NCBI GenBank assembly: GCA_014860585.1 | Contig: JACZJL010000027.1 | Span: 10,242 to 74,241 of the forward strand | Length of the DNA stretch: 64,000 nucleotides | From: Bacteroidales bacterium | Lineage (GTDB): Bacteria > Bacteroidota > Bacteroidia > Bacteroidales > 4484-276 | Direction: 5' to 3' | Part shown: positions 1 through 64,000 of the stretch, piece after piece | Position numbering within the stretch: position 1 is the stretch's first letter | Layout of the letters: each line of letters starts with the position of its first letter | Notes under the pieces: generated by a model | What the model was told of the DNA's origin: nothing | Seen by the model: only the letters and a program-made list of their open reading frames with translations | Database searches by the model: none | Position numbers and translations under genes: made by a program

Positions 1-719
1 TGCTTGTATTCATTGGCCACTGCAGCAACGTTAGAGGCAGTGAGCGGAATAAAAGCGAGCGACCAGTAATTTTTACCGTTCAGGTCTGAAGTGTAAACGT
101 TACCCGTTTGTGTCCATGTACTGCCGGTGGGAGCGTAAATGGCGAAATCGGCGCCGTTGCGCGCATCCACCACGAGGATCATTTCATTGGAAACGGTCAC
201 TGTACCCTGATTCACTGTTACCCGGGCCACGTCGCTCTGATTTTTGGTAAAATACAAAAATGGCATTCCAACTCCTGCAGTAGCCTGGAAACGACGCGTT
301 CCATCGTTCCAGTCAAACGTTACCGTCCAGTCGGAATAATCAGAAACCTTGGTAGTGGTGGCTGACAAACCTGAAACGCCCACAATCACCGGCTGAATGT
401 CGTCAATCGGGCCAAAGGGAATGTAGGTTACCAAAAGCCCCTGCGGGGTCGTTTTCATAGTAAAAGGATAATTAAAAAGATTGGAGGCCTGGCCGGTCTT
501 TGCCACTGCCGACCACCAGTCGTTGGTTGGAACGGGTTTACCCACAGCATTTCCGCTCAGGTGCGGAGTGCCTGAAGGATAAGTGTTCCTGCCAGCCGGA
601 TCCACGCCGGGGAAAACGGTAGTATAGCTACCGTTCCCGACCTGGACAAATTGTCCAAACCCTTGCTGCACCAATGCAATAAGCAGAATGCTCAGGATAA
701 TTATTATTGTTTTTTTCAT
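1..719 (-). CDS. Secreted glycoside hydrolase, 5' part only (gene runs off the left edge); GH81-like endo-beta-1,3-glucanase candidate
   Basis: Absent from the ORF track because no stop lies in the window. My own minus-strand translation from the ATG at 719-717 gives MKKTIIIILSILLIALVQQGFGQ (signal peptide), then ...GKPVPTNDWWSAVAKTGQASNLFNYPFTMKTTPQGLLVTYIPFG...GVGMPFLYF...KNYWSLAFIP, open to nt 1. The PxPTNxWW pattern and aromatic-rich N-terminus match what I remember of GH81 N-terminal domains. The family call is from memory only. Confidence 0.55.
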   Translation of the reverse strand, partial: MKKTIIIILSILLIALVQQGFGQFVQVGNGSYTTVFPGVDPAGRNTYPSGTPHLSGNAVGKPVPTNDWWSAVAKTGQASNLFNYPFTMKTTPQGLLVTYIPFGPIDDIQPVIVGVSGLSATTTKVSDYSDWTVTFDWNDGTRRFQATAGVGMPFLYFTKNQSDVARVTVNQGTVTVSNEMILVVDARNGADFAIYAPTGSTWTQTGNVYTSDLNGKNYWSLAFIPLTASNVAAVANEYK

Positions 720-821
720 TGTTAAATCCTTTCTGTGTTTTGCATTGCTGCAGGTTAAAGGTTTGTTAGTTCAAATTAAATTATTTATCTAAAAAATATT
801 AAATATCAATTGGTTCCAATA

Positions 822-3800
822 TTAAGGAGCACAAACCGGGAATGTAAGCGTGAAACCGGCAGTTGAATAAATATAATATGCTTTGCCGGGGACAAGTTGC
901 CCGAGAGTTGTGATTCCGTTTTCAGGCCATGCAAGATTGTATCCGGCGATCTCCTTGATCATGATGATCTCACTGTGGGCATCAGTTAAATCCTGCACCG
1001 AAACTTCGCAGGCGCTCAATACCGGCAGATAAGACCAGCCCGATGGAACACTTATGGTAGAACCAGCCATTTCTGCGCCTGAGAAAGTAATCTGTGCAGG
1101 AGCGTTCATTTTGACAGCATATCCATTTTGCGGTTCCCAATTGATTAGGGTGTTGGTTCCGATTTCGGGATAATAGAAGCCATTCTGGCCAACAAGGATA
1201 ATTAATTCATCCTCAAATGGCGCCAGTAAATCTTCCAACGCGGGATTGGCAGGGATCACATAACTTGAAATACCACTCCAGCCGGCATTGAGCTGAATAG
1301 CCTGCTCAACCGGAACATCCAGCAAATTGATGTCATCAAAATAAAACAAGCCGGGTTCCAGGTGACCTTCGCCCCCAAATTGAACCACAACCTGGTCGTA
1401 ATTCACGCTATCGGCTACAAAGCTGAAGTCGAAAACAAGGGTCAGCCATTGATCAAAATCATTCACTTCATGATAAAATACTGACTGTGTAGTGTAGGCT
1501 AATGCTCCAAGTAGGCTGTTTTGCAATTTAAGCTCAATTTTTGGTAAAAGAGCGCCGGTATAATTGTTGGATGAAGGAAAATATACTTTCATCTCAAACT
1601 TGTTCCGCTCCGTCAGATCCATCCTGTGTTCGAGGATAAACTGCGCATTAGTGTATTGAAAAGTGCCTGATCTGTCGTATTCAGCCACATTGTTACCGGC
1701 ATTAACAGGATCAGCAACCACAACCAACGGCATCAGACCCGGATCCTGGAAAAACCATTCGCTGATGGTAGCATAGCCGTCGTCTTCGAAATTATCCTGA
1801 ACGTCAAGCGCAAGTAAAGGCTTGTAGAGGGCAATGCCGGTTGGAGGCGGCCCCATCAGTTCATCGAAGAAAAAGGTGTTGTTGGTATTGCTGCCAAAAT
1901 CGAAGAAGACGATGATACGATCGTACAGATCAGACTCAGCACCGGCAAAGTCGAAAATCAGTTGCTGCCATACATCAGGCGTTGTAACTGAAGCGGTACG
2001 TTCCTGGAAAAGGGCAGGATTTGTAGAGTTCTCCAGTTTGAGCAACACCTCGCAGGCCACCGGTGCATGAACTTTCAGCAGGAAGATGCTGGAATTGCTG
2101 AAATTCACCGTTGCATCGAGCAAAGTATAAATATTGGCAAAGGCCTCGCCCGATCTCTCCCATGAGCCAACAGTCGGGCTGGTGTTGATCCCTGAAATAT
2201 CTGGGTTTGCAACTGCTGCCGGGTCATTCGGCCAGCCTGAAAATTCAACATTTACGTTGTCATCAAAATCGATGTATATATAATCGGGCAGCACCAGTTC
2301 AGAAACGCTGATGTAATGGTATTTAGTGATTTGATCCGACAGGAAAGTTGTCTGGGCTTTTAGGTAAACGGTGTAATTGCCTGGTGATTCGTAGGTGTAT
2401 GTAGGATTTTTCAATTGTGAGTCAATAACACCATCACCATTAAAATCCCATCTCCATCCGGTTGGCGAACCTGTTGAGAGATCGGTAAACTGCACAGTCA
2501 AGGGTGAATATCCGGAGAGAGGTTCGGCAGAAAAGTTAGCTTCAATACCTGTGATGGGACCCAAAAGTCTGAAATCATCAAAATAAAACTGTGCCGGTAT
2601 GTTGTGGCCTTCGCCGCCAAGTTGAATCACGATCTGGTCATAATCCTCAATATCTTTGGCTTCAATGAAATTAAAGGTAAGCGTCACCCACTGGTCAAAA
2701 AGAGTCACCGGTTGAATAATCTCAGTCTGGGTTGTCCAGGCATTTGCACCAAGTAAGCTGTTCTGCAATTTAATGGCTGCCGTTGGAGTCAGATCACCCT
2801 GGTAATTATTCGAGGAAGGGAAATATACTTTCATCGAAAACTTGCGGCGGGCAGTAAGATCCATTCGATGGTCGAGTTCGACTTTGGCATTTGTGTATAG
2901 GAAATTTCCTGAACGGTTATAATCAGCCACATTGTTTGAAGCATTTACCGGATCCTGGGTTATGGTCAGATCGGTTGGAGTGTCTGCATCCTGGAATTTC
3001 CAGCCAGAAACAGTTGCATAGCCATCGTTTTCAAAATTATCCTGAACATCCAGTGCCAGGTAAGGCTTAGGCTCTACAATCTCACAAACTGCTGCAAAAG
3101 GAACAGTGATATTTGCCTGGTTCAATTGCCAGTTGCCACCAAAAGATACCTTGCTCCACAACACATTTAAGATCACATCCTCAGGAGGAGTTCCTGCCCA
3201 GGTCAGCGTCCTGCTAATTTTTCCAGGTACAGAAAAATTCTCCTCTGAAATAGTAGCACCACTGCCACCTTCAACAATTAGCAGATCAACGGGATCATCA
3301 TTTGCAGATTCTATTTCCACAATCATTGATGCAACGCCTGTATTGGCTATGGTGAGATAAATGGCAGAAGCCAGTTCGGCGGGATTGCCAAAGTGCCACA
3401 CTTCGGTTTCGCAATAGTCTGACAAAGGAACGGCGCCAGCCACAGTGAAGGCAATGGAGTAAGTTTTATTCACACTTCCATTGGCTGATGTTACCACAAC
3501 ATCAGTTGTTCCGGGCAATGCTGCCGCATTGTTCACCACATGGCTGGCCAATGGGTCGGTTGTTGTAGCTGTAACCTCAGGGACTTCAGTTGTTCCTTCG
3601 GGCAACACAACCGAATAGTTTAGAACAGCAGGTGAAAACCCTTCGACGGTCTCCCCATCTACCTGAAGATCACTTAACGTGGCATCGAATCCCGGTCCGG
3701 CGGGACTTTTCCAGAAATACCAGTTATCAAACCATACATCACCATTCCCCACTACTTTAAATTGAAATATTTCTGAAAGGTTAACAGGCGGACTGAATGA

Positions 3801-5447
3801 TTCTAAAGGAATGTCAATACTAACCCAGGTTTCGGGGGTGATATCCAGAACAAATCCTTCTTCCATTGGGCCTGGGCTGATCAGAAAGAATTCGAGGCTG
3901 GTGGAGTTGGAAGTCCAGAAATCAAGGTGGAAATTTTCATATTCAGAAACATCCAGACTTACCAATTCCGTTCCCTGGAAATCCAAACCCTGATATCTTA
4001 ATGTATTGTTTCCTGCAATGGAGTAATCAAGGGTAACAATGGTTTGCTGCCCCCAGAAGGGATTGAAATTGGTTCCCGGCTGATCATCGTATGCATCGCT
4101 GTAGATCGAAATCACGTCTTCTGCAGCATGGGTCGGTATGGGCGGAGCTGTTGAGGGCTCAGGACTCATGACGGTGAAGTGGACATTGTACGTCAGCGTT
4201 GTTGTTTCATCTTGTGAAGTAACAACCAACGAAGTTGTTCCGGGAAGGGCCGGAGCGGGGTTAATCACAAGGGCTGCTGCAGGATTGGTTGTAGTTGCAG
4301 TAACTTCAGGTACGATAGTGGTTCCATAGGGCAAAGCCACATTGTAGTTCAACACGGTAGGAGCAAAGCCAGGCACAGTGACATCATCCACCTTCAGGTC
4401 GCTCAATGTAGCATCTGAGGCAAATCCTGTCGGGTTTTTCCAGAAATACCAATTGTCAAAATAGACCGTACCGTTTCCAACAACTTTAAATTGAAAGACA
4501 TTGGCAAGATTCACCGGTGGGGTGAAAAAACTCAACGGAATGTCCACACTCACCCAGTTTTCCTGGGTTATGGTTAATGGAAAGGGCTTTTCTGAGGTAG
4601 GATTGGCACTGATCAGATTGAAGGCCAACGCTGTTGCATTGGGTGTCCAGAAATCCACGTGCAGGAATTCGTACAACGAAACATCCTGATTGGTGTATTG
4701 GGTGCCCTGATAGTTCAGGTTTTGGTATCTCAGCGTTTTGTTGCCGGCAGCAAGATAGTCCACAGTTACAGTGGTTGATTGCCCCCAGTTTGGGTTAAAA
4801 TTTGTTCCCGGAATGTTGGTATAGGCCTCGCTGTAGATGGATATTACATTTTCCTGGCTGTGGGGAGGTAGCGGAGGAACGGTGGTAGGTTCAGGCAGTG
4901 GCCCCTGCACTACGCCATCAGGAACCTGGATGTTGTCGAAGTATATGATACGATCGGCTGGGCGCGGCGTAGTGACAAAATCAGGGATAATCACAATCCT
5001 GTTAAAGGTCTTCCCTATGTGTGCCGAAAAGTTAAAAGTGATCTCCTGCCATTGATTGATCAGCGTATTGGGTATTTGTATTTCAACTGCAGGGCTCACT
5101 CCTTCAAATTTCATCCCGATATTGCTGATGTTAGGTTTGAAAACCATGATCTTAACTATAGCATTGGAAGCATCGAAAGTAAACTGGCCGTCATCGTTGG
5201 TATAACAAAGAGCCCAGTTGGCTCCACCTTGCTTGGCAATAAATTTGGCAACAGTAGGTGAAGTATTGATTCCTCCCATTACCGGGTTGGCGATAAATTC
5301 CAAAGGAGGATTAGTAAGGTTTTCTCCTACAACCCAAAGCCAGTCTGCCCCTACGCCTGAGGGCTCGAAGTTAATCGTATGTGTAATTTGCTGCGCATAA
5401 GCACCATACGTAAAAAGCATGATGATAGAAAGTATCAGATTTTTCAT
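822..5447 (-). CDS. Giant (~1541 aa) secreted multi-domain glycan-binding surface protein (CBM-like modules, cadherin-like beta-sandwich, PKD domain)
   Basis: Long ORF. I take the start at the internal ATG 5447 because MKNLILSIIMLFTYGAYAQQ is a clean signal peptide and the longer form overlaps the upstream gene. It has a tandem ~240-aa duplication (VISIYSEAY..NFNPNWGQ..DNWYFW plus ATLSDLKVDD..VPEVTATTT cadherin-like units). A PKD motif is present (PLTVQFTDLSTGSPTGWRWDFNGDG..NPTYTYESPGNYTV). Two copies of an ALDVQDNFENDGYA...KLQNSLLGA..GGEGH..FYFDD module are also present. Confidence 0.85.
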   Translation of the reverse strand: MKNLILSIIMLFTYGAYAQQITHTINFEPSGVGADWLWVVGENLTNPPLEFIANPVMGGINTSPTVAKFIAKQGGANWALCYTNDDGQFTFDASNAIVKIMVFKPNISNIGMKFEGVSPAVEIQIPNTLINQWQEITFNFSAHIGKTFNRIVIIPDFVTTPRPADRIIYFDNIQVPDGVVQGPLPEPTTVPPLPPHSQENVISIYSEAYTNIPGTNFNPNWGQSTTVTVDYLAAGNKTLRYQNLNYQGTQYTNQDVSLYEFLHVDFWTPNATALAFNLISANPTSEKPFPLTITQENWVSVDIPLSFFTPPVNLANVFQFKVVGNGTVYFDNWYFWKNPTGFASDATLSDLKVDDVTVPGFAPTVLNYNVALPYGTTIVPEVTATTTNPAAALVINPAPALPGTTSLVVTSQDETTTLTYNVHFTVMSPEPSTAPPIPTHAAEDVISIYSDAYDDQPGTNFNPFWGQQTIVTLDYSIAGNNTLRYQGLDFQGTELVSLDVSEYENFHLDFWTSNSTSLEFFLISPGPMEEGFVLDITPETWVSIDIPLESFSPPVNLSEIFQFKVVGNGDVWFDNWYFWKSPAGPGFDATLSDLQVDGETVEGFSPAVLNYSVVLPEGTTEVPEVTATTTDPLASHVVNNAAALPGTTDVVVTSANGSVNKTYSIAFTVAGAVPLSDYCETEVWHFGNPAELASAIYLTIANTGVASMIVEIESANDDPVDLLIVEGGSGATISEENFSVPGKISRTLTWAGTPPEDVILNVLWSKVSFGGNWQLNQANITVPFAAVCEIVEPKPYLALDVQDNFENDGYATVSGWKFQDADTPTDLTITQDPVNASNNVADYNRSGNFLYTNAKVELDHRMDLTARRKFSMKVYFPSSNNYQGDLTPTAAIKLQNSLLGANAWTTQTEIIQPVTLFDQWVTLTFNFIEAKDIEDYDQIVIQLGGEGHNIPAQFYFDDFRLLGPITGIEANFSAEPLSGYSPLTVQFTDLSTGSPTGWRWDFNGDGVIDSQLKNPTYTYESPGNYTVYLKAQTTFLSDQITKYHYISVSELVLPDYIYIDFDDNVNVEFSGWPNDPAAVANPDISGINTSPTVGSWERSGEAFANIYTLLDATVNFSNSSIFLLKVHAPVACEVLLKLENSTNPALFQERTASVTTPDVWQQLIFDFAGAESDLYDRIIVFFDFGSNTNNTFFFDELMGPPPTGIALYKPLLALDVQDNFEDDGYATISEWFFQDPGLMPLVVVADPVNAGNNVAEYDRSGTFQYTNAQFILEHRMDLTERNKFEMKVYFPSSNNYTGALLPKIELKLQNSLLGALAYTTQSVFYHEVNDFDQWLTLVFDFSFVADSVNYDQVVVQFGGEGHLEPGLFYFDDINLLDVPVEQAIQLNAGWSGISSYVIPANPALEDLLAPFEDELIILVGQNGFYYPEIGTNTLINWEPQNGYAVKMNAPAQITFSGAEMAGSTISVPSGWSYLPVLSACEVSVQDLTDAHSEIIMIKEIAGYNLAWPENGITTLGQLVPGKAYYIYSTAGFTLTFPVCAP

Positions 5448-5518
5448 TTTCGATAATATTTCTTTTGTATGTAATAATGATTTAAAAACCGGATTTGACC
5501 GTAAAACAAGGTAATATT

Positions 5519-5546
5519 CCGGCTCAGTGATTAATTGCTGAGCCGG
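5519..5546 (-). terminator. Hairpin just downstream of the 5557-7347 gene (weak terminator/attenuator candidate)
   Basis: Perfect 9-bp GC-rich inverted repeat ccggctcag (5519-5527) / ctgagccgg (5538-5546) with a 10-nt loop, 10 nt after the stop. The trailing U-tract on the minus strand is poor (aatattaccttgtttt). Confidence 0.35.
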
Positions 5547-5556
5547 AATAATCCAT

Positions 5557-7347
5557 TTATTGTACAACTACTTTGTTAACATACTGCAAACCATCATATC
5601 CAGTGGCTTTGATCGAATAAATACCTTTTGGCAAACTACTCACCGAAATCTGTTGCGGTACATCGTTGAAGTTCATCACCCTTTGTCCGGTGATATTAAA
5701 AACTTCCACCGTTTTCAGGTGATCAGAATTGGTTATCCTAAAGTAGGTATTCGCAGGATTTGGACTGATATCAAGTTTTGAGATTTCATTACTTGAAATC
5801 CCAACCGGGTTGAGCAGTTCGATATCATCAAAATAGAATTGTGCCGGAACAAAATGTCCTTCACCGCCAAATTGCACCACAACCTGGTCGTAATCAGTTC
5901 TGTCGGAAACGGAGCTGAAGTCAAATTGCAACGTTACCCATTCATCAAGAGCAGTGACGTCCTGTAATATTTCAGTTTGTGTAGTCCAGGCATTTCCACC
6001 CAAAAGGCTGTTTTGCAGTTTGATTGCTGCTTTTTGGGTAAGGCCGCCTGTATAATTGTTAGTAGAAGGGAATAACACCCTGATTTGAAAGATATTCCTT
6101 ACGGTCAAATCCATACGGTGTTCAAGGATAAACTGCGCATTTGTCCATTCAAATGAGCCTGAACGCGTATAGTTGGCTACATGGTTCGCTGCGTTTAACG
6201 GGTCATTAACGATGGTAAGATCCACGAGCTCCGGATCTTGAAATTTCCATGAAGGGATTGTTCCCCAGCCGTCATTTTCAAAATTGTCCTGTACATCTGC
6301 TGCCATAAGAGGCTTTTCGGGGTTTTCACCGGCAAAGGCCATGTTGTCCCAGTAATAAGTTTGTTCGCCGGCAACTGAGCCAGGTGTATCAAAGTTAAAA
6401 AAGATGGAGGCTTTGTTGTAGCTGTAACCAAAGTTGATCTCGGCTGTTCCGGGGGCTTCATTCATAAAGTCGAACGTAATCGTTTCCCACGCGTTGGCAA
6501 CTGTGGTGTTTGTTTCAGTCTCAACACTGATGTTGGGATCGTTGTATGCTTCCACTTTCAAACGGATCGGCGTTCCGGCAGTCGGCGACCAAACGTCCAC
6601 AGTCATTAAGGTTGAGCCGGGAACAAAGGGAATTGGGGTGGGGAAACCGGCAGTACCGCCGACAGTGGTGCCTGCCCAAGGCTCAGCAAGAGCAGTTTTG
6701 ATGGTTTTTGCAACTGTATTCGACGGATTGGTTGGATCAGTAACAATCTCAGAGAAATTTCCACCAAAGTCAATCAGGCCGTAATTAATCAAAGGATCTT
6801 CAAAGGTTACAGGCAGAACAACCGGATTGGAAGGACCACCTCCGCTGTACTCAGGACCTGTAACATCATCAAAAAAGAAAGTGTTATCAGTGGTGGTAGC
6901 AAAATCAAAAAAGATGACAATCTTGTCATAAACTCCTGAAGAAGCAGTGGCAAAATTGAAGTTCAGTTGCACCCATTGATTGGGAGTAGTGATGTTTTGA
7001 GGTACTTCAACGAAGATGGCGCCATTGTTTTTGTCTTCCAGCTTAAAAAGGACGACGCATGCAATTGGCGACCATACTTTTAACGAAAAAGTCTGACCTG
7101 TGGTAAAATCAATTTTACCATCAAGAAGTAAATAGGCATGTGCCCATTGCTCGGTGGTACGCACCCATTGGCCAACATTGGCACTGGTGTTAATGCCGGA
7201 TGGATTGGGGTTGGCTACAACAGTTGGCGCATTTGGCCAACCAAGGAAAGTTTCGTTTTGATTTGCATCAAAATCGTTGTAAATGTATTGTGCCTGAGCT
7301 GTTACAGCAAAGAACACAATGGCTAAGATTAAGTGAATCTTCTTCAT
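5557..7347 (-). CDS. T9SS-sorted surface protein with CBM-like glucan-binding modules
   Basis: Signal peptide MKKIHLILAIVFFAVTAQAQ. It shares the same two module families as the neighbouring giant protein (..ANPNPSGINTSANVGQW..FFDFATTTDNTFFFDD; ..AADVQDNFENDGWGT..KLQNSLLGGNAWTTQ..GGEGHFVPAQFYFDD). The C-terminus ISPNPANTYFRI...VEVFNITGQRV...LPKGIYSIKA...KVVVQ fits the type A T9SS sorting domain. Confidence 0.85.
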   Translation of the reverse strand: MKKIHLILAIVFFAVTAQAQYIYNDFDANQNETFLGWPNAPTVVANPNPSGINTSANVGQWVRTTEQWAHAYLLLDGKIDFTTGQTFSLKVWSPIACVVLFKLEDKNNGAIFVEVPQNITTPNQWVQLNFNFATASSGVYDKIVIFFDFATTTDNTFFFDDVTGPEYSGGGPSNPVVLPVTFEDPLINYGLIDFGGNFSEIVTDPTNPSNTVAKTIKTALAEPWAGTTVGGTAGFPTPIPFVPGSTLMTVDVWSPTAGTPIRLKVEAYNDPNISVETETNTTVANAWETITFDFMNEAPGTAEINFGYSYNKASIFFNFDTPGSVAGEQTYYWDNMAFAGENPEKPLMAADVQDNFENDGWGTIPSWKFQDPELVDLTIVNDPLNAANHVANYTRSGSFEWTNAQFILEHRMDLTVRNIFQIRVLFPSTNNYTGGLTQKAAIKLQNSLLGGNAWTTQTEILQDVTALDEWVTLQFDFSSVSDRTDYDQVVVQFGGEGHFVPAQFYFDDIELLNPVGISSNEISKLDISPNPANTYFRITNSDHLKTVEVFNITGQRVMNFNDVPQQISVSSLPKGIYSIKATGYDGLQYVNKVVVQ

Positions 7348-7411
7348 AGGTTTAAAATTTAAAGTTAGTAAATGAATTTGTTTGAGTTTTTAATTATACG
7401 TTATGCTAAAA

Positions 7412-10400
7412 TTATTTCTTAGTTTTTAATGACACTTCCACCCTTTCAATCTCGCCATTTCGGCTGAAGACCATGCTGCTGATCCGGGGGTTCAATTTGC
7501 GGCCGGCAACTTCCTCGGTACTTCCATCGGCATAAAATACAGTGATTGTGTCTTTTGCTGAAAAGTTGAGCAATATTGGTGTGAGGCAGAAAGTAAATCC
7601 AATCTGTCCTTTGATGAGCGATAACTGCACCGGCTCGCCATTTATAGAATAAAATTCAAATTTCTGGTTCTTTTCGAGAATTTCTTCCTCATTCACCAAA
7701 GCCGGCTCAAAAACAATACTTCCATTGCTAATGGAAAGTGCAAGCTCACCAAGCCGGGCAATCACATCCTCTTTTACCTGGCCGGTAAGACCCGGTTGTT
7801 TTGCACCTGAATTCGCAGGCGTGTGCGAATGGGCATCCGTTGGGAATGCGCCATATAATTCCGGGTTTTTATACAACCCGATACCGGCTTTAATTTCGTA
7901 ATAGTGCTGTTTCAACTGACCGATGATTTTAGAACTGGCGCCTTCAGCCACGGCCTGGAAAAAACATTCCTGTGCAGCCAGCAGCAGCTTTGAAACCATG
8001 TGCCAGTATATCGAACCCAGTCCTTCGTAACCGAAAAATGTCCCCGATCGTCCGGTGAATGATTGATGATCGAAAACTTCTTCGTAAATGGCCAGAATTT
8101 TCTCCTTTTCCTCCTCAACCAGTTGACTATAACCACTTGCTTTCAAATTTCCCAGAGACAGCTCAAGCACACCGGCATTACGAAAAGTACTGTTGAAGTG
8201 ATACTCGCCCAGAGCGTCCTGTTGGATGATGTCGGCGTTTTTATCAGCTAATAATTTTTTCAGCAACGCAGATGATTCAACCAGCTCCTCAGGTATCCAG
8301 TTTTTCTCCATGAAACTATGCAAAATTCTGTTGGGATATAGCATGTAGCTGTACTGATCCTCTCTGAACATGTTACTTTTTTTCAACGCGTTGAGTACTT
8401 CGAGGTTCTCTTCGCTGCTGAGAAGTCCCGAGCTGAGCACGGCCACCTGTCCTTCGAGCATTTCATAAAGGTGGCGTATTTCGATTCCATCCTGTTTTAC
8501 CGAAATTAAATTGTACGCGTGATAAAGTGCATCTTTACGTCTGTTGGCTCTGATGGAATGATCAATGTAATGGAGGCAAACCTTGAAAAAGGCTACTATA
8601 TTTTTTACCGGGATCTGGCGTCTCACACCTGAAAAAGAGTAGGTATAGATTTCGTTGCGGTACTTTGCATGCGCTTTTCCAAGGAATTCGATAAAGCGAA
8701 GGCGGTCAGCACCTGAAAAATTAGCATTGAGCAGTTTTGTGTTTTCATCGAGGAACTGGTGAATATTTTCGAGCAGGGAGGCAACCTCTTCCGAAATGCT
8801 CACACTGCTGAACGACACACTGCTAAGCTTATCATCCCAGAAATGCAGAAACCGGCGCAGGTAATATAGTGTTACCATTGATGTTCCATTTCCGACCAAA
8901 GCATTGTTGGCATCGTTCCATTCCGGGCGCTGGGTGTTGAGCCAAATACCTGCTTCCGGAATAAAATTGCTCAATTTTGATAGCAGGGGAACCAGGATTT
9001 TTTCGGTGAGGTTTACCCTATAGATTTGGTTATCCTGTTTGTTTTTGAGCAAACTGGCATCTGCGCCGAGGTAGGCCGCTTCGGTTTTGATCTTATGGTT
9101 GAGATCGAAATCAAACACTACAGTGTCCTTTGGGTTGCGCATGATATCTTCAAACGGTTTGATCCGGTAAGGCACATTGGCGTAGGCGTAAATATCGCTT
9201 GTAAGGAGACGCTCCAGTTTACCCGGATGGAAATTGAACGATAGTTCGAGCAATTTCTGAAGGTATATGATCTGATGATCCCCCCAGTAGCCGATATAAG
9301 CCCAAGGGTCATCGGGTTCGGGTACTTCCCAGTCAATACCGTCGCGCATAATGCGGTAAGGGTTGTATCCGTCAATGGTTGAGGAATTTACGAATTTGGA
9401 GATGATGCCTTCAGTAAATTCGGGGAATGAGTAGCAAAGGGCTTCCCAGTTTTGGAAAATGTCGCGCCAATTGCCCTCGTAGTAATATTTCACCGAACCA
9501 TCTTCGTTTTTGGTTTCGATGGAAAACCTGTTCCAGGGGCGGCTCGGATCGCCATGGCGACGGCTGAAGGTCAGGGGGAGGTATTCACCTGCAATTCTGA
9601 TCAAATCGGCATTATTGGTTTTTTCGGCATGTTTTGTCAAATCGTAATAAGTAAAGCTCTCGGGAAGTTTTTCGAGCCAGTTTTGGAATTCTTTACTCAG
9701 TAAACGATTGATCTGCGAGAGATAGAGTTTAAAATCAGCCTTATCTACCTGATAATTGTTTACAAAAACACCACCCCTCATGATGTTAAAGAGGGTATTG
9801 GTATAATGACGGGCACAGCACATCTCGGTATTGGTTACCTGAAAACCATCAGCCAGCGAAACCATACGCTTCAGGTTTTCTGTTCCCTTCAGGATGTTAG
9901 CAAGGATCAGTTCAACGGGATTCCTGGTGTTGAGGATAAAATGATCCAGATTGGCCACATCAGTATTGCTCTGGTTGATTTCAGCTATTGTAAACCAACG
10001 TCTTTGGTCGTTTGCCTTCAGGCTGATCTTTGAATTGACAAAATAAGCGCCGCGGGCGCCTCGGATATTTTCTTCAGTTTCGACAGCTTCGCCTCTGATA
10101 AAATTATTGACCTGGTGTTCCGAAACCAGAACATTAACCATCTCTCCCAACCCGGTTGTCCAAACAGAGGTTGCAAAAAGCGCTTCACTGGGTTCGGCGC
10201 GGTCAACCGGAATGGCGCTGAGCATAAACAGTCCTAACGAACTATCCTCGGCCTTTTCACTCTTTTTGTAGGCGTCAACCAGGTTGCTGTATTCATTTTG
10301 AAATGCGTAGCCTACACCGCTGGGAAGCACATTCTTCAGCCCATCCAGTAGGTCAACAGAAACCGGTTTCTCCGAAATATTGACAAGTATGGATTCTTTT

Positions 10401-10879
10401 ACAAACCCAAACCGCTCACTGTTGTACCATCCATATCTGAAACGCAACCCAAGATCATTATTGATCTCTTCGAAAATGATTTTATTGCCGTAACTACTCT
10501 TGTAAATGTTTCTGGCAGTGTTGTAAAATCTCAGCGAGTTATCGGTGAAAGGTTCCCACAGCGATGTTTTACCGTCCTTTTTTACCAGAAAGTAAGACCT
10601 GCTTCCGGTTTTTCCTTTGTAGTCATGGATTTTGTCGTCGGTATAATACGGAAATAGCGCATTATCGCGATCTTTTCGCCCAGCCGACACCGAGCCGTTG
10701 CTTGAGATAAACATCCAGTGGTCTGAATCACTCACAATGCTGATAAAAAAATCAGGCATTTCATGATAATTCCTTATCTGGTAGAATTCCTCCCCATCAA
10801 TTTCTACAAATTGCCCTGTAACAGGCATTGGTTTAAAATTGATCTCACTGTTTCCCAGAAATATGGCTTGGTTTTTCAT
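7412..10879 (-). CDS. 1155-aa cytoplasmic protein; candidate GH94-clan (GH149/GH161-type) beta-1,3-glucan/oligosaccharide phosphorylase
   Basis: Clean ATG start, no signal peptide or TM segment, located inside the beta-glucan PUL. The size is in the range I recall for GH149/GH161 enzymes. The motif RPEWNDANNALVG resembles the (A/G)DWND(C/G)xN catalytic-acid motif I remember from GH94 phosphorylases. A basic stretch SRRHGDPSRPWNRF could be a phosphate site. The CDS is certain; the function is a hypothesis. Confidence 0.55.
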   Translation of the reverse strand: MKNQAIFLGNSEINFKPMPVTGQFVEIDGEEFYQIRNYHEMPDFFISIVSDSDHWMFISSNGSVSAGRKDRDNALFPYYTDDKIHDYKGKTGSRSYFLVKKDGKTSLWEPFTDNSLRFYNTARNIYKSSYGNKIIFEEINNDLGLRFRYGWYNSERFGFVKESILVNISEKPVSVDLLDGLKNVLPSGVGYAFQNEYSNLVDAYKKSEKAEDSSLGLFMLSAIPVDRAEPSEALFATSVWTTGLGEMVNVLVSEHQVNNFIRGEAVETEENIRGARGAYFVNSKISLKANDQRRWFTIAEINQSNTDVANLDHFILNTRNPVELILANILKGTENLKRMVSLADGFQVTNTEMCCARHYTNTLFNIMRGGVFVNNYQVDKADFKLYLSQINRLLSKEFQNWLEKLPESFTYYDLTKHAEKTNNADLIRIAGEYLPLTFSRRHGDPSRPWNRFSIETKNEDGSVKYYYEGNWRDIFQNWEALCYSFPEFTEGIISKFVNSSTIDGYNPYRIMRDGIDWEVPEPDDPWAYIGYWGDHQIIYLQKLLELSFNFHPGKLERLLTSDIYAYANVPYRIKPFEDIMRNPKDTVVFDFDLNHKIKTEAAYLGADASLLKNKQDNQIYRVNLTEKILVPLLSKLSNFIPEAGIWLNTQRPEWNDANNALVGNGTSMVTLYYLRRFLHFWDDKLSSVSFSSVSISEEVASLLENIHQFLDENTKLLNANFSGADRLRFIEFLGKAHAKYRNEIYTYSFSGVRRQIPVKNIVAFFKVCLHYIDHSIRANRRKDALYHAYNLISVKQDGIEIRHLYEMLEGQVAVLSSGLLSSEENLEVLNALKKSNMFREDQYSYMLYPNRILHSFMEKNWIPEELVESSALLKKLLADKNADIIQQDALGEYHFNSTFRNAGVLELSLGNLKASGYSQLVEEEKEKILAIYEEVFDHQSFTGRSGTFFGYEGLGSIYWHMVSKLLLAAQECFFQAVAEGASSKIIGQLKQHYYEIKAGIGLYKNPELYGAFPTDAHSHTPANSGAKQPGLTGQVKEDVIARLGELALSISNGSIVFEPALVNEEEILEKNQKFEFYSINGEPVQLSLIKGQIGFTFCLTPILLNFSAKDTITVFYADGSTEEVAGRKLNPRISSMVFSRNGEIERVEVSLKTKK

Positions 10880-10994
10880 TAATAATTGAAATATTGAATT
10901 TTGTTGATCTATTTGATTTTGATAATCATGTTACCCGAAAATTTTGAACTAAACTTATTGTAAGGTTGACAAAGCCTATTTGAAATAACTGATG

Positions 10995-11026
10995 CAAAGT
11001 TAATTCACCTTTAAAACGACACCAAA
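10995..11026 (-). promoter_or_regulatory. Bacteroidota sigma-A type promoter candidate for the 10879-start transcription unit
   Basis: Read on the minus strand: TTTG (11026-11023), 20 nt, then TAACTTTG (11002-10995). This matches the TTTG / TAnnTTTG (-33/-7) consensus known for Bacteroides. It lies in the only long (585 bp) gap inside the PUL. Confidence 0.35.
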
Positions 11027-11464
11027 TTTTCCTGTACGTCAAAGTTGCAGCAAAAACAATATCTCACTACATCAAAACTTCATCAATCAAAAGTTAAATA
11101 ATTGATTATGTAATGGATAAGATAAAGAAATATCATTTTTCATTCATTACAGCATCAGAAACAAGTTGGTCATGAGTTATCATCTTTGGCCAGGGATTAT
11201 TGGTGAATATTTTCAAATTACCGGCAGTTTTCAACTTTTACTGCCAAATTTTAGTTGCTTAGGCTAATATACTGATCAACCTAATGTTAGGCTGAGATGC
11301 GATTCCGGTTGAAATTGATGGGGGAATGGGGTGATGGTAATGCCCAACTGCCTGGTGCAGACTGTTTACTGCCGACTAATCCCCAAAGGTCTTCTCACGG
11401 GGAGAATTTTTGATCCCGAAGAATAAGCTGAAAGTCTTACCCAGTTATATTGAATATTGCTTGA

Positions 11465-12403
11465 TCATTTCCCATTCACCTGCTTCACCGCAACCTTCGG
11501 TGTCCGGTCAACCTTGAATAAACCCCAGTGTTTTTCGGGCTCAAGGGGTTCAGGAGAGCCTTTCCACGATTCATCGAAAGCCTCGAAGAAAAAGGCCAGG
11601 ATGTTTTCTTTTGCTGTCCACTCCATCAGCTTTTCGAAGTAGATCTTCTGAAATTCTTCATTCACATTTTCAGGATGGATACCCCTGCCATTCGAACTTG
11701 TTGCCCAGCCTGCCTCAGTGATTGCGACCTGCTTTTGTGGATATTTATTTGCTACCGCGTAGTAATTTTCCCTGGTGTAGTTGAGCGCCTCGCTGATGTG
11801 CCTGTATTCCCAAACGGGATAGGTGTGTATGGAGATAAAGTCCACTGCTTCGGCCAGATTTTGCAATTTGATCAGCCACGGCACATAGTTTTCGCAAAAA
11901 GTAACCGGTTGGGCGATTTTGGCTTTTACCTGTTGCACATAATCCATCACTTTGCTTTCGGGGACATAATGATCGGTCCACTCCACACAGGCTTCATTTC
12001 CCACTGAAACCGAAAAGATGATCTCCGGGTATTTTTTCGCCAGCCCGATTAAACATTCTATGCGTTTTTGATTGTACACCATGTTGAATTCCAATTGCTC
12101 TTCCGAATAAACCCCTCCATTCCAGGGGCAATTGAAGTTGTTCATCTCGGCGCCAATATAAGCCCCGAGCATCAGCCGGAAATCGAGTTTTTCATGGCGA
12201 ATAACTTCTAAAACTGTTTCGGCGTGTTGGTCGCAATCAAACAGGCGGAGGTATTTCCAATGGCCGTGCAGGATCAACAGGTCTTCCCTGATCTCATCAT
12301 AAGTAGGGTAGATGTGGCCGGGATGCTGCCCTTCTCTGAACCCAGAATAGCAAATGGCGCGGCCGGGTTCGATTTTCAATTTTTCAAACAGATTAACCGA
12401 CAT
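11465..12403 (-). CDS. GH17 family beta-1,3-glucan hydrolase/transglycosylase, no signal peptide (cytoplasmic)
   Basis: GH17 hallmarks: SVGNEACVEW (acid/base Glu), VAITEAGWATS (nucleophile Glu), FFFEAFDESWKG. The N-terminus MSVNLFEKLKIEPGRAICYSGF has no hydrophobic leader. Confidence 0.85.
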   Translation of the reverse strand: MSVNLFEKLKIEPGRAICYSGFREGQHPGHIYPTYDEIREDLLILHGHWKYLRLFDCDQHAETVLEVIRHEKLDFRLMLGAYIGAEMNNFNCPWNGGVYSEEQLEFNMVYNQKRIECLIGLAKKYPEIIFSVSVGNEACVEWTDHYVPESKVMDYVQQVKAKIAQPVTFCENYVPWLIKLQNLAEAVDFISIHTYPVWEYRHISEALNYTRENYYAVANKYPQKQVAITEAGWATSSNGRGIHPENVNEEFQKIYFEKLMEWTAKENILAFFFEAFDESWKGSPEPLEPEKHWGLFKVDRTPKVAVKQVNGK

Positions 12404-13304
12404 ATTTCAATTTTTCAAAGCGGTCCCAAATGCCCCAGAATGCACCAACATCCCCTTCAACGCCCACTTTCCACGATTCGTCAAAGGAGGAAAAGTAAAA
12501 CACTTCAATCTCTTCATCTTTAGCCCAAAGCTGTGTGTTGATGAAATATTTCATGGCGCTCAATTCATCAGGCGCAGCATTGCCGAGGCTAGCGCCTTTG
12601 TTTGGCCAGCCTGTTTCGGTAATGATGACCCTTTTACCATTTCCGGCTGCTTTGGCCTGGTTATACATCTGCTGCATGTGCTGGAGCGCCCACCTGAAAT
12701 CTGTGCCTTCCCAAAATGGATAGCAGTTGCACAAAACGACATCGCAGGCTTCGGTTATAGCGGGTCTTTTCGAAAACTCGTAGTAAGCATCCACATAGCC
12801 GACAGGCACGCCGGGAATCTGATTTTTCACCAGTTTGATGTAATTTATAAGCTCAGTTTCGTCCATATCCTTACGGTAGAGCACTTCGTTACCCACTGCG
12901 GCAATATCCACAAAGCCCTCTTTAGCCAGTTGAATCAGATTTTCGATCTCCTCGCGGTTTTTATCTTCCTCTTTGCCCAGCCAGGCGCCAACAAGTGTTT
13001 TGAGGCCGAGCTCTTTGGCAATTTTGGGAACCAATTCATTTCCCTGAATGCAGGAAAACGACCTCACCCAGCCCGTGTAAGGCTTCAGGATTTCCATCCT
13101 CCGCCTGATCTGCCCCGCCGAAATGATATCGCCGGGTTTCTGGCCATCCTCATAAATGCTGAAACAAAAGCCATGAACCCCGCCATCCAACACTTCAACA
13201 AACATGCTGCGGATGTCGTCATTTGTTTTATCATCAAAGAAGCTTTCGCTTTGAATCATTCCTGATTCTTTAAACTTTAAAAACCTTTCTGCTCTGTAGG
13301 ACAT
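12393..13304 (-). CDS. GH17 family beta-1,3-glucan hydrolase/transglycosylase, no signal peptide (cytoplasmic)
   Basis: AAVGNEVLYR, VIITETGWPNKG, YFSSFDESWK. The N-terminus MSYRAERFLKFKESGMIQ is not a leader. Its 3' end overlaps the next GH17 start by 11 nt (12393-12403). Confidence 0.85.
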   Translation of the reverse strand: MSYRAERFLKFKESGMIQSESFFDDKTNDDIRSMFVEVLDGGVHGFCFSIYEDGQKPGDIISAGQIRRRMEILKPYTGWVRSFSCIQGNELVPKIAKELGLKTLVGAWLGKEEDKNREEIENLIQLAKEGFVDIAAVGNEVLYRKDMDETELINYIKLVKNQIPGVPVGYVDAYYEFSKRPAITEACDVVLCNCYPFWEGTDFRWALQHMQQMYNQAKAAGNGKRVIITETGWPNKGASLGNAAPDELSAMKYFINTQLWAKDEEIEVFYFSSFDESWKVGVEGDVGAFWGIWDRFEKLKYVG

Positions 13305-13373
13305 AGTGTAAAATATTGATTATTATTTATTTGCCTGGAAGTTCCTAATATTTGACTGTGAAAAAATTTAGCG

Positions 13374-14804
13374 CTACAGTTCGCCCCGCCGCCTGACCAA
13401 TTCATTTTTTATTTCCCTTGCTTTTTCTTCGGTCAGATCATATTTCCACATCACGAGAATAGCCAAACCGGCTGTTAGCGCCGGAATAACAATATCGGCA
13501 ATTCTAAGATTAGTGAGTGTTTCGGCATTTTGTAGCGATGCATTCTGGTCGAACCCTACCATCTTCAACACCAGGCCGCCCAATACGAGTGCAAGTGCCT
13601 GTCCCAATTTGACCATCCACCAGTAGATTGCTCCGAATGTTCCCTCTTTTCGCGGCATGCCGTTGTTCAGTTCGTCGAGGTCGCAAACATCGGCAGTCAT
13701 GCTCATCATTAATGTGAAAAGTCCTCCAATACCAAACACCATCAACGGAACGGGCATAAAAAGCAGCCAGTGATTGGCAGGATTGAACCCCCACCATTTG
13801 AGGGCATACCCGACTATCGAAATGAAAGTTGAAACAATAAAGGCGTTTCTTTTACCCCATTTGTTCGACATCCAGGTGATGATAGGTATGATCAGGAATG
13901 CTGTGGATATGGCACTTATTGTCGAAAACCAGGCAGGCCATGTGCCGGCAGCGCCATAATCGCCTCTGAACATATAGAAAACAATGATGAAATAGCTGAA
14001 TGAGGCCACCATCTGATAGCCGTTAAAAACTAAAAACGTTGCACCGCAAAGCCTTACAAATGGGATGTTTTTAAAGATCAGTCCCATATTTTTAATCAAG
14101 CTTTTAAAGTTTTTTGCAAGATTTTTAAATGTGATATCGTCTCTGTTAGAAAGGTTGGCCTGGTCAATCTCTTTACAAAAAATAGCCGGCAATAAACCTA
14201 ATATCAGACATATTGCACCTACGATAATAGACAATTTGCGTACGCCCATAGCCTGGTTTGCAAACAAGTCGGGGCTGGCAATGATCACCCAAAACCAGGG
14301 GACGATCATCCAGGCCACCTGTCCGATAGTTTGTGAGAATCCCATCAGGCGTGTGCGCTCGTTGTAATCAGAGGTCATTTCGTAACCCAGTCCGATGAGC
14401 GGAGTGGAGTAAATGGTGTTGCCAATGATATAAACGATGGACAAGATAAGGAAATACCAGAAGTTGTACATCTGGGAGTCTTCCGGGTTCATCTGCCACA
14501 GAACGGCAAACAAAATACCACTTAAAATAGCGCCGATAAAAATGTACGGCCTTCGGCGACCAAAGCGCGACTTGGTGTTGTCGGTGATATAGCCCATGAT
14601 CGGGTCGGTAATCGCATCGAAAAAGCGGGGCAATCCGCCGAGCAATCCCGCCAAAAATGGATCCATGCCATAAGCCGTGAGCAAAAAGAACATGAATACT
14701 CCAAGTGATCCCGGCAATAAATTATTGACCAGATTGCCTGCTCCGAAAGCTGCCTTCTGTATCAGCGGCACACGGTCTTTTAGCGGTGTTTCATAAGTTG
14801 TCAT
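13374..14804 (-). CDS. GPH-family (glycoside-pentoside-hexuronide:cation) symporter
   Basis: About 12 predicted TM segments. The GPH-type motif is ITDNTKSRFGRRRPYIFIGA. The track start at 14813 is a TTG; I prefer the in-frame ATG at 14804 (MTTYETPLKD..). Confidence 0.85.
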   Translation of the reverse strand: MTTYETPLKDRVPLIQKAAFGAGNLVNNLLPGSLGVFMFFLLTAYGMDPFLAGLLGGLPRFFDAITDPIMGYITDNTKSRFGRRRPYIFIGAILSGILFAVLWQMNPEDSQMYNFWYFLILSIVYIIGNTIYSTPLIGLGYEMTSDYNERTRLMGFSQTIGQVAWMIVPWFWVIIASPDLFANQAMGVRKLSIIVGAICLILGLLPAIFCKEIDQANLSNRDDITFKNLAKNFKSLIKNMGLIFKNIPFVRLCGATFLVFNGYQMVASFSYFIIVFYMFRGDYGAAGTWPAWFSTISAISTAFLIIPIITWMSNKWGKRNAFIVSTFISIVGYALKWWGFNPANHWLLFMPVPLMVFGIGGLFTLMMSMTADVCDLDELNNGMPRKEGTFGAIYWWMVKLGQALALVLGGLVLKMVGFDQNASLQNAETLTNLRIADIVIPALTAGLAILVMWKYDLTEEKAREIKNELVRRRGEL

Positions 14805-14829
14805 AGCTTGCAAATTTATTAGTTGGTTG

Positions 14830-16287
14830 TTAGCCTGCTGTCGGTATTAGTATGGTTTGTATTGCCTTGCCTTGAATGGTAAATTCGATGGATTTGCCGA
14901 AAAGTGAAAGTTTTATTGCTTTTTCAGCGTCATTTGGGTTGAAGAGGATTACAGCGATCGTTCCATCTGGATTTTCAGCGGCAGTAACCATCAGGTCTTC
15001 GGATGGATTATCGAACCCAATCCTTGTGGCGCCTGGTCGGATAAACCTGCTGAAATGTGCGAGGGTGTAGTACAGCGGGGTAAAATAAACCTCATCCTGC
15101 TCCTGATCAACGATCACGGGGGCTACACACCAGTTTTTTGCCCAGTTGGGGCCGCCCTGCCTGTCGAGTACCATGTTCCAGTCAACCCAGCCATCCACTT
15201 GGTTATTTAAACAGCCGATGATGTCGCGGGCATATCTGAACACCGGTACGTATTTAGGATGAAGGTATTTGTGCTCTTCCGGCGCCCAGTCCCAGCCCCA
15301 GTCGGTAGCTTCCTTCGACCAGTACCAGGCATCATCCTTCCACTTTGGAACTTCAGCATCCACACACGCTTCGGTGTTGATCAGGTGTTTGTCGGGCGCT
15401 TTTTGATGGGCATATTGCAAGGCTTCGGGGAAATAATCGTAGGTGCTGGCGTACCAATGCACAGCGGTTCCGTCGAAATATTGCGCTGCTTCTGCATCGT
15501 CATACATCGCATCCACCCAATGTATCATTTCTTCGTCGCGGTTCTGATCAAATCCGAAAATCTTCACCTTCTGTCCTTCAGCTTTCAGTTTTGGGCCTAA
15601 ATGATTTTTTACAAACTCGTTCATCTCTTCCGGGGTGAAGTGCATGCTTTCCCAGTTGCTGTCGTTGCCCAGCGGTTCATTTTCCACAGTAAAAGCCCAG
15701 ATGTCAATGCCTTCAGCGCGGTAAGCTTCAAGGTATTTCGAAAAAAATAAAGCCCAGGTGTCATAGTATTTTGGCAAAAGCTTTCCGCCGCGCCAGTCGT
15801 TGTTGTCTTTCATCCACGGTGGAGCTGTCCAGGGCGATGAGATGATTTTGAAGCCCTCTTTTGAAATGGCCATGGCATCTTTGATCATGGGAATGATGTC
15901 GTCCATATCTTCTTCAATGGAAAAGTATTCCAGTTCCAAATCATCCGGAACCGGTGCATAGGAATAATTGCCAATGGAAAAATCACTGGAGTTCATGTGG
16001 GTTCTTGTCAGCGAATACTGTGCGCCCGATTCGCCGAAGTAGGCTTCGAGGATTTTGTTGCGGTTTTCAGGGCTTAGCTGGTTGAGCAGGTAAGCCGAGG
16101 TTTCGGTAAATGAGCCGCCAAAGCCGGTAATTTTTTGAAATCTCTCTTCAGGTAAAATATAAATTTCAACAAGGTCTTCAGCAGTAGGAAATTCAACCAA
16201 TCTGGTCATCCGGTTCCCGCTTTGGGAGGTTTCGTAAATTTCCACATTCAATTTTTCCGGTTTCATGCAACTGTTCATAAGTATCAT
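14830..16287 (-). CDS. GH30 (glucosylceramidase-like; beta-1,6-glucosidase candidate); true start uncertain
   Basis: ITGFGGSFTE, SSPWTAPPWMKD, FTVENEP (acid/base), HLINTEAC (nucleophile), DRQGGPNW. The ORF stays open up to 16521, but that extension reads through a palindromic repeat (16313-16454) and overlaps the upstream GH17 gene. Candidate ATGs are at 16287, 16278 and 16266. The preceding residues ..KQHLTGIFLIMILMNSC look like a lipoprotein leader that has lost its start codon. Confidence 0.8.
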   Translation of the reverse strand: MILMNSCMKPEKLNVEIYETSQSGNRMTRLVEFPTAEDLVEIYILPEERFQKITGFGGSFTETSAYLLNQLSPENRNKILEAYFGESGAQYSLTRTHMNSSDFSIGNYSYAPVPDDLELEYFSIEEDMDDIIPMIKDAMAISKEGFKIISSPWTAPPWMKDNNDWRGGKLLPKYYDTWALFFSKYLEAYRAEGIDIWAFTVENEPLGNDSNWESMHFTPEEMNEFVKNHLGPKLKAEGQKVKIFGFDQNRDEEMIHWVDAMYDDAEAAQYFDGTAVHWYASTYDYFPEALQYAHQKAPDKHLINTEACVDAEVPKWKDDAWYWSKEATDWGWDWAPEEHKYLHPKYVPVFRYARDIIGCLNNQVDGWVDWNMVLDRQGGPNWAKNWCVAPVIVDQEQDEVYFTPLYYTLAHFSRFIRPGATRIGFDNPSEDLMVTAAENPDGTIAVILFNPNDAEKAIKLSLFGKSIEFTIQGKAIQTILIPTAG

Positions 16288-16312
16288 TATTAGAAAAATA
16301 CCTGTTAGGTGC

Positions 16313-16454
16313 TGCTTGCAAGAAAACTTTAATAGTTGAAAATCAGTGAATACCCCAACCCTAAAGGGAGCACTGATTTTCAACAGTTTACTCCCTTTAG
16401 GGTAGGGGTAAATAAACTGTTGAAAATCATAGTATAATCGTTTTCTTGCAAGCA
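16313..16454. repeat. 142-bp structured palindromic element (MITE/REP-like), copy A
   Basis: Perfect 15-bp terminal inverted repeat tgcttgcaagaaaac (16313-16327) / gttttcttgcaagca (16440-16454). Inside is a perfect 14-bp hairpin gttgaaaatcagtg / cactgattttcaac. Its loop taccccaaccctaaagggag is complementary (19/20) to the downstream ctccctttagggtaggggta. It is related to copy B at 53105-53194. Confidence 0.6.
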
Positions 16455-16487
16455 TTAGATAGTAAATAATTGATTTCATATTATAAA

Positions 16488-17765
16488 TCAGTTTTGTTTT
16501 GTTCGTTGCTTGATTTCCCAAACTGTTGGCGGCGCCTTCACCTCTTTCATCATTGCTTCCCTGTCGCCGTTGTAGGTTTTGGTGATCGGTTTTCCGTTGC
16601 GGGTCAACCCGTCGAAAACCCCTTCATCCAACATATCCCACAGGACGTATTTTGCCTGCGATTGCAGGTTGATCAGTCCGAAATGGTTTTCTGATCCGTG
16701 GGGGTTGGCGGCATCTTTCCATTGCTCGTCGAAGGCTTCAAAATAGAAACAGGCAATGCCGTTGCTGTTTGTCCATTCCCTCAATTGCCAATAGAAAAGT
16801 GCTGCTTTGTACTCATCCACTGCCCGTGAGTCCTCATCGCCATATAATTCGTCTGACTTTGTTGACCAGCCGGTTTCGCCGATATGCACAGGTTTGTTCA
16901 CTCCAAGGCTTTGCATATAATTCACCACGCTTTCGTACTGCATGACGGCGTAATTCATTGACCTGTCCATGGCAGCATGAATTTTTTCCAGATCGGATAA
17001 CATTTCTTCTTCCTCCGGCACTCCCCAGAAATCGGGATTATAGTGCGTGTCGTGCATGGGGTAAGTGTGCATCGAAATGTAATCCACCGCCCTGATCAAC
17101 TCGTTGAGGTCATCTTTATGGTACTCCGATCCGCCGCCACCCCACGAAGCAAAATTATCCGAGCTTGTAATCCAAAGCGTTTCGGACAATTCGCCGGCTT
17201 TTTTCAGATTTTGTAAATGATTCACCCATTTCAGGATGATGGCAGGTTCCACATAATAATTCCATGCCCAGTGTACCATAGCTTCGTTGCCGACGGCAAT
17301 TATTTTGACGATGTCAGGGTATTGTTTGGTCAGTTCAACGGCTCTCGCAATTTCCACGGCATTGCGCCCGCTCTCTTCGTTGCGGATGCGGTCGGGAAGG
17401 TCGGTCCAGGCATTTTTGCAGTCAATCCAGGCGCCAAGCATCACATACATTTCAAAACCGGGGTCTTCCTGTTTCAATTGTTTGATGGCCTCCAGCAGAT
17501 TGGCAGCTTCATCAAGATGAACATTGTATGTGCGCAGTAATTTGATCCCCATTACCGACAAAATTTTCATGTCTTCCTTCAATTGGGGGATTGTCGGCTG
17601 AATATCCCTGGTATTCTCCCGGTATCCTCCGTAAGAGATAGACTGATAGTGAGGGTTGCCCAATATTTCGGCTGCAGTTTTATCCGTGATTTCCGTACTT
17701 TGAGAGCAGGAGATCGTCAACGATGCCGCAAAAAATGCAATCAGGTATGGTAAAAGTCTTTTCAT
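16488..17765 (-). CDS. GH17 family beta-1,3-glucanase, lipoprotein
   Basis: Lipoprotein leader MKRLLPYLIAFFAASLTISC. GH17 motifs AVGNEAMVHW, VHIGETGWSTKS, YFEAFDEQWKD. Confidence 0.85.
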   Translation of the reverse strand: MKRLLPYLIAFFAASLTISCSQSTEITDKTAAEILGNPHYQSISYGGYRENTRDIQPTIPQLKEDMKILSVMGIKLLRTYNVHLDEAANLLEAIKQLKQEDPGFEMYVMLGAWIDCKNAWTDLPDRIRNEESGRNAVEIARAVELTKQYPDIVKIIAVGNEAMVHWAWNYYVEPAIILKWVNHLQNLKKAGELSETLWITSSDNFASWGGGGSEYHKDDLNELIRAVDYISMHTYPMHDTHYNPDFWGVPEEEEMLSDLEKIHAAMDRSMNYAVMQYESVVNYMQSLGVNKPVHIGETGWSTKSDELYGDEDSRAVDEYKAALFYWQLREWTNSNGIACFYFEAFDEQWKDAANPHGSENHFGLINLQSQAKYVLWDMLDEGVFDGLTRNGKPITKTYNGDREAMMKEVKAPPTVWEIKQRTKQN

Positions 17766-17791
17766 ATTAAATCACACAGTCAAAGTTTCGA

Positions 17792-19105
17792 TTAATCTAA
17801 TTTGATATCTCCCACAAAGCAATCTCCCGCCTCCTCGCCAAGAGCATTTTTGTAGGCTTCCGAAATGCTGATCTCTTCAAAATGGCGCTGAATGGATTTC
17901 AGGGAGGCTCCGGCAGCGTAAGGATCAATCCGGTGAGCCTCCATAAGGACATAATAGGCTGCACGCGGGATCAGTGGGTAATGGCCATTTTCATCCGTCG
18001 GTCCTTTGGCACAGATGCCAAACCATTCTTCATTCATGTTGTTTATGCTATCAACATAGTCGTGCAGGTAGCCGCCGTTTGACCAGGAGGCGTGGTTATC
18101 ATGAAGATTGAGGTTTAAGGTTTGGTCATATTTCCACCATCCGTCGCCCGACTGGAAAGTAAACCCACCGAGGGAATTTTCTGCTTTGCCCAATCCGGCA
18201 GCATTTTCGTAAATTTCCCTCCAGTTTCCATGCAGGTAATACGCCTGCGCGCATTGGTCCTCCTGTTGTTTGATATCGTTAAAAGCATCGGCGCCAAGCT
18301 CGGTGAGCAGAATGGGTTTACCGTATTCATTTTTGACCCTGTCGAACATGTCGTTAAATGAAACTCCCCGGTAAACATTTATACCGAGGATATCCACATC
18401 CTGGCACTCCTCAGCAATGATGTCGAGGAACAAAAGGTCTCCGTTACAAATGGCAACCGGATGGTTTTGGTTAATGGCTTTCATGGTTAATGCGGCTTCG
18501 TTGAAGAGCTTGTACATGTGCCTCGCCCTGATGGTGGATTGCCTGTCAACCATCGGAATATCCTCCGTTTCGGGGCCTCCCCAGAAAAGTCCGTAGTTGT
18601 TCTCATTTCCTAAAAGAAAAAGTAAAAGTCCGGGGGTATCTTTGTATTGAGCCGCAAGGGTTTTCACTTCATTTAAAAGCAAAGCTTTCACGCGGGGATC
18701 GTTGTACTCCGTGTTTCCCACCCATCCGCCATCGAGGGTAAGGCCGTAGCGGCCAAAAGAGTGATTCAGCATGGTATAAATCCCGTAGTTCTCGTAGATG
18801 TATTGTATCCACTTTTGCGGAATGCCAGTGTAAACGCGGATGACATTCACACCCATGTTGCTGAACATTGTCATCTCATCGTCAAGCGCTTTCCGGATGA
18901 AGTCATCGGGCTGGTTCCATAAGCTGTACATGTAATTTGTGCCAATGGGAAAGTAATCCCAGTTCATGCCGTTTACCATCAAAGCTTCTCCGTTGACCAG
19001 AAGCCGCCAGCCGTTATCCTTTAGCTCTGTCTCCACCTTGTTGCTTTGAACACATGATGAGATGAAGAAAATCAGGATGAAACAAGTAGTAATAAATCTT
19101 TTCAT
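17792..19105 (-). CDS. Clan GH-A (beta/alpha)8 glycoside hydrolase lipoprotein (GH2-TIM-like; possible GH157/GH158-type beta-glucanase)
   Basis: Leader MKRFITTCFILIFFISSC. The FLLGNENNYG (acid/base) and ILLTELGADAF (nucleophile) spacing is typical of clan GH-A. The family assignment is not resolved by eye. Confidence 0.65.
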   Translation of the reverse strand: MKRFITTCFILIFFISSCVQSNKVETELKDNGWRLLVNGEALMVNGMNWDYFPIGTNYMYSLWNQPDDFIRKALDDEMTMFSNMGVNVIRVYTGIPQKWIQYIYENYGIYTMLNHSFGRYGLTLDGGWVGNTEYNDPRVKALLLNEVKTLAAQYKDTPGLLLFLLGNENNYGLFWGGPETEDIPMVDRQSTIRARHMYKLFNEAALTMKAINQNHPVAICNGDLLFLDIIAEECQDVDILGINVYRGVSFNDMFDRVKNEYGKPILLTELGADAFNDIKQQEDQCAQAYYLHGNWREIYENAAGLGKAENSLGGFTFQSGDGWWKYDQTLNLNLHDNHASWSNGGYLHDYVDSINNMNEEWFGICAKGPTDENGHYPLIPRAAYYVLMEAHRIDPYAAGASLKSIQRHFEEISISEAYKNALGEEAGDCFVGDIKLD

Positions 19106-19106
19106 A

Positions 19107-20471
19107 TCAATTTGAATGGCTTAAACTTTCCCTGCGTTTTTCCAGATCGCGCTCCATCGCCAGGCAGGTTTTGTGATCAATAGCATAGAAATAAAGCAGG
19201 ATAGCGCAGGACATATATAGAATCCCCGGGTACACAGAGATCATTAACTTTATTCCGTTGAGCGAAGTGGCTGTTTGCTCAATATTGGGCACAAATTTAT
19301 AGAGTGCAAGCAGCCATCCGGCAAGTGCGCCGCCGATTCCCCATCCTGCTTTTTGGGCAAAAGTTGCTGCCGAAAAAACCAGGCCGGTGGCGCGTCGGCC
19401 AAATTGCCATTCTGAAAAATCGGCAGTATCGGCAAGCATGGTCCAAAGTAGTGGTACAGCTGGGGCATAGGTAAATTTTGCCAGAATGTTGATGATGTAA
19501 ATGGAGTAAATATTTTCGTTGCCGGGAAGGTAAAGCAAAATGAAAAAGAAGCCGGAGAGCAATGAGCTGGCGATGTAAACATTTCGCTTGCCAAAACGCT
19601 TTGCCAAGGGTTTCGACAACGGTATGCCGAGGATGAGCGCTATGGTGCTGACTATGTTGAACAACTGCACACTCTCCTCCTTGCCGATGTAGTATTTGAA
19701 ATAATAGGCAATGGAAAGATTTTGGATGGCAAACATCACGAAAGAGATAATGCCAACAAAAAACAGGATCACCCAGGGACGGTTGCGGAAAAGGTTTCGG
19801 ATGTCTTCCTTGAGATTTTTTTGCTGCGCCGGCGGTGGGCTTACCCTTTCACGGGTGGTTTTAAAGGTGATCATGAACAACACGAAACTTATGGCGCCAA
19901 AGAGTGTCAGCGTGTATTGGTAGCCTTTGGCAGTGTCGCCGCCACCGAAATAGCCGGCCAGATAGAGGGCGGCGCCGGTTACAATAAACTGTCCGACAAA
20001 GGCAAAGATGAAACGATAGGAATTTAAACCGGCTCGTTCGTAGGAGTCGGAGGTCATTACCGCACCCAGGGATGAATATGGCAGGTTGATGGCTGTGAAG
20101 ACGGTCATCAGCAGGAAGTAGGTTACTCCGGCGTAAATTACTTTTCCGGTGGTTCCAAAGTCGGGGGTGGTAAAGGTGAGGACGGCCAGCACGCTGTAGG
20201 GGAGCGCCATCCAGAGCAGGTAGGGGCGGAATTTCCCCCAGCGGGTGTTGGTGCGGTCAGCAATGACGCCCATCAGTGGGTCGCTCACCATGTCCCACAC
20301 ACGCGCAATGAGCATGATGGTTCCGGCAGCAGCAGCCGAAATCCCGAACGTATCGGTGTAAAAGATCAAAATCCAGAACCCTACCATGTCCCACACAAAG
20401 TGCGAAGCGGTATCGCCCAGGCCATACCCCACTTTTTCGCCGACTGATAGTTTTGCTCCGGTCTTGCTCAT
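19107..20471 (-). CDS. GPH-family oligosaccharide:cation symporter
   Basis: Motif VIADRTNTRWGKFRPYLLW (GPH signature D-R-T-x3-G-K-F-R-P) and multiple TM segments. The track start 20510 is a TTG; I prefer ATG 20471 (MSKTGAKLSVGEKVGYGLGD). Confidence 0.85.
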   Translation of the reverse strand: MSKTGAKLSVGEKVGYGLGDTASHFVWDMVGFWILIFYTDTFGISAAAAGTIMLIARVWDMVSDPLMGVIADRTNTRWGKFRPYLLWMALPYSVLAVLTFTTPDFGTTGKVIYAGVTYFLLMTVFTAINLPYSSLGAVMTSDSYERAGLNSYRFIFAFVGQFIVTGAALYLAGYFGGGDTAKGYQYTLTLFGAISFVLFMITFKTTRERVSPPPAQQKNLKEDIRNLFRNRPWVILFFVGIISFVMFAIQNLSIAYYFKYYIGKEESVQLFNIVSTIALILGIPLSKPLAKRFGKRNVYIASSLLSGFFFILLYLPGNENIYSIYIINILAKFTYAPAVPLLWTMLADTADFSEWQFGRRATGLVFSAATFAQKAGWGIGGALAGWLLALYKFVPNIEQTATSLNGIKLMISVYPGILYMSCAILLYFYAIDHKTCLAMERDLEKRRESLSHSN

Positions 20472-20677
20472 TGAGTTTCTTACTTTTTTGGCAGAATTTT
20501 CAAATGTCAAATGTCAAAACACAAATAAATTCGAACTTTAAAAAATTAAAATACAAAACTGTTTCAGATCTTCATACACATTTTCAGGTTGAATCTTTGA
20601 TACTTTGAATATTGTGATTTATTTGAAATTTGTCTTTTGCTTTTTGTAATTTTTTAATTTGTCCAGCTTAGGTTATT

Positions 20678-21745
20678 TTAATCAACTATTGGGTTTGTTA
20701 AAATTCCGATTGTCATCTTGGGTTGCCGATCCACAGTAAACAGCCCCCAGTGCTTTTCGGCGCCCAGCGGGTTGCCCGGGTCACCTTTCCAGTCTTCGTC
20801 AAAAGCCTCGAAAATGAATGTGGTGATATTGTTCTCTTTTGACCACCCCATCAGTTCGCTGACGTATCTTTGTTGTTTTTCCTGGCTTGCCCGCTCGCCA
20901 AACTCGGAGGCGACGGATGGCCATCCTGCCTCAGCAATCACGATTTTCGCCCCGGGAAGTGCCGCCTTCACCTCTTCTACATTCTCCAAGGTATAGCTCA
21001 TCCCTGCGTCAATATCTCTTTCTTCCCAAACGGGGTAAGTATGAATGGCCACAAAATCCACAACGCCTGCGAGTTCTTTTCCATGATCGGCCCACCACTT
21101 GTAGTTGTCGGCTACCGTAACCGGTTGTTCGATGGCTTGTTGCACCCTTTTCACGTAAGCGATCACCGAATCCACCGAAACTTTGTGGTCGTTCCATTCA
21201 ACCAGCGCTTCATTGCCTACATTCACGGCCACGATGATATCGCTGTATTCTTTCGCCAGTTTGATCCCTGCGGCAATTTCGCTGTCGTTGAGTTTTTTAT
21301 TTTCATCGAGGGTTTCCTGTGGAATAGGTTCAGTGAGCCATTCACAGGTTTGGTGGGCGCTGAGTTCGGCGCGCAGCCAAATCCCGAGCATCACCTTGAA
21401 ATCGAGGTTATTCTCCCTGATCACTTCGAGCACCATCCGGCTGTTTTCCCCGCAATCGTAAAGGCGGAAGAGTCTGAATGGCGTTTGATCGGCAAGGATT
21501 TGCAGGTCTTCGAGGATTTCTTCGTAGGTTGGATTTATAGCGCCATTGCCGCGGTCAGGGTGCTGGCCGCTGCGAAAGCCTGAGTAGCAGACCGCTTCGG
21601 AAACACTGCTGAGCAGCATGATTTCTGTTTGCATGGGTTTGGTTTCGGATTTGTTATCGCGTTGCTGTGCCGGATTGCAGGCCAGAAAACCAAACAGGGC
21701 GAACAGCAGCAGGAGTTTATAGCTATTTTTCTTTTTCATGATCAT
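20678..21745 (-). CDS. GH17 family beta-1,3-glucanase, lipoprotein
   Basis: Leader MIMKKKNSYKLLLLFALFGFLAC. Motifs VNVGNEALVEW, IVIAEAGWPS, FIFEAFDEDWKG. Confidence 0.85.
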   Translation of the reverse strand: MIMKKKNSYKLLLLFALFGFLACNPAQQRDNKSETKPMQTEIMLLSSVSEAVCYSGFRSGQHPDRGNGAINPTYEEILEDLQILADQTPFRLFRLYDCGENSRMVLEVIRENNLDFKVMLGIWLRAELSAHQTCEWLTEPIPQETLDENKKLNDSEIAAGIKLAKEYSDIIVAVNVGNEALVEWNDHKVSVDSVIAYVKRVQQAIEQPVTVADNYKWWADHGKELAGVVDFVAIHTYPVWEERDIDAGMSYTLENVEEVKAALPGAKIVIAEAGWPSVASEFGERASQEKQQRYVSELMGWSKENNITTFIFEAFDEDWKGDPGNPLGAEKHWGLFTVDRQPKMTIGILTNPIVD

Positions 21746-21749
21746 TTTT

Positions 21750-23060
21750 CTAATTCACATAAAAAGGAATATTGGCAGTGGCTGCATTGTTATTGCCATC
21801 GAAAACATAAACAAACAGCCTGTATTCGCCGGGTGCTTCGGGTGCATTGATGAAGATGCGGTAATCGGTTGAATCCATACCAAGCAGTGTTGTTGGACGC
21901 GGTTCGAAATCGCCGCCATCGCTTTGCTGATCTACGGGCACTTCCGGTAATATTTCCCAAAAATAGTTCAGCTTGTCGCCGTCGGGATCAGTGGCCAGCA
22001 CTTCGGCTTCTAATTGCCCGTCAGGGGAAAGATAGACATCGTCGTAGGCCGTTAGTCCATTAATCAGAAAATGTTGCAATTGCGGAGCGCGGTTTTCGGG
22101 CCAGGCGCCAGTCCAGAGGTATTGCATCACATCTACCGATTCGGTTTTCTCACCCGATTTGAGGAACATGCCATACCAGGTGGGTGTGCGCTCCTGTTTT
22201 TGCCCCCAAAGGAAAACAAATGAACCGATGCAGTGGTAGGTGTCGGCGGCAATGAACTTTTCATATCGTTCTTTGTAAGCCATGGCTTTGATGTGACTGT
22301 TTTCTTCGATGGGGCGATGCCAGGCTGTCAGCGGAACCTCCCAGTGACCGGTCACACCCCATTCGGTCATTGCGTAAGCACCTTCATAAGCACTTTCGGC
22401 AATGTAACCCGGGAGTTTATTGATGCTGCCATACAATTGAAAACTGAGGAAATCGAGCGATTTACCACGTTCGGAAACGGCCTGGATGACTTCTGGACTG
22501 GCGCCGGCAATCATGGTTGTTGTCAGATGGTTTGGGTCAACTTTTTTTATCATTTCCGAAATCTCATTCACGGCATTCCACACCTTTTTGTTGGTGTAGC
22601 GCAGATTAAGCTCGTTGCCGATCCCCCATGCAAGCAGCGCCGGGTGATCCTTGTATTTCATTACTTCTTCTCTGACAAACTCAAGTTGCTTTTTTACAGC
22701 GGCTTCATCATCATAATCAAACCCATGACGTTCGCGGGCAATGTTCAGCCCCATCACCACCATCAGTCCATTGGCGTGGGCGCCATCCAGTAATTCTTTT
22801 CCCGAAAAATGCTCATTTCCGGTACTCCATGTTCTCATGGTATTTCCGCCGTACTTTGCCACAGATGCTGGATCGTGGCCGTCGGTTCCTGCACCTTTCA
22901 TGTAATATGGCTCTCCATTCACATAAATCTGAAAGCCGTATGACTCTTTCTTCAATTCCACTTTTTTCGGCACTGTTGAATTCGGATCTGCGCTGCGTCC
23001 GCAGGAAGTGGCGATTGCTGTGTAAAGTATGGACATCAATATTAGGATGTAAAATTTCAT
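21750..23060 (-). CDS. Clan GH-A TIM-barrel glycoside hydrolase lipoprotein with C-terminal Ig-like domain (GH158-like endo-beta-1,3-glucanase candidate)
   Basis: Leader MKFYILILMSILYTAIATSC. Motifs AWGIGNELNL (acid/base), AMTEWGVTGHWE (nucleophile), FLWGQKQERTPTWYGMF. The C-terminal ~100 aa (ATDPDGDKLNYFWEI..) is beta-sandwich-like. The barrel-plus-Ig-like-domain layout matches my memory of GH158. Confidence 0.65.
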   Translation of the reverse strand: MKFYILILMSILYTAIATSCGRSADPNSTVPKKVELKKESYGFQIYVNGEPYYMKGAGTDGHDPASVAKYGGNTMRTWSTGNEHFSGKELLDGAHANGLMVVMGLNIARERHGFDYDDEAAVKKQLEFVREEVMKYKDHPALLAWGIGNELNLRYTNKKVWNAVNEISEMIKKVDPNHLTTTMIAGASPEVIQAVSERGKSLDFLSFQLYGSINKLPGYIAESAYEGAYAMTEWGVTGHWEVPLTAWHRPIEENSHIKAMAYKERYEKFIAADTYHCIGSFVFLWGQKQERTPTWYGMFLKSGEKTESVDVMQYLWTGAWPENRAPQLQHFLINGLTAYDDVYLSPDGQLEAEVLATDPDGDKLNYFWEILPEVPVDQQSDGGDFEPRPTTLLGMDSTDYRIFINAPEAPGEYRLFVYVFDGNNNAATANIPFYVN

Positions 23061-23064
23061 GGCT

Positions 23065-24639
23065 CTATCTAATTTTCTTTTCCCTGATCAGAATACCTTC
23101 AAGTTCTTCAAGGGATTTATTTTTTGTTTCGGGAAGAATGATCGAAATAATTACCAGTCCAACTACGGCAAAAAGCCCGTAGATGAGGAAAGTGAAAGAA
23201 TTACCCAGGGTGGCAAGCTCCCAGGGGAAAACCAATTGCACCAGGAAACTCACTCCCGAGTTGATAAACCCGACAAACGAAATGGCGAGGCCGCGGATAT
23301 AATTTGGGAAGATTTCGGAGAATAAGACCCACATGACAGGTCCTAAAGATATGGCAAAGGAGGCCACAAAACCGATAATCCCCAGCAGAATCAACCAGGA
23401 GTTCATGCTGGTAGCGGCAGCTATCAGATCGGATTCAATTTTTTTTGCTTCAACAGTTCCAAACACCTGATCAATTTCGCGTTTGAACTCCACGTCGCTG
23501 GTGAAAGTTTTTCCCTTGAATGGCTCTATCTTGCCGAGGTCAATATGTGAGGGCAGGCTGCTAATGTCCTCATCTGTTAACGTATAGGTGGCATTGTAAA
23601 AACCCCACGAAAGGATCAACATGCTGATGGCAATTCCCGATAATCCGAAGATCAACAACACTTTCCGTCCAAACCGGTCAATGAAAAGGATGGCCAAAAT
23701 GGTAAAAACAACATTTGTAAGTCCAACCAGTATGGCCTGGGAAAATGAAGCATCAGCACCGATCCCCGATTGTTCAAAGATCATTGGAGCATAAAAGAAC
23801 ACCGAATTGATGCCGGTTATTTGTTGCAATATTGCCACCACAATGCCAATCAGCACCACAATGCGCAGAGCAGGTTTGAATAGTTCAGATAATGGAACTT
23901 TTTTCTCCGGCGCAGCATTTACAAAGCTCGCCTTCACTGCTTCCATATCTTTGAGTGCCTGTTCCACGGTTGAAACTTTCTTCAATACTTGTAACGCTTC
24001 GGAGTCCCATCCTTTCATCATCAGCCAGCGCGGGCTGCGCGGAACAAAGAACAAAAACCCGAAATACAAAATTGCGGGCAACGTTTCAATCCCCAACATC
24101 CAACGCCATTGATGCAGGTCAATACCCATGTTATTGACCCAAGCCAAATCGGACTGACTCAGGCGAAGAATGATGTAGTTGGTGAAGAAAGCCACGGAGA
24201 TGCCGAGAACAATATTGAGCTGATTGAACGAAACAAGCCTTCCCCGCAGGTTGGAAGGGGCTATTTCGGCAATGTACATCGGAGCAATTATGAGCGAAGC
24301 GCCAACACCAAAACCTCCAAGCATGCGGGCGAAGACCAGTGTGGTGAAATCCGGGGCGAAGGCTGAAGCAAGCGCTGACACGGCATAAAAAACGGCAGCC
24401 CATCGCAGGACATACCTCCGTCCGAAAGCATTGCTCAGCGGACCTGCTATCATCATCCCCAACGTTGAAGTAAGGGTAAGCGAACTCACAGCCCATCCCA
24501 GTTGCAGCTTGGTGAGGCTGAACTCCGGTTCGATAAACCTGACAACCCCGGAGATGACGGAAGCGTCAAAACCCATCAGAAAGCCGCCCAACGCAACGAT
24601 GAGAGAAATCTTAACTGTATATTTTTGTTCTTTGCTCAT
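23065..24639 (-). CDS. MFS sugar porter (sugar:H+ symporter family)
   Basis: GFDASVISG, GRRYVL, VPRSPRWLMMKG, FSEIFPNYIRG, PETKNKSLEELE. Start taken at ATG 24639 (MSKEQKYTVKISL..). Confidence 0.9.
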   Translation of the reverse strand: MSKEQKYTVKISLIVALGGFLMGFDASVISGVVRFIEPEFSLTKLQLGWAVSSLTLTSTLGMMIAGPLSNAFGRRYVLRWAAVFYAVSALASAFAPDFTTLVFARMLGGFGVGASLIIAPMYIAEIAPSNLRGRLVSFNQLNIVLGISVAFFTNYIILRLSQSDLAWVNNMGIDLHQWRWMLGIETLPAILYFGFLFFVPRSPRWLMMKGWDSEALQVLKKVSTVEQALKDMEAVKASFVNAAPEKKVPLSELFKPALRIVVLIGIVVAILQQITGINSVFFYAPMIFEQSGIGADASFSQAILVGLTNVVFTILAILFIDRFGRKVLLIFGLSGIAISMLILSWGFYNATYTLTDEDISSLPSHIDLGKIEPFKGKTFTSDVEFKREIDQVFGTVEAKKIESDLIAAATSMNSWLILLGIIGFVASFAISLGPVMWVLFSEIFPNYIRGLAISFVGFINSGVSFLVQLVFPWELATLGNSFTFLIYGLFAVVGLVIISIILPETKNKSLEELEGILIREKKIR

Positions 24640-24768
24640 CTTTGTTGTATCAACCTTGTGGACAAAAGCATGACACTGGAACTGACAATCCAACGTCCCT
24701 GCTTCATCTTGTTTTAGCTAATTAAGGAAAAGAAATTTGTTTCCGGTGTAAGCTGATGGCCGGAACAA

Positions 24769-24849
24769 TAAAAAAATGAGGCAGCCTGGCAAAATATTAA
24801 TTAAAACTATGGTAAAATAATTCATTAAAAAAAGAACCGGCTGCCTCAT
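24769..24849 (-). terminator. Inverted repeat plus U-tract after the GH16 gene (terminator candidate with unusually large loop)
   Basis: 11-bp perfect inverted repeat atgaggcagcc (24776-24786) / ggctgcctcat (24839-24849) with a 52-nt AT-rich spacer. Read on the minus strand, it is followed by the T-run complementary to the A-run at 24770-24775. Confidence 0.35.
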
Positions 24850-24936
24850 ATGCTGTCAAATCGTTTATTGAAGTCCGGAGGATTTCAATCTATCCACTTT
24901 GAACAAACATAACTAAACACCAAAATACCTTATCAC

Positions 24937-26262
24937 TTATTCCTGATAAACCCTGACCCAGTCAATCTGCATGGTTTGCGGGAATTCTGTACTGGCGTTG
25001 GGCGGACCAGGCCAGTTGCCACCAACGGCTAAATTCAGAATAATGAAAAAATTATTTTGAAATTCGCTCAGCCCTGCAGGTGTGATATCTGCGACATAAT
25101 ATTGAATATCATCCACATAGGCTCTTATTTCCTGATCATCCCATTCAACGGCAAATACATGGAAATTGTCAGCAAAAATACCGGAAGTCAAAGTGTATGA
25201 CAGACCATATTGCGCATGCTCACCGTCATTGTCCCAGTGCAGGGTTGCATGGCAGGTATTGTCTCCATTTGTACCACCAACCATCTCCATGATGTCAATT
25301 TCGCCACATGCCGGCCAGCCCACCTGATCGAAGTTAGCGCCAAGCATCCAGAATGCCGGCCATAAGCCCTGACCATAGGGAAGTTTAATACGGGCTTCAA
25401 TCTTGCCGTATTTTACATCAAATTTGCCCTGGGTCGTTATTCGTGCCGAGGTGTAGTCTCTTCCTCCAACCTGTTCTTCCCTGGCTGTAATGGTGAGGAC
25501 ACCGTTTTCCACATAGGCATTGCTTTCGGAATCGGTATAATATTGCAACTCTTCATTACCCCAGCCGGTGCCTCCGGTTTCTGTATTCCATTTTGCCGGA
25601 TCAGGTTTGCCGGTGTAATTGAACTCTTCAGCCCAAATAAGATTTGGATTGTAGTTCGGGTCGTCCTCTGTAATGGTTACAGGTTGGGAATGGGAAAAGT
25701 CGGTATTGTTAAGTGTAACTACCAGTTGGATCGTATAATCCCCTGCGTAAGGGAAATAGGCGGTATGTTCCATCTCATTCTCCACCTCCTGGTCAAGGTA
25801 TTTCCACACGAAGGAATCATAAGTACCAAGGGTGGTATTGGTAAGCAAAACATAGTTTGGATTGGCCGGGTCAATTTCAGCAGTGAAGTTTACCAGCAAG
25901 TCATCTTTTGTTATGCTCACAGTTTTTGTAACCGATTTTTGCGAACCATAATAATTGGTAAGCTGCAGCATCACATCATAATTGCCTGCAAGTGAAAAGT
26001 AAACCTCCGGCGATTGTTTCTTGTCTGTAAGGGTGTCAACAGTTCCGTTATCATAATTCCAAACCAGCCAGTAATACTCGCCTGATGAATTGTTGATAAA
26101 CCTGACATGATTATCGTCGATGTATTCAAAGCTAAAATCGGCATTGAAATCCGGTTCATCATTCTTATCACAACTGTTGATGCCAAGGATCATGAATAAA
26201 GCTAAAACCGGAAATAAGTACCAGCGTAGGCTTTTGCGAAAAATTTTAGTTATCTGTCTCAT
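24937..26262 (-). CDS. GH16 laminarinase (endo-beta-1,3-glucanase) lipoprotein with two N-terminal PKD/Ig-like domains
   Basis: Leader MRQITKIFRKSLRWYLFPVLALFMILGINSC from ATG 26262. GH16 catalytic strand GEIDIMEMVG (ExDxxE), plus GWGNEELQYYT and WPAFWMLG. Confidence 0.9.
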   Translation of the reverse strand: MRQITKIFRKSLRWYLFPVLALFMILGINSCDKNDEPDFNADFSFEYIDDNHVRFINNSSGEYYWLVWNYDNGTVDTLTDKKQSPEVYFSLAGNYDVMLQLTNYYGSQKSVTKTVSITKDDLLVNFTAEIDPANPNYVLLTNTTLGTYDSFVWKYLDQEVENEMEHTAYFPYAGDYTIQLVVTLNNTDFSHSQPVTITEDDPNYNPNLIWAEEFNYTGKPDPAKWNTETGGTGWGNEELQYYTDSESNAYVENGVLTITAREEQVGGRDYTSARITTQGKFDVKYGKIEARIKLPYGQGLWPAFWMLGANFDQVGWPACGEIDIMEMVGGTNGDNTCHATLHWDNDGEHAQYGLSYTLTSGIFADNFHVFAVEWDDQEIRAYVDDIQYYVADITPAGLSEFQNNFFIILNLAVGGNWPGPPNASTEFPQTMQIDWVRVYQE

Positions 26263-26431
26263 ACTGAATGTCTTTATTTTTAAATTGATAAAGAGTGGCC
26301 TCTTCATAGTCTGAGTGTAAGTTGGTTGCAAACAGGATAATTTTTTATCCTGCCTGCAACGCTTACTTATTACTTAACTAACCTTATGAAATATGAGAAA
26401 GCCACTACAATAAAGTTTTTAATTGTTCTGA

Positions 26432-27376
26432 TTATTCGGGTTTAACACTGGTGAAAGTGTGATACCAGGCGTAAGTATCATCTTCTTTAATCCTCACCCT
26501 GAGGATATTATCGGTCACTTCGATGATGTCATATTCGCTTGCGCCCACCCACCAGCACATAAATCCTTCATTGGAAAAAGTCATGGTAGTACCACGGTAT
26601 TGCCCGACAACTGAGGCATTGGAAGAAGACGGGGAAAGTGAGATATTTTTCACACCGTAAAGTGGATAAGCCACTGTTTCGTCGTGACACACATCACCCT
26701 CAACGCCGATTTTTCCGGCATAAGTTCCAGGAATGAAGGCCGGGCCGATTGTTTGCTCGAAGGTCATCCCTGTTGCTGTTTTGGTAAAAACGAATTCTGC
26801 ATCGTACATGCAGGCTTTGGCTGGATCGTTGGCCGAGATGCTCCACCAGGCTGCCCAGGTGAATTCGGCATTACCATAATCTTCAGCTGTTGGTCCTAAG
26901 CCGGTAAATCCGGGTTGATCATAAGCCCAATACCAGGTTTTGGAGCTGCCTCCTGTGAGATACTGAACTGCTTCGGCATCCTCGAAAGTACTTAATACCT
27001 CAAGTTGTGTAGATTTTACAGAGGTAATTCCGCCGGTTCCGACAGCATGAACAGTCACATTGTAAGCAACTACTCCGGTGATGGAAAAACGCTTTGTAAC
27101 TTTACCGCTTGCCGAGATCATAGGGCTTGAGCCATCCCCAAAATCAAAAGTATAGGTGATGGCGTTTAAAGCTGTAGCTGTGAAATTGACCAGTCCGCTT
27201 CCGTCTCCATTTGGGTTTTCGGCATCGGCTCCCACGATTTCAAAGCTTAAGGTCACATTGGTTGGTGCAACCAATTCTCCCAGGTCATATTCATCTTTTT
27301 GGCATGAATTGGAAATGAATAACATGCCAATGATTGTAATAAATGCAATGAGGTTATGCTTTTTCATGTTTATCAT
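26432..27376 (-). CDS. PUL surface glycan-binding lipoprotein (PKD-like domain plus Trp-rich C-terminal domain)
   Basis: Leader M(INM)KKHNLIAFITIIGMLFISNSC (alternative ATG at 27367). It sits two genes downstream of SusD, after the first surface glycan-binding lipoprotein. The Ig-like segment is VNFTATALNAITYTFDFGDGS. The aromatic-rich tail is TWYWAYDQPGFTGLGP..WAAWWS. Confidence 0.7.
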   Translation of the reverse strand: MINMKKHNLIAFITIIGMLFISNSCQKDEYDLGELVAPTNVTLSFEIVGADAENPNGDGSGLVNFTATALNAITYTFDFGDGSSPMISASGKVTKRFSITGVVAYNVTVHAVGTGGITSVKSTQLEVLSTFEDAEAVQYLTGGSSKTWYWAYDQPGFTGLGPTAEDYGNAEFTWAAWWSISANDPAKACMYDAEFVFTKTATGMTFEQTIGPAFIPGTYAGKIGVEGDVCHDETVAYPLYGVKNISLSPSSSNASVVGQYRGTTMTFSNEGFMCWWVGASEYDIIEVTDNILRVRIKEDDTYAWYHTFTSVKPE

Positions 27377-27378
27377 TA

Positions 27379-29421
27379 TTAATTGGTTAGCGTTAAATCG
27401 TCAATGTAATAAGTAGTATCATCACCCAGGTTACCAAAATCAAAGAAGATAACCACGCGGTCGTAATAAAAATCGGGTGCTGCACTGAAATTGAAAATGA
27501 GCTCTTCCCAGGTATCCGAGACAGTCGTTGTCATATCAACTTCGAATGCTTCATTACCATTAGCTGAATTTTCGAGTTTCAGTTTGACAATAATTCCTGT
27601 TTTTGGCGACCAGGTTTTTACTTTAATAGAGGTGTAAGTGTCAAGATCAAGATTGTAACTTAGATCGAAGAAACTGCCGGCCCATGTTTCAGCGCCCTGT
27701 GGCTTGTTAAATTCAGCTACATGGCCTGATGTATTGATCCCGGTAGGATCAGGATTTTCGGTGACAAATGCGTAACCATTACCGAAGTCGGTAAAAGTGA
27801 TGGGTTCGCCTTCAAAATCTGCAAAAACCACTCCTGCACCCGGGCCTCCACCTTCACCTTTCAGCTCAATTTCGTCAAAGTAATACTCGTTGCCATTACC
27901 CGGATTTCCGAAATCGAAGAAAATCACGATGCGGATATAATCAGCTGCAGGTGCACCGGAGAAGTCATACTCGAGTTCTTCCCAGGCATTGGCAGTTGTG
28001 TTGGTTACATCCACCTCATGGGTGACGCTTGCATCCTGGTTTTCAATCTTTAATTTGACAACAATTCCACTCACCGGCGACCACGTAGCAACTTTCATTG
28101 TTTTGTAGTTTTCGAGATCGAGTACCTGGGTATGTTCAAAGAACGCCCCGGCCCATGTTTCAGCACCGGATGTTTTTGTAAGTTTGGCTACAGTAGCTGT
28201 AGTGTTTAAACCTGAGGGATCAGGATTTGCAAGTATTTCGATGTCGGCAATATTTCCGAAAGCTATGAATGCCGGGGGTTCGCCTTCAAAATTCTGAATA
28301 GGGAGTGTGGAAGGTGCACTTCCGGCGACAAGTTTCACATCATCGAAATAATAAGTGGCATCATCGCCAACATTACCAAAATCGAAGAAAAACACAATCT
28401 TTTGGTAGGTTTGGCTCACATCAATGGCAGAGAAATCGTATTCCAGCTCTTCCCATGAATTGCTTGTACTTGTCGTTGCATCTGCTTCAAATGCAATCTC
28501 ACCACTATCCAGGTTTTCTACCTTAAGTTTAACAACCGCCCCTGATTTCGGCGACCAGACTTTAAGTTTGAAGAGTTTATTCGTCGAAAAGTCTATCGGG
28601 GTTTCAAGAATCAGGAGGCTGCCGGCCCAAATCTCTGCACCTGCACCTTTCACTGCTTTTGCAACCCGCGCGCTGGTGTTGATACCACTTTGATCCGGAT
28701 TGTCAATTACTGTTGCGGTATTTCCGCCAAAGTCGAGAAAAGCATAGTTTACAGTAAAAGATTCAAAGTTGATTGGAAGATTAACCGGGTCGGATGCCGC
28801 TGAAATGGTGATCATTTCAGTGTATTCTGTGGTTGCTGCTCCTCCGCTCCTGGCAACAACCTTAATTTCGTAATCACCTGGTTCTTCGTAAAAGTTTGAG
28901 GCAACCTCTCCCGGTAATACGGTGACCGGAATTTCGTCAATCGTATCGCCAAAAAAAATGTCCATCACCGCAGCATAATCGGCAATGGCTGACACATTGA
29001 TGATCCTTGGATTTACTGCGTCAGCCTGGATGGTAACAACCAGGTTTTCTGGCGCCTTGAACGAAACGGTTAGGTCCTCCTGGTAGGTATTTGTCAGGCC
29101 GGTAAGACCAACTCCCGTGATTTCAACTTTGAAAACCCCCTCGGCGTAGGTATGGGTAATTTTGTCATTCACGGTGTATTCTGCTGGTACTTCATTTTCA
29201 ACGTCGCCGAATTTAATTTTATACCCGGTAACACCTTCGGCCTGCGGCATGATTGAAACCAAACCTGAATTATCCTGTGCTATATCGTAGGTTACAGCAT
29301 TGATTTTCGGTGCAGTTACATTGTTTACTTTGTCAAGGTTGTCAATTTCCTTTTCACAGGCTAAGCCGGCGAACAGGATTACAACAATCAGGAATATATT
29401 TTTCATCTTATTCATATACAT
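27379..29421 (-). CDS. PUL surface glycan-binding lipoprotein with three CBM-like repeats
   Basis: Leader ..MKNIFLIVVILFAGLAC. Two N-terminal Ig-like repeats are followed by three ~150-aa repeats (NPDxSG(I/L)NT..V(A)K..GAE(I/T)WAG....WSPxxG..VKLK(I/L)EN....W(E)ELxYDF....IV(I/F)FFDFGN..YY(F/I)DD). Confidence 0.75.
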   Translation of the reverse strand: MYMNKMKNIFLIVVILFAGLACEKEIDNLDKVNNVTAPKINAVTYDIAQDNSGLVSIMPQAEGVTGYKIKFGDVENEVPAEYTVNDKITHTYAEGVFKVEITGVGLTGLTNTYQEDLTVSFKAPENLVVTIQADAVNPRIINVSAIADYAAVMDIFFGDTIDEIPVTVLPGEVASNFYEEPGDYEIKVVARSGGAATTEYTEMITISAASDPVNLPINFESFTVNYAFLDFGGNTATVIDNPDQSGINTSARVAKAVKGAGAEIWAGSLLILETPIDFSTNKLFKLKVWSPKSGAVVKLKVENLDSGEIAFEADATTSTSNSWEELEYDFSAIDVSQTYQKIVFFFDFGNVGDDATYYFDDVKLVAGSAPSTLPIQNFEGEPPAFIAFGNIADIEILANPDPSGLNTTATVAKLTKTSGAETWAGAFFEHTQVLDLENYKTMKVATWSPVSGIVVKLKIENQDASVTHEVDVTNTTANAWEELEYDFSGAPAADYIRIVIFFDFGNPGNGNEYYFDEIELKGEGGGPGAGVVFADFEGEPITFTDFGNGYAFVTENPDPTGINTSGHVAEFNKPQGAETWAGSFFDLSYNLDLDTYTSIKVKTWSPKTGIIVKLKLENSANGNEAFEVDMTTTVSDTWEELIFNFSAAPDFYYDRVVIFFDFGNLGDDTTYYIDDLTLTN

Positions 29422-29435
29422 CTATTGTTTATTGA

Positions 29436-30920
29436 TTAGTAACCAGAATTTTGCATCCAGTTTCCATTTGAAAAATTTATCTCTTCGATGGGAACGGGAA
29501 ACAATTCATGTTTTCCGGTTATGAACCCATCAATCTCGCTGGCAGCCTGGCCAGTGCGCACGAGGTCGAAGAAACGATGACCTTCGCCCATCAGTTCCAC
29601 ATAGCGTTCATGCCAGATGGCATCAGTGAGTGCAGCACCGGTTAAGGTGACGTCATGATTATTGTCGCCAAATGCCCTTCGGCGAACCAAATTCAGATAA
29701 TCCTGCGCCCTTGTGTCATCAATACCGCCACGGTTGAGTGCTTCGGCAGCCATAAGTAAAACATCGGCATAGCGGATAGCCCTGTAGTTATTGGGGTTGG
29801 TCAGATTAAGGTCGTTTTGTGCCTCGGGTCTTCTTTTACGGGGAAGATATTTACGGTTGAAATACCCGGTATGCTCGTTGCCGGTAGTGTAGGCAGCACC
29901 CATAGTATCAGCCCAGGCCTGTATGTCGAGAATAGTGACCCCGACGCGAAGGTCTCCCGGTTCGAAAGCATCAACTGCCTTTTGAACTGGCACATTGAAA
30001 CTGAACCCGGGCGAAAATAGTGGTCCGTCGTAACCGCGAACGCCGCTAAAGCCCACAGCTATGTTCCCCTCACTGCATTGGAGGCAACCGAATCCGGCGC
30101 CTTCAACATCAGTATATTGAACTTCGAAAACCGATTCGGGACCGTTTTCTCCCTCCATTTCCCACATATCATTATAGTTAGTCGCTAGTGAATAATTTCC
30201 ATCCATTATCACCTGTTCGAGCACATTTGCAGCTTCGGTAAATTCGTCCTGGTAGAGATAAACCTTGCCAAGCAACGATTGTGCTGCTCCTTTGGAAACC
30301 TGGCCAATTGTTGTCGGATTGGCTGTCAGAACTTCCGAGGCATAGATCAGATCAGCTTCTATCTGAGCATAAACATCTGCAACAGGTGAACGCGGAATTG
30401 AGGTTTCATCACCCAGTTGAAACCGCTTATCAATTTTCAGTGGAACTGGTCCAAACCATTTTACCAGTTCAAAATAGTAATAAGCTCTCAGAAACCGGAC
30501 CTCGCCGATCATATGCTCTTTGCCGTCAAAATCGATTTTATCTTTAAACTCCATGAAATAATTCGCACGCTGCACACCGGCAAACATCCAGTTCCAGATA
30601 TCCTTGAGGTTACTGTTGGTAGATGTGTGGATCATATCGTCAACCTGCTGCCATCCAATGACATCGGTTGGGCTTTCCCCACCGCAAAGGGTATTGTCGG
30701 ATGCAATTTCGCCAAGTATTGCATTGGCATAGGTGGTTTGCAGCAGGTCGTAAGTAGCTACCAGCGCCATATAATAGTCGTCTGGCGAGTTAAAATAGTT
30801 TTCCGAATCAATGGAATACTCCGGGGATACTTTTACAAAATCATCAGAACATGAAATGAAAAATGCAGTGATGGTAAAAAGCCCCGTTAAAACTGTTTTG
30901 TTAAATATATTCTTTGTCAT
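29436..30920 (-). CDS. susD: SusD/RagB-family outer-membrane glycan-binding lipoprotein
   Basis: Leader MTKNIFNKTVLTGLFTITAFFISC from ATG 30920, 10 nt after the SusC stop. SusD-like motifs FLRAYYYFELVKWFGPVPL and RAIRYADVLLMAAEA. Confidence 0.9.
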   Translation of the reverse strand: MTKNIFNKTVLTGLFTITAFFISCSDDFVKVSPEYSIDSENYFNSPDDYYMALVATYDLLQTTYANAILGEIASDNTLCGGESPTDVIGWQQVDDMIHTSTNSNLKDIWNWMFAGVQRANYFMEFKDKIDFDGKEHMIGEVRFLRAYYYFELVKWFGPVPLKIDKRFQLGDETSIPRSPVADVYAQIEADLIYASEVLTANPTTIGQVSKGAAQSLLGKVYLYQDEFTEAANVLEQVIMDGNYSLATNYNDMWEMEGENGPESVFEVQYTDVEGAGFGCLQCSEGNIAVGFSGVRGYDGPLFSPGFSFNVPVQKAVDAFEPGDLRVGVTILDIQAWADTMGAAYTTGNEHTGYFNRKYLPRKRRPEAQNDLNLTNPNNYRAIRYADVLLMAAEALNRGGIDDTRAQDYLNLVRRRAFGDNNHDVTLTGAALTDAIWHERYVELMGEGHRFFDLVRTGQAASEIDGFITGKHELFPVPIEEINFSNGNWMQNSGY

Positions 30921-30930
30921 GGCTTTCGAA

Positions 30931-33900
30931 TTATATGTTAATGTTAAATCCAAAAAGGTAAGTCCGGGCTGCAGGATAGAAACCATCATCGAAGCCTGAA
31001 CCAATGGGAGCTCCACTTGAAGCTGCAGGATCAAATCCCTGGTACTTTGTGAGTGTAAACAAGTTGTTGATGGCAAAATAGAAGCGAACCTCCTGTATGC
31101 CAATTTTCATGCTTGTCATTTCAGGGATACGGTAACCAAGCACCATTCTTTGAAGTCTTACATAGGATCCGTCTTCGACATAAAAATCGGAGAAGATATT
31201 ATTGGCAGTGGCGGCGGTGGTTACCCTGGGCACGTCGTTGCTTGTTCCTTCACCTGTCCACCTGTCCATGATATAGCTCATGCGGTTAACATTCGGCTGT
31301 GTACGTTCGTAATTTCTTACAATGTCGTTACCAATGCTTGCAAAGGCATAAGCAGTAAAGTCGAAATTTTTATATTTCAAAGTCAGGTTCAAACCCATCA
31401 GGGATGCAGGTATGGGGCTTCCAATATTGGTTCTGTCGTCTGAATTGATGATTTCATCACCATTGGTATCAACATACCTGATATCACCGGGTTGAGCTTC
31501 GGCGCCTAGAGCGATTTGAGAGGGATGAGCATCCACTTCAGCCTGAGACTGGAAAACACCGTCCGTTTGATATCCATAAAAATATCCTATAGGAAGGCCA
31601 ACTTCCATCCGTGCCGGCAGCGGTTGACCGACACCAAAGCTTCCTCCTTCGACGAAACCCGTTCCATTATTTACTTCCAGTACTTCATTATTAAGTAAGG
31701 TCAGGTTGTAATTTACCTGGTAACTAAAATCTTTTCCAACCATACCACGGTAACCGGTGGAAAATTCAAAGCCACTGTTACGCACAGTTCCAGCATTGGA
31801 TGTAGGAGCTGCAGCACCGGGAGCTGAGGTACCGAAAATACCGGATACCGGGATATTACTGATCAGCAGGTTTTCTGTGGTTTTAACAAAATAGTCGGCC
31901 ATAAACTCGAGCCTGTCATTCAGGAAATGCAAATCAAAACCAAGGTCAAACTGTTCCGATTGTTCCCATTTGATGCTGGGGTTAGCCAGTGGACCAATAG
32001 CCCTGCCATTCACAAGTTGGTTATCCAATACATAGGTGCCCTCGCCATTTAAGGTTGAAATGAACCGGTAATCACCAATTTTATCTGAGCCCAGTATACC
32101 GTAGCTCAATCTGAATTTCAGCAGGTTTATGTCTTTGTATTTGTCCATGAATGATTCATCCGAGATGATCCATCCGAGGGTTGCTGAAGGGAAATAGGCC
32201 ACGGTATTGTCCGGGCCGAATTTGGTAGAGGCATCACGTCTTAGCATCACCGATGCCAGGTATTTGCCCATGTAATCGTATTGACCACGGGCAAAATAAG
32301 AGAGCCTGCGCTGGTCATAGGTGTAAGAACCCGTTGTTTTCGAATCTACCAGTCCGTTAGCGAGGCTGATATCGGCAAAGTCCCATGAATTATTGGGAAC
32401 ATCCCAGCCTGTTGCATTCAGATTGTCTCCATAGGTTTTAAATATTGTTGTACCAATAGTACCAGTGATATGGTGAACATCTTCCAAAGTATTATCATAG
32501 GTGACAAAAGCATCGAATGTGTAATCATTGAAATTGTCACGGCTTTGATAAACACTGCTGCGGGTTACGTCAAATACTTTTCCGCCATAATCCACTTGCT
32601 TGGAGAATGATTTGTACTTGGCCGTAGTCGAATTGAACCCGATACGGGTTGTAGCTGTAAAATGTTGAGCAAAACTTGCATCGAGGCCAACATTCCCGTT
32701 CCATTTGTTCAGATTGTAATCGTTGAAAGTGTTGGCAACCTGCTGTAACGGATTGATAATTTCGATTCCGAGGTTTGACGGCGCCGGATTAAAATCCCCG
32801 CCCGGTTTGTAAATGGGCACGGTTGATGGCATATTCACAGCATTGAACAGCACCGATCCTAATCCAAAATCATTAAATGAACTACGGTTAATATAGGTGT
32901 AGGTTAATGTGGTATTTACCTTAAGCCAATCAGTAAGGTCTGCCCCCATTGCCATACGGGCGGTGTTTCTGGCAAATCCTGACTTGTCTCCTCCAATGAT
33001 ACCTTCCTGACGCAAATCTGATGCACTGATGGAGTAATTCATACTGCTTGAACCGCCATAAACCCTGATGTTATTGTCAAGGATAGGCGCAGATTCAAAC
33101 AGTTCACTTTGCCAATTGGTACCTTCACCCAGGCCTGAAATATCAGGGTATGGCATCGCCTGACCATTAGCTACATAACTTTCATTTAAAATCACAGCGT
33201 ACTCGGTCGCATTAAGCAAAGGGAGCATGCGGGTGGTTTCCTGGATTCCAAACGAACTGTTGATATCCACTTTGGTGGGCATATCTCTTTTACCGTTTTT
33301 TGTGGTGACAAGGATAATTCCATTGGCGCCAACGGTTCCATAAATGGCAGCCTGGGCATCTTTGAGTACTGTAATAGTCTCGATGTCGTTAGGGTTGAGC
33401 GTATTCAGGTCTCCCTGGTATCCGTCGATGATCACTACCGGTGATGCATCGCCGTTAGTGGAAATACCCCTGATCCTGATATCCAGACCTGCGCCCGGAG
33501 CCCCGGATTGCGGAGTAACGTTCACACCTGTTACTGTTCCTTGCAAGGCTTCTTCAACTTTTACAGGTTTCAGCCTGTCAATAGTACTTGATCCCACAGT
33601 AGATACAGCACCGGTTAAATCCTTTTTCTTTACGGTACCATAGCCAATCACCACCAACTCATCCAAACCCGTGGACTCAAACTCCATGGATACATTGATA
33701 ATCAGCTGGCCGCTGTACACAACTTCCATGGTTTTCATCCCAACAAAGGAAAAGACAATTGTCGATTCAGCCGGTACATCATTTAACGTAAATGCTCCGT
33801 CTATGTCCGTAGTGGTTCCGGTAAACGTACCTTTAACAAGTACGGTCACCCCGGGGATAGGCAAGCCATCATCAGCAGAGGTCACAACACCCGTTAGGCT

Positions 33901-33972
33901 GCGTTGTTGAGCGCTGAGGGATGTCACAATGATCAGTAAGATGATCATTAAACTTGTAAATTGTTTACTCAT
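30931..33972 (-). CDS. susC: SusC-type TonB-dependent transporter
   Basis: 1013 aa with a signal peptide. Carboxypeptidase-regulatory-like domain: LTGVVTSADDGLPIPGVTVLVKGT. SusC/RagA signature: DELVVIGYGTVKKKDLTGAVSTV. Plug region plus a long beta-barrel ending ..TYLFGFNINI. Confidence 0.95.
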   Translation of the reverse strand: MSKQFTSLMIILLIIVTSLSAQQRSLTGVVTSADDGLPIPGVTVLVKGTFTGTTTDIDGAFTLNDVPAESTIVFSFVGMKTMEVVYSGQLIINVSMEFESTGLDELVVIGYGTVKKKDLTGAVSTVGSSTIDRLKPVKVEEALQGTVTGVNVTPQSGAPGAGLDIRIRGISTNGDASPVVIIDGYQGDLNTLNPNDIETITVLKDAQAAIYGTVGANGIILVTTKNGKRDMPTKVDINSSFGIQETTRMLPLLNATEYAVILNESYVANGQAMPYPDISGLGEGTNWQSELFESAPILDNNIRVYGGSSSMNYSISASDLRQEGIIGGDKSGFARNTARMAMGADLTDWLKVNTTLTYTYINRSSFNDFGLGSVLFNAVNMPSTVPIYKPGGDFNPAPSNLGIEIINPLQQVANTFNDYNLNKWNGNVGLDASFAQHFTATTRIGFNSTTAKYKSFSKQVDYGGKVFDVTRSSVYQSRDNFNDYTFDAFVTYDNTLEDVHHITGTIGTTIFKTYGDNLNATGWDVPNNSWDFADISLANGLVDSKTTGSYTYDQRRLSYFARGQYDYMGKYLASVMLRRDASTKFGPDNTVAYFPSATLGWIISDESFMDKYKDINLLKFRLSYGILGSDKIGDYRFISTLNGEGTYVLDNQLVNGRAIGPLANPSIKWEQSEQFDLGFDLHFLNDRLEFMADYFVKTTENLLISNIPVSGIFGTSAPGAAAPTSNAGTVRNSGFEFSTGYRGMVGKDFSYQVNYNLTLLNNEVLEVNNGTGFVEGGSFGVGQPLPARMEVGLPIGYFYGYQTDGVFQSQAEVDAHPSQIALGAEAQPGDIRYVDTNGDEIINSDDRTNIGSPIPASLMGLNLTLKYKNFDFTAYAFASIGNDIVRNYERTQPNVNRMSYIMDRWTGEGTSNDVPRVTTAATANNIFSDFYVEDGSYVRLQRMVLGYRIPEMTSMKIGIQEVRFYFAINNLFTLTKYQGFDPAASSGAPIGSGFDDGFYPAARTYLFGFNINI

Positions 33973-34019
33973 AAGGCATCATTTGATTTTTAATAAGTTT
34001 ATGTTCCGAAATCTGAGCA

Positions 34020-34027
34020 CAAAGTTA
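34020..34027 (-). promoter_or_regulatory. -7 box candidate (TAACTTTG) upstream of susC
   Basis: The minus-strand octamer TAACTTTG fits TAnnTTTG, 48 nt upstream of the susC ATG. The identical octamer occurs at 10995-11002. I found no well-spaced TTTG -33 box. Confidence 0.25.
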
Positions 34028-34273
34028 ATATACATATTTTAGTGATAAAAATTTTTGACATTCTCAAAAACTCAACAGAACAAACAATAACCTACATCAA
34101 CACTACATCAATTAGGATTTAAATCGTTGAATTATAAATTGATATAAAATTAAAAACAACAGTTTTTGCCTGCGACTTTTACCATTAGTCAAGACCTGTT
34201 TTTTTACCCAAATGTCAGGGATGAAATCGTGGGTTATGTTTTACCAATTGTAATCATAGATCAACTGACATCA

Positions 34274-37171
34274 TTAATAATTCAGAATAAAATCCGTCAG
34301 GTTCGTATCATGATCGAGTTGCAGTTTTTTACGGAGACGGTAACGGCTGATTTCAACTCCCCTCAACGATATATTCATCAAAGTGGCAATTTCTTTGCTC
34401 GAAATATTGAGCCTGAGGTAGGCGCATAGTTTTAATTCCCGTGGCGAGAGGTCAGGATAGTTTTTCCTGAGCCGTTTGAGAAACTCTTCATGGACATTTT
34501 CAAAATGACTTTCAAAAACTTCCCATTGTTTTTCTGAATCAATGCTGCGGTTGATCTTTTTATTGATGCCGTGAATCTGATTCACCGCAGGGTGTTTGCC
34601 CAACTCTCTCATCAGTTTACGGAGATCATTTTTAATGGCTGTCAGTGATTTGCTTTTCTGAATGATCTGCATGGTAGTATTGGCCAGCTCTTTATCTTTT
34701 TGGATCTTCTCCGATTGAAGTTTCTCGTTGCGCAACTTTATCACCTCCTGCTCGGCCAGCAGCGAATCGATCTGCAACTGTTTTTCACGCTCAATAAAGA
34801 GTTGTCTCTGCTCTTCTTCAGCAGCTTTTCGTGCCCTCTCAATTCTGTAGCGCATGTATTTTCCAAAAAGCAGGATCAGCAGAATCAGCAAAATCACATA
34901 AAAAGCATAAGCATATTTGCTTAAATACCAAGGAGGAAGGATAGTGAAGGTCAGTGTGGCCGTTTCGCTTTCAACGCCAAAAATGTTGATGGCTTTAACT
35001 TTAAATACGTAATCCCCATGACTCAGATTGGTGAACTGCCGCAATGATCCGTTTTTCCAATCCAACCAGTCTTCTTCAAAACCTTCAAGTTGTGTCAAAA
35101 ACCTCAGATGATCGGGGTTTTCAAAATCATTGGCTGAAAATTCAAATTGAAGATGATTGTATCTAAAAGGTAAGGTTGCTGTAAAATGATTCCCTGAAGG
35201 AGTTCCTTTATAAATCAGCGAATCAATCCCAGAAAGAATCTGCATACTTCTGATAAATGCTTTGAAAGGTTGCTGGTAATCCTTGCTGTAATTCGGGGTG
35301 TAATGGGCAAATCCCGACTGTGTGCTTATAAAAACATTTTTTTCGTCGTGGGGGTAAACAAACTGAAACCATTTAATAAACTTACCTTTGAGTTCCCTGA
35401 AAGGGATTTCGACCTCGGCAAAATTCCCGTCTTCCTTTTTCCTGTAAACGCCTACTTCATCCAGAGTAAAATACCAGATATTTCCTTGCGTGTCTTCTTT
35501 CAGGATATTTATGTCACTTCGCGATAAACGATTTGAAAGGCGTTCATCCAAAACAAAACTGTCGGTTTCGGGCGAATACCTGTAAATACCCTTGCCTGTT
35601 GTAAAAACGGGTTTACTGCCGATATCGAAAACACTAATATCTTTATCAGAGGGGAAGCCATTCCGTCTGTTGAAAAAATCAACACGGACAATACTATCAT
35701 AGGCTTCGTTAAAATGTGCACGAAAAACACCCTTGTAACCATGGCTAATCCAAATGCTTTGCGAATCGGCATTGGCAAGAAACTTTGATGATTCCTTAAA
35801 TCCTTTTATCTGGGTTCCTTTTGACCATTTTCCATTCTTCCGTTCAAACTTGACCAGAAAAGTGTAGGTCCCGCAAATCACAATATCCTTCTGCCCTGTG
35901 GGCTGAATAAAAGACCATCCTCCCTGGATGTTGGAGACCATCTCAGCCCGGGTCTCATTGATCACAAAAATGCCAGAATTGTGCCCGCAAAATAACGTTC
36001 CATCAATAACCTCCAATGCCCAAACTTGTCCCTGAGTTCCCGGCACCAGGTTAAACTTTTGATCTGTACCGCCCCTGATAAGGGACTTCCAGTCATGGTA
36101 AAAAACACCCCGGTTTGTTCCGAAATAGATTCGCCCCTGATGCATTACCGCCGTATACCCTGAACTCAGATTGTTATAGGTGGAAAAGAAGGTTAATGGC
36201 GAATTGATCTCGACATAATCAATCCCATTGTCCAGTCCCAGCCAGAGATTTGAAAACTGGTCAACTTGTAAACTCAACACTGTATTGTTCTGCAGCCCTT
36301 TATTGATGTTGATGTGCTGCAACAAGTTGCCCGCTGTATCACAAATTACAACGCCGTTCTGAATAGTTCCAAACGCCCATGTGGCGCCGTCAAGCGGTAA
36401 GGCACAAAACACCTGGAATTGTTTGAGCCGCTCTGAAACTGGAGTGGCCCATTCTGTAATGCTGTTATTGTCCCACATAAAAATGCCTTCATCTGCAGTA
36501 GCGATCAAAATTGATTTACCTTTTGGAAGCATGGCCCAAATAAGTTTCCCGGCCAGTTTCCCGGCGCCATTCAATTGTACCAGTTGATCATCTTTAAGTA
36601 AAAATAGTCCCTGCATCTGATCATTGATGAATAACTGATCGTTTACCATAAAGGAAAAATGAAACATGCCGGGCGCTTCGATCACTTTCAGGGTATCATT
36701 GCGGTAGATCATTAGTTGGGTGAAAGTTTGAAATACTATCCCACCTGCTGCCTCGTGTATCTTCCAAATATCGCCGAAATCTCTGAGGTTTTCCGGGATT
36801 AACTGATAAAGTGAATGGAATACCAAATCGCCGGTTGAATCAGCTTCAAAAAATCCTAACTCATTGTATCCACCGGCATAAATTCGACCATCTCCTGTGG
36901 CTTTTATACTGCGCACAACTGTGCGTAAGGGCAACGGATACTTACGCCATTTCAACCCGTCAAACTCAAGCACCCCGTCATTGTTGGCAAAATAAGCAAG
37001 GCCCGACGAGCCGATATCTATCATCCAGTTCTGGGTTCCCGCTTGTACGATGGAGTGATCATAATTCCTTACTGGCGGTGTTCCAATGATTTTTACCTCG
37101 GCAAGCAGAAATAAATCTGCGAACACGAATTGTAAAAGAAAGATGCTGATTATTTTCAACCTACCAGTCAT
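34274..37171 (-). CDS. Transmembrane PUL sensor/regulator: periplasmic beta-propeller repeats + Y_Y_Y domain + TM + coiled coil + LuxR-type HTH (no histidine-kinase domain)
   Basis: 965 aa with a signal/anchor at the N-terminus. Repeated propeller-like units are present. The Y_Y_Y-like region is GDYVFKVKAINIFGVES. The TM segment is YAFYVILLILLILLFGKY. The C-terminus SPRELKLCAYLRLNISSKEIATLMNISLRGVEISRYRLRKKL is a LuxR/GerE HTH. Confidence 0.85.
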   Translation of the reverse strand: MTGRLKIISIFLLQFVFADLFLLAEVKIIGTPPVRNYDHSIVQAGTQNWMIDIGSSGLAYFANNDGVLEFDGLKWRKYPLPLRTVVRSIKATGDGRIYAGGYNELGFFEADSTGDLVFHSLYQLIPENLRDFGDIWKIHEAAGGIVFQTFTQLMIYRNDTLKVIEAPGMFHFSFMVNDQLFINDQMQGLFLLKDDQLVQLNGAGKLAGKLIWAMLPKGKSILIATADEGIFMWDNNSITEWATPVSERLKQFQVFCALPLDGATWAFGTIQNGVVICDTAGNLLQHININKGLQNNTVLSLQVDQFSNLWLGLDNGIDYVEINSPLTFFSTYNNLSSGYTAVMHQGRIYFGTNRGVFYHDWKSLIRGGTDQKFNLVPGTQGQVWALEVIDGTLFCGHNSGIFVINETRAEMVSNIQGGWSFIQPTGQKDIVICGTYTFLVKFERKNGKWSKGTQIKGFKESSKFLANADSQSIWISHGYKGVFRAHFNEAYDSIVRVDFFNRRNGFPSDKDISVFDIGSKPVFTTGKGIYRYSPETDSFVLDERLSNRLSRSDINILKEDTQGNIWYFTLDEVGVYRKKEDGNFAEVEIPFRELKGKFIKWFQFVYPHDEKNVFISTQSGFAHYTPNYSKDYQQPFKAFIRSMQILSGIDSLIYKGTPSGNHFTATLPFRYNHLQFEFSANDFENPDHLRFLTQLEGFEEDWLDWKNGSLRQFTNLSHGDYVFKVKAINIFGVESETATLTFTILPPWYLSKYAYAFYVILLILLILLFGKYMRYRIERARKAAEEEQRQLFIEREKQLQIDSLLAEQEVIKLRNEKLQSEKIQKDKELANTTMQIIQKSKSLTAIKNDLRKLMRELGKHPAVNQIHGINKKINRSIDSEKQWEVFESHFENVHEEFLKRLRKNYPDLSPRELKLCAYLRLNISSKEIATLMNISLRGVEISRYRLRKKLQLDHDTNLTDFILNY

Positions 37172-37457
37172 TTTACTATCCCGCTGTAAATATTTTTTAA
37201 AAATCCATTGGCAAAAATAATCAAAGATAGTTTTGATGAGATGGTTTTGTGGAATAACATGAGCACAACTTAATTTTTACAAGCAATGACCAAACGCTAA
37301 AAGGACTGGTTTTGTAAAAGTATCAAATTGAAACGGTGATGATCAGTTGAATAAGGTTCTGTTTTTCCGGGAAATATCCATGTAGTTTAATTTTTCAGTG
37401 AAAGAATGGAGAGTTTTTCAAAAATGTTAATTTTGTTCCTGTTTAAAATATGTGTCA

Positions 37458-37504
37458 GCAAGAAAACGCCTGTTTTGAATATCACATTTTAAGAGTTTTC
37501 TTGC
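37458..37504. repeat. Hairpin sharing the terminal inverted-repeat core of the 16313-16454 element
   Basis: gcaagaaaac (37458-37467) / gttttcttgc (37495-37504), 10-bp perfect with a 27-nt spacer. The same GCAAGAAAAC/GTTTTCTTGC core forms the ends of element A. Confidence 0.4.
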
Positions 37505-37726
37505 GTGCACCATTAAGTAAGAGGAAAATATTAATATCAAAACTGGACTGATTTGAAGTATGTTGTTGCATTTTTGGAGGTGGGAATTGCTGTTAATAAA
37601 TTCAATATTAAACTTTCGCACGCATTATTTCCTTTCTTGCCTCTTTTGACAATCACATCATTTTATCATCATAGTTTACTTTAGTTTAGGAATCAATTTC
37701 TCATGAACACTTAACTAAAACTGATT

Positions 37727-38596
37727 TTGACAAAAAATGGGCACATAGCGTTCATTTTCATCCTTTCTATCATTGTCCTCGGATCAATGATCATGCTGTA
37801 TTTTTTAGGATCGTCATATTATCAGGTCCCACTTGAAGAAAGATATTTTCACCCGGATCACCAAAATTTAAAATCCAGCGGGATTATTGGTCATGGTTTG
37901 GGTATTTTGGGTTCATTATTCATGATTTTTGGAGTGGTTTCTTACATGGCCCGAAAAAGGTATCGCTTTTTATCACGGATGGGATTTCTCAAGCACTGGC
38001 TTGAGTTTCACATCTTCCTTTGTACGCTTGGTCCTTTATTAATCCTAAGCCATACTACATTTAAGTTCGGCGGTATTGTAGCTATTAGTTTCTGGAGTAT
38101 GGTAGCAGTTTTTCTAAGTGGCATTGTCGGAAGGTTTATCTACATTCAAATCCCCCGAAGTATTGAGGGCAGGGAGTTAAGTCTGAATGAAATTCGCACG
38201 ATGAAGAAGAATATTGACAACATAATAAGGGAAAATTACAATCTGGATGATAATAGCATCGCTGGTATCGAAAATTTGATTTCAAAAACCAATCGGGATG
38301 CGACAAAAGCCGGGGGATTTATTTTCAGTAGTAATTTTGTAGCTGATGTAAAGCAAATAAGGAAGTTAAAGGTCTTACTGAAACGGGATGACCTTGCAAA
38401 AGGAGATATGAGGAAAATTCTCAGGTTGGTTAAGGATGAGATGGCAATAAACCGCAGAATTGAAAGGCTCAATATGATGCAGAACCTTTTCCGGTACTGG
38501 CATGTAGCCCATCTGCCATTTGCCCTTGTTATGCTGATTATTATGGTTATTCATATTATTGTCACTGTCACATTTGGTTACCACTGGATATTTTAA
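37727..38596 (+). CDS. 5-TM membrane protein with two H-x13-H helices; candidate di-haem b-type transmembrane electron carrier
   Basis: TTG start in the track; the first in-frame ATG would delete TM1. Predicted TM segments are ~7-27, 53-73, 91-111, 115-140 and 254-283. Basic loops (ARKRYRFLSRMGFLK, and a 110-aa charged loop) fall on one side. His95/His109 lie in TM3 and His262/His276 in TM5, each pair separated by exactly 13 residues. Confidence 0.6.
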   Translation: MTKNGHIAFIFILSIIVLGSMIMLYFLGSSYYQVPLEERYFHPDHQNLKSSGIIGHGLGILGSLFMIFGVVSYMARKRYRFLSRMGFLKHWLEFHIFLCTLGPLLILSHTTFKFGGIVAISFWSMVAVFLSGIVGRFIYIQIPRSIEGRELSLNEIRTMKKNIDNIIRENYNLDDNSIAGIENLISKTNRDATKAGGFIFSSNFVADVKQIRKLKVLLKRDDLAKGDMRKILRLVKDEMAINRRIERLNMMQNLFRYWHVAHLPFALVMLIIMVIHIIVTVTFGYHWIF

Positions 38597-38598
38597 CG

Positions 38599-39930
38599 AT
38601 GGAAGTAATTATTGAAGAGATTCTGACCTACGCGCTTGTTATTACATTATGCCTGTTCGTGGTGTTTATTTACCTGCGGAGGCAGAAGAGTATTTCAAGA
38701 AAAACTGAAGAGAAAATCAAACTGGCAAAGGAGGAAGGGCTTTTTGAACCCATTTCGTTGCATCCGGTAGTTGATCCGGGCAGTTGCATAAAAACCGGTG
38801 CATGCATTGCAGCGTGTCCTGAAAAAGATATTCTGGGCATTGTTAACGGGAAAGCAACAACCATTAATGCATCGCGCTGTGTAGGTCATGGGGCATGCTT
38901 TCATGCCTGTCCCACCGAAGCCATAACTTTGTGTATTGGCACCGAAAAACGTGGCGTTGACCTACCTCACGTAAACGAAAATTTCGAGACCAATATACCT
39001 GGTATATTCATTGCCGGTGAACTTGGAGGCATGGGATTAATCAAAAATGCTGTGGAGCAGGGGAGGCAGGCAGTGGAGAATATTGTAAAAAAAATCAAAG
39101 AAAAACACGGCGCCGATTATGATCTGATTATTGTTGGCGCTGGTCCGGCAGGAATATCGGCTTCACTGACCGCTAAAAAGCACAACCTTAATTTCATTAC
39201 TTTAGAGCAGGATTCACTGGGAGGAACGGTTTTTACTTTTCCCCGTTCAAAAATTGTCATGACTTCTCCCATGAATTTGCCCCTGCACGGCAAAGTCAAA
39301 CTATATGAAACAAGTAAACCCCAATTGCTTGAACTTTGGTTGGAGGTGTTGAAAAAAAACGGGATCACTATCCGCGAACATCAAAAAGTCGATGCAATCA
39401 TCCCGGTTAATCATCACTTTCAATTAAAGACCCTTGATGGGACAACTTACACATCAAAATGTGTACTGCTGGCTATCGGGCGTCGCGGGACACCACGAAA
39501 ACTAAACATACCGGGAGAACAGTCAATAAAGGTCGCCTACAGGCTGCTTGAACCAGAAATCATTACAGGGAAAAATATTCTGGTTGTGGGGGGTGGTGAT
39601 TCTGCCATCGAATCTGCACTTTTGCTTGCCAATCAGAACAATGTTCTACTCTCTTATCGGGGTGAAACATTTAGCAGGATTAAGGCTAAAAATAAAATCA
39701 AAATTGAAGAAGCGATTGGGTTGGGGAAAATAGATATAAAATTTAGTTCAACCGTTTCAGCGATTGAGGAGGCCACAATCACACTCAAAGTTGAAGAAAA
39801 TGGAGAATCGCTGAAAATTAAAAACGACCTGGTTTTTATCTTTGCGGGCGGTGAATTGCCCACTGAGTTTTTAAAAAAAGCCGGCATCGAAATAACAAGT
39901 AAATATGGGGAAAGCATTTTAAAGCATTGA
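38599..39930 (+). CDS. Membrane-anchored 2x[4Fe-4S] ferredoxin domain fused to FAD/NAD(P)-binding (thioredoxin-reductase-like) oxidoreductase
   Basis: N-terminal TM segment (ILTYALVITLCLFVVFIYL) followed by RRQKSISRK. Two ferredoxin-type clusters: CIKTGACIAACP and CVGHGACFHACP. Rossmann motifs DLIIVGAGPAGISASL (FAD) and ILVVGGGDSAIESAL (NAD(P)). It starts 2 nt after the previous stop. Confidence 0.85.
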   Translation: MEVIIEEILTYALVITLCLFVVFIYLRRQKSISRKTEEKIKLAKEEGLFEPISLHPVVDPGSCIKTGACIAACPEKDILGIVNGKATTINASRCVGHGACFHACPTEAITLCIGTEKRGVDLPHVNENFETNIPGIFIAGELGGMGLIKNAVEQGRQAVENIVKKIKEKHGADYDLIIVGAGPAGISASLTAKKHNLNFITLEQDSLGGTVFTFPRSKIVMTSPMNLPLHGKVKLYETSKPQLLELWLEVLKKNGITIREHQKVDAIIPVNHHFQLKTLDGTTYTSKCVLLAIGRRGTPRKLNIPGEQSIKVAYRLLEPEIITGKNILVVGGGDSAIESALLLANQNNVLLSYRGETFSRIKAKNKIKIEEAIGLGKIDIKFSSTVSAIEEATITLKVEENGESLKIKNDLVFIFAGGELPTEFLKKAGIEITSKYGESILKH

Positions 39931-39956
39931 TCTAACCATGAAGTAATCATACCGAA

Positions 39957-41549
39957 ATGAATGAGCAGAATGTAAAAATATCAATCACCCTTGTGTTCCA
40001 TTTGATCCTCGCCTTGCTGGTCAACGGACAGATTTCACCTGGTGACCTGGCCGCAGTACATGCTCATCTCGAAGGCTTGTCTAACTGTACCAAATGCCAT
40101 ACCTTAGGGGATAAAGTAACGGATGAAAAATGCCTTGATTGTCATGTTGCGATCAAAACGCTTATTGGACAGAAAAGGGGTTACCATGCATCCTCAGAAG
40201 TAAAAGCCAGGAACTGTTTTGAGTGCCATAACGATCATCATGGGAGGAACTTTCAGATTATCCGGTTCGATCCCAATAAGTTTGATCATGACCTGAGCGG
40301 GTATAAATTGGAAGGAGCCCATGCAAATAAAGATTGTAAAGATTGCCATAACAATGATTTTATAAAGGATTCAAAACTAAAAGAGAAACAGAGTACTTAC
40401 CTGGGTCTGGAAACAACCTGTCTTTCCTGCCACGACGACTACCATCAGAAAACGCTGCAGGAAAATTGCCTGGATTGCCATAATTTTGAAGGATTTAAAC
40501 CCGCGCCTAAATTCGATCACAAAAATTCAAAATTCCAATTGCGCGGGAAACATCAACAGGTTGAATGTATTAAATGTCATAAAATTGAAGAACAGAACGG
40601 AAAGACTTTCCAGGTATTTAAAGGGGTGGCATTTGCAAACTGCACCAATTGTCACGTGGATGTTCACAACAACAAATTCGGGTCGAATTGCAAGCAATGT
40701 CACACTGAAGAATCATTTCATATTTTGCCGGACCTGAATGTTTTTAATCATAACCGTACCCCCTTCCCATTGGAGGGAAAACATATCAGCGTTGATTGCA
40801 AAAAATGCCATAAAACAAAATATACCGATCCATTGCCCCACAATTCCTGCATGGATTGTCATGAAGATTATCACAAAGGCCAGTTTACGACTGATGACAA
40901 GCGGGCTGATTGTATTTCATGCCATACTGTACAAGGTTTTCAGGGTTCATCGTTTACTATCGAAAGACACAATGAAACCCATTTTTCGCTCACCGGGGCG
41001 CATCTTGCAACACCCTGCTTTGCCTGTCACTATAAAGATGAGACATGGAATTTCAGAAATATCGGGATCACATGCAACGATTGTCATGAAGATATCCATA
41101 ACGACTTAATTGACAAAAAATATTATCCCGATTCGGACTGCAATACATGCCATGAAACTTCCCGCTGGCGTGATGTAAACTTTGATCATTCACTCACTGA
41201 ATTTGAACTTGAGGGTGAACATGCGAAGCAGCTTTGCCGGGCGTGTCATTTCCCAATGTTTGATGGCGTTAAGGCACAGCGCTTCAATATTTTGACATCG
41301 GAGTGCATCCAATGCCATGAAGATGTTCATTTCAACCAATTTAATGAAGGTGGTCAAACAGATTGCCTGCATTGTCATTCCTTCGAAAACTGGGAAGCCA
41401 GCCATTTCGATCATAACAATACAAGATTCCCCCTTGACGGAAAGCATAAAGATGTGGCATGTAAAAAATGTCATTTAGAAGTTGTTCAGGGGGACAGGGT
41501 TTATACACAATATAAAATGGAGCGTTTCCAATGCAAAGACTGTCATTAA
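39957..41549 (+). CDS. Multihaem c-type cytochrome, 20 CxxCH motifs (c7/c3-like triheme repeats)
   Basis: I counted 20 CxxCH in 530 aa. N-terminal signal/anchor: ISITLVFHLILALLVNG. The recurring unit is F(D/N)H..F.L.G.H....C..CH. Confidence 0.95.
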   Translation: MNEQNVKISITLVFHLILALLVNGQISPGDLAAVHAHLEGLSNCTKCHTLGDKVTDEKCLDCHVAIKTLIGQKRGYHASSEVKARNCFECHNDHHGRNFQIIRFDPNKFDHDLSGYKLEGAHANKDCKDCHNNDFIKDSKLKEKQSTYLGLETTCLSCHDDYHQKTLQENCLDCHNFEGFKPAPKFDHKNSKFQLRGKHQQVECIKCHKIEEQNGKTFQVFKGVAFANCTNCHVDVHNNKFGSNCKQCHTEESFHILPDLNVFNHNRTPFPLEGKHISVDCKKCHKTKYTDPLPHNSCMDCHEDYHKGQFTTDDKRADCISCHTVQGFQGSSFTIERHNETHFSLTGAHLATPCFACHYKDETWNFRNIGITCNDCHEDIHNDLIDKKYYPDSDCNTCHETSRWRDVNFDHSLTEFELEGEHAKQLCRACHFPMFDGVKAQRFNILTSECIQCHEDVHFNQFNEGGQTDCLHCHSFENWEASHFDHNNTRFPLDGKHKDVACKKCHLEVVQGDRVYTQYKMERFQCKDCH

Positions 41550-44500
41550 TTTTTCTGGTTGTGGTACCCATCCTTTTTGTCGCATTCCAGGCGACAAAAT
41601 CACCACATGGCGAAAAGTTTGAAATGGATTGTGGAATATGCCACAGTCCTGAAGGATGGCAACTGGACAAGGAACATTATAGTTTCGATCACAGTACCAC
41701 ACAGTTTCCCCTCGCCGGGCAGCATCAGACTTTTAATTGCCGGGGCTGTCATGTTTCGCTGATTTTTTATGAAGCCCAAACGGAGTGTATTTCATGTCAT
41801 ACCGACATTCATGAACAAACTGTTGGTATGGAATGTGAAAGGTGTCATACTCCTCAAAACTGGTTGGTCCCCAATATAACCGAGATTCACCAGATGAGCC
41901 GTTTTCCTTTGATTGGACCCCATGTCACAGCCGCTTGTTCTGATTGCCACGTTTCTGCAAGTTTACTTCGGTTTGAACCATTAGATACAGAATGTGTCGC
42001 TTGTCATGAAGATGATTATCTGGCTGCCACTAATCCAAATCATGTTGAGAACAACTATTCTACAAATTGTGCTGAATGTCATAACCTCTATACTTTTACA
42101 TGGACCGGGGTTGGAATTGATCACAGTTTTTTCCCTCTCAACCAGGGGCACAACATTGCCGATTGCTTTCAATGCCATACTCCAGGGGCTGATTACTCTA
42201 ATATCTCCAACGATTGCTTTTCCTGCCACGAACAAGATTATTATGCTTCGGATAACCCCAACCATACTGCTTCAGGTTTTTCGACAGAATGTAACACTTG
42301 TCATACTTTAGCTCCAGATTGGAAGCCTGCCGATTACAGAGAACATGATGCCCTGTACTTCCCAATTTATTCTGGAGAACACAATGGCGAATGGAATGAT
42401 TGTGCGGATTGCCACAGCGATTTTTCCAACTTCTCCGTATTCACTTGCACTGACTGTCATGAACACAATAAAAATGACATGGATAACGAGCATGATGATA
42501 TTAGTGGTTATTTATACGAAAGTATGGCTTGCTATGGATGTCACCCGACTGGCACGAGCGATGATAGTTTCGATCACAATGCCACTGCTTTTCCGCTTAC
42601 TGGGTTCCATCTTCAAACACTTTGCAGCGGGTGCCATATTTCAGGATATACCGGTACTCCAACTGATTGTTTTGCCTGTCACGAACCTGATTACACCCAG
42701 TCAATTAATCCAAACCATGTCGAACTCGGTTTTGACAATGATTGCGCCTTATGCCATACAACCCAGGCAGGATGGGAGCCTGCAACATTTGACCAGCACA
42801 ACGAAGTTTATGCCTTGACAGGTGCACATGCTGGAATTGCCAACAATTGCGCCGACTGCCATAACGGCCAGTACAACAACACGCCAAATGCTTGCGTCGG
42901 TTGCCATCTAGAAAATTACAACCAGACTACTGATCCTCCTCATGAAGCGGTTCAATTTTCGACCGAATGTGATCTTTGCCACTCCACAGCGGCCTGGGAG
43001 CCCTCTACTTTTGATCATGACGGGCAATATTTCCCTATTTACAGCGGCAATCATAACGGTGAGTGGGAATCCTGCACCGACTGTCATACTGCTCCTGGTA
43101 ATTATGGTTTATTCAGTTGCATTGATTGTCACGAACACAACCAAATCGACACGGACAGGGAGCATCAGGGAGTGGGAGGTTATATTTATGAAAGTACCGC
43201 ATGTTACGAGTGTCATCCGACAGGAGAAGCCTCAGGCGCCTTCAATCACAACACCTCGTCATTTCCCCTCACTGGAGCACATATATTAACCGGCTGCATT
43301 GATTGCCACGAAAATGGTTATGCAGGTACACCTTTCGAATGTTTTGCATGCCACGAACCGGACTATACCCAGTCGATAAATCCAAATCATGTTGAACTCG
43401 GTTTTGCCACTGATTGCGCATTATGCCACACAACTCAGGTGGGATGGGAGCCTGCATCATTTGACCAGCATAACGAAGTTTATGTGTTGACAGGCGCACA
43501 TGCCGAAATTGCCAACAATTGCGCCGACTGCCATAACGGCCAGTACAACAACACGCCAAATGCTTGCGTCGGTTGCCATCTAGAAAATTACAACCAGACT
43601 ACTGATCCTCCTCATGAAGCCGTTCAATTTTCCACCGAATGTGAGCTATGCCACTCCACAGCAGCCTGGGAGCCTTCTACTTTTGATCATGACGGGCAAT
43701 ATTTCCCAATTTACAGCGGCAACCATAACGGTGAGTGGGAATCCTGCACTGACTGCCATACTGCTCCTGGTAATTATGGTTTATTCAGTTGCATTGATTG
43801 TCACGAGCACAACCAAATCGACACGGACAGGGAGCATCAGGGAGTGGGAGGTTATATTTATGAAAGTACCGCATGTTACGAGTGTCATCCGACAGGAGAA
43901 GCCTCGGGCGCATTCAATCACAACACCTCGTCATTTCCCCTTACTGGAGCACACATAATAGCAGGCTGCATTGATTGCCACGAAAATAGTTATGCAGGCA
44001 CACCTACCGATTGTTTTGCCTGCCATGAACCCGATTTCAACACATCAGTCAACCCAAATCATGTCGAGCTCGGTTTTGCCAATGATTGTGCTTTATGCCA
44101 CAGCACACAGCCAGGATGGGAACCTGCCACCCTTAATAACCATAATGATTATTATGTGCTGGAAGGAGCGCACAGTGCCATTGCCAACAATTGTGCGGAA
44201 TGTCATAACGGAAACTACAACAACACTCCCAACAGTTGCTTTGGTTGCCATGAAGAGCAGTACAATCAGTCTAATAATCCCCCACATCTCTCGGCTCAGT
44301 TTCCGATAGAATGTGAGACCTGTCATACACAAAGTGTTTGGGTACCATCAACATTTAATCATGATGCCATGTATTTTCCAATATACAGCGGAAAGCACAA
44401 AGATGAATGGGATGCCTGCGTGGACTGCCATATCAACCCGGGTAATTATGCCATTTTTAGCTGCATTGATTGCCATGAACACAACCAGCCAGATATGGAT

Positions 44501-44623
44501 GATGAACATGAAGATGTTCCGGGATACCAATACAACAGCCTGGCCTGCTATGCATGTCATCCCAACGGCAGAGCGCCAATGCAAATGAATAAGATGGACG
44601 TAAATATCAGAATCGATGATTAA
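41531..44623 (+). CDS. Multihaem c-type cytochrome, 40 CxxCH motifs, four 9-haem modules
   Basis: I counted 40 CxxCH in 1030 aa. Signal peptide: MQRLSLIFLVVVPILFVAFQA. The start overlaps the previous gene by 19 nt. The ~224-aa module ending in C(Y)xCHP(T/N)G recurs four times. Confidence 0.95.
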   Translation: MQRLSLIFLVVVPILFVAFQATKSPHGEKFEMDCGICHSPEGWQLDKEHYSFDHSTTQFPLAGQHQTFNCRGCHVSLIFYEAQTECISCHTDIHEQTVGMECERCHTPQNWLVPNITEIHQMSRFPLIGPHVTAACSDCHVSASLLRFEPLDTECVACHEDDYLAATNPNHVENNYSTNCAECHNLYTFTWTGVGIDHSFFPLNQGHNIADCFQCHTPGADYSNISNDCFSCHEQDYYASDNPNHTASGFSTECNTCHTLAPDWKPADYREHDALYFPIYSGEHNGEWNDCADCHSDFSNFSVFTCTDCHEHNKNDMDNEHDDISGYLYESMACYGCHPTGTSDDSFDHNATAFPLTGFHLQTLCSGCHISGYTGTPTDCFACHEPDYTQSINPNHVELGFDNDCALCHTTQAGWEPATFDQHNEVYALTGAHAGIANNCADCHNGQYNNTPNACVGCHLENYNQTTDPPHEAVQFSTECDLCHSTAAWEPSTFDHDGQYFPIYSGNHNGEWESCTDCHTAPGNYGLFSCIDCHEHNQIDTDREHQGVGGYIYESTACYECHPTGEASGAFNHNTSSFPLTGAHILTGCIDCHENGYAGTPFECFACHEPDYTQSINPNHVELGFATDCALCHTTQVGWEPASFDQHNEVYVLTGAHAEIANNCADCHNGQYNNTPNACVGCHLENYNQTTDPPHEAVQFSTECELCHSTAAWEPSTFDHDGQYFPIYSGNHNGEWESCTDCHTAPGNYGLFSCIDCHEHNQIDTDREHQGVGGYIYESTACYECHPTGEASGAFNHNTSSFPLTGAHIIAGCIDCHENSYAGTPTDCFACHEPDFNTSVNPNHVELGFANDCALCHSTQPGWEPATLNNHNDYYVLEGAHSAIANNCAECHNGNYNNTPNSCFGCHEEQYNQSNNPPHLSAQFPIECETCHTQSVWVPSTFNHDAMYFPIYSGKHKDEWDACVDCHINPGNYAIFSCIDCHEHNQPDMDDEHEDVPGYQYNSLACYACHPNGRAPMQMNKMDVNIRIDD
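42668..44011 (+). repeat. Two tandem 672-bp coding repeats (9-haem module) with near identity
   Basis: A 60-nt stretch starting at 42841 (caacaattgcgccgactgccataacggccagtacaacaac...) is identical at 43513, an offset of 672. The following 60 nt differ at one base. The flanks are more diverged. Confidence 0.85.
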
Positions 44624-53104: not shown

Positions 53105-53194
53105 AAACTGCTGATTTTTACTCCTGACCCAAAAGGGAGATCTTTAAAAATCAGCAGTTTATAAAAGTCCCCTTTAAGGGGTTTTGGGGTAAAT
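53105..53194. repeat. Structured palindromic element, copy B (related to 16313-16454)
   Basis: Perfect 16-bp hairpin aaactgctgattttta (53105-53120) / taaaaatcagcagttt (53145-53160) with loop ctcctgacccaaaagggag. It is followed by tcccctttaaggggttttggggtaaat. It shares the CTGATTTT/AAAATCAG arms, the CCCAA..AAAGGGAG loop and the CAGTTTA..TCCCTTTA(A)GGG..GGGGTAAAT tail with copy A. Confidence 0.55.
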
Positions 53195-53200
53195 TTTTTT

Positions 53201-54256
53201 TTAGACCGGATTCATCAATTGTTGCGCTGCTTGAACAAACCCCTCCACATCTTGCAGGGTTGTGTCAAAAGAACACATCAGACGAACTTCGTTTTCAGCT
53301 TCGTTCCAAACATGAAAAAAATATGCTTCCTGCAATTTTGGAATCAAATCCCCGGGCATGATAGCGAATACACCATTGGCCTCAACCGGTCTGCTCAATG
53401 TGATGCCACTTACTGCGGGCAGGCGTTCTCCAAGTAATTTTGCCATCCGGTTTGCATTTTCGGCGTTGCGTTTCCACAGGTCGTTTTCGAGATAGGCCAG
53501 GAATTGAACGATGATAAACCTCATTTTGCTGGCCAGTTGCATGCCTTGTTTGCGGTTGTACTGAAATCCCTCAGCCAGTGATTTGTTCAGGAAAACGACG
53601 GCTTCTCCGAACATCAGTCCGTTCTTGGTGCCTCCAAATGAGAGGACATCCACCCCGCAATCAGCGGTCATTTCGCCAAAGCTGCAACCCAATGCTACGG
53701 CTGCATTAGCAATACGTGCGCCGTCCATATGCAGGTACATATTGTTGGTATGTGCAAAATCAGCAAGTGCTTTGATTTCTTTAAGGTTGTAAAGTGTTCC
53801 CATTTCGGTCGCCTGTGAGATACTGATCAACCTTGGCTGAACATGGTGCTGGAAGCCAAAACTGTTAAGAAACGGCTCAACCTGCGATGGTTTAATCTTA
53901 CCGTCTTCGCAGTGAACAGTCAATAATTTCCCGCCTGTGAATTTTTCCGGAGCACCAGCTTCATCTTCATTCAGATGTGCCGAATGAGGCGTTACCACTG
54001 CTTCCCAAGAGCGGAGCAATTGCTGCACCGAAAGTACGTTTGCGCCGGTGCCATTGTAAACGAAAAAAACCTGGATCTCGTCACCAAAAATTTCCTGAAA
54101 CCGTTGCTGTGCCAGCCCCATCAGGGGATCATTTTCGCCATAGGCAGGATGATGACCATAATTAACGGTGGATAAAGCCTGCATCACTTCGGGCGACACT
54201 CCCGACCAATTGTCGCTTGCAAAACCTTTACGGTAAGGAGGCATATAGTTTGTCAT
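53201..54256 (-). CDS. Threonine aldolase family PLP enzyme (beta-eliminating lyase fold)
   Basis: FASDNWSGVSPEVMQAL, NGTGANVLS, HMDGARIANAAVALG, and LSFGGTKNGLMFGEAVVF (the PLP Lys). Confidence 0.8.
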   Translation of the reverse strand: MTNYMPPYRKGFASDNWSGVSPEVMQALSTVNYGHHPAYGENDPLMGLAQQRFQEIFGDEIQVFFVYNGTGANVLSVQQLLRSWEAVVTPHSAHLNEDEAGAPEKFTGGKLLTVHCEDGKIKPSQVEPFLNSFGFQHHVQPRLISISQATEMGTLYNLKEIKALADFAHTNNMYLHMDGARIANAAVALGCSFGEMTADCGVDVLSFGGTKNGLMFGEAVVFLNKSLAEGFQYNRKQGMQLASKMRFIIVQFLAYLENDLWKRNAENANRMAKLLGERLPAVSGITLSRPVEANGVFAIMPGDLIPKLQEAYFFHVWNEAENEVRLMCSFDTTLQDVEGFVQAAQQLMNPV

Positions 54257-54347
54257 TGCTTTGGATTTGCTGTAAACAAATTACCCAGTATTTTTTAAAG
54301 GATGGTTGGTAAACCCGGTTAAGTAAATGTATCGAATGTGCTTCTCC

Positions 54348-56132
54348 TTAAAATTTGTAAGCGTTTTCTTCGATCAGGTAATTGGCAATCCGCCGGCGTG
54401 CTTCTTTGGTGTTCACAGGTTTTACAGATGTCAGTTTGCTAATATGGCACATCAGCTTCTCGCGGTAGTCCTGGTTTTCAGCAAAAGAGTTTATGGCATC
54501 TTTCCCACATTTGTGAATGATATCGGCAGCGTCGTAAATGAAAACATCCACAATATCTTTATAAATACTCAAAGCTCCGGCGCCTTTAAGACTTTCAAGC
54601 TTTTCAAGGCGGAGCATCGCTGATTCTGAAGCATAAACCTGCATGATCATGTCCGAAATATTGAACAGGATTTCCTGCTCGTTGGTTAAGCTGCGCTGGA
54701 AAACTTCTGAAACTTCGCCAAGGAGAATTAAAGCTGCTTTTTTGAAGTTCATGATAAAATGCCGTTTCTCTCCGAAATAGTCTACAGGAACCACCTCCGT
54801 TTTTGGTTCCTCCATACCTTTAAGTATAGATTTGGAGTACCTGCTGACATCAAAACCTTCTTTCAGTGATTTCTTGATGGTGGTATCCACTACCAGCATT
54901 CGGTTAATCTCATTGGTACCTTCAAAAATACGGTTGATCCTTGAATCGCGATAAGCCCGGTCTACCGGAGTTTCGGACGAAAAGCCCATTCCACCGAAAA
55001 TCTGAACGGCTTCGTCAACGATGAAGCTCAACGCTTCGGAGCCAAATACTTTGAGGAAAGCAGCTTCGATGGCATACTGAGCAATCCCTTCAATTGATGC
55101 TTTACTTTTTGGGTATCCTTCTTCGAGCAGTTTCTCGATCGTGTCGTCAATCAGTTGGCCAACGCGGTAAACCGATGCTTCTGTTACCCAGGTTTTAATA
55201 ACCTGTTCGGCCATCTTGTGCTTGATAGCGCCAAATTCTGAGATTGATTTGCCGAACTGCTTGCGCTCGTTGGCATAGTTCACCGATTGTGTAATGGCAC
55301 GTTTTGCTGCTCCGAGCACTGTTCCCCCCAGCTTTATCCTTCCCATGTGAAGAATGTTGAGGGCAATACGGAACCCTTCACCTCTGGCTCCGAGCAGGTT
55401 TTCCACCGGTACCCTGCAGTCGTTGAAGAAAATCTGAACGGTTGATGAGCCCTTGATCCCCATCTTTTTCTCTTCGGGATTGAAAACAATGCCCGGGAAA
55501 GCGCGCTCGACGATGAATGCACTCAATACGCGGTCGTTATCGATTTTTGCAAACACAGTCATAATATCAGCAAAACCGCCATTAGTGATCCACATCTTCT
55601 GGCCATTAAGGATGTAGAATTTACCATCTTCCGAAAGGACAGCACGTGTTTTTCCGGAGTTGGCATCCGAGCCGGAGTTGGGTTCAGTGAGGCAATAAGC
55701 TGATGTAAGTGCACCGGTAGCAAGACTGGGGAGATATTTTTGTTTTTGCTCGTCGTTACCATAATAAACGATAGGCAAAGAGCCGATTCCAGTATGAGCT
55801 GAATAGGCGACTGAAAAAGAATATCCGGCGCCCATGTATTCGCTGGCGAGCATGGATGTTACAAACGACTGGTCAAACCCCTCGTATTCTGCAGGTACAG
55901 AAATACCAAGCAACCCCAGTTCACCGGATTTCTGCAACAGGTGTTTCATCAACCCCTCTTCCTGACTGTCAATGCGGTCGAGATTGGGATAAACAAAGGA
56001 TTCCAGAAAATCGCTGCAGGTTTGAGCGATCATTTTTTGTTCTTCAGTAAATTCTTCAGGTATGAATACATCTTTGGCTTCCGATTCTCTGATCAGAAAT
56101 TCGCCACCTCTCAAAATGTTGTCTTTTGCCAT
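54348..56132 (-). CDS. Long-form acyl-CoA dehydrogenase
   Basis: AYCLTEPNSGSDANSGKT, KMWITNGGFADI, QIFGGMGFSSETPVDRAYRDSRINRIFEGTNEINR. Start taken at ATG 56132 (MAKDNILRGGEF..). Confidence 0.9.
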   Translation of the reverse strand: MAKDNILRGGEFLIRESEAKDVFIPEEFTEEQKMIAQTCSDFLESFVYPNLDRIDSQEEGLMKHLLQKSGELGLLGISVPAEYEGFDQSFVTSMLASEYMGAGYSFSVAYSAHTGIGSLPIVYYGNDEQKQKYLPSLATGALTSAYCLTEPNSGSDANSGKTRAVLSEDGKFYILNGQKMWITNGGFADIMTVFAKIDNDRVLSAFIVERAFPGIVFNPEEKKMGIKGSSTVQIFFNDCRVPVENLLGARGEGFRIALNILHMGRIKLGGTVLGAAKRAITQSVNYANERKQFGKSISEFGAIKHKMAEQVIKTWVTEASVYRVGQLIDDTIEKLLEEGYPKSKASIEGIAQYAIEAAFLKVFGSEALSFIVDEAVQIFGGMGFSSETPVDRAYRDSRINRIFEGTNEINRMLVVDTTIKKSLKEGFDVSRYSKSILKGMEEPKTEVVPVDYFGEKRHFIMNFKKAALILLGEVSEVFQRSLTNEQEILFNISDMIMQVYASESAMLRLEKLESLKGAGALSIYKDIVDVFIYDAADIIHKCGKDAINSFAENQDYREKLMCHISKLTSVKPVNTKEARRRIANYLIEENAYKF

Positions 56133-56175
56133 CAGATAATTTTTTTTAAAATTTGGCTGCAAAGGTAAATAAATA

Positions 56176-56209
56176 CCGGCTTAGAAGCTGATTATTGCCT
56201 CTAAGCCGG
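56176..56209 (-). terminator. Hairpin after the 56232-57116 lipoprotein gene (terminator candidate)
   Basis: ccggcttaga (56176-56185) / tctaagccgg (56200-56209), 10-bp perfect with a 14-nt loop. The minus-strand trailing sequence tatttattta is only moderately U-rich. Confidence 0.5.
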
Positions 56210-56231
56210 CTGGAATTTTATCAAATGATCG

Positions 56232-57116
56232 TTATTCCATTACAATCACGTCAATTTTGATTTTATCACCTTTTTCATAAGTGTCCACAACCTTGATGTA
56301 ACCCAGTTTCTCGCCAACTGTCCTGAACATAAACACCTGGCCAACTTCCAGTTCACTTACTTTTGATGTGGCATCGGTAGTATTGTAATCAGGGAAAATA
56401 TGCAAATCGCCAATTGCATCAAACTCGGCGGCCGTCATGGTACTTGCATTAAAACGGGTTTGGTTTTTCGTTGTCCAGTCACCCAGTTCAAACGACGGAA
56501 TGGTGTTGGCATCTTCATCATCAGGCGCTGCGATGGAATTGATAAAAGTCACTCCTTTAAAGAATAGGAAGTCAACCTTAGCCTGGTTTAGTTTTGCTTC
56601 TGGTACTATATAAACAAGATCATCAACAGTGTTGTAGAAACTGCCAATAGGATCATTGAATGAACCCAATTCAATGTTGGTTACTTTTTTTACTGCTTCA
56701 CCCAAATAAGGTGGCTCTGTAACGGTAGCATTCAATTCCTTTTCATCTGTCAACCCTCCATGAGCAGTGATTTTAAAGGTAACCTTGCCCACACCCACAC
56801 CTACAAACTGGATTTCGAAATCAGCATTAAAATCAGGTGCATCGAATACCGTGTCAACAAGTGTCAAGGTGTTGTACAAGATGTTGAACCTTACCAAATT
56901 ATGTTCGTGGGTTGTACTTTTCGAGGCAGTTACTCCAAACTTCACGGTTGTGCCTTCAATGACTTCAAAATCAGCAGATGTGTAACCTTCGCCGGTTTTC
57001 AGGGTTAGTGCTGGCCCCATGTCCACCACTGGTTCATCCTCGTCTTTACTGCATCCTGCGATAGCTACTCCAGTCAAAATCAACATGGCAAATGAAAAAA
57101 ATCTCCAAAATCTCAT
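56232..57116 (-). CDS. Hypothetical lipoprotein
   Basis: Leader MRFWRFFSFAMLILTGVAIAGC. The rest is beta-rich and I recognise no motif. Confidence 0.7.
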   Translation of the reverse strand: MRFWRFFSFAMLILTGVAIAGCSKDEDEPVVDMGPALTLKTGEGYTSADFEVIEGTTVKFGVTASKSTTHEHNLVRFNILYNTLTLVDTVFDAPDFNADFEIQFVGVGVGKVTFKITAHGGLTDEKELNATVTEPPYLGEAVKKVTNIELGSFNDPIGSFYNTVDDLVYIVPEAKLNQAKVDFLFFKGVTFINSIAAPDDEDANTIPSFELGDWTTKNQTRFNASTMTAAEFDAIGDLHIFPDYNTTDATSKVSELEVGQVFMFRTVGEKLGYIKVVDTYEKGDKIKIDVIVME

Positions 57117-57452
57117 AATTCCTAATTTTAAAATAATTAATAAAAAGTTTTAAATTTCAAATTGTGCGATGAAACGATTTGATTACCGACATTATTTTAG
57201 TTGAAATGATATCTATTTCATTAAATCAGGCCAATGCGGAGAATGGATTAAAATTTCGGCAGTAAAAGATTGATATCACATGATAAGTAATTCATTTTGC
57301 GAACAGGCAAAATGCATCCTTTTAAAAAGCCAGACAGATCGCTGCTGGGTTGCAGTTGAAAAATTTATTCCATGTTTTCAGTTTACGGGAGTGCATTATT
57401 TGTATTTTTACCACTCAGTTTATCGACATTAATTTCAAAAAAAGCAAGAGTT

Positions 57453-58067
57453 ATGCATATCGCAGTTGCAGGAAATATTGGTTCAGGAAAAACCACACTC
57501 ACCACGTTGCTTTCCAGGCATTTTAAATGGGAGCCTCACTTCGAATCTGTGGACGATAATCCCTACCTTCACAGTTTTTATGAAGACATGCGTCGCTGGT
57601 CATTCAACCTCCAGATTTACTTTCTCAACAGTCGTTTCAGGCAGATCATCAAAATTAGGGAAAGTGGGAAAAATGTGATCCAGGACAGGACAATTTATGA
57701 AGATGCCTACATATTTGCTCCTAACCTACACGAAATGAACCTGATGACCACACGAGACTATGACAATTACCGGTCGTTGTTCGAGCTGATGATCAGTTTC
57801 ATAAAGCCCCCGGACCTGCTGATTTACCTTCGGGGTTCGGTGCCTACCCTGGTCAGGCAGATACAGAAACGTGGCCGCGATTACGAGGAATCCATCCGGC
57901 TCGATTACCTGAAGAGCCTGAACGATCGCTATGAAGCATGGATGGAGAATTACACGGAGGGAAAAAAACTGATTTTTAACGTGGATCAGCTTGACTTTGA
58001 AGAAAAACCGGAGGCGCTGGGTTATGTAATTGATCAGATCAACGCGGAGCTGCACGGACTTTTTTAG
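57453..58067 (+). CDS. Deoxynucleoside kinase family protein
   Basis: MHIAVAGNIGSGKTTL (P-loop), NPYLHSFYEDMRRWSFNLQIYFL, QDRTIYED. Start taken at ATG 57453. Confidence 0.85.
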   Translation: MHIAVAGNIGSGKTTLTTLLSRHFKWEPHFESVDDNPYLHSFYEDMRRWSFNLQIYFLNSRFRQIIKIRESGKNVIQDRTIYEDAYIFAPNLHEMNLMTTRDYDNYRSLFELMISFIKPPDLLIYLRGSVPTLVRQIQKRGRDYEESIRLDYLKSLNDRYEAWMENYTEGKKLIFNVDQLDFEEKPEALGYVIDQINAELHGLF

Positions 58068-58071
58068 AGGC

Positions 58072-58947
58072 TCAGAATTTTTGTAAAATACGTTGAACTG
58101 AACCCAGGTATCCGCCACCAAAGAGAATAACGTGAACCATGAGCGGGTACAAATTGTAATATTCCAACCTCTGTTGCCAGCCTTTTTCCAGTGTATTGTA
58201 ACTGGTGTAAGCATCATAAAACTTTCCTGAAAATCCTCCAAAAAGTGTTGACATGGCAATATCTACCTCCGGATGGCCATAGTAAATTGCAGGATCAATT
58301 AAACATACCCGACCATCTTCAGTCACCATATAATTACCGCTCCAAAGATCACCGTGAACCAGTGACGGCCTGGTTTCAGGGAAAATTTCACCAAGCCGCA
58401 AATAAAGACGCCCGAAAGCTGAAACATCCTCTCTGCCGATCTTTCCTTCTTCCCGTGCCATTTTAACCAGGGGCTCTAATCTTTCTTCAATAAAAAAATC
58501 TGTCCATTCATCGTGAAATGTATTGCTTTGATATAGTGAACCCATAAAATTGTCGTGATCAAGCCCGAACTGCCCGGCTTTGTGACGATGCAGGGCAGCA
58601 AGCTTAATCCCGAAATCCTCCCAGAAATCACTTCTTTCTGTTGCTGATACGATAAATTTCAACAAGAGAAACGAAAAATTTCCGCTGCTTCCATAATGAA
58701 GCACATCCGGCACATTAATCTCATTGAGATTTTTCAATAGTTTTAATCCGGCTGCCTCTTTTTCGAACATGCCCGGATAGCGACCGGCATTATTGTATTT
58801 TAGAAAATATATACCGCTGGCTGTTTTGATTTTGAATGCCTGGTTTATCGATCCTCCTGATATTGTTGTAGCAATCAGGTTATAATCAGACGAATCTGAT
58901 AATGCCAAATGAGAGATGAGGGATTTCTTAATTTCGTCAGGAAGCAT
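58072..58947 (-). CDS. Fructosamine/ketosamine kinase family protein
   Basis: SGGSINQAFKI, PSLVHGDLWSGN, IDPAIYYGHPEVDIAM. Confidence 0.85.
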   Translation of the reverse strand: MLPDEIKKSLISHLALSDSSDYNLIATTISGGSINQAFKIKTASGIYFLKYNNAGRYPGMFEKEAAGLKLLKNLNEINVPDVLHYGSSGNFSFLLLKFIVSATERSDFWEDFGIKLAALHRHKAGQFGLDHDNFMGSLYQSNTFHDEWTDFFIEERLEPLVKMAREEGKIGREDVSAFGRLYLRLGEIFPETRPSLVHGDLWSGNYMVTEDGRVCLIDPAIYYGHPEVDIAMSTLFGGFSGKFYDAYTSYNTLEKGWQQRLEYYNLYPLMVHVILFGGGYLGSVQRILQKF

Positions 58948-58971
58948 AGGTTGAAATCACTGTTTGCAGAA

Positions 58972-59415
58972 TTAAAGCATCACAACGTGGGTGTTTATCT
59001 TTTTTCTCAACAATTTATCCCCCAAAAACAACACTATGGAGGCTAGTATGATCATCAATGGCATGGAAGAAAACTTAATGTTTGCAAAACCATTGGTAAA
59101 CATACTGACGATTGATGAAAACATATTGACATAATTCATCAGGCTAATCCCCGGCTGAACATCGGTATGGCTGAACCGGCCAAATACATCAAACGAAAAA
59201 ATCATGTAGCCCACTCCAACAAATGCGGCTGCTATTAATGTCCACTGCCACCAATTGAATGGCAATTTTTCAACGGTTTCCTTCTCCACTTTTATCACAG
59301 GAATGGCGGCCATCACTTTGTCGGTAAAACCCTCAGAAGGTTTGTCATCGTCAATGTTATTCAGCAGATTTTTAAGAAAATCATCTTTGATATGCTCTGT
59401 ATTTTGTAAATTCAT
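58972..59415 (-). CDS. Small membrane protein, putative anti-sigma factor partner of the upstream ECF sigma
   Basis: 4-nt overlap with the sigma gene stop. Two or three TM segments (WWQWTLIAAAFVGVGYMIF, MPLMIILASIVLFLG). The function is inferred from position only. Confidence 0.45.
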   Translation of the reverse strand: MNLQNTEHIKDDFLKNLLNNIDDDKPSEGFTDKVMAAIPVIKVEKETVEKLPFNWWQWTLIAAAFVGVGYMIFSFDVFGRFSHTDVQPGISLMNYVNMFSSIVSMFTNGFANIKFSSMPLMIILASIVLFLGDKLLRKKINTHVVML

Positions 59416-59969
59416 AGTTCAAGTTGTTTTTTCAATTCATCGTACATACGTTTACGAATTCTGTAAAGCCTCACTTTGACATTGGATTGCGATAATCCTG
59501 TAATTTCACTGATCTCATCCACGGGACATTCGTTTTTGTAAAACAAATTCAGTAACAAATTGTCTTCTTCGGGTAACTTTTCCATCACGGCGTTCAGCGC
59601 TTCGATCTGCTCTTCTTTGTCCAGTTCTTCCATGCCTCTGCTCACATGATCTGTTGTATAATTATCTATTAGCGCATCATCGATAGCTGCAAATTCGGTT
59701 TTTGGTCTTCGAACCCGCGAAATGGATGTGTTATAGGCTATTCGGTAGAGCCATGTCGAAAAACGTGATTTACCTTCAAAGCCTTGCAATGCCTGGTAAG
59801 CTTTGATAAAGACATCCTGCGCCAGTTCTTCGGCCTCATGATGATTTCTCACAATTTTATTTACAATCGTAAATACCATATCCTTATGCTTCTCAACCAG
59901 CATTTTGTATGCTGCAGCGTTGCCTTCCAGTACCTGCCCGATATAAAAGTTGTCGTCCCTGAATGTCAT
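59412..59969 (-). CDS. ECF-type RNA polymerase sigma-70 factor
   Basis: Region 2: EELAQDVFIKAYQAL..FSTWLYRIAYN. Region 4: ISEITGLSQSNVKVRLYRIRKRM. Confidence 0.9.
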   Translation of the reverse strand: MTFRDDNFYIGQVLEGNAAAYKMLVEKHKDMVFTIVNKIVRNHHEAEELAQDVFIKAYQALQGFEGKSRFSTWLYRIAYNTSISRVRRPKTEFAAIDDALIDNYTTDHVSRGMEELDKEEQIEALNAVMEKLPEEDNLLLNLFYKNECPVDEISEITGLSQSNVKVRLYRIRKRMYDELKKQLEL

Positions 59970-60105
59970 TCGAGTTCTTTGACGTGATAAAAAAGCAAAG
60001 GTTACATTTTTTCAAAAATACACTTTTCTGTTTGATGAGTAAAATGAAGCCTGTGCCTATTTTTGTTTACTTTTACCGTCTTATTCATCGCATAGATTTA
60101 GCGCC

Positions 60106-61431
60106 ATGACCAATCATACCGTACTGTCGAAACTCCACCCGACTGATATAGCCGCGGTAATTGAATCGCAAAAAGACAACGAACAGCTGATCACTTTCCT
60201 GATGCTTCCGAAGGATTTGAAAGCAGAGGTGTTCACCTATTTTTCTCCTTCGATGCAGGAGGAGATGATTCAGAAACTTGGATCAAGCCAAACCGCTGAG
60301 ATCCTTGAAAATATGGCGCCTGACGATCGCACCGAAATCCTCGAAAACATCCCTGATACACTGATTAAAGAGAGCATCAATCTGCTTTCGGATAAAGAAA
60401 AAAATATTGCCCTTAGCCTGTTGGGCTACCCCGAAGGGTGCGTTGCCAGGCTGATGACTCCGTATTATGTTCAGGCAAAAAAGGATTGGACAATCAAAAA
60501 AACTTTCGACCATATTAAGAAATTTGGCAAGAAGGCTGAAACGCTCAACTTCGTTTATGTGGTGGATGATAACAATAAGCTGATTGATGACATCAGGATT
60601 GGGATTTTGCTGATGGCCGATGAAAGACAAACCCTTGACTCAGTGATGGACTACGAGTTCAAAAACCTGGTCACTACCATGTCAAAAGAAGACGCCATTC
60701 ACTATTTCGACAAATACGACCGTGCGGCCCTGCCGGTTACTACTGTTGACGGAACATTGGTGGGGATTGTGACCTTCGACGATATCATGGACGAGATCGA
60801 AAAGCGCGACACCGAGGACTTCCAGAAACTTGGCGGTGTGGAAGCACTTGACCTGTCATACACCGAGACTCCGCTGCTGAGTATGGTGCGAAAACGTGCT
60901 TTTTGGCTTATCATCCTGTTTGTTGGCGAAATGTTTACCGCAAGTGCGCTGGGATTTTTTGAAAGCGAAATTGCCGCTGCCGTTGTGCTCGTATTGTTCA
61001 TACCGCTTATCATTTCCAGTGGTGGTAACTCCGGATCGCAGGCAGCGACACTGATCGTGAGGGCTATGGCATTGAAGGAACTTTCGTTTAAAGACTGGTT
61101 TTACGTGTTGAAAAAAGAAATATTCTCGGGATTTCTCCTTGGAATGATCCTCGGTTCGGTTGGATTATTGAAAATAATCGCCTGGCAATATTTTGAAATT
61201 GCCGATTATGGAGAACACTGGCTTTTCCTTGGACTAACGATTTTCTTTTCATTGATCGGGGTGGTGATGTGGGGTACTTTTAGCGGCTCGATGATTCCCA
61301 TCTTCCTGAAAAAATTCAAATTAGATCCTGCAACATCCTCTTCCCCACTGGTTGCTACCCTTGTTGATGTAACCGGGATTGTGATCTACTTTTCAGTCGC
61401 TGCGCTGATGCTTACAGGCAAGTTGCTTTAG
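60106..61431 (+). CDS. mgtE: Magnesium transporter MgtE
   Basis: The MgtE N-domain (APDDRTEILENIP), tandem CBS region and TM domain with PLIISSGGNSGSQAATL and ATLVDVTGIVIYF are all present. Confidence 0.92.
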   Translation: MTNHTVLSKLHPTDIAAVIESQKDNEQLITFLMLPKDLKAEVFTYFSPSMQEEMIQKLGSSQTAEILENMAPDDRTEILENIPDTLIKESINLLSDKEKNIALSLLGYPEGCVARLMTPYYVQAKKDWTIKKTFDHIKKFGKKAETLNFVYVVDDNNKLIDDIRIGILLMADERQTLDSVMDYEFKNLVTTMSKEDAIHYFDKYDRAALPVTTVDGTLVGIVTFDDIMDEIEKRDTEDFQKLGGVEALDLSYTETPLLSMVRKRAFWLIILFVGEMFTASALGFFESEIAAAVVLVLFIPLIISSGGNSGSQAATLIVRAMALKELSFKDWFYVLKKEIFSGFLLGMILGSVGLLKIIAWQYFEIADYGEHWLFLGLTIFFSLIGVVMWGTFSGSMIPIFLKKFKLDPATSSSPLVATLVDVTGIVIYFSVAALMLTGKLL

Positions 61432-61480
61432 TAAATGTTCAATTTTAATTTTTATACACAAGCAATCAAACCATGTGATC

Positions 61481-62389
61481 ATGAAAACTGTTTCCGTTAT
61501 TCTGACCACTTTTAATTCAGAAAGGTTCATCGCCAGGACGCTCAACTCAATCCTGAACCAAAAAGGAGTTGGAACAGATTTCAACCTTGAAGTGATTGTC
61601 GTTGATGATTTTTCGAATGACAGAACACTGGATATTTTAAAGGCTTACAACATTAAAATTATATCTACAAATTACAATTCCGGTGGTCCAAACCGCGGAA
61701 GAAATATTGGGATCAAGGCAGCTACCGGCGATTATCTTTGCATTGCCGACCATGATGATGAATGGGTTGAGGACAAAATATTAAATCAACTTCCCTATCT
61801 TCAACAAGCCCCCATTGTTTCATCGGGTTACACAGTAACTGATATTCATACGAATAAGAAACTTCTGCGATATGATGAAAGCCCTGATGGTGCTGTCTTT
61901 TATGCCGAAAATGAAACCTTTCTGAACAAGCTGAAAAAAACCAATAAAGGTCAGAAAGCCTACCTCGGCAGCCTTATTTTTCACAGCAACCTGAAAAACA
62001 TTCTTTTTGAAGAATCTTTTGGAGTGGTTGATTTCGATTGGATCCTGAGACTTTTTCATAAACAACGATCAGTTGAAATCAGCAGACCATTGTATAACCG
62101 GTGGGTCGAAAGTTCGAATTTATCCCTGAATGAGTCTTATCGACGAAAAGACTTTTATTATTCATTGATGATTATTGAAGATTATCGTGCTTTGTACCCA
62201 AAAGAAGTCAACATTGCTTACAAAAGAATTCATGGCTCAAGAGCAAGGTATTATTACCTGATGGGCAACATGAAGTTAGCCAGGTTCTTTTTTGCCAGGT
62301 CTGAATGTAGCATTAAGACCCTGGCATATTATCTTACAACATTTTTCGGTTCATCATTCGTTAAGAAGCACTTCAATGTTTTTGGTTAG
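61481..62389 (+). CDS. Family 2 glycosyltransferase
   Basis: VSVILTTFNSERFIARTLNSILNQ, VVDDFSND, IADHDDEW. The track start 61475 is a GTG; I prefer ATG 61481. Confidence 0.85.
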   Translation: MKTVSVILTTFNSERFIARTLNSILNQKGVGTDFNLEVIVVDDFSNDRTLDILKAYNIKIISTNYNSGGPNRGRNIGIKAATGDYLCIADHDDEWVEDKILNQLPYLQQAPIVSSGYTVTDIHTNKKLLRYDESPDGAVFYAENETFLNKLKKTNKGQKAYLGSLIFHSNLKNILFEESFGVVDFDWILRLFHKQRSVEISRPLYNRWVESSNLSLNESYRRKDFYYSLMIIEDYRALYPKEVNIAYKRIHGSRARYYYLMGNMKLARFFFARSECSIKTLAYYLTTFFGSSFVKKHFNVFG

Positions 62390-62400
62390 AACAGCTGTAT

Positions 62401-63168
62401 ATGATCACACGATTTAAGGATAAGTTTAGTGAAATTCTGTTGAATTATCATTCCGGAAAAAGGAAGAAGTCAATCGCAAAGGAAATTGATCCTGAATTTG
62501 TTGCTCATTTCAACATTGATGTTGAATGCAAACCGGCATGGTATGGAACAAGCTATGGCGGTTTTTATGTGCTGCCTGAACTGCTCAACGAAAATTCCAT
62601 CATCTACTCGATCGGTGTCGGGAAAGATATTTCGTTCGACAAAGCCTGTATCAAAAAGCACAATTGCAAAGTGTTTGCTTTTGACCCCACGCCAAAATCT
62701 ATTGAATGGATCAAAAGGCAGAAGTTACCGGTAAATTTCAGATTTTTCCCTTTTGGAATCAGCTCTGCAGACACAGGTTATTTTGAATTTTACCTGCCTA
62801 AACATGAAAAAGGCGTGTCAGGAAGCCTTGTGTTGCAAAATGATGTTGCAAAAGATAAACCCATTTCTGTCCTGATGAAATCATTCAGCGATATTACAAA
62901 TGAACTGGATCACCGGCATATTGATGTATTAAAAATGGATATTGAGGGTGCAGAATATGTAGCTTTAAAGCATGTTTTAAACTCACCGGTCATCGTTGAT
63001 CAGCTCATTATTGAATTTCATGATCGCAGTTTTGAACAGACTACACCCAAATCCAGGAATATTGTAAAGCAATTGCTTGATAGCGGCTATCACATTTTTG
63101 GTTGTTCGATTTCGTTTGAAGAAATTTCATTTGTGCATCATAGAAAGTTCAAAGCGCTGGGATTGTAA
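62401..63168 (+). CDS. FkbM-family methyltransferase
   Basis: IYSIGVGKDISFD, VFAFDPTP, IDVLKMDIEGAEYVAL. Confidence 0.75.
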   Translation: MITRFKDKFSEILLNYHSGKRKKSIAKEIDPEFVAHFNIDVECKPAWYGTSYGGFYVLPELLNENSIIYSIGVGKDISFDKACIKKHNCKVFAFDPTPKSIEWIKRQKLPVNFRFFPFGISSADTGYFEFYLPKHEKGVSGSLVLQNDVAKDKPISVLMKSFSDITNELDHRHIDVLKMDIEGAEYVALKHVLNSPVIVDQLIIEFHDRSFEQTTPKSRNIVKQLLDSGYHIFGCSISFEEISFVHHRKFKALGL

Positions 63169-63353
63169 GTATACAGATTTATTTCCTCATCACGGCAATA
63201 TTGGTCATCTGAAAAAACAAATTCCCTGACTTTTGAACAAAGATTTAGCATGCAAGTTTGTTAAGTGAAGCATAAGCCAAAGGAAAATTTGCGGGCTCAT
63301 TCATTAATTTTAATTTTGTGCTTTCGTATTCTTCAAAGAAAAACCGGATTACT

Positions 63354-63941
63354 ATGGATAAAATCAAACTTGAGATTCTTGGAATGTCATACAGCCAGTC
63401 ACAGAGTGGCGCTTATGCACTGATCCTGGGGGAAGTGGATGGAAAACGCCGGCTTCCGATCATTATCGGTGGGTTTGAAGCACAGGCCATTGCTATCGAA
63501 TTGGAAAAAATGAAACCTGCCAGGCCGCTCACACACGATTTACTCAAAAGAGTGGCTGATGCATACGGAGTCAGGGTAAATGAGGTGATCATCAATAAAT
63601 TTTTTGAAGGTGTTTTTTATGCACAGCTCATTTGCGATGATGGCAAACAGGTAATGGAAATTGACTCGCGCACATCGGATGCAGTGGCCATTGCATTGCG
63701 CTTCAACTGCCCGATTTATACTTTCGAGAATATCATGTCGCAAGCCGGAATTGTGGTTCAGGACAACAAAGACGAAAAGCAGGAAGCCGAAGAGTGGTTT
63801 GGCGAGAAGGAGGATAGCCCTTACGAACGATTTTCTATTGCAGAACTAGAAGATATGATCCAAAAAGCTGTAGAATTGGAAGAATACGAAAAAGCTTCAA
63901 AAATAAGAGACGAGATTAAACGCCGAGAACGCACAAAATAA
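63354..63941 (+). CDS. Bifunctional nuclease family protein with C-terminal UVR motif
   Basis: LPIIIGGFEAQAIAI, RPLTHDL, DSRTSDAVAIALR. The C-terminal EEYEKASKIRDEIKRRE is UvrB/C-like. Start taken at ATG 63354. Confidence 0.8.
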   Translation: MDKIKLEILGMSYSQSQSGAYALILGEVDGKRRLPIIIGGFEAQAIAIELEKMKPARPLTHDLLKRVADAYGVRVNEVIINKFFEGVFYAQLICDDGKQVMEIDSRTSDAVAIALRFNCPIYTFENIMSQAGIVVQDNKDEKQEAEEWFGEKEDSPYERFSIAELEDMIQKAVELEEYEKASKIRDEIKRRERTK

Positions 63942-64000
63942 TGATATTTGCACCGAAGTTTTAATTCATGATTTTTTAATCAAAATTTCGGTATGAAAAA

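Follow-up and report, generated by a model that had tools for sequence, protein, structure and literature searches.

The gene at 7412..10879 on the minus strand very probably encodes a cytoplasmic GH149 β-1,3-glucan (laminaridextrin) phosphorylase, which would be the final enzyme of catabolism in a laminarin PUL. The sequence comes from an uncultured Bacteroidales MAG, of which a stretch of 64,000 nt (the window) was analysed, and the 1155-residue product is named "hypothetical protein" in the public record.

The protein and its assignment to GH149

The reading frame starts with an ATG, which is the first possible start codon beyond an in-frame stop located 18 codons upstream, and an N-terminal extension is therefore excluded. 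At least 8000 homologues were found at E ≤ 1e-10, the best 120 of them all full length, which shows that this is not a chance ORF. The span given in the original prediction was exact and its three motifs were all found, at residues 439 (SRRHGDPSRPWNRF), 530 (GYWGDHQIIYLQKLLE) and 651 (RPEWNDANNALVG); it had named no strand. It had also described the protein as soluble and devoid of a leader peptide, and both descriptions are supported by the hydropathy of the N-terminus and of the whole protein. The maximum Kyte–Doolittle mean within the first 70 residues was 0.95 for an 11-residue window and 1.40 for a 10-residue window, compared to maxima of 2.2–3.7 in the leader-bearing proteins of the PUL, and no TM segment was detected along the entire length of the protein (no 19-residue window above 1.6).

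The NCBIfam equivalog NF058639 ("GH149_beta_1_3") matched the protein with 1664.4 bits, against a cut-off of 1150, over positions 4–1133 of the 1134 in the profile. The chains of Pro_7066, a characterised bacterial GH149 β-1,3-oligosaccharide phosphorylase that has been crystallised (PDB 6HQ6/6HQ8), were matched at E = 0 and 1265 bits, with residues 8–1151 aligned to 27–1169 in one near-gapless stretch of 1144 residues, at 50.7% identity as counted from the HMMER alignments. [quoted passage not shown] The Pfam search of the protein returned no significant match because Pfam has no GH149 model, so that this result does not count against membership.

A structural comparison with GH94 and GH149, proposed in the original prediction, ranked GH149 above GH161 and GH161 above GH94. 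In a fold search with the structure model, GH149 (6HQ6) came first (E = 2.7e-89), followed by GH161 (4e-26) and the GH94 laminaribiose phosphorylase (5e-19). The order of secondary structure elements in the predicted model agrees with that of GH149, at a moderate TM of 0.61. The AlphaFold model had been made from a shallow alignment of 25 sequences and reached a pLDDT of 70.9 and a pTM of 0.62, with active-site loops below 50; it backs the fold ranking and not the residue geometry. Similarity to GH161 did not reach the family level, being confined to three short patches at E ≈ 1e-14 (9QQK/9H8V) and a fold match far weaker than that to GH149. The same was true of GH94, for which there was no Pfam or NCBIfam match and no chain found by sequence at E ≤ 10, the likeness being a remote similarity of fold. 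On its sequence, the protein is clearly to be placed in GH149 and not in GH161, with GH161 and GH94 as only remote relatives. The original suggestion of a GH149/GH161-type enzyme is thus supported, and is narrowed to GH149 by the equivalog and by the full-length match to Pro_7066; the "hypothetical protein" of the record can safely be renamed.

In Pro_7066, the catalytic loop consists of W651/N652/D653, with D653 as the catalytic Asp, while R470/D471 bind the sugar-1-phosphate and H959 recognizes phosphate (PMC6771811). The WND motif that the original prediction had named as catalytic is the same as this loop, and its equivalent here is W654/N655/D656. The RD pair (R472/D473) and the phosphate-recognizing His (H960) align with identical residues in Pro_7066, and all of these positions are invariant in 25 homologues with 60–100% identity. 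In the surface oligosaccharide site of Pro_7066, three of the eight residues are changed in the present protein (E982 to S983, E990 to Q991 and R1062 to N1063); both stacking tyrosines of the surface laminarihexaose site are kept (Y843 and Y994). Since the identity to this nearest characterised enzyme is only ≈51%, the chain-length preference may differ from that of Pro_7066.

Pro_7066 and the present protein are also of the same length class (≈1156 and 1155 residues), both come from Bacteroidota and lack a targeting peptide; they agree in the WND, RD and His residues, whereas about half of all residues differ. EgP1 from Euglena gracilis, the founding member of GH149, has the same family and catalytic residues as the window protein, but is eukaryotic, is thought to serve the organism's own β-1,3-glucan metabolism and, unlike Pro_7066, prefers short acceptors (PMC5827456). 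The identity between Pro_7066 and EgP1 is 45%, and each has been shown to be a β-1,3-glucan phosphorylase with substrates of DP2 and longer (PMC5827456; PMC6484121).

Gene content of the laminarin PUL

GH149 is part of a laminarin PUL of typical composition, with a BguR-type regulator, SusC/D, GH16, GH158, four GH17, GH30 and three MFS genes, and the PUL context of the original prediction can accordingly be specified as laminarin from these neighbours. All of the genes described below are on the minus strand. The regulator (34274..37171) has an N-terminal leader, Reg_prop, a Y_Y_Y domain at residues 682–745, a single TM segment at about residues 750–770 (peak at residue 750) and a C-terminal GerE/LuxR HTH at residues 908–961. 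It is of the membrane-spanning one-component type, and Pfam found no kinase or receiver domains (HisKA/HATPase/REC) in it. As described, BguR combines a propeller/Y_Y_Y sensor in the periplasm with one TM segment and a GerE HTH (preprint 10.64898/2026.01.10.698779); this architecture, together with the adjoining SusC/D and the β-1,3/1,6-glucanase families, identifies the locus as a BguR-type PUL.

The regulator is followed by a SusC-like TonB-dependent transporter (30931..33972) and a SusD-like protein (29436..31103), the mechanical ORF start of which is over-extended and overlaps SusC. Two lipoproteins of 680 and 314 residues with PKD/CBM-like domains (26432..29421) are putative surface glycan-binding proteins. 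The next genes encode a GH16 of the endo-β-1,3-glucanase type with a PKD domain and a lipoprotein leader (24937..26331), a Sugar_tr-type MFS transporter (23065..24693), a GH158 lipoprotein (21750..23060) of the endo-β-1,3-glucanase family, a periplasmic GH17 lipoprotein (20678..21745) and an MFS_2 transporter of the glycoside-pentoside-hexuronide type (19107..20510), a candidate oligosaccharide importer. A lipoprotein of 437 residues (17792..19105) was not assigned to a family; it contains GNENN and TELG motifs resembling those of clan GH-A, together with sub-threshold similarity to GH2_C and GH72. It is followed by another GH17 lipoprotein (16488..17765) and by a GH30 (14830..16521), which in laminarin PULs is of the β-1,6-glucosidase type. 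The GH30 gene probably starts downstream of its mechanical ORF start, the version called in an 89%-identical relative (L022) being 499 residues long.

A further MFS_2 transporter (13374..14813) precedes two GH17 genes that lack a signal peptide and are predicted to be cytoplasmic. The best solved relative of the first (12393..13304) is the β-1,3-glucanosyltransferase RmBgt17A (4WTP), while that of the second (11465..12403), which overlaps the first by 11 nt, is the endo-glucanase FbGH17A (6FCG). Downstream of the GH149 gene by 64 bp is a gene for a secreted protein of 596 residues (5557..7347) with a signal peptide, an N-terminal 8QX6-like domain and a T9SS C-terminal sorting domain, which is the conserved final gene in related PULs. 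A secreted multidomain protein of ≈1541 residues (822..5447), with its start set at the Met preceding the signal peptide, contains PKD, CBM4_9, cadherin-like and 8QX6-like domains. A literature search found no paper behind PDB 8QX6, and the code is absent from the laminarin-CBM preprint. The window yielded no gene for a phosphoglucomutase.

The gap and promoter module upstream of GH149

The GH149 gene was originally described as the first after the only long intergenic gap of the PUL. The gap (10880..11464) is 585 bp long and is indeed the longest in the PUL, but it is not the only long one, as there are others of 301 bp (between the regulator and SusC), 243 bp and 167 bp. Its G+C content is 34%, against 44% in the window as a whole. 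In L022, conservation extends over the proximal ≈140 bp, and the distal ≈150 bp (≈11315–11464) are missing.

Within the gap, on the minus strand, is a match to the Bacteroidetes-type promoter consensus, TTTG-N20-TAACTTTG (10995..11026), which ends 116 nt upstream of the GH149 ATG and is conserved in L022 and in a second relative, L023. The tandem direct repeat TTGATGAAGTTTTGATGTAG (11067..11086, minus strand) lies further upstream, with its first TGATG 83 bp from the −7 box. A second copy of the repeat, TTGATGTAGTGTTGATGTAG, is found on the same strand at 34092..34111, between the regulator gene and SusC. Both promoter modules have the same layout, with 83 bp between a tandem TTGATGnAGTnTTGATGTAG repeat and an identical ATTAACTTTG −7 box (at ≈34020–34029 in the regulator–SusC gap), and the window contains no copies of the 20-nt repeat other than these two, one preceding SusC and the other GH149.

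The TGATG-11 bp-TGATG pair was present upstream of GH149 in all six of the loci checked that have a preceding gap of 268–672 bp, and was absent from all 12 loci checked in which GH149 follows the previous ORF by 0–159 bp. In metagenomes, 31 of 111 exact matches to the repeat had PUL-like neighbours on the same strand. In almost all of these 31, a SusC-, GH16- or SGBP-like gene starts 5–414 bp downstream of the repeat, and in four a homologue of Reg965 lies directly upstream. Taken by itself, the promoter pattern TTTG-N-TAnnTTTG is statistically weak, with four matches against 1.3 expected. A scan for sigma-70 promoters gave matches near the shuffled expectation. A terminator scan found none in the 585-bp gap, and its two terminator-like sites both fell inside the coding region; an Rfam search of the window, including the gap, returned nothing. 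The small ORFs in the gap are only 20–38 residues long and without support.

The second copy of the promoter module in the 585-bp gap suggests that GH149 probably heads its own co-regulated transcription unit. Since the repeat element is shared with the regulator–SusC promoter, GH149 is probably induced by the BguR-type regulator of the PUL. The tandem repeat is a candidate BguR operator, assigned only by its position.

Proposed function, alternatives and relatives

The present data show that the protein belongs to GH149, that its key residues and gene neighbourhood are conserved and that a leader peptide is missing; we infer its substrate, reaction direction, localisation and energetic benefit as follows. 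Laminarin would be cut at the cell surface by GH16, and the fragments would be imported by SusC/D. In the periplasm, trimming and debranching would fall to the lipoprotein GH158, two of the GH17 enzymes and GH30, before the MFS transporters bring the oligosaccharides into the cytoplasm. In the predicted phosphorolysis by GH149, the roles of general acid, sugar-phosphate binding and phosphate recognition would be taken by D656 of the WND loop, R472/D473 and H960, respectively. The resulting Glc-1-P would enter glycolysis via a phosphoglucomutase encoded elsewhere, saving one ATP per glucosyl unit. Such saving of ATP through the cytoplasmic phosphorolysis of imported oligosaccharides to glucose-1-phosphate is familiar from MalP and cellodextrin phosphorylase, which are analogous to GH149 in function only; folds and linkages are unrelated, and we claim no homology. 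The role that the original prediction gave the protein, cytoplasmic phosphorolysis of imported laminari-oligosaccharides, is one already proposed for GH149 (PMC5827456).

A possible, if doubtful, extension of this scheme is that GH149 and the two leaderless GH17 enzymes form a cytoplasmic β-1,3 counterpart of MalQ/MalP, in which GH17 would re-shuffle or cleave imported laminari-oligosaccharides and GH149 would harvest Glc-1-P, switched on via a duplicate BguR operator of its own. If this were true, the duplicated operator would let the phosphorylase unit be expressed separately from the uptake genes.

Three other readings were considered. The protein might be a GH149 member with another preferred substrate (for instance a β-1,3/1,6-branched or mixed-linkage oligosaccharide or another β-glucoside), or a hydrolase or transglycosylase. 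Identity to the characterised members is only ≈51%, the three changed residues are in the surface site, and Pro_7066 tolerates β-linked acceptors of other regiochemistry (PMC6484121). However, the phosphate and sugar-phosphate residues are invariant, the equivalog-level model was passed and each of the neighbouring CAZyme families points to β-1,3/1,6-glucan, making this reading very unlikely.

We consider it similarly improbable that the enzyme is mainly synthetic in vivo, building an intracellular β-1,3-glucan reserve from Glc-1-P with the leaderless GH17 pair as possible branching or transglycosylating partners. GH149 reactions are reversible, and Pro_7066 made products of up to DP 11 in vitro (PMC5827456). 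The two predicted cytoplasmic GH17 genes are directly upstream of GH149, one of them most like a glucanosyltransferase, and a cytoplasmic GH17 transglycosylase of Muricauda and a storage role have been discussed in the literature. Against this, the gene lies within, and is apparently co-regulated with, a locus for uptake and degradation, cytoplasmic phosphate normally favours phosphorolysis, and to our knowledge no storage β-glucan is known from Bacteroidales.

GH161 (PapP; PDB 9QQK, 9GY9) and the GH94 laminaribiose phosphorylase PsLBP (6GGY) share the clan GH-Q fold and inverting phosphorolysis with GH149, as well as the related motifs SR[RK]HGD, GNxRD, GYWxDH and W-x-D. They differ in that GH161 requires DP ≥ 3, GH94 LBP is limited to DP2 and both lack the GH149 insertions (PMC6771811; PMC6484121). 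The chance that the window protein is one of these enzymes is negligible, and this identity was refuted at the sequence level, since the common fold and catalytic motifs and the patchy matches to GH161 chains stand against a GH149 cut-off exceeded by >500 bits, no other NCBIfam model at E ≤ 1 and a full-length sequence match to the GH149 structure that includes the regions of both inserted domains.

The preferred reading, a catabolic GH149 phosphorylase, agrees with the laminarin PULs of marine Flavobacteriia (Formosa agariphila, Formosa sp. Hel1_33_131 and Muricauda), which contain GH149 and are controlled by BguR. As here, a regulator with Y_Y_Y, a single TM segment and GerE lies directly upstream of SusC/D, and the CAZymes comprise GH16, periplasmic and leaderless GH17, GH30, GH158 and GH149, plus MFS. 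Unlike these, the window locus has a Bacteroidales host, four GH17 and three MFS genes, and a GH149 gene that has been moved to the distal end, where a second promoter/repeat module precedes it. This move to the distal end is common to this genome and its close relatives.

Eighteen related Bacteroidales/Lentimicrobiaceae loci carry an intact GH149 surrounded by the same genes. In one further locus (L021), a 35%-identity "homologue", considered as a divergent family member, was rejected as such, being a multiply frameshifted GH149 pseudogene. In some Muricauda PULs, GH149 is replaced by GH3. GH149 is thus dispensable in some lineages.

The GH149 gene is ordinary, a known family in a known setting, and little changes for the field, as phosphorylases of this family were already known in 2018 and have repeatedly been located in laminarin PULs of Bacteroidota; in practice, the assignment is useful for annotation. 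In many metagenomes, the regulator-proximal promoter of PULs of this kind is marked by the tandem repeat TGATGTAGT-N2-TGATGTAG, which here marks the GH149 promoter too and so offers a concrete candidate for the operator of the BguR regulators, themselves described only recently. Conservation of both GH149 and the entire PUL extends beyond the marine Flavobacteriia studied so far to uncultured Bacteroidales/Lentimicrobiaceae MAGs, and in fermenting organisms the saving of ATP by phosphorolysis would carry more weight.

Family assignment of the 1155-residue protein

The reading frame at 7412-10879 on the minus strand is open at exactly the coordinates originally predicted, and encodes 1155 amino acids from an ATG start. 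An in-frame stop lies 18 codons upstream, with no possible start codon between it and this ATG, which excludes a hidden, longer N-terminus. The N-terminus itself (MKNQAIFLGNSEINFKPMPVTGQ...) lacks a hydrophobic core, in agreement with the proposed absence of a leader peptide: over the first 70 residues, the mean Kyte–Doolittle value peaks at 0.95 for an 11-residue window and 1.40 for a 10-residue window, compared with 2.2–3.7 for those PUL proteins that have a signal or lipoprotein leader. No 19-residue window along the whole length of the protein reached 1.6, the rough threshold for a transmembrane segment. The G+C content of the gene (44.4%) is similar to that of the window (43.7%).

The protein had been proposed to be of GH149 or GH161 type, and only the former part of this proposal stood. 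While a Pfam search returned no model for it, NCBIfam NF058639 (“1,3-beta-D-glucan phosphorylase, GH149 family”), an equivalog-level model with a curated cut-off of 1150 bits, matched with 1664 bits over profile positions 4–1133 of 1134. The top match among all PDB sequences was Pro_7066, a characterised bacterial GH149 enzyme (6HQ6/6HQ8, “bacterial beta-1,3-oligosaccharide phosphorylase”; E = 0, 1265 bits), which aligned in a single stretch, residues 8–1151 against 27–1169, with 50.7% identity and 72% positives over 1147 columns, as counted from the printed alignment. In the same search, the GH161 chains 9QQK and 9H8V matched in three short patches only (E ≈ 1e-14), and no GH94 chain was matched by sequence. 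A GH161 or GH94 identity was rejected, since the full-length match is to GH149. An AlphaFold2 model built from 25 homologues was of moderate quality (pLDDT 70.9, pTM 0.62). Comparison of this model with the PDB in Foldseek, as the original prediction had suggested, placed GH149 (2.7e-89) ahead of GH161 (3.6e-26) and a GH94 laminaribiose phosphorylase (5e-19), followed by other GH94 enzymes. Despite the moderate model, this ranking is as expected for a GH149 member.

The three previously quoted motifs were found at residues 439, 530 and 651. The expected catalytic WND motif corresponds to W654/N655/D656, which through the alignment is identical to that of Pro_7066, as are R472/D473 and H960. 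(PDB chain numbering of Pro_7066 equals that in the published description, PMC6771811, plus 19.) All of these residues, together with the SRRHGDPSRPWN block, are invariant across 25 homologues of 60–100% identity. The regions of the two GH149-only domains, Dom 1 (residues 370–428) and Dom 2 (residues 852–938), align without gaps to Pro_7066. The remote laminarihexaose-binding site on the surface comprises eight residues, of which five are retained (K833, E840, Y843, Y994 and E995), whereas three are substituted relative to Pro_7066 (E982→S983, E990→Q991 and R1062→N1063).

By every testable criterion, the protein belongs to the same family as Pro_7066 and EgP1, the GH149 enzyme of Euglena gracilis, and is predicted from its sequence to work like them. 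We consider its assignment as a GH149 β-1,3-glucan phosphorylase very probable, with activity and localisation as predictions. The public record of the exact protein, [quoted passage not shown], is thus a mis-annotation.

Gene order and related loci

Every gene from 37171 down to 822 is on the minus strand. The first, at 34274..37171, encodes a 965-residue regulator with a leader, a Reg_prop/Y_Y_Y sensor, one transmembrane segment near residue 750 and a GerE helix-turn-helix, and without a kinase or receiver domain; this architecture is that of BguR (preprint 10.64898/2026.01.10.698779). It is followed by SusC, SusD, two PKD/CBM-like lipoproteins, GH16, a Sugar_tr transporter, GH158 (E = 5.5e-88 to PDB 9ORO), a lipoprotein GH17, an MFS_2 transporter, a 437-residue lipoprotein with no family assignment (17792-19105), a second lipoprotein GH17, GH30, another MFS_2 transporter and two leaderless GH17 proteins (12393-13304 and 11465-12403). 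Beyond a 585-bp gap come GH149, a 596-residue protein with a T9SS sorting domain (5557-7347) and, last, a protein of ≈1541 residues with PKD, CBM4_9 and cadherin-like domains (822-5447). The mechanically called starts of SusD (29436-31103), GH30 (14830-16521) and the large secreted protein (822-5567) are too long and run into the preceding genes by 173, 34 and 11 nt, respectively; the true starts are internal Met codons ahead of the leader peptides.

The 437-residue lipoprotein is conserved in several related PULs (61–73% identity in L002, L009, L012 and L124), and gave no above-threshold sequence match in Pfam, NCBIfam or the PDB. It contains GNENN and TELG motifs and has sub-threshold matches to GH2_C, GH_cc and GH72. 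Most probably it belongs to the clan GH-A glycosidases, in a family that is unassigned or has no Pfam model, possibly GH5_46. The gene for the 596-residue protein is conserved as the last one in related PULs; ≈360 residues in the centre of this protein have no family assignment. Both it and the ≈1541-residue protein contain a domain that resembles PDB 8QX6 (“PKD domain-containing protein”) and may serve in laminarin binding.

Among the matches listed, relatives of the phosphorylase with 60–89% identity were encoded in MAGs of Bacteroidales, Lentimicrobiaceae and other Bacteroidota. Sixteen related genomic loci and two contigs from metagenomes carry an intact GH149 gene amid the same genes. In most related loci it sits in the middle of the cluster, behind GH16, Sugar_tr and GH158 and immediately ahead of a leaderless-GH17 homologue; in the window and in L022, the locus of the 89%-identical relative, it is at the distal end, behind the GH17 pair. 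In L021 (Bacteroidales MAG AC3.32; 10001-13410), the GH149 gene at the corresponding place in the PUL is disrupted, with tblastn fragments of 31–46% identity over three frames and no ORF of at least 200 residues; either it has decayed into a pseudogene or the assembly is poor there. The enzyme set of the PUL in the window is the one described for marine Bacteroidota laminarin PULs, with GH149 and the recently described BguR regulator architecture among its shared features (PMC6246565; PMC13188888; preprint 10.64898/2026.01.10.698779). The paper that founded GH149 mapped Bacteroidetes GH149 genes to PULs and described Pro_7066 as having no targeting peptide (PMC5827456). The presence of GH149 in Bacteroidota laminarin PULs is thus already known, having been described in 2018 and repeatedly reported since (PMC5827456; PMC6246565; PMC13188888; preprint 10.64898/2026.01.10.698779).

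Just outside the PUL, a plus-strand cluster at 38599-46241 encodes a 4Fe-4S/FAD oxidoreductase, two large multihaem c-type cytochromes of 530 and 1030 residues, the latter with MtrC/MtrF-like domains, and a 541-residue protein with no family match, a hint that this Bacteroidales MAG may be capable of extracellular electron transfer. Two T9SS cargo proteins are also encoded: a 1214-residue subtilase with a MAM domain (47140-50784, minus strand) and a 256-residue FlgD-Ig-like protein (52186-52956, plus strand).

The upstream gap and a candidate operator

GH149 had been described as the first gene after the only long gap of the PUL. At 585 bp, this gap is indeed the longest in the cluster, but it is not the sole sizeable one, as there are also gaps of 301, 243 and 167 bp. 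It had no match in Rfam and contained no convincing small ORFs or terminators. A Bacteroidetes-type promoter consensus, TTTG-N20-TAACTTTG, is located at 11026..10995 (minus strand), ending 116 nt before the GH149 ATG. This pattern alone is weak evidence, because it occurs four times in the whole window compared to 1.3 expected.

Comparison of the intergenic regions gives a stronger signal. The GH149 gap and the regulator–SusC gap have in common a 20-nt tandem direct repeat (TTGATGAAGTTTTGATGTAG versus TTGATGTAGTGTTGATGTAG) and an identical ATTAACTTTG box (−7 box), and the distance from the first TGATG to this box is 83 bp in both. Repeat copies of the form TTGATGnAGTnTTGATGTAG are located at 11067-11086 and 34092-34111, both on the minus strand, with no further copy in the 64 kb even when three mismatches were allowed. 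Because these two sites themselves defined the pattern, what counts is their match to each other. In L022, the gap is conserved over its proximal ≈140 bp, repeat and promoter included, but lacks its distal ≈150 bp (11315-11464). This distal part is richer in G+C and contains CCCCGTGAGAAGACCTTTGGGG; it may be left over from the rearrangement in which GH149 changed position.

We inspected the region upstream of GH149 in 19 related loci. A TGATG-11 bp-TGATG pair was present, 109–206 bp upstream of the ATG, in all six loci with a 268–672 bp gap before GH149, and in none of the 12 in which GH149 follows the previous ORF at 0–159 bp; it was also absent from L002, where the contig ends 790 bp upstream of the gene. 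The repeat lies at 8836-8855 in L022, ≈9794 in L023, ≈5157 in L012 and ≈9850 in L009, in the last case between a regulator homologue and GH149. A scan of metagenome contigs for TTGATGNAGTNTTGATGTAG yielded 111 sites, 31 of which have PUL-like neighbours on the same strand (e.g., in L031, L049, L085, L088 and L124). At almost all of these 31, a SusC-, GH16-, SGBP-like or related PUL gene starts 5–414 bp downstream in the same orientation, and at four a regulator homologue (Y_Y_Y + GerE) lies directly upstream of the repeat. The tandem repeat is thus a candidate BguR operator. From the shared repeat and box, their conservation and the pattern across loci and metagenomes, we interpret the 585-bp gap as the site of another copy of the putative regulator-controlled promoter of the PUL. 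GH149 and the two downstream secreted-protein genes would then form a separately initiated, co-regulated unit.

A proposed laminarin pathway

The adjacent GH17 genes at 12393-13304 and 11465-12403 overlap by 11 nt, and both products lack a signal peptide, in contrast to the other two GH17 paralogues of this PUL, which are lipoproteins. The former is closest to the fungal β-1,3-glucanosyltransferase RmBgt17A (4WTP), the latter to the endo-glucanase FbGH17A (6FCG), without the leader of FbGH17A. A MalQ/MalP-like cytoplasmic cycle, in which the pair and the phosphorylase would cooperate under the putative duplicated operator, seems rather unlikely.

In the proposed pathway, laminarin would be attacked at the cell surface by GH16 and glycan-binding proteins, and the fragments imported through SusC/D. 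Debranching and shortening in the periplasm would be carried out by the lipoproteins GH158 and two GH17, and probably by GH30, after which the MFS transporters would bring the oligosaccharides into the cytoplasm. There, GH149 would use phosphate to convert them stepwise to α-glucose-1-phosphate and finally glucose, which matches the demonstrated activity of Pro_7066 and EgP1 from DP2 upwards (PMC5827456; PMC6484121). No phosphoglucomutase gene is present within the 64-kb window. The saving of ATP is the general rationale for cytoplasmic oligosaccharide phosphorylases.
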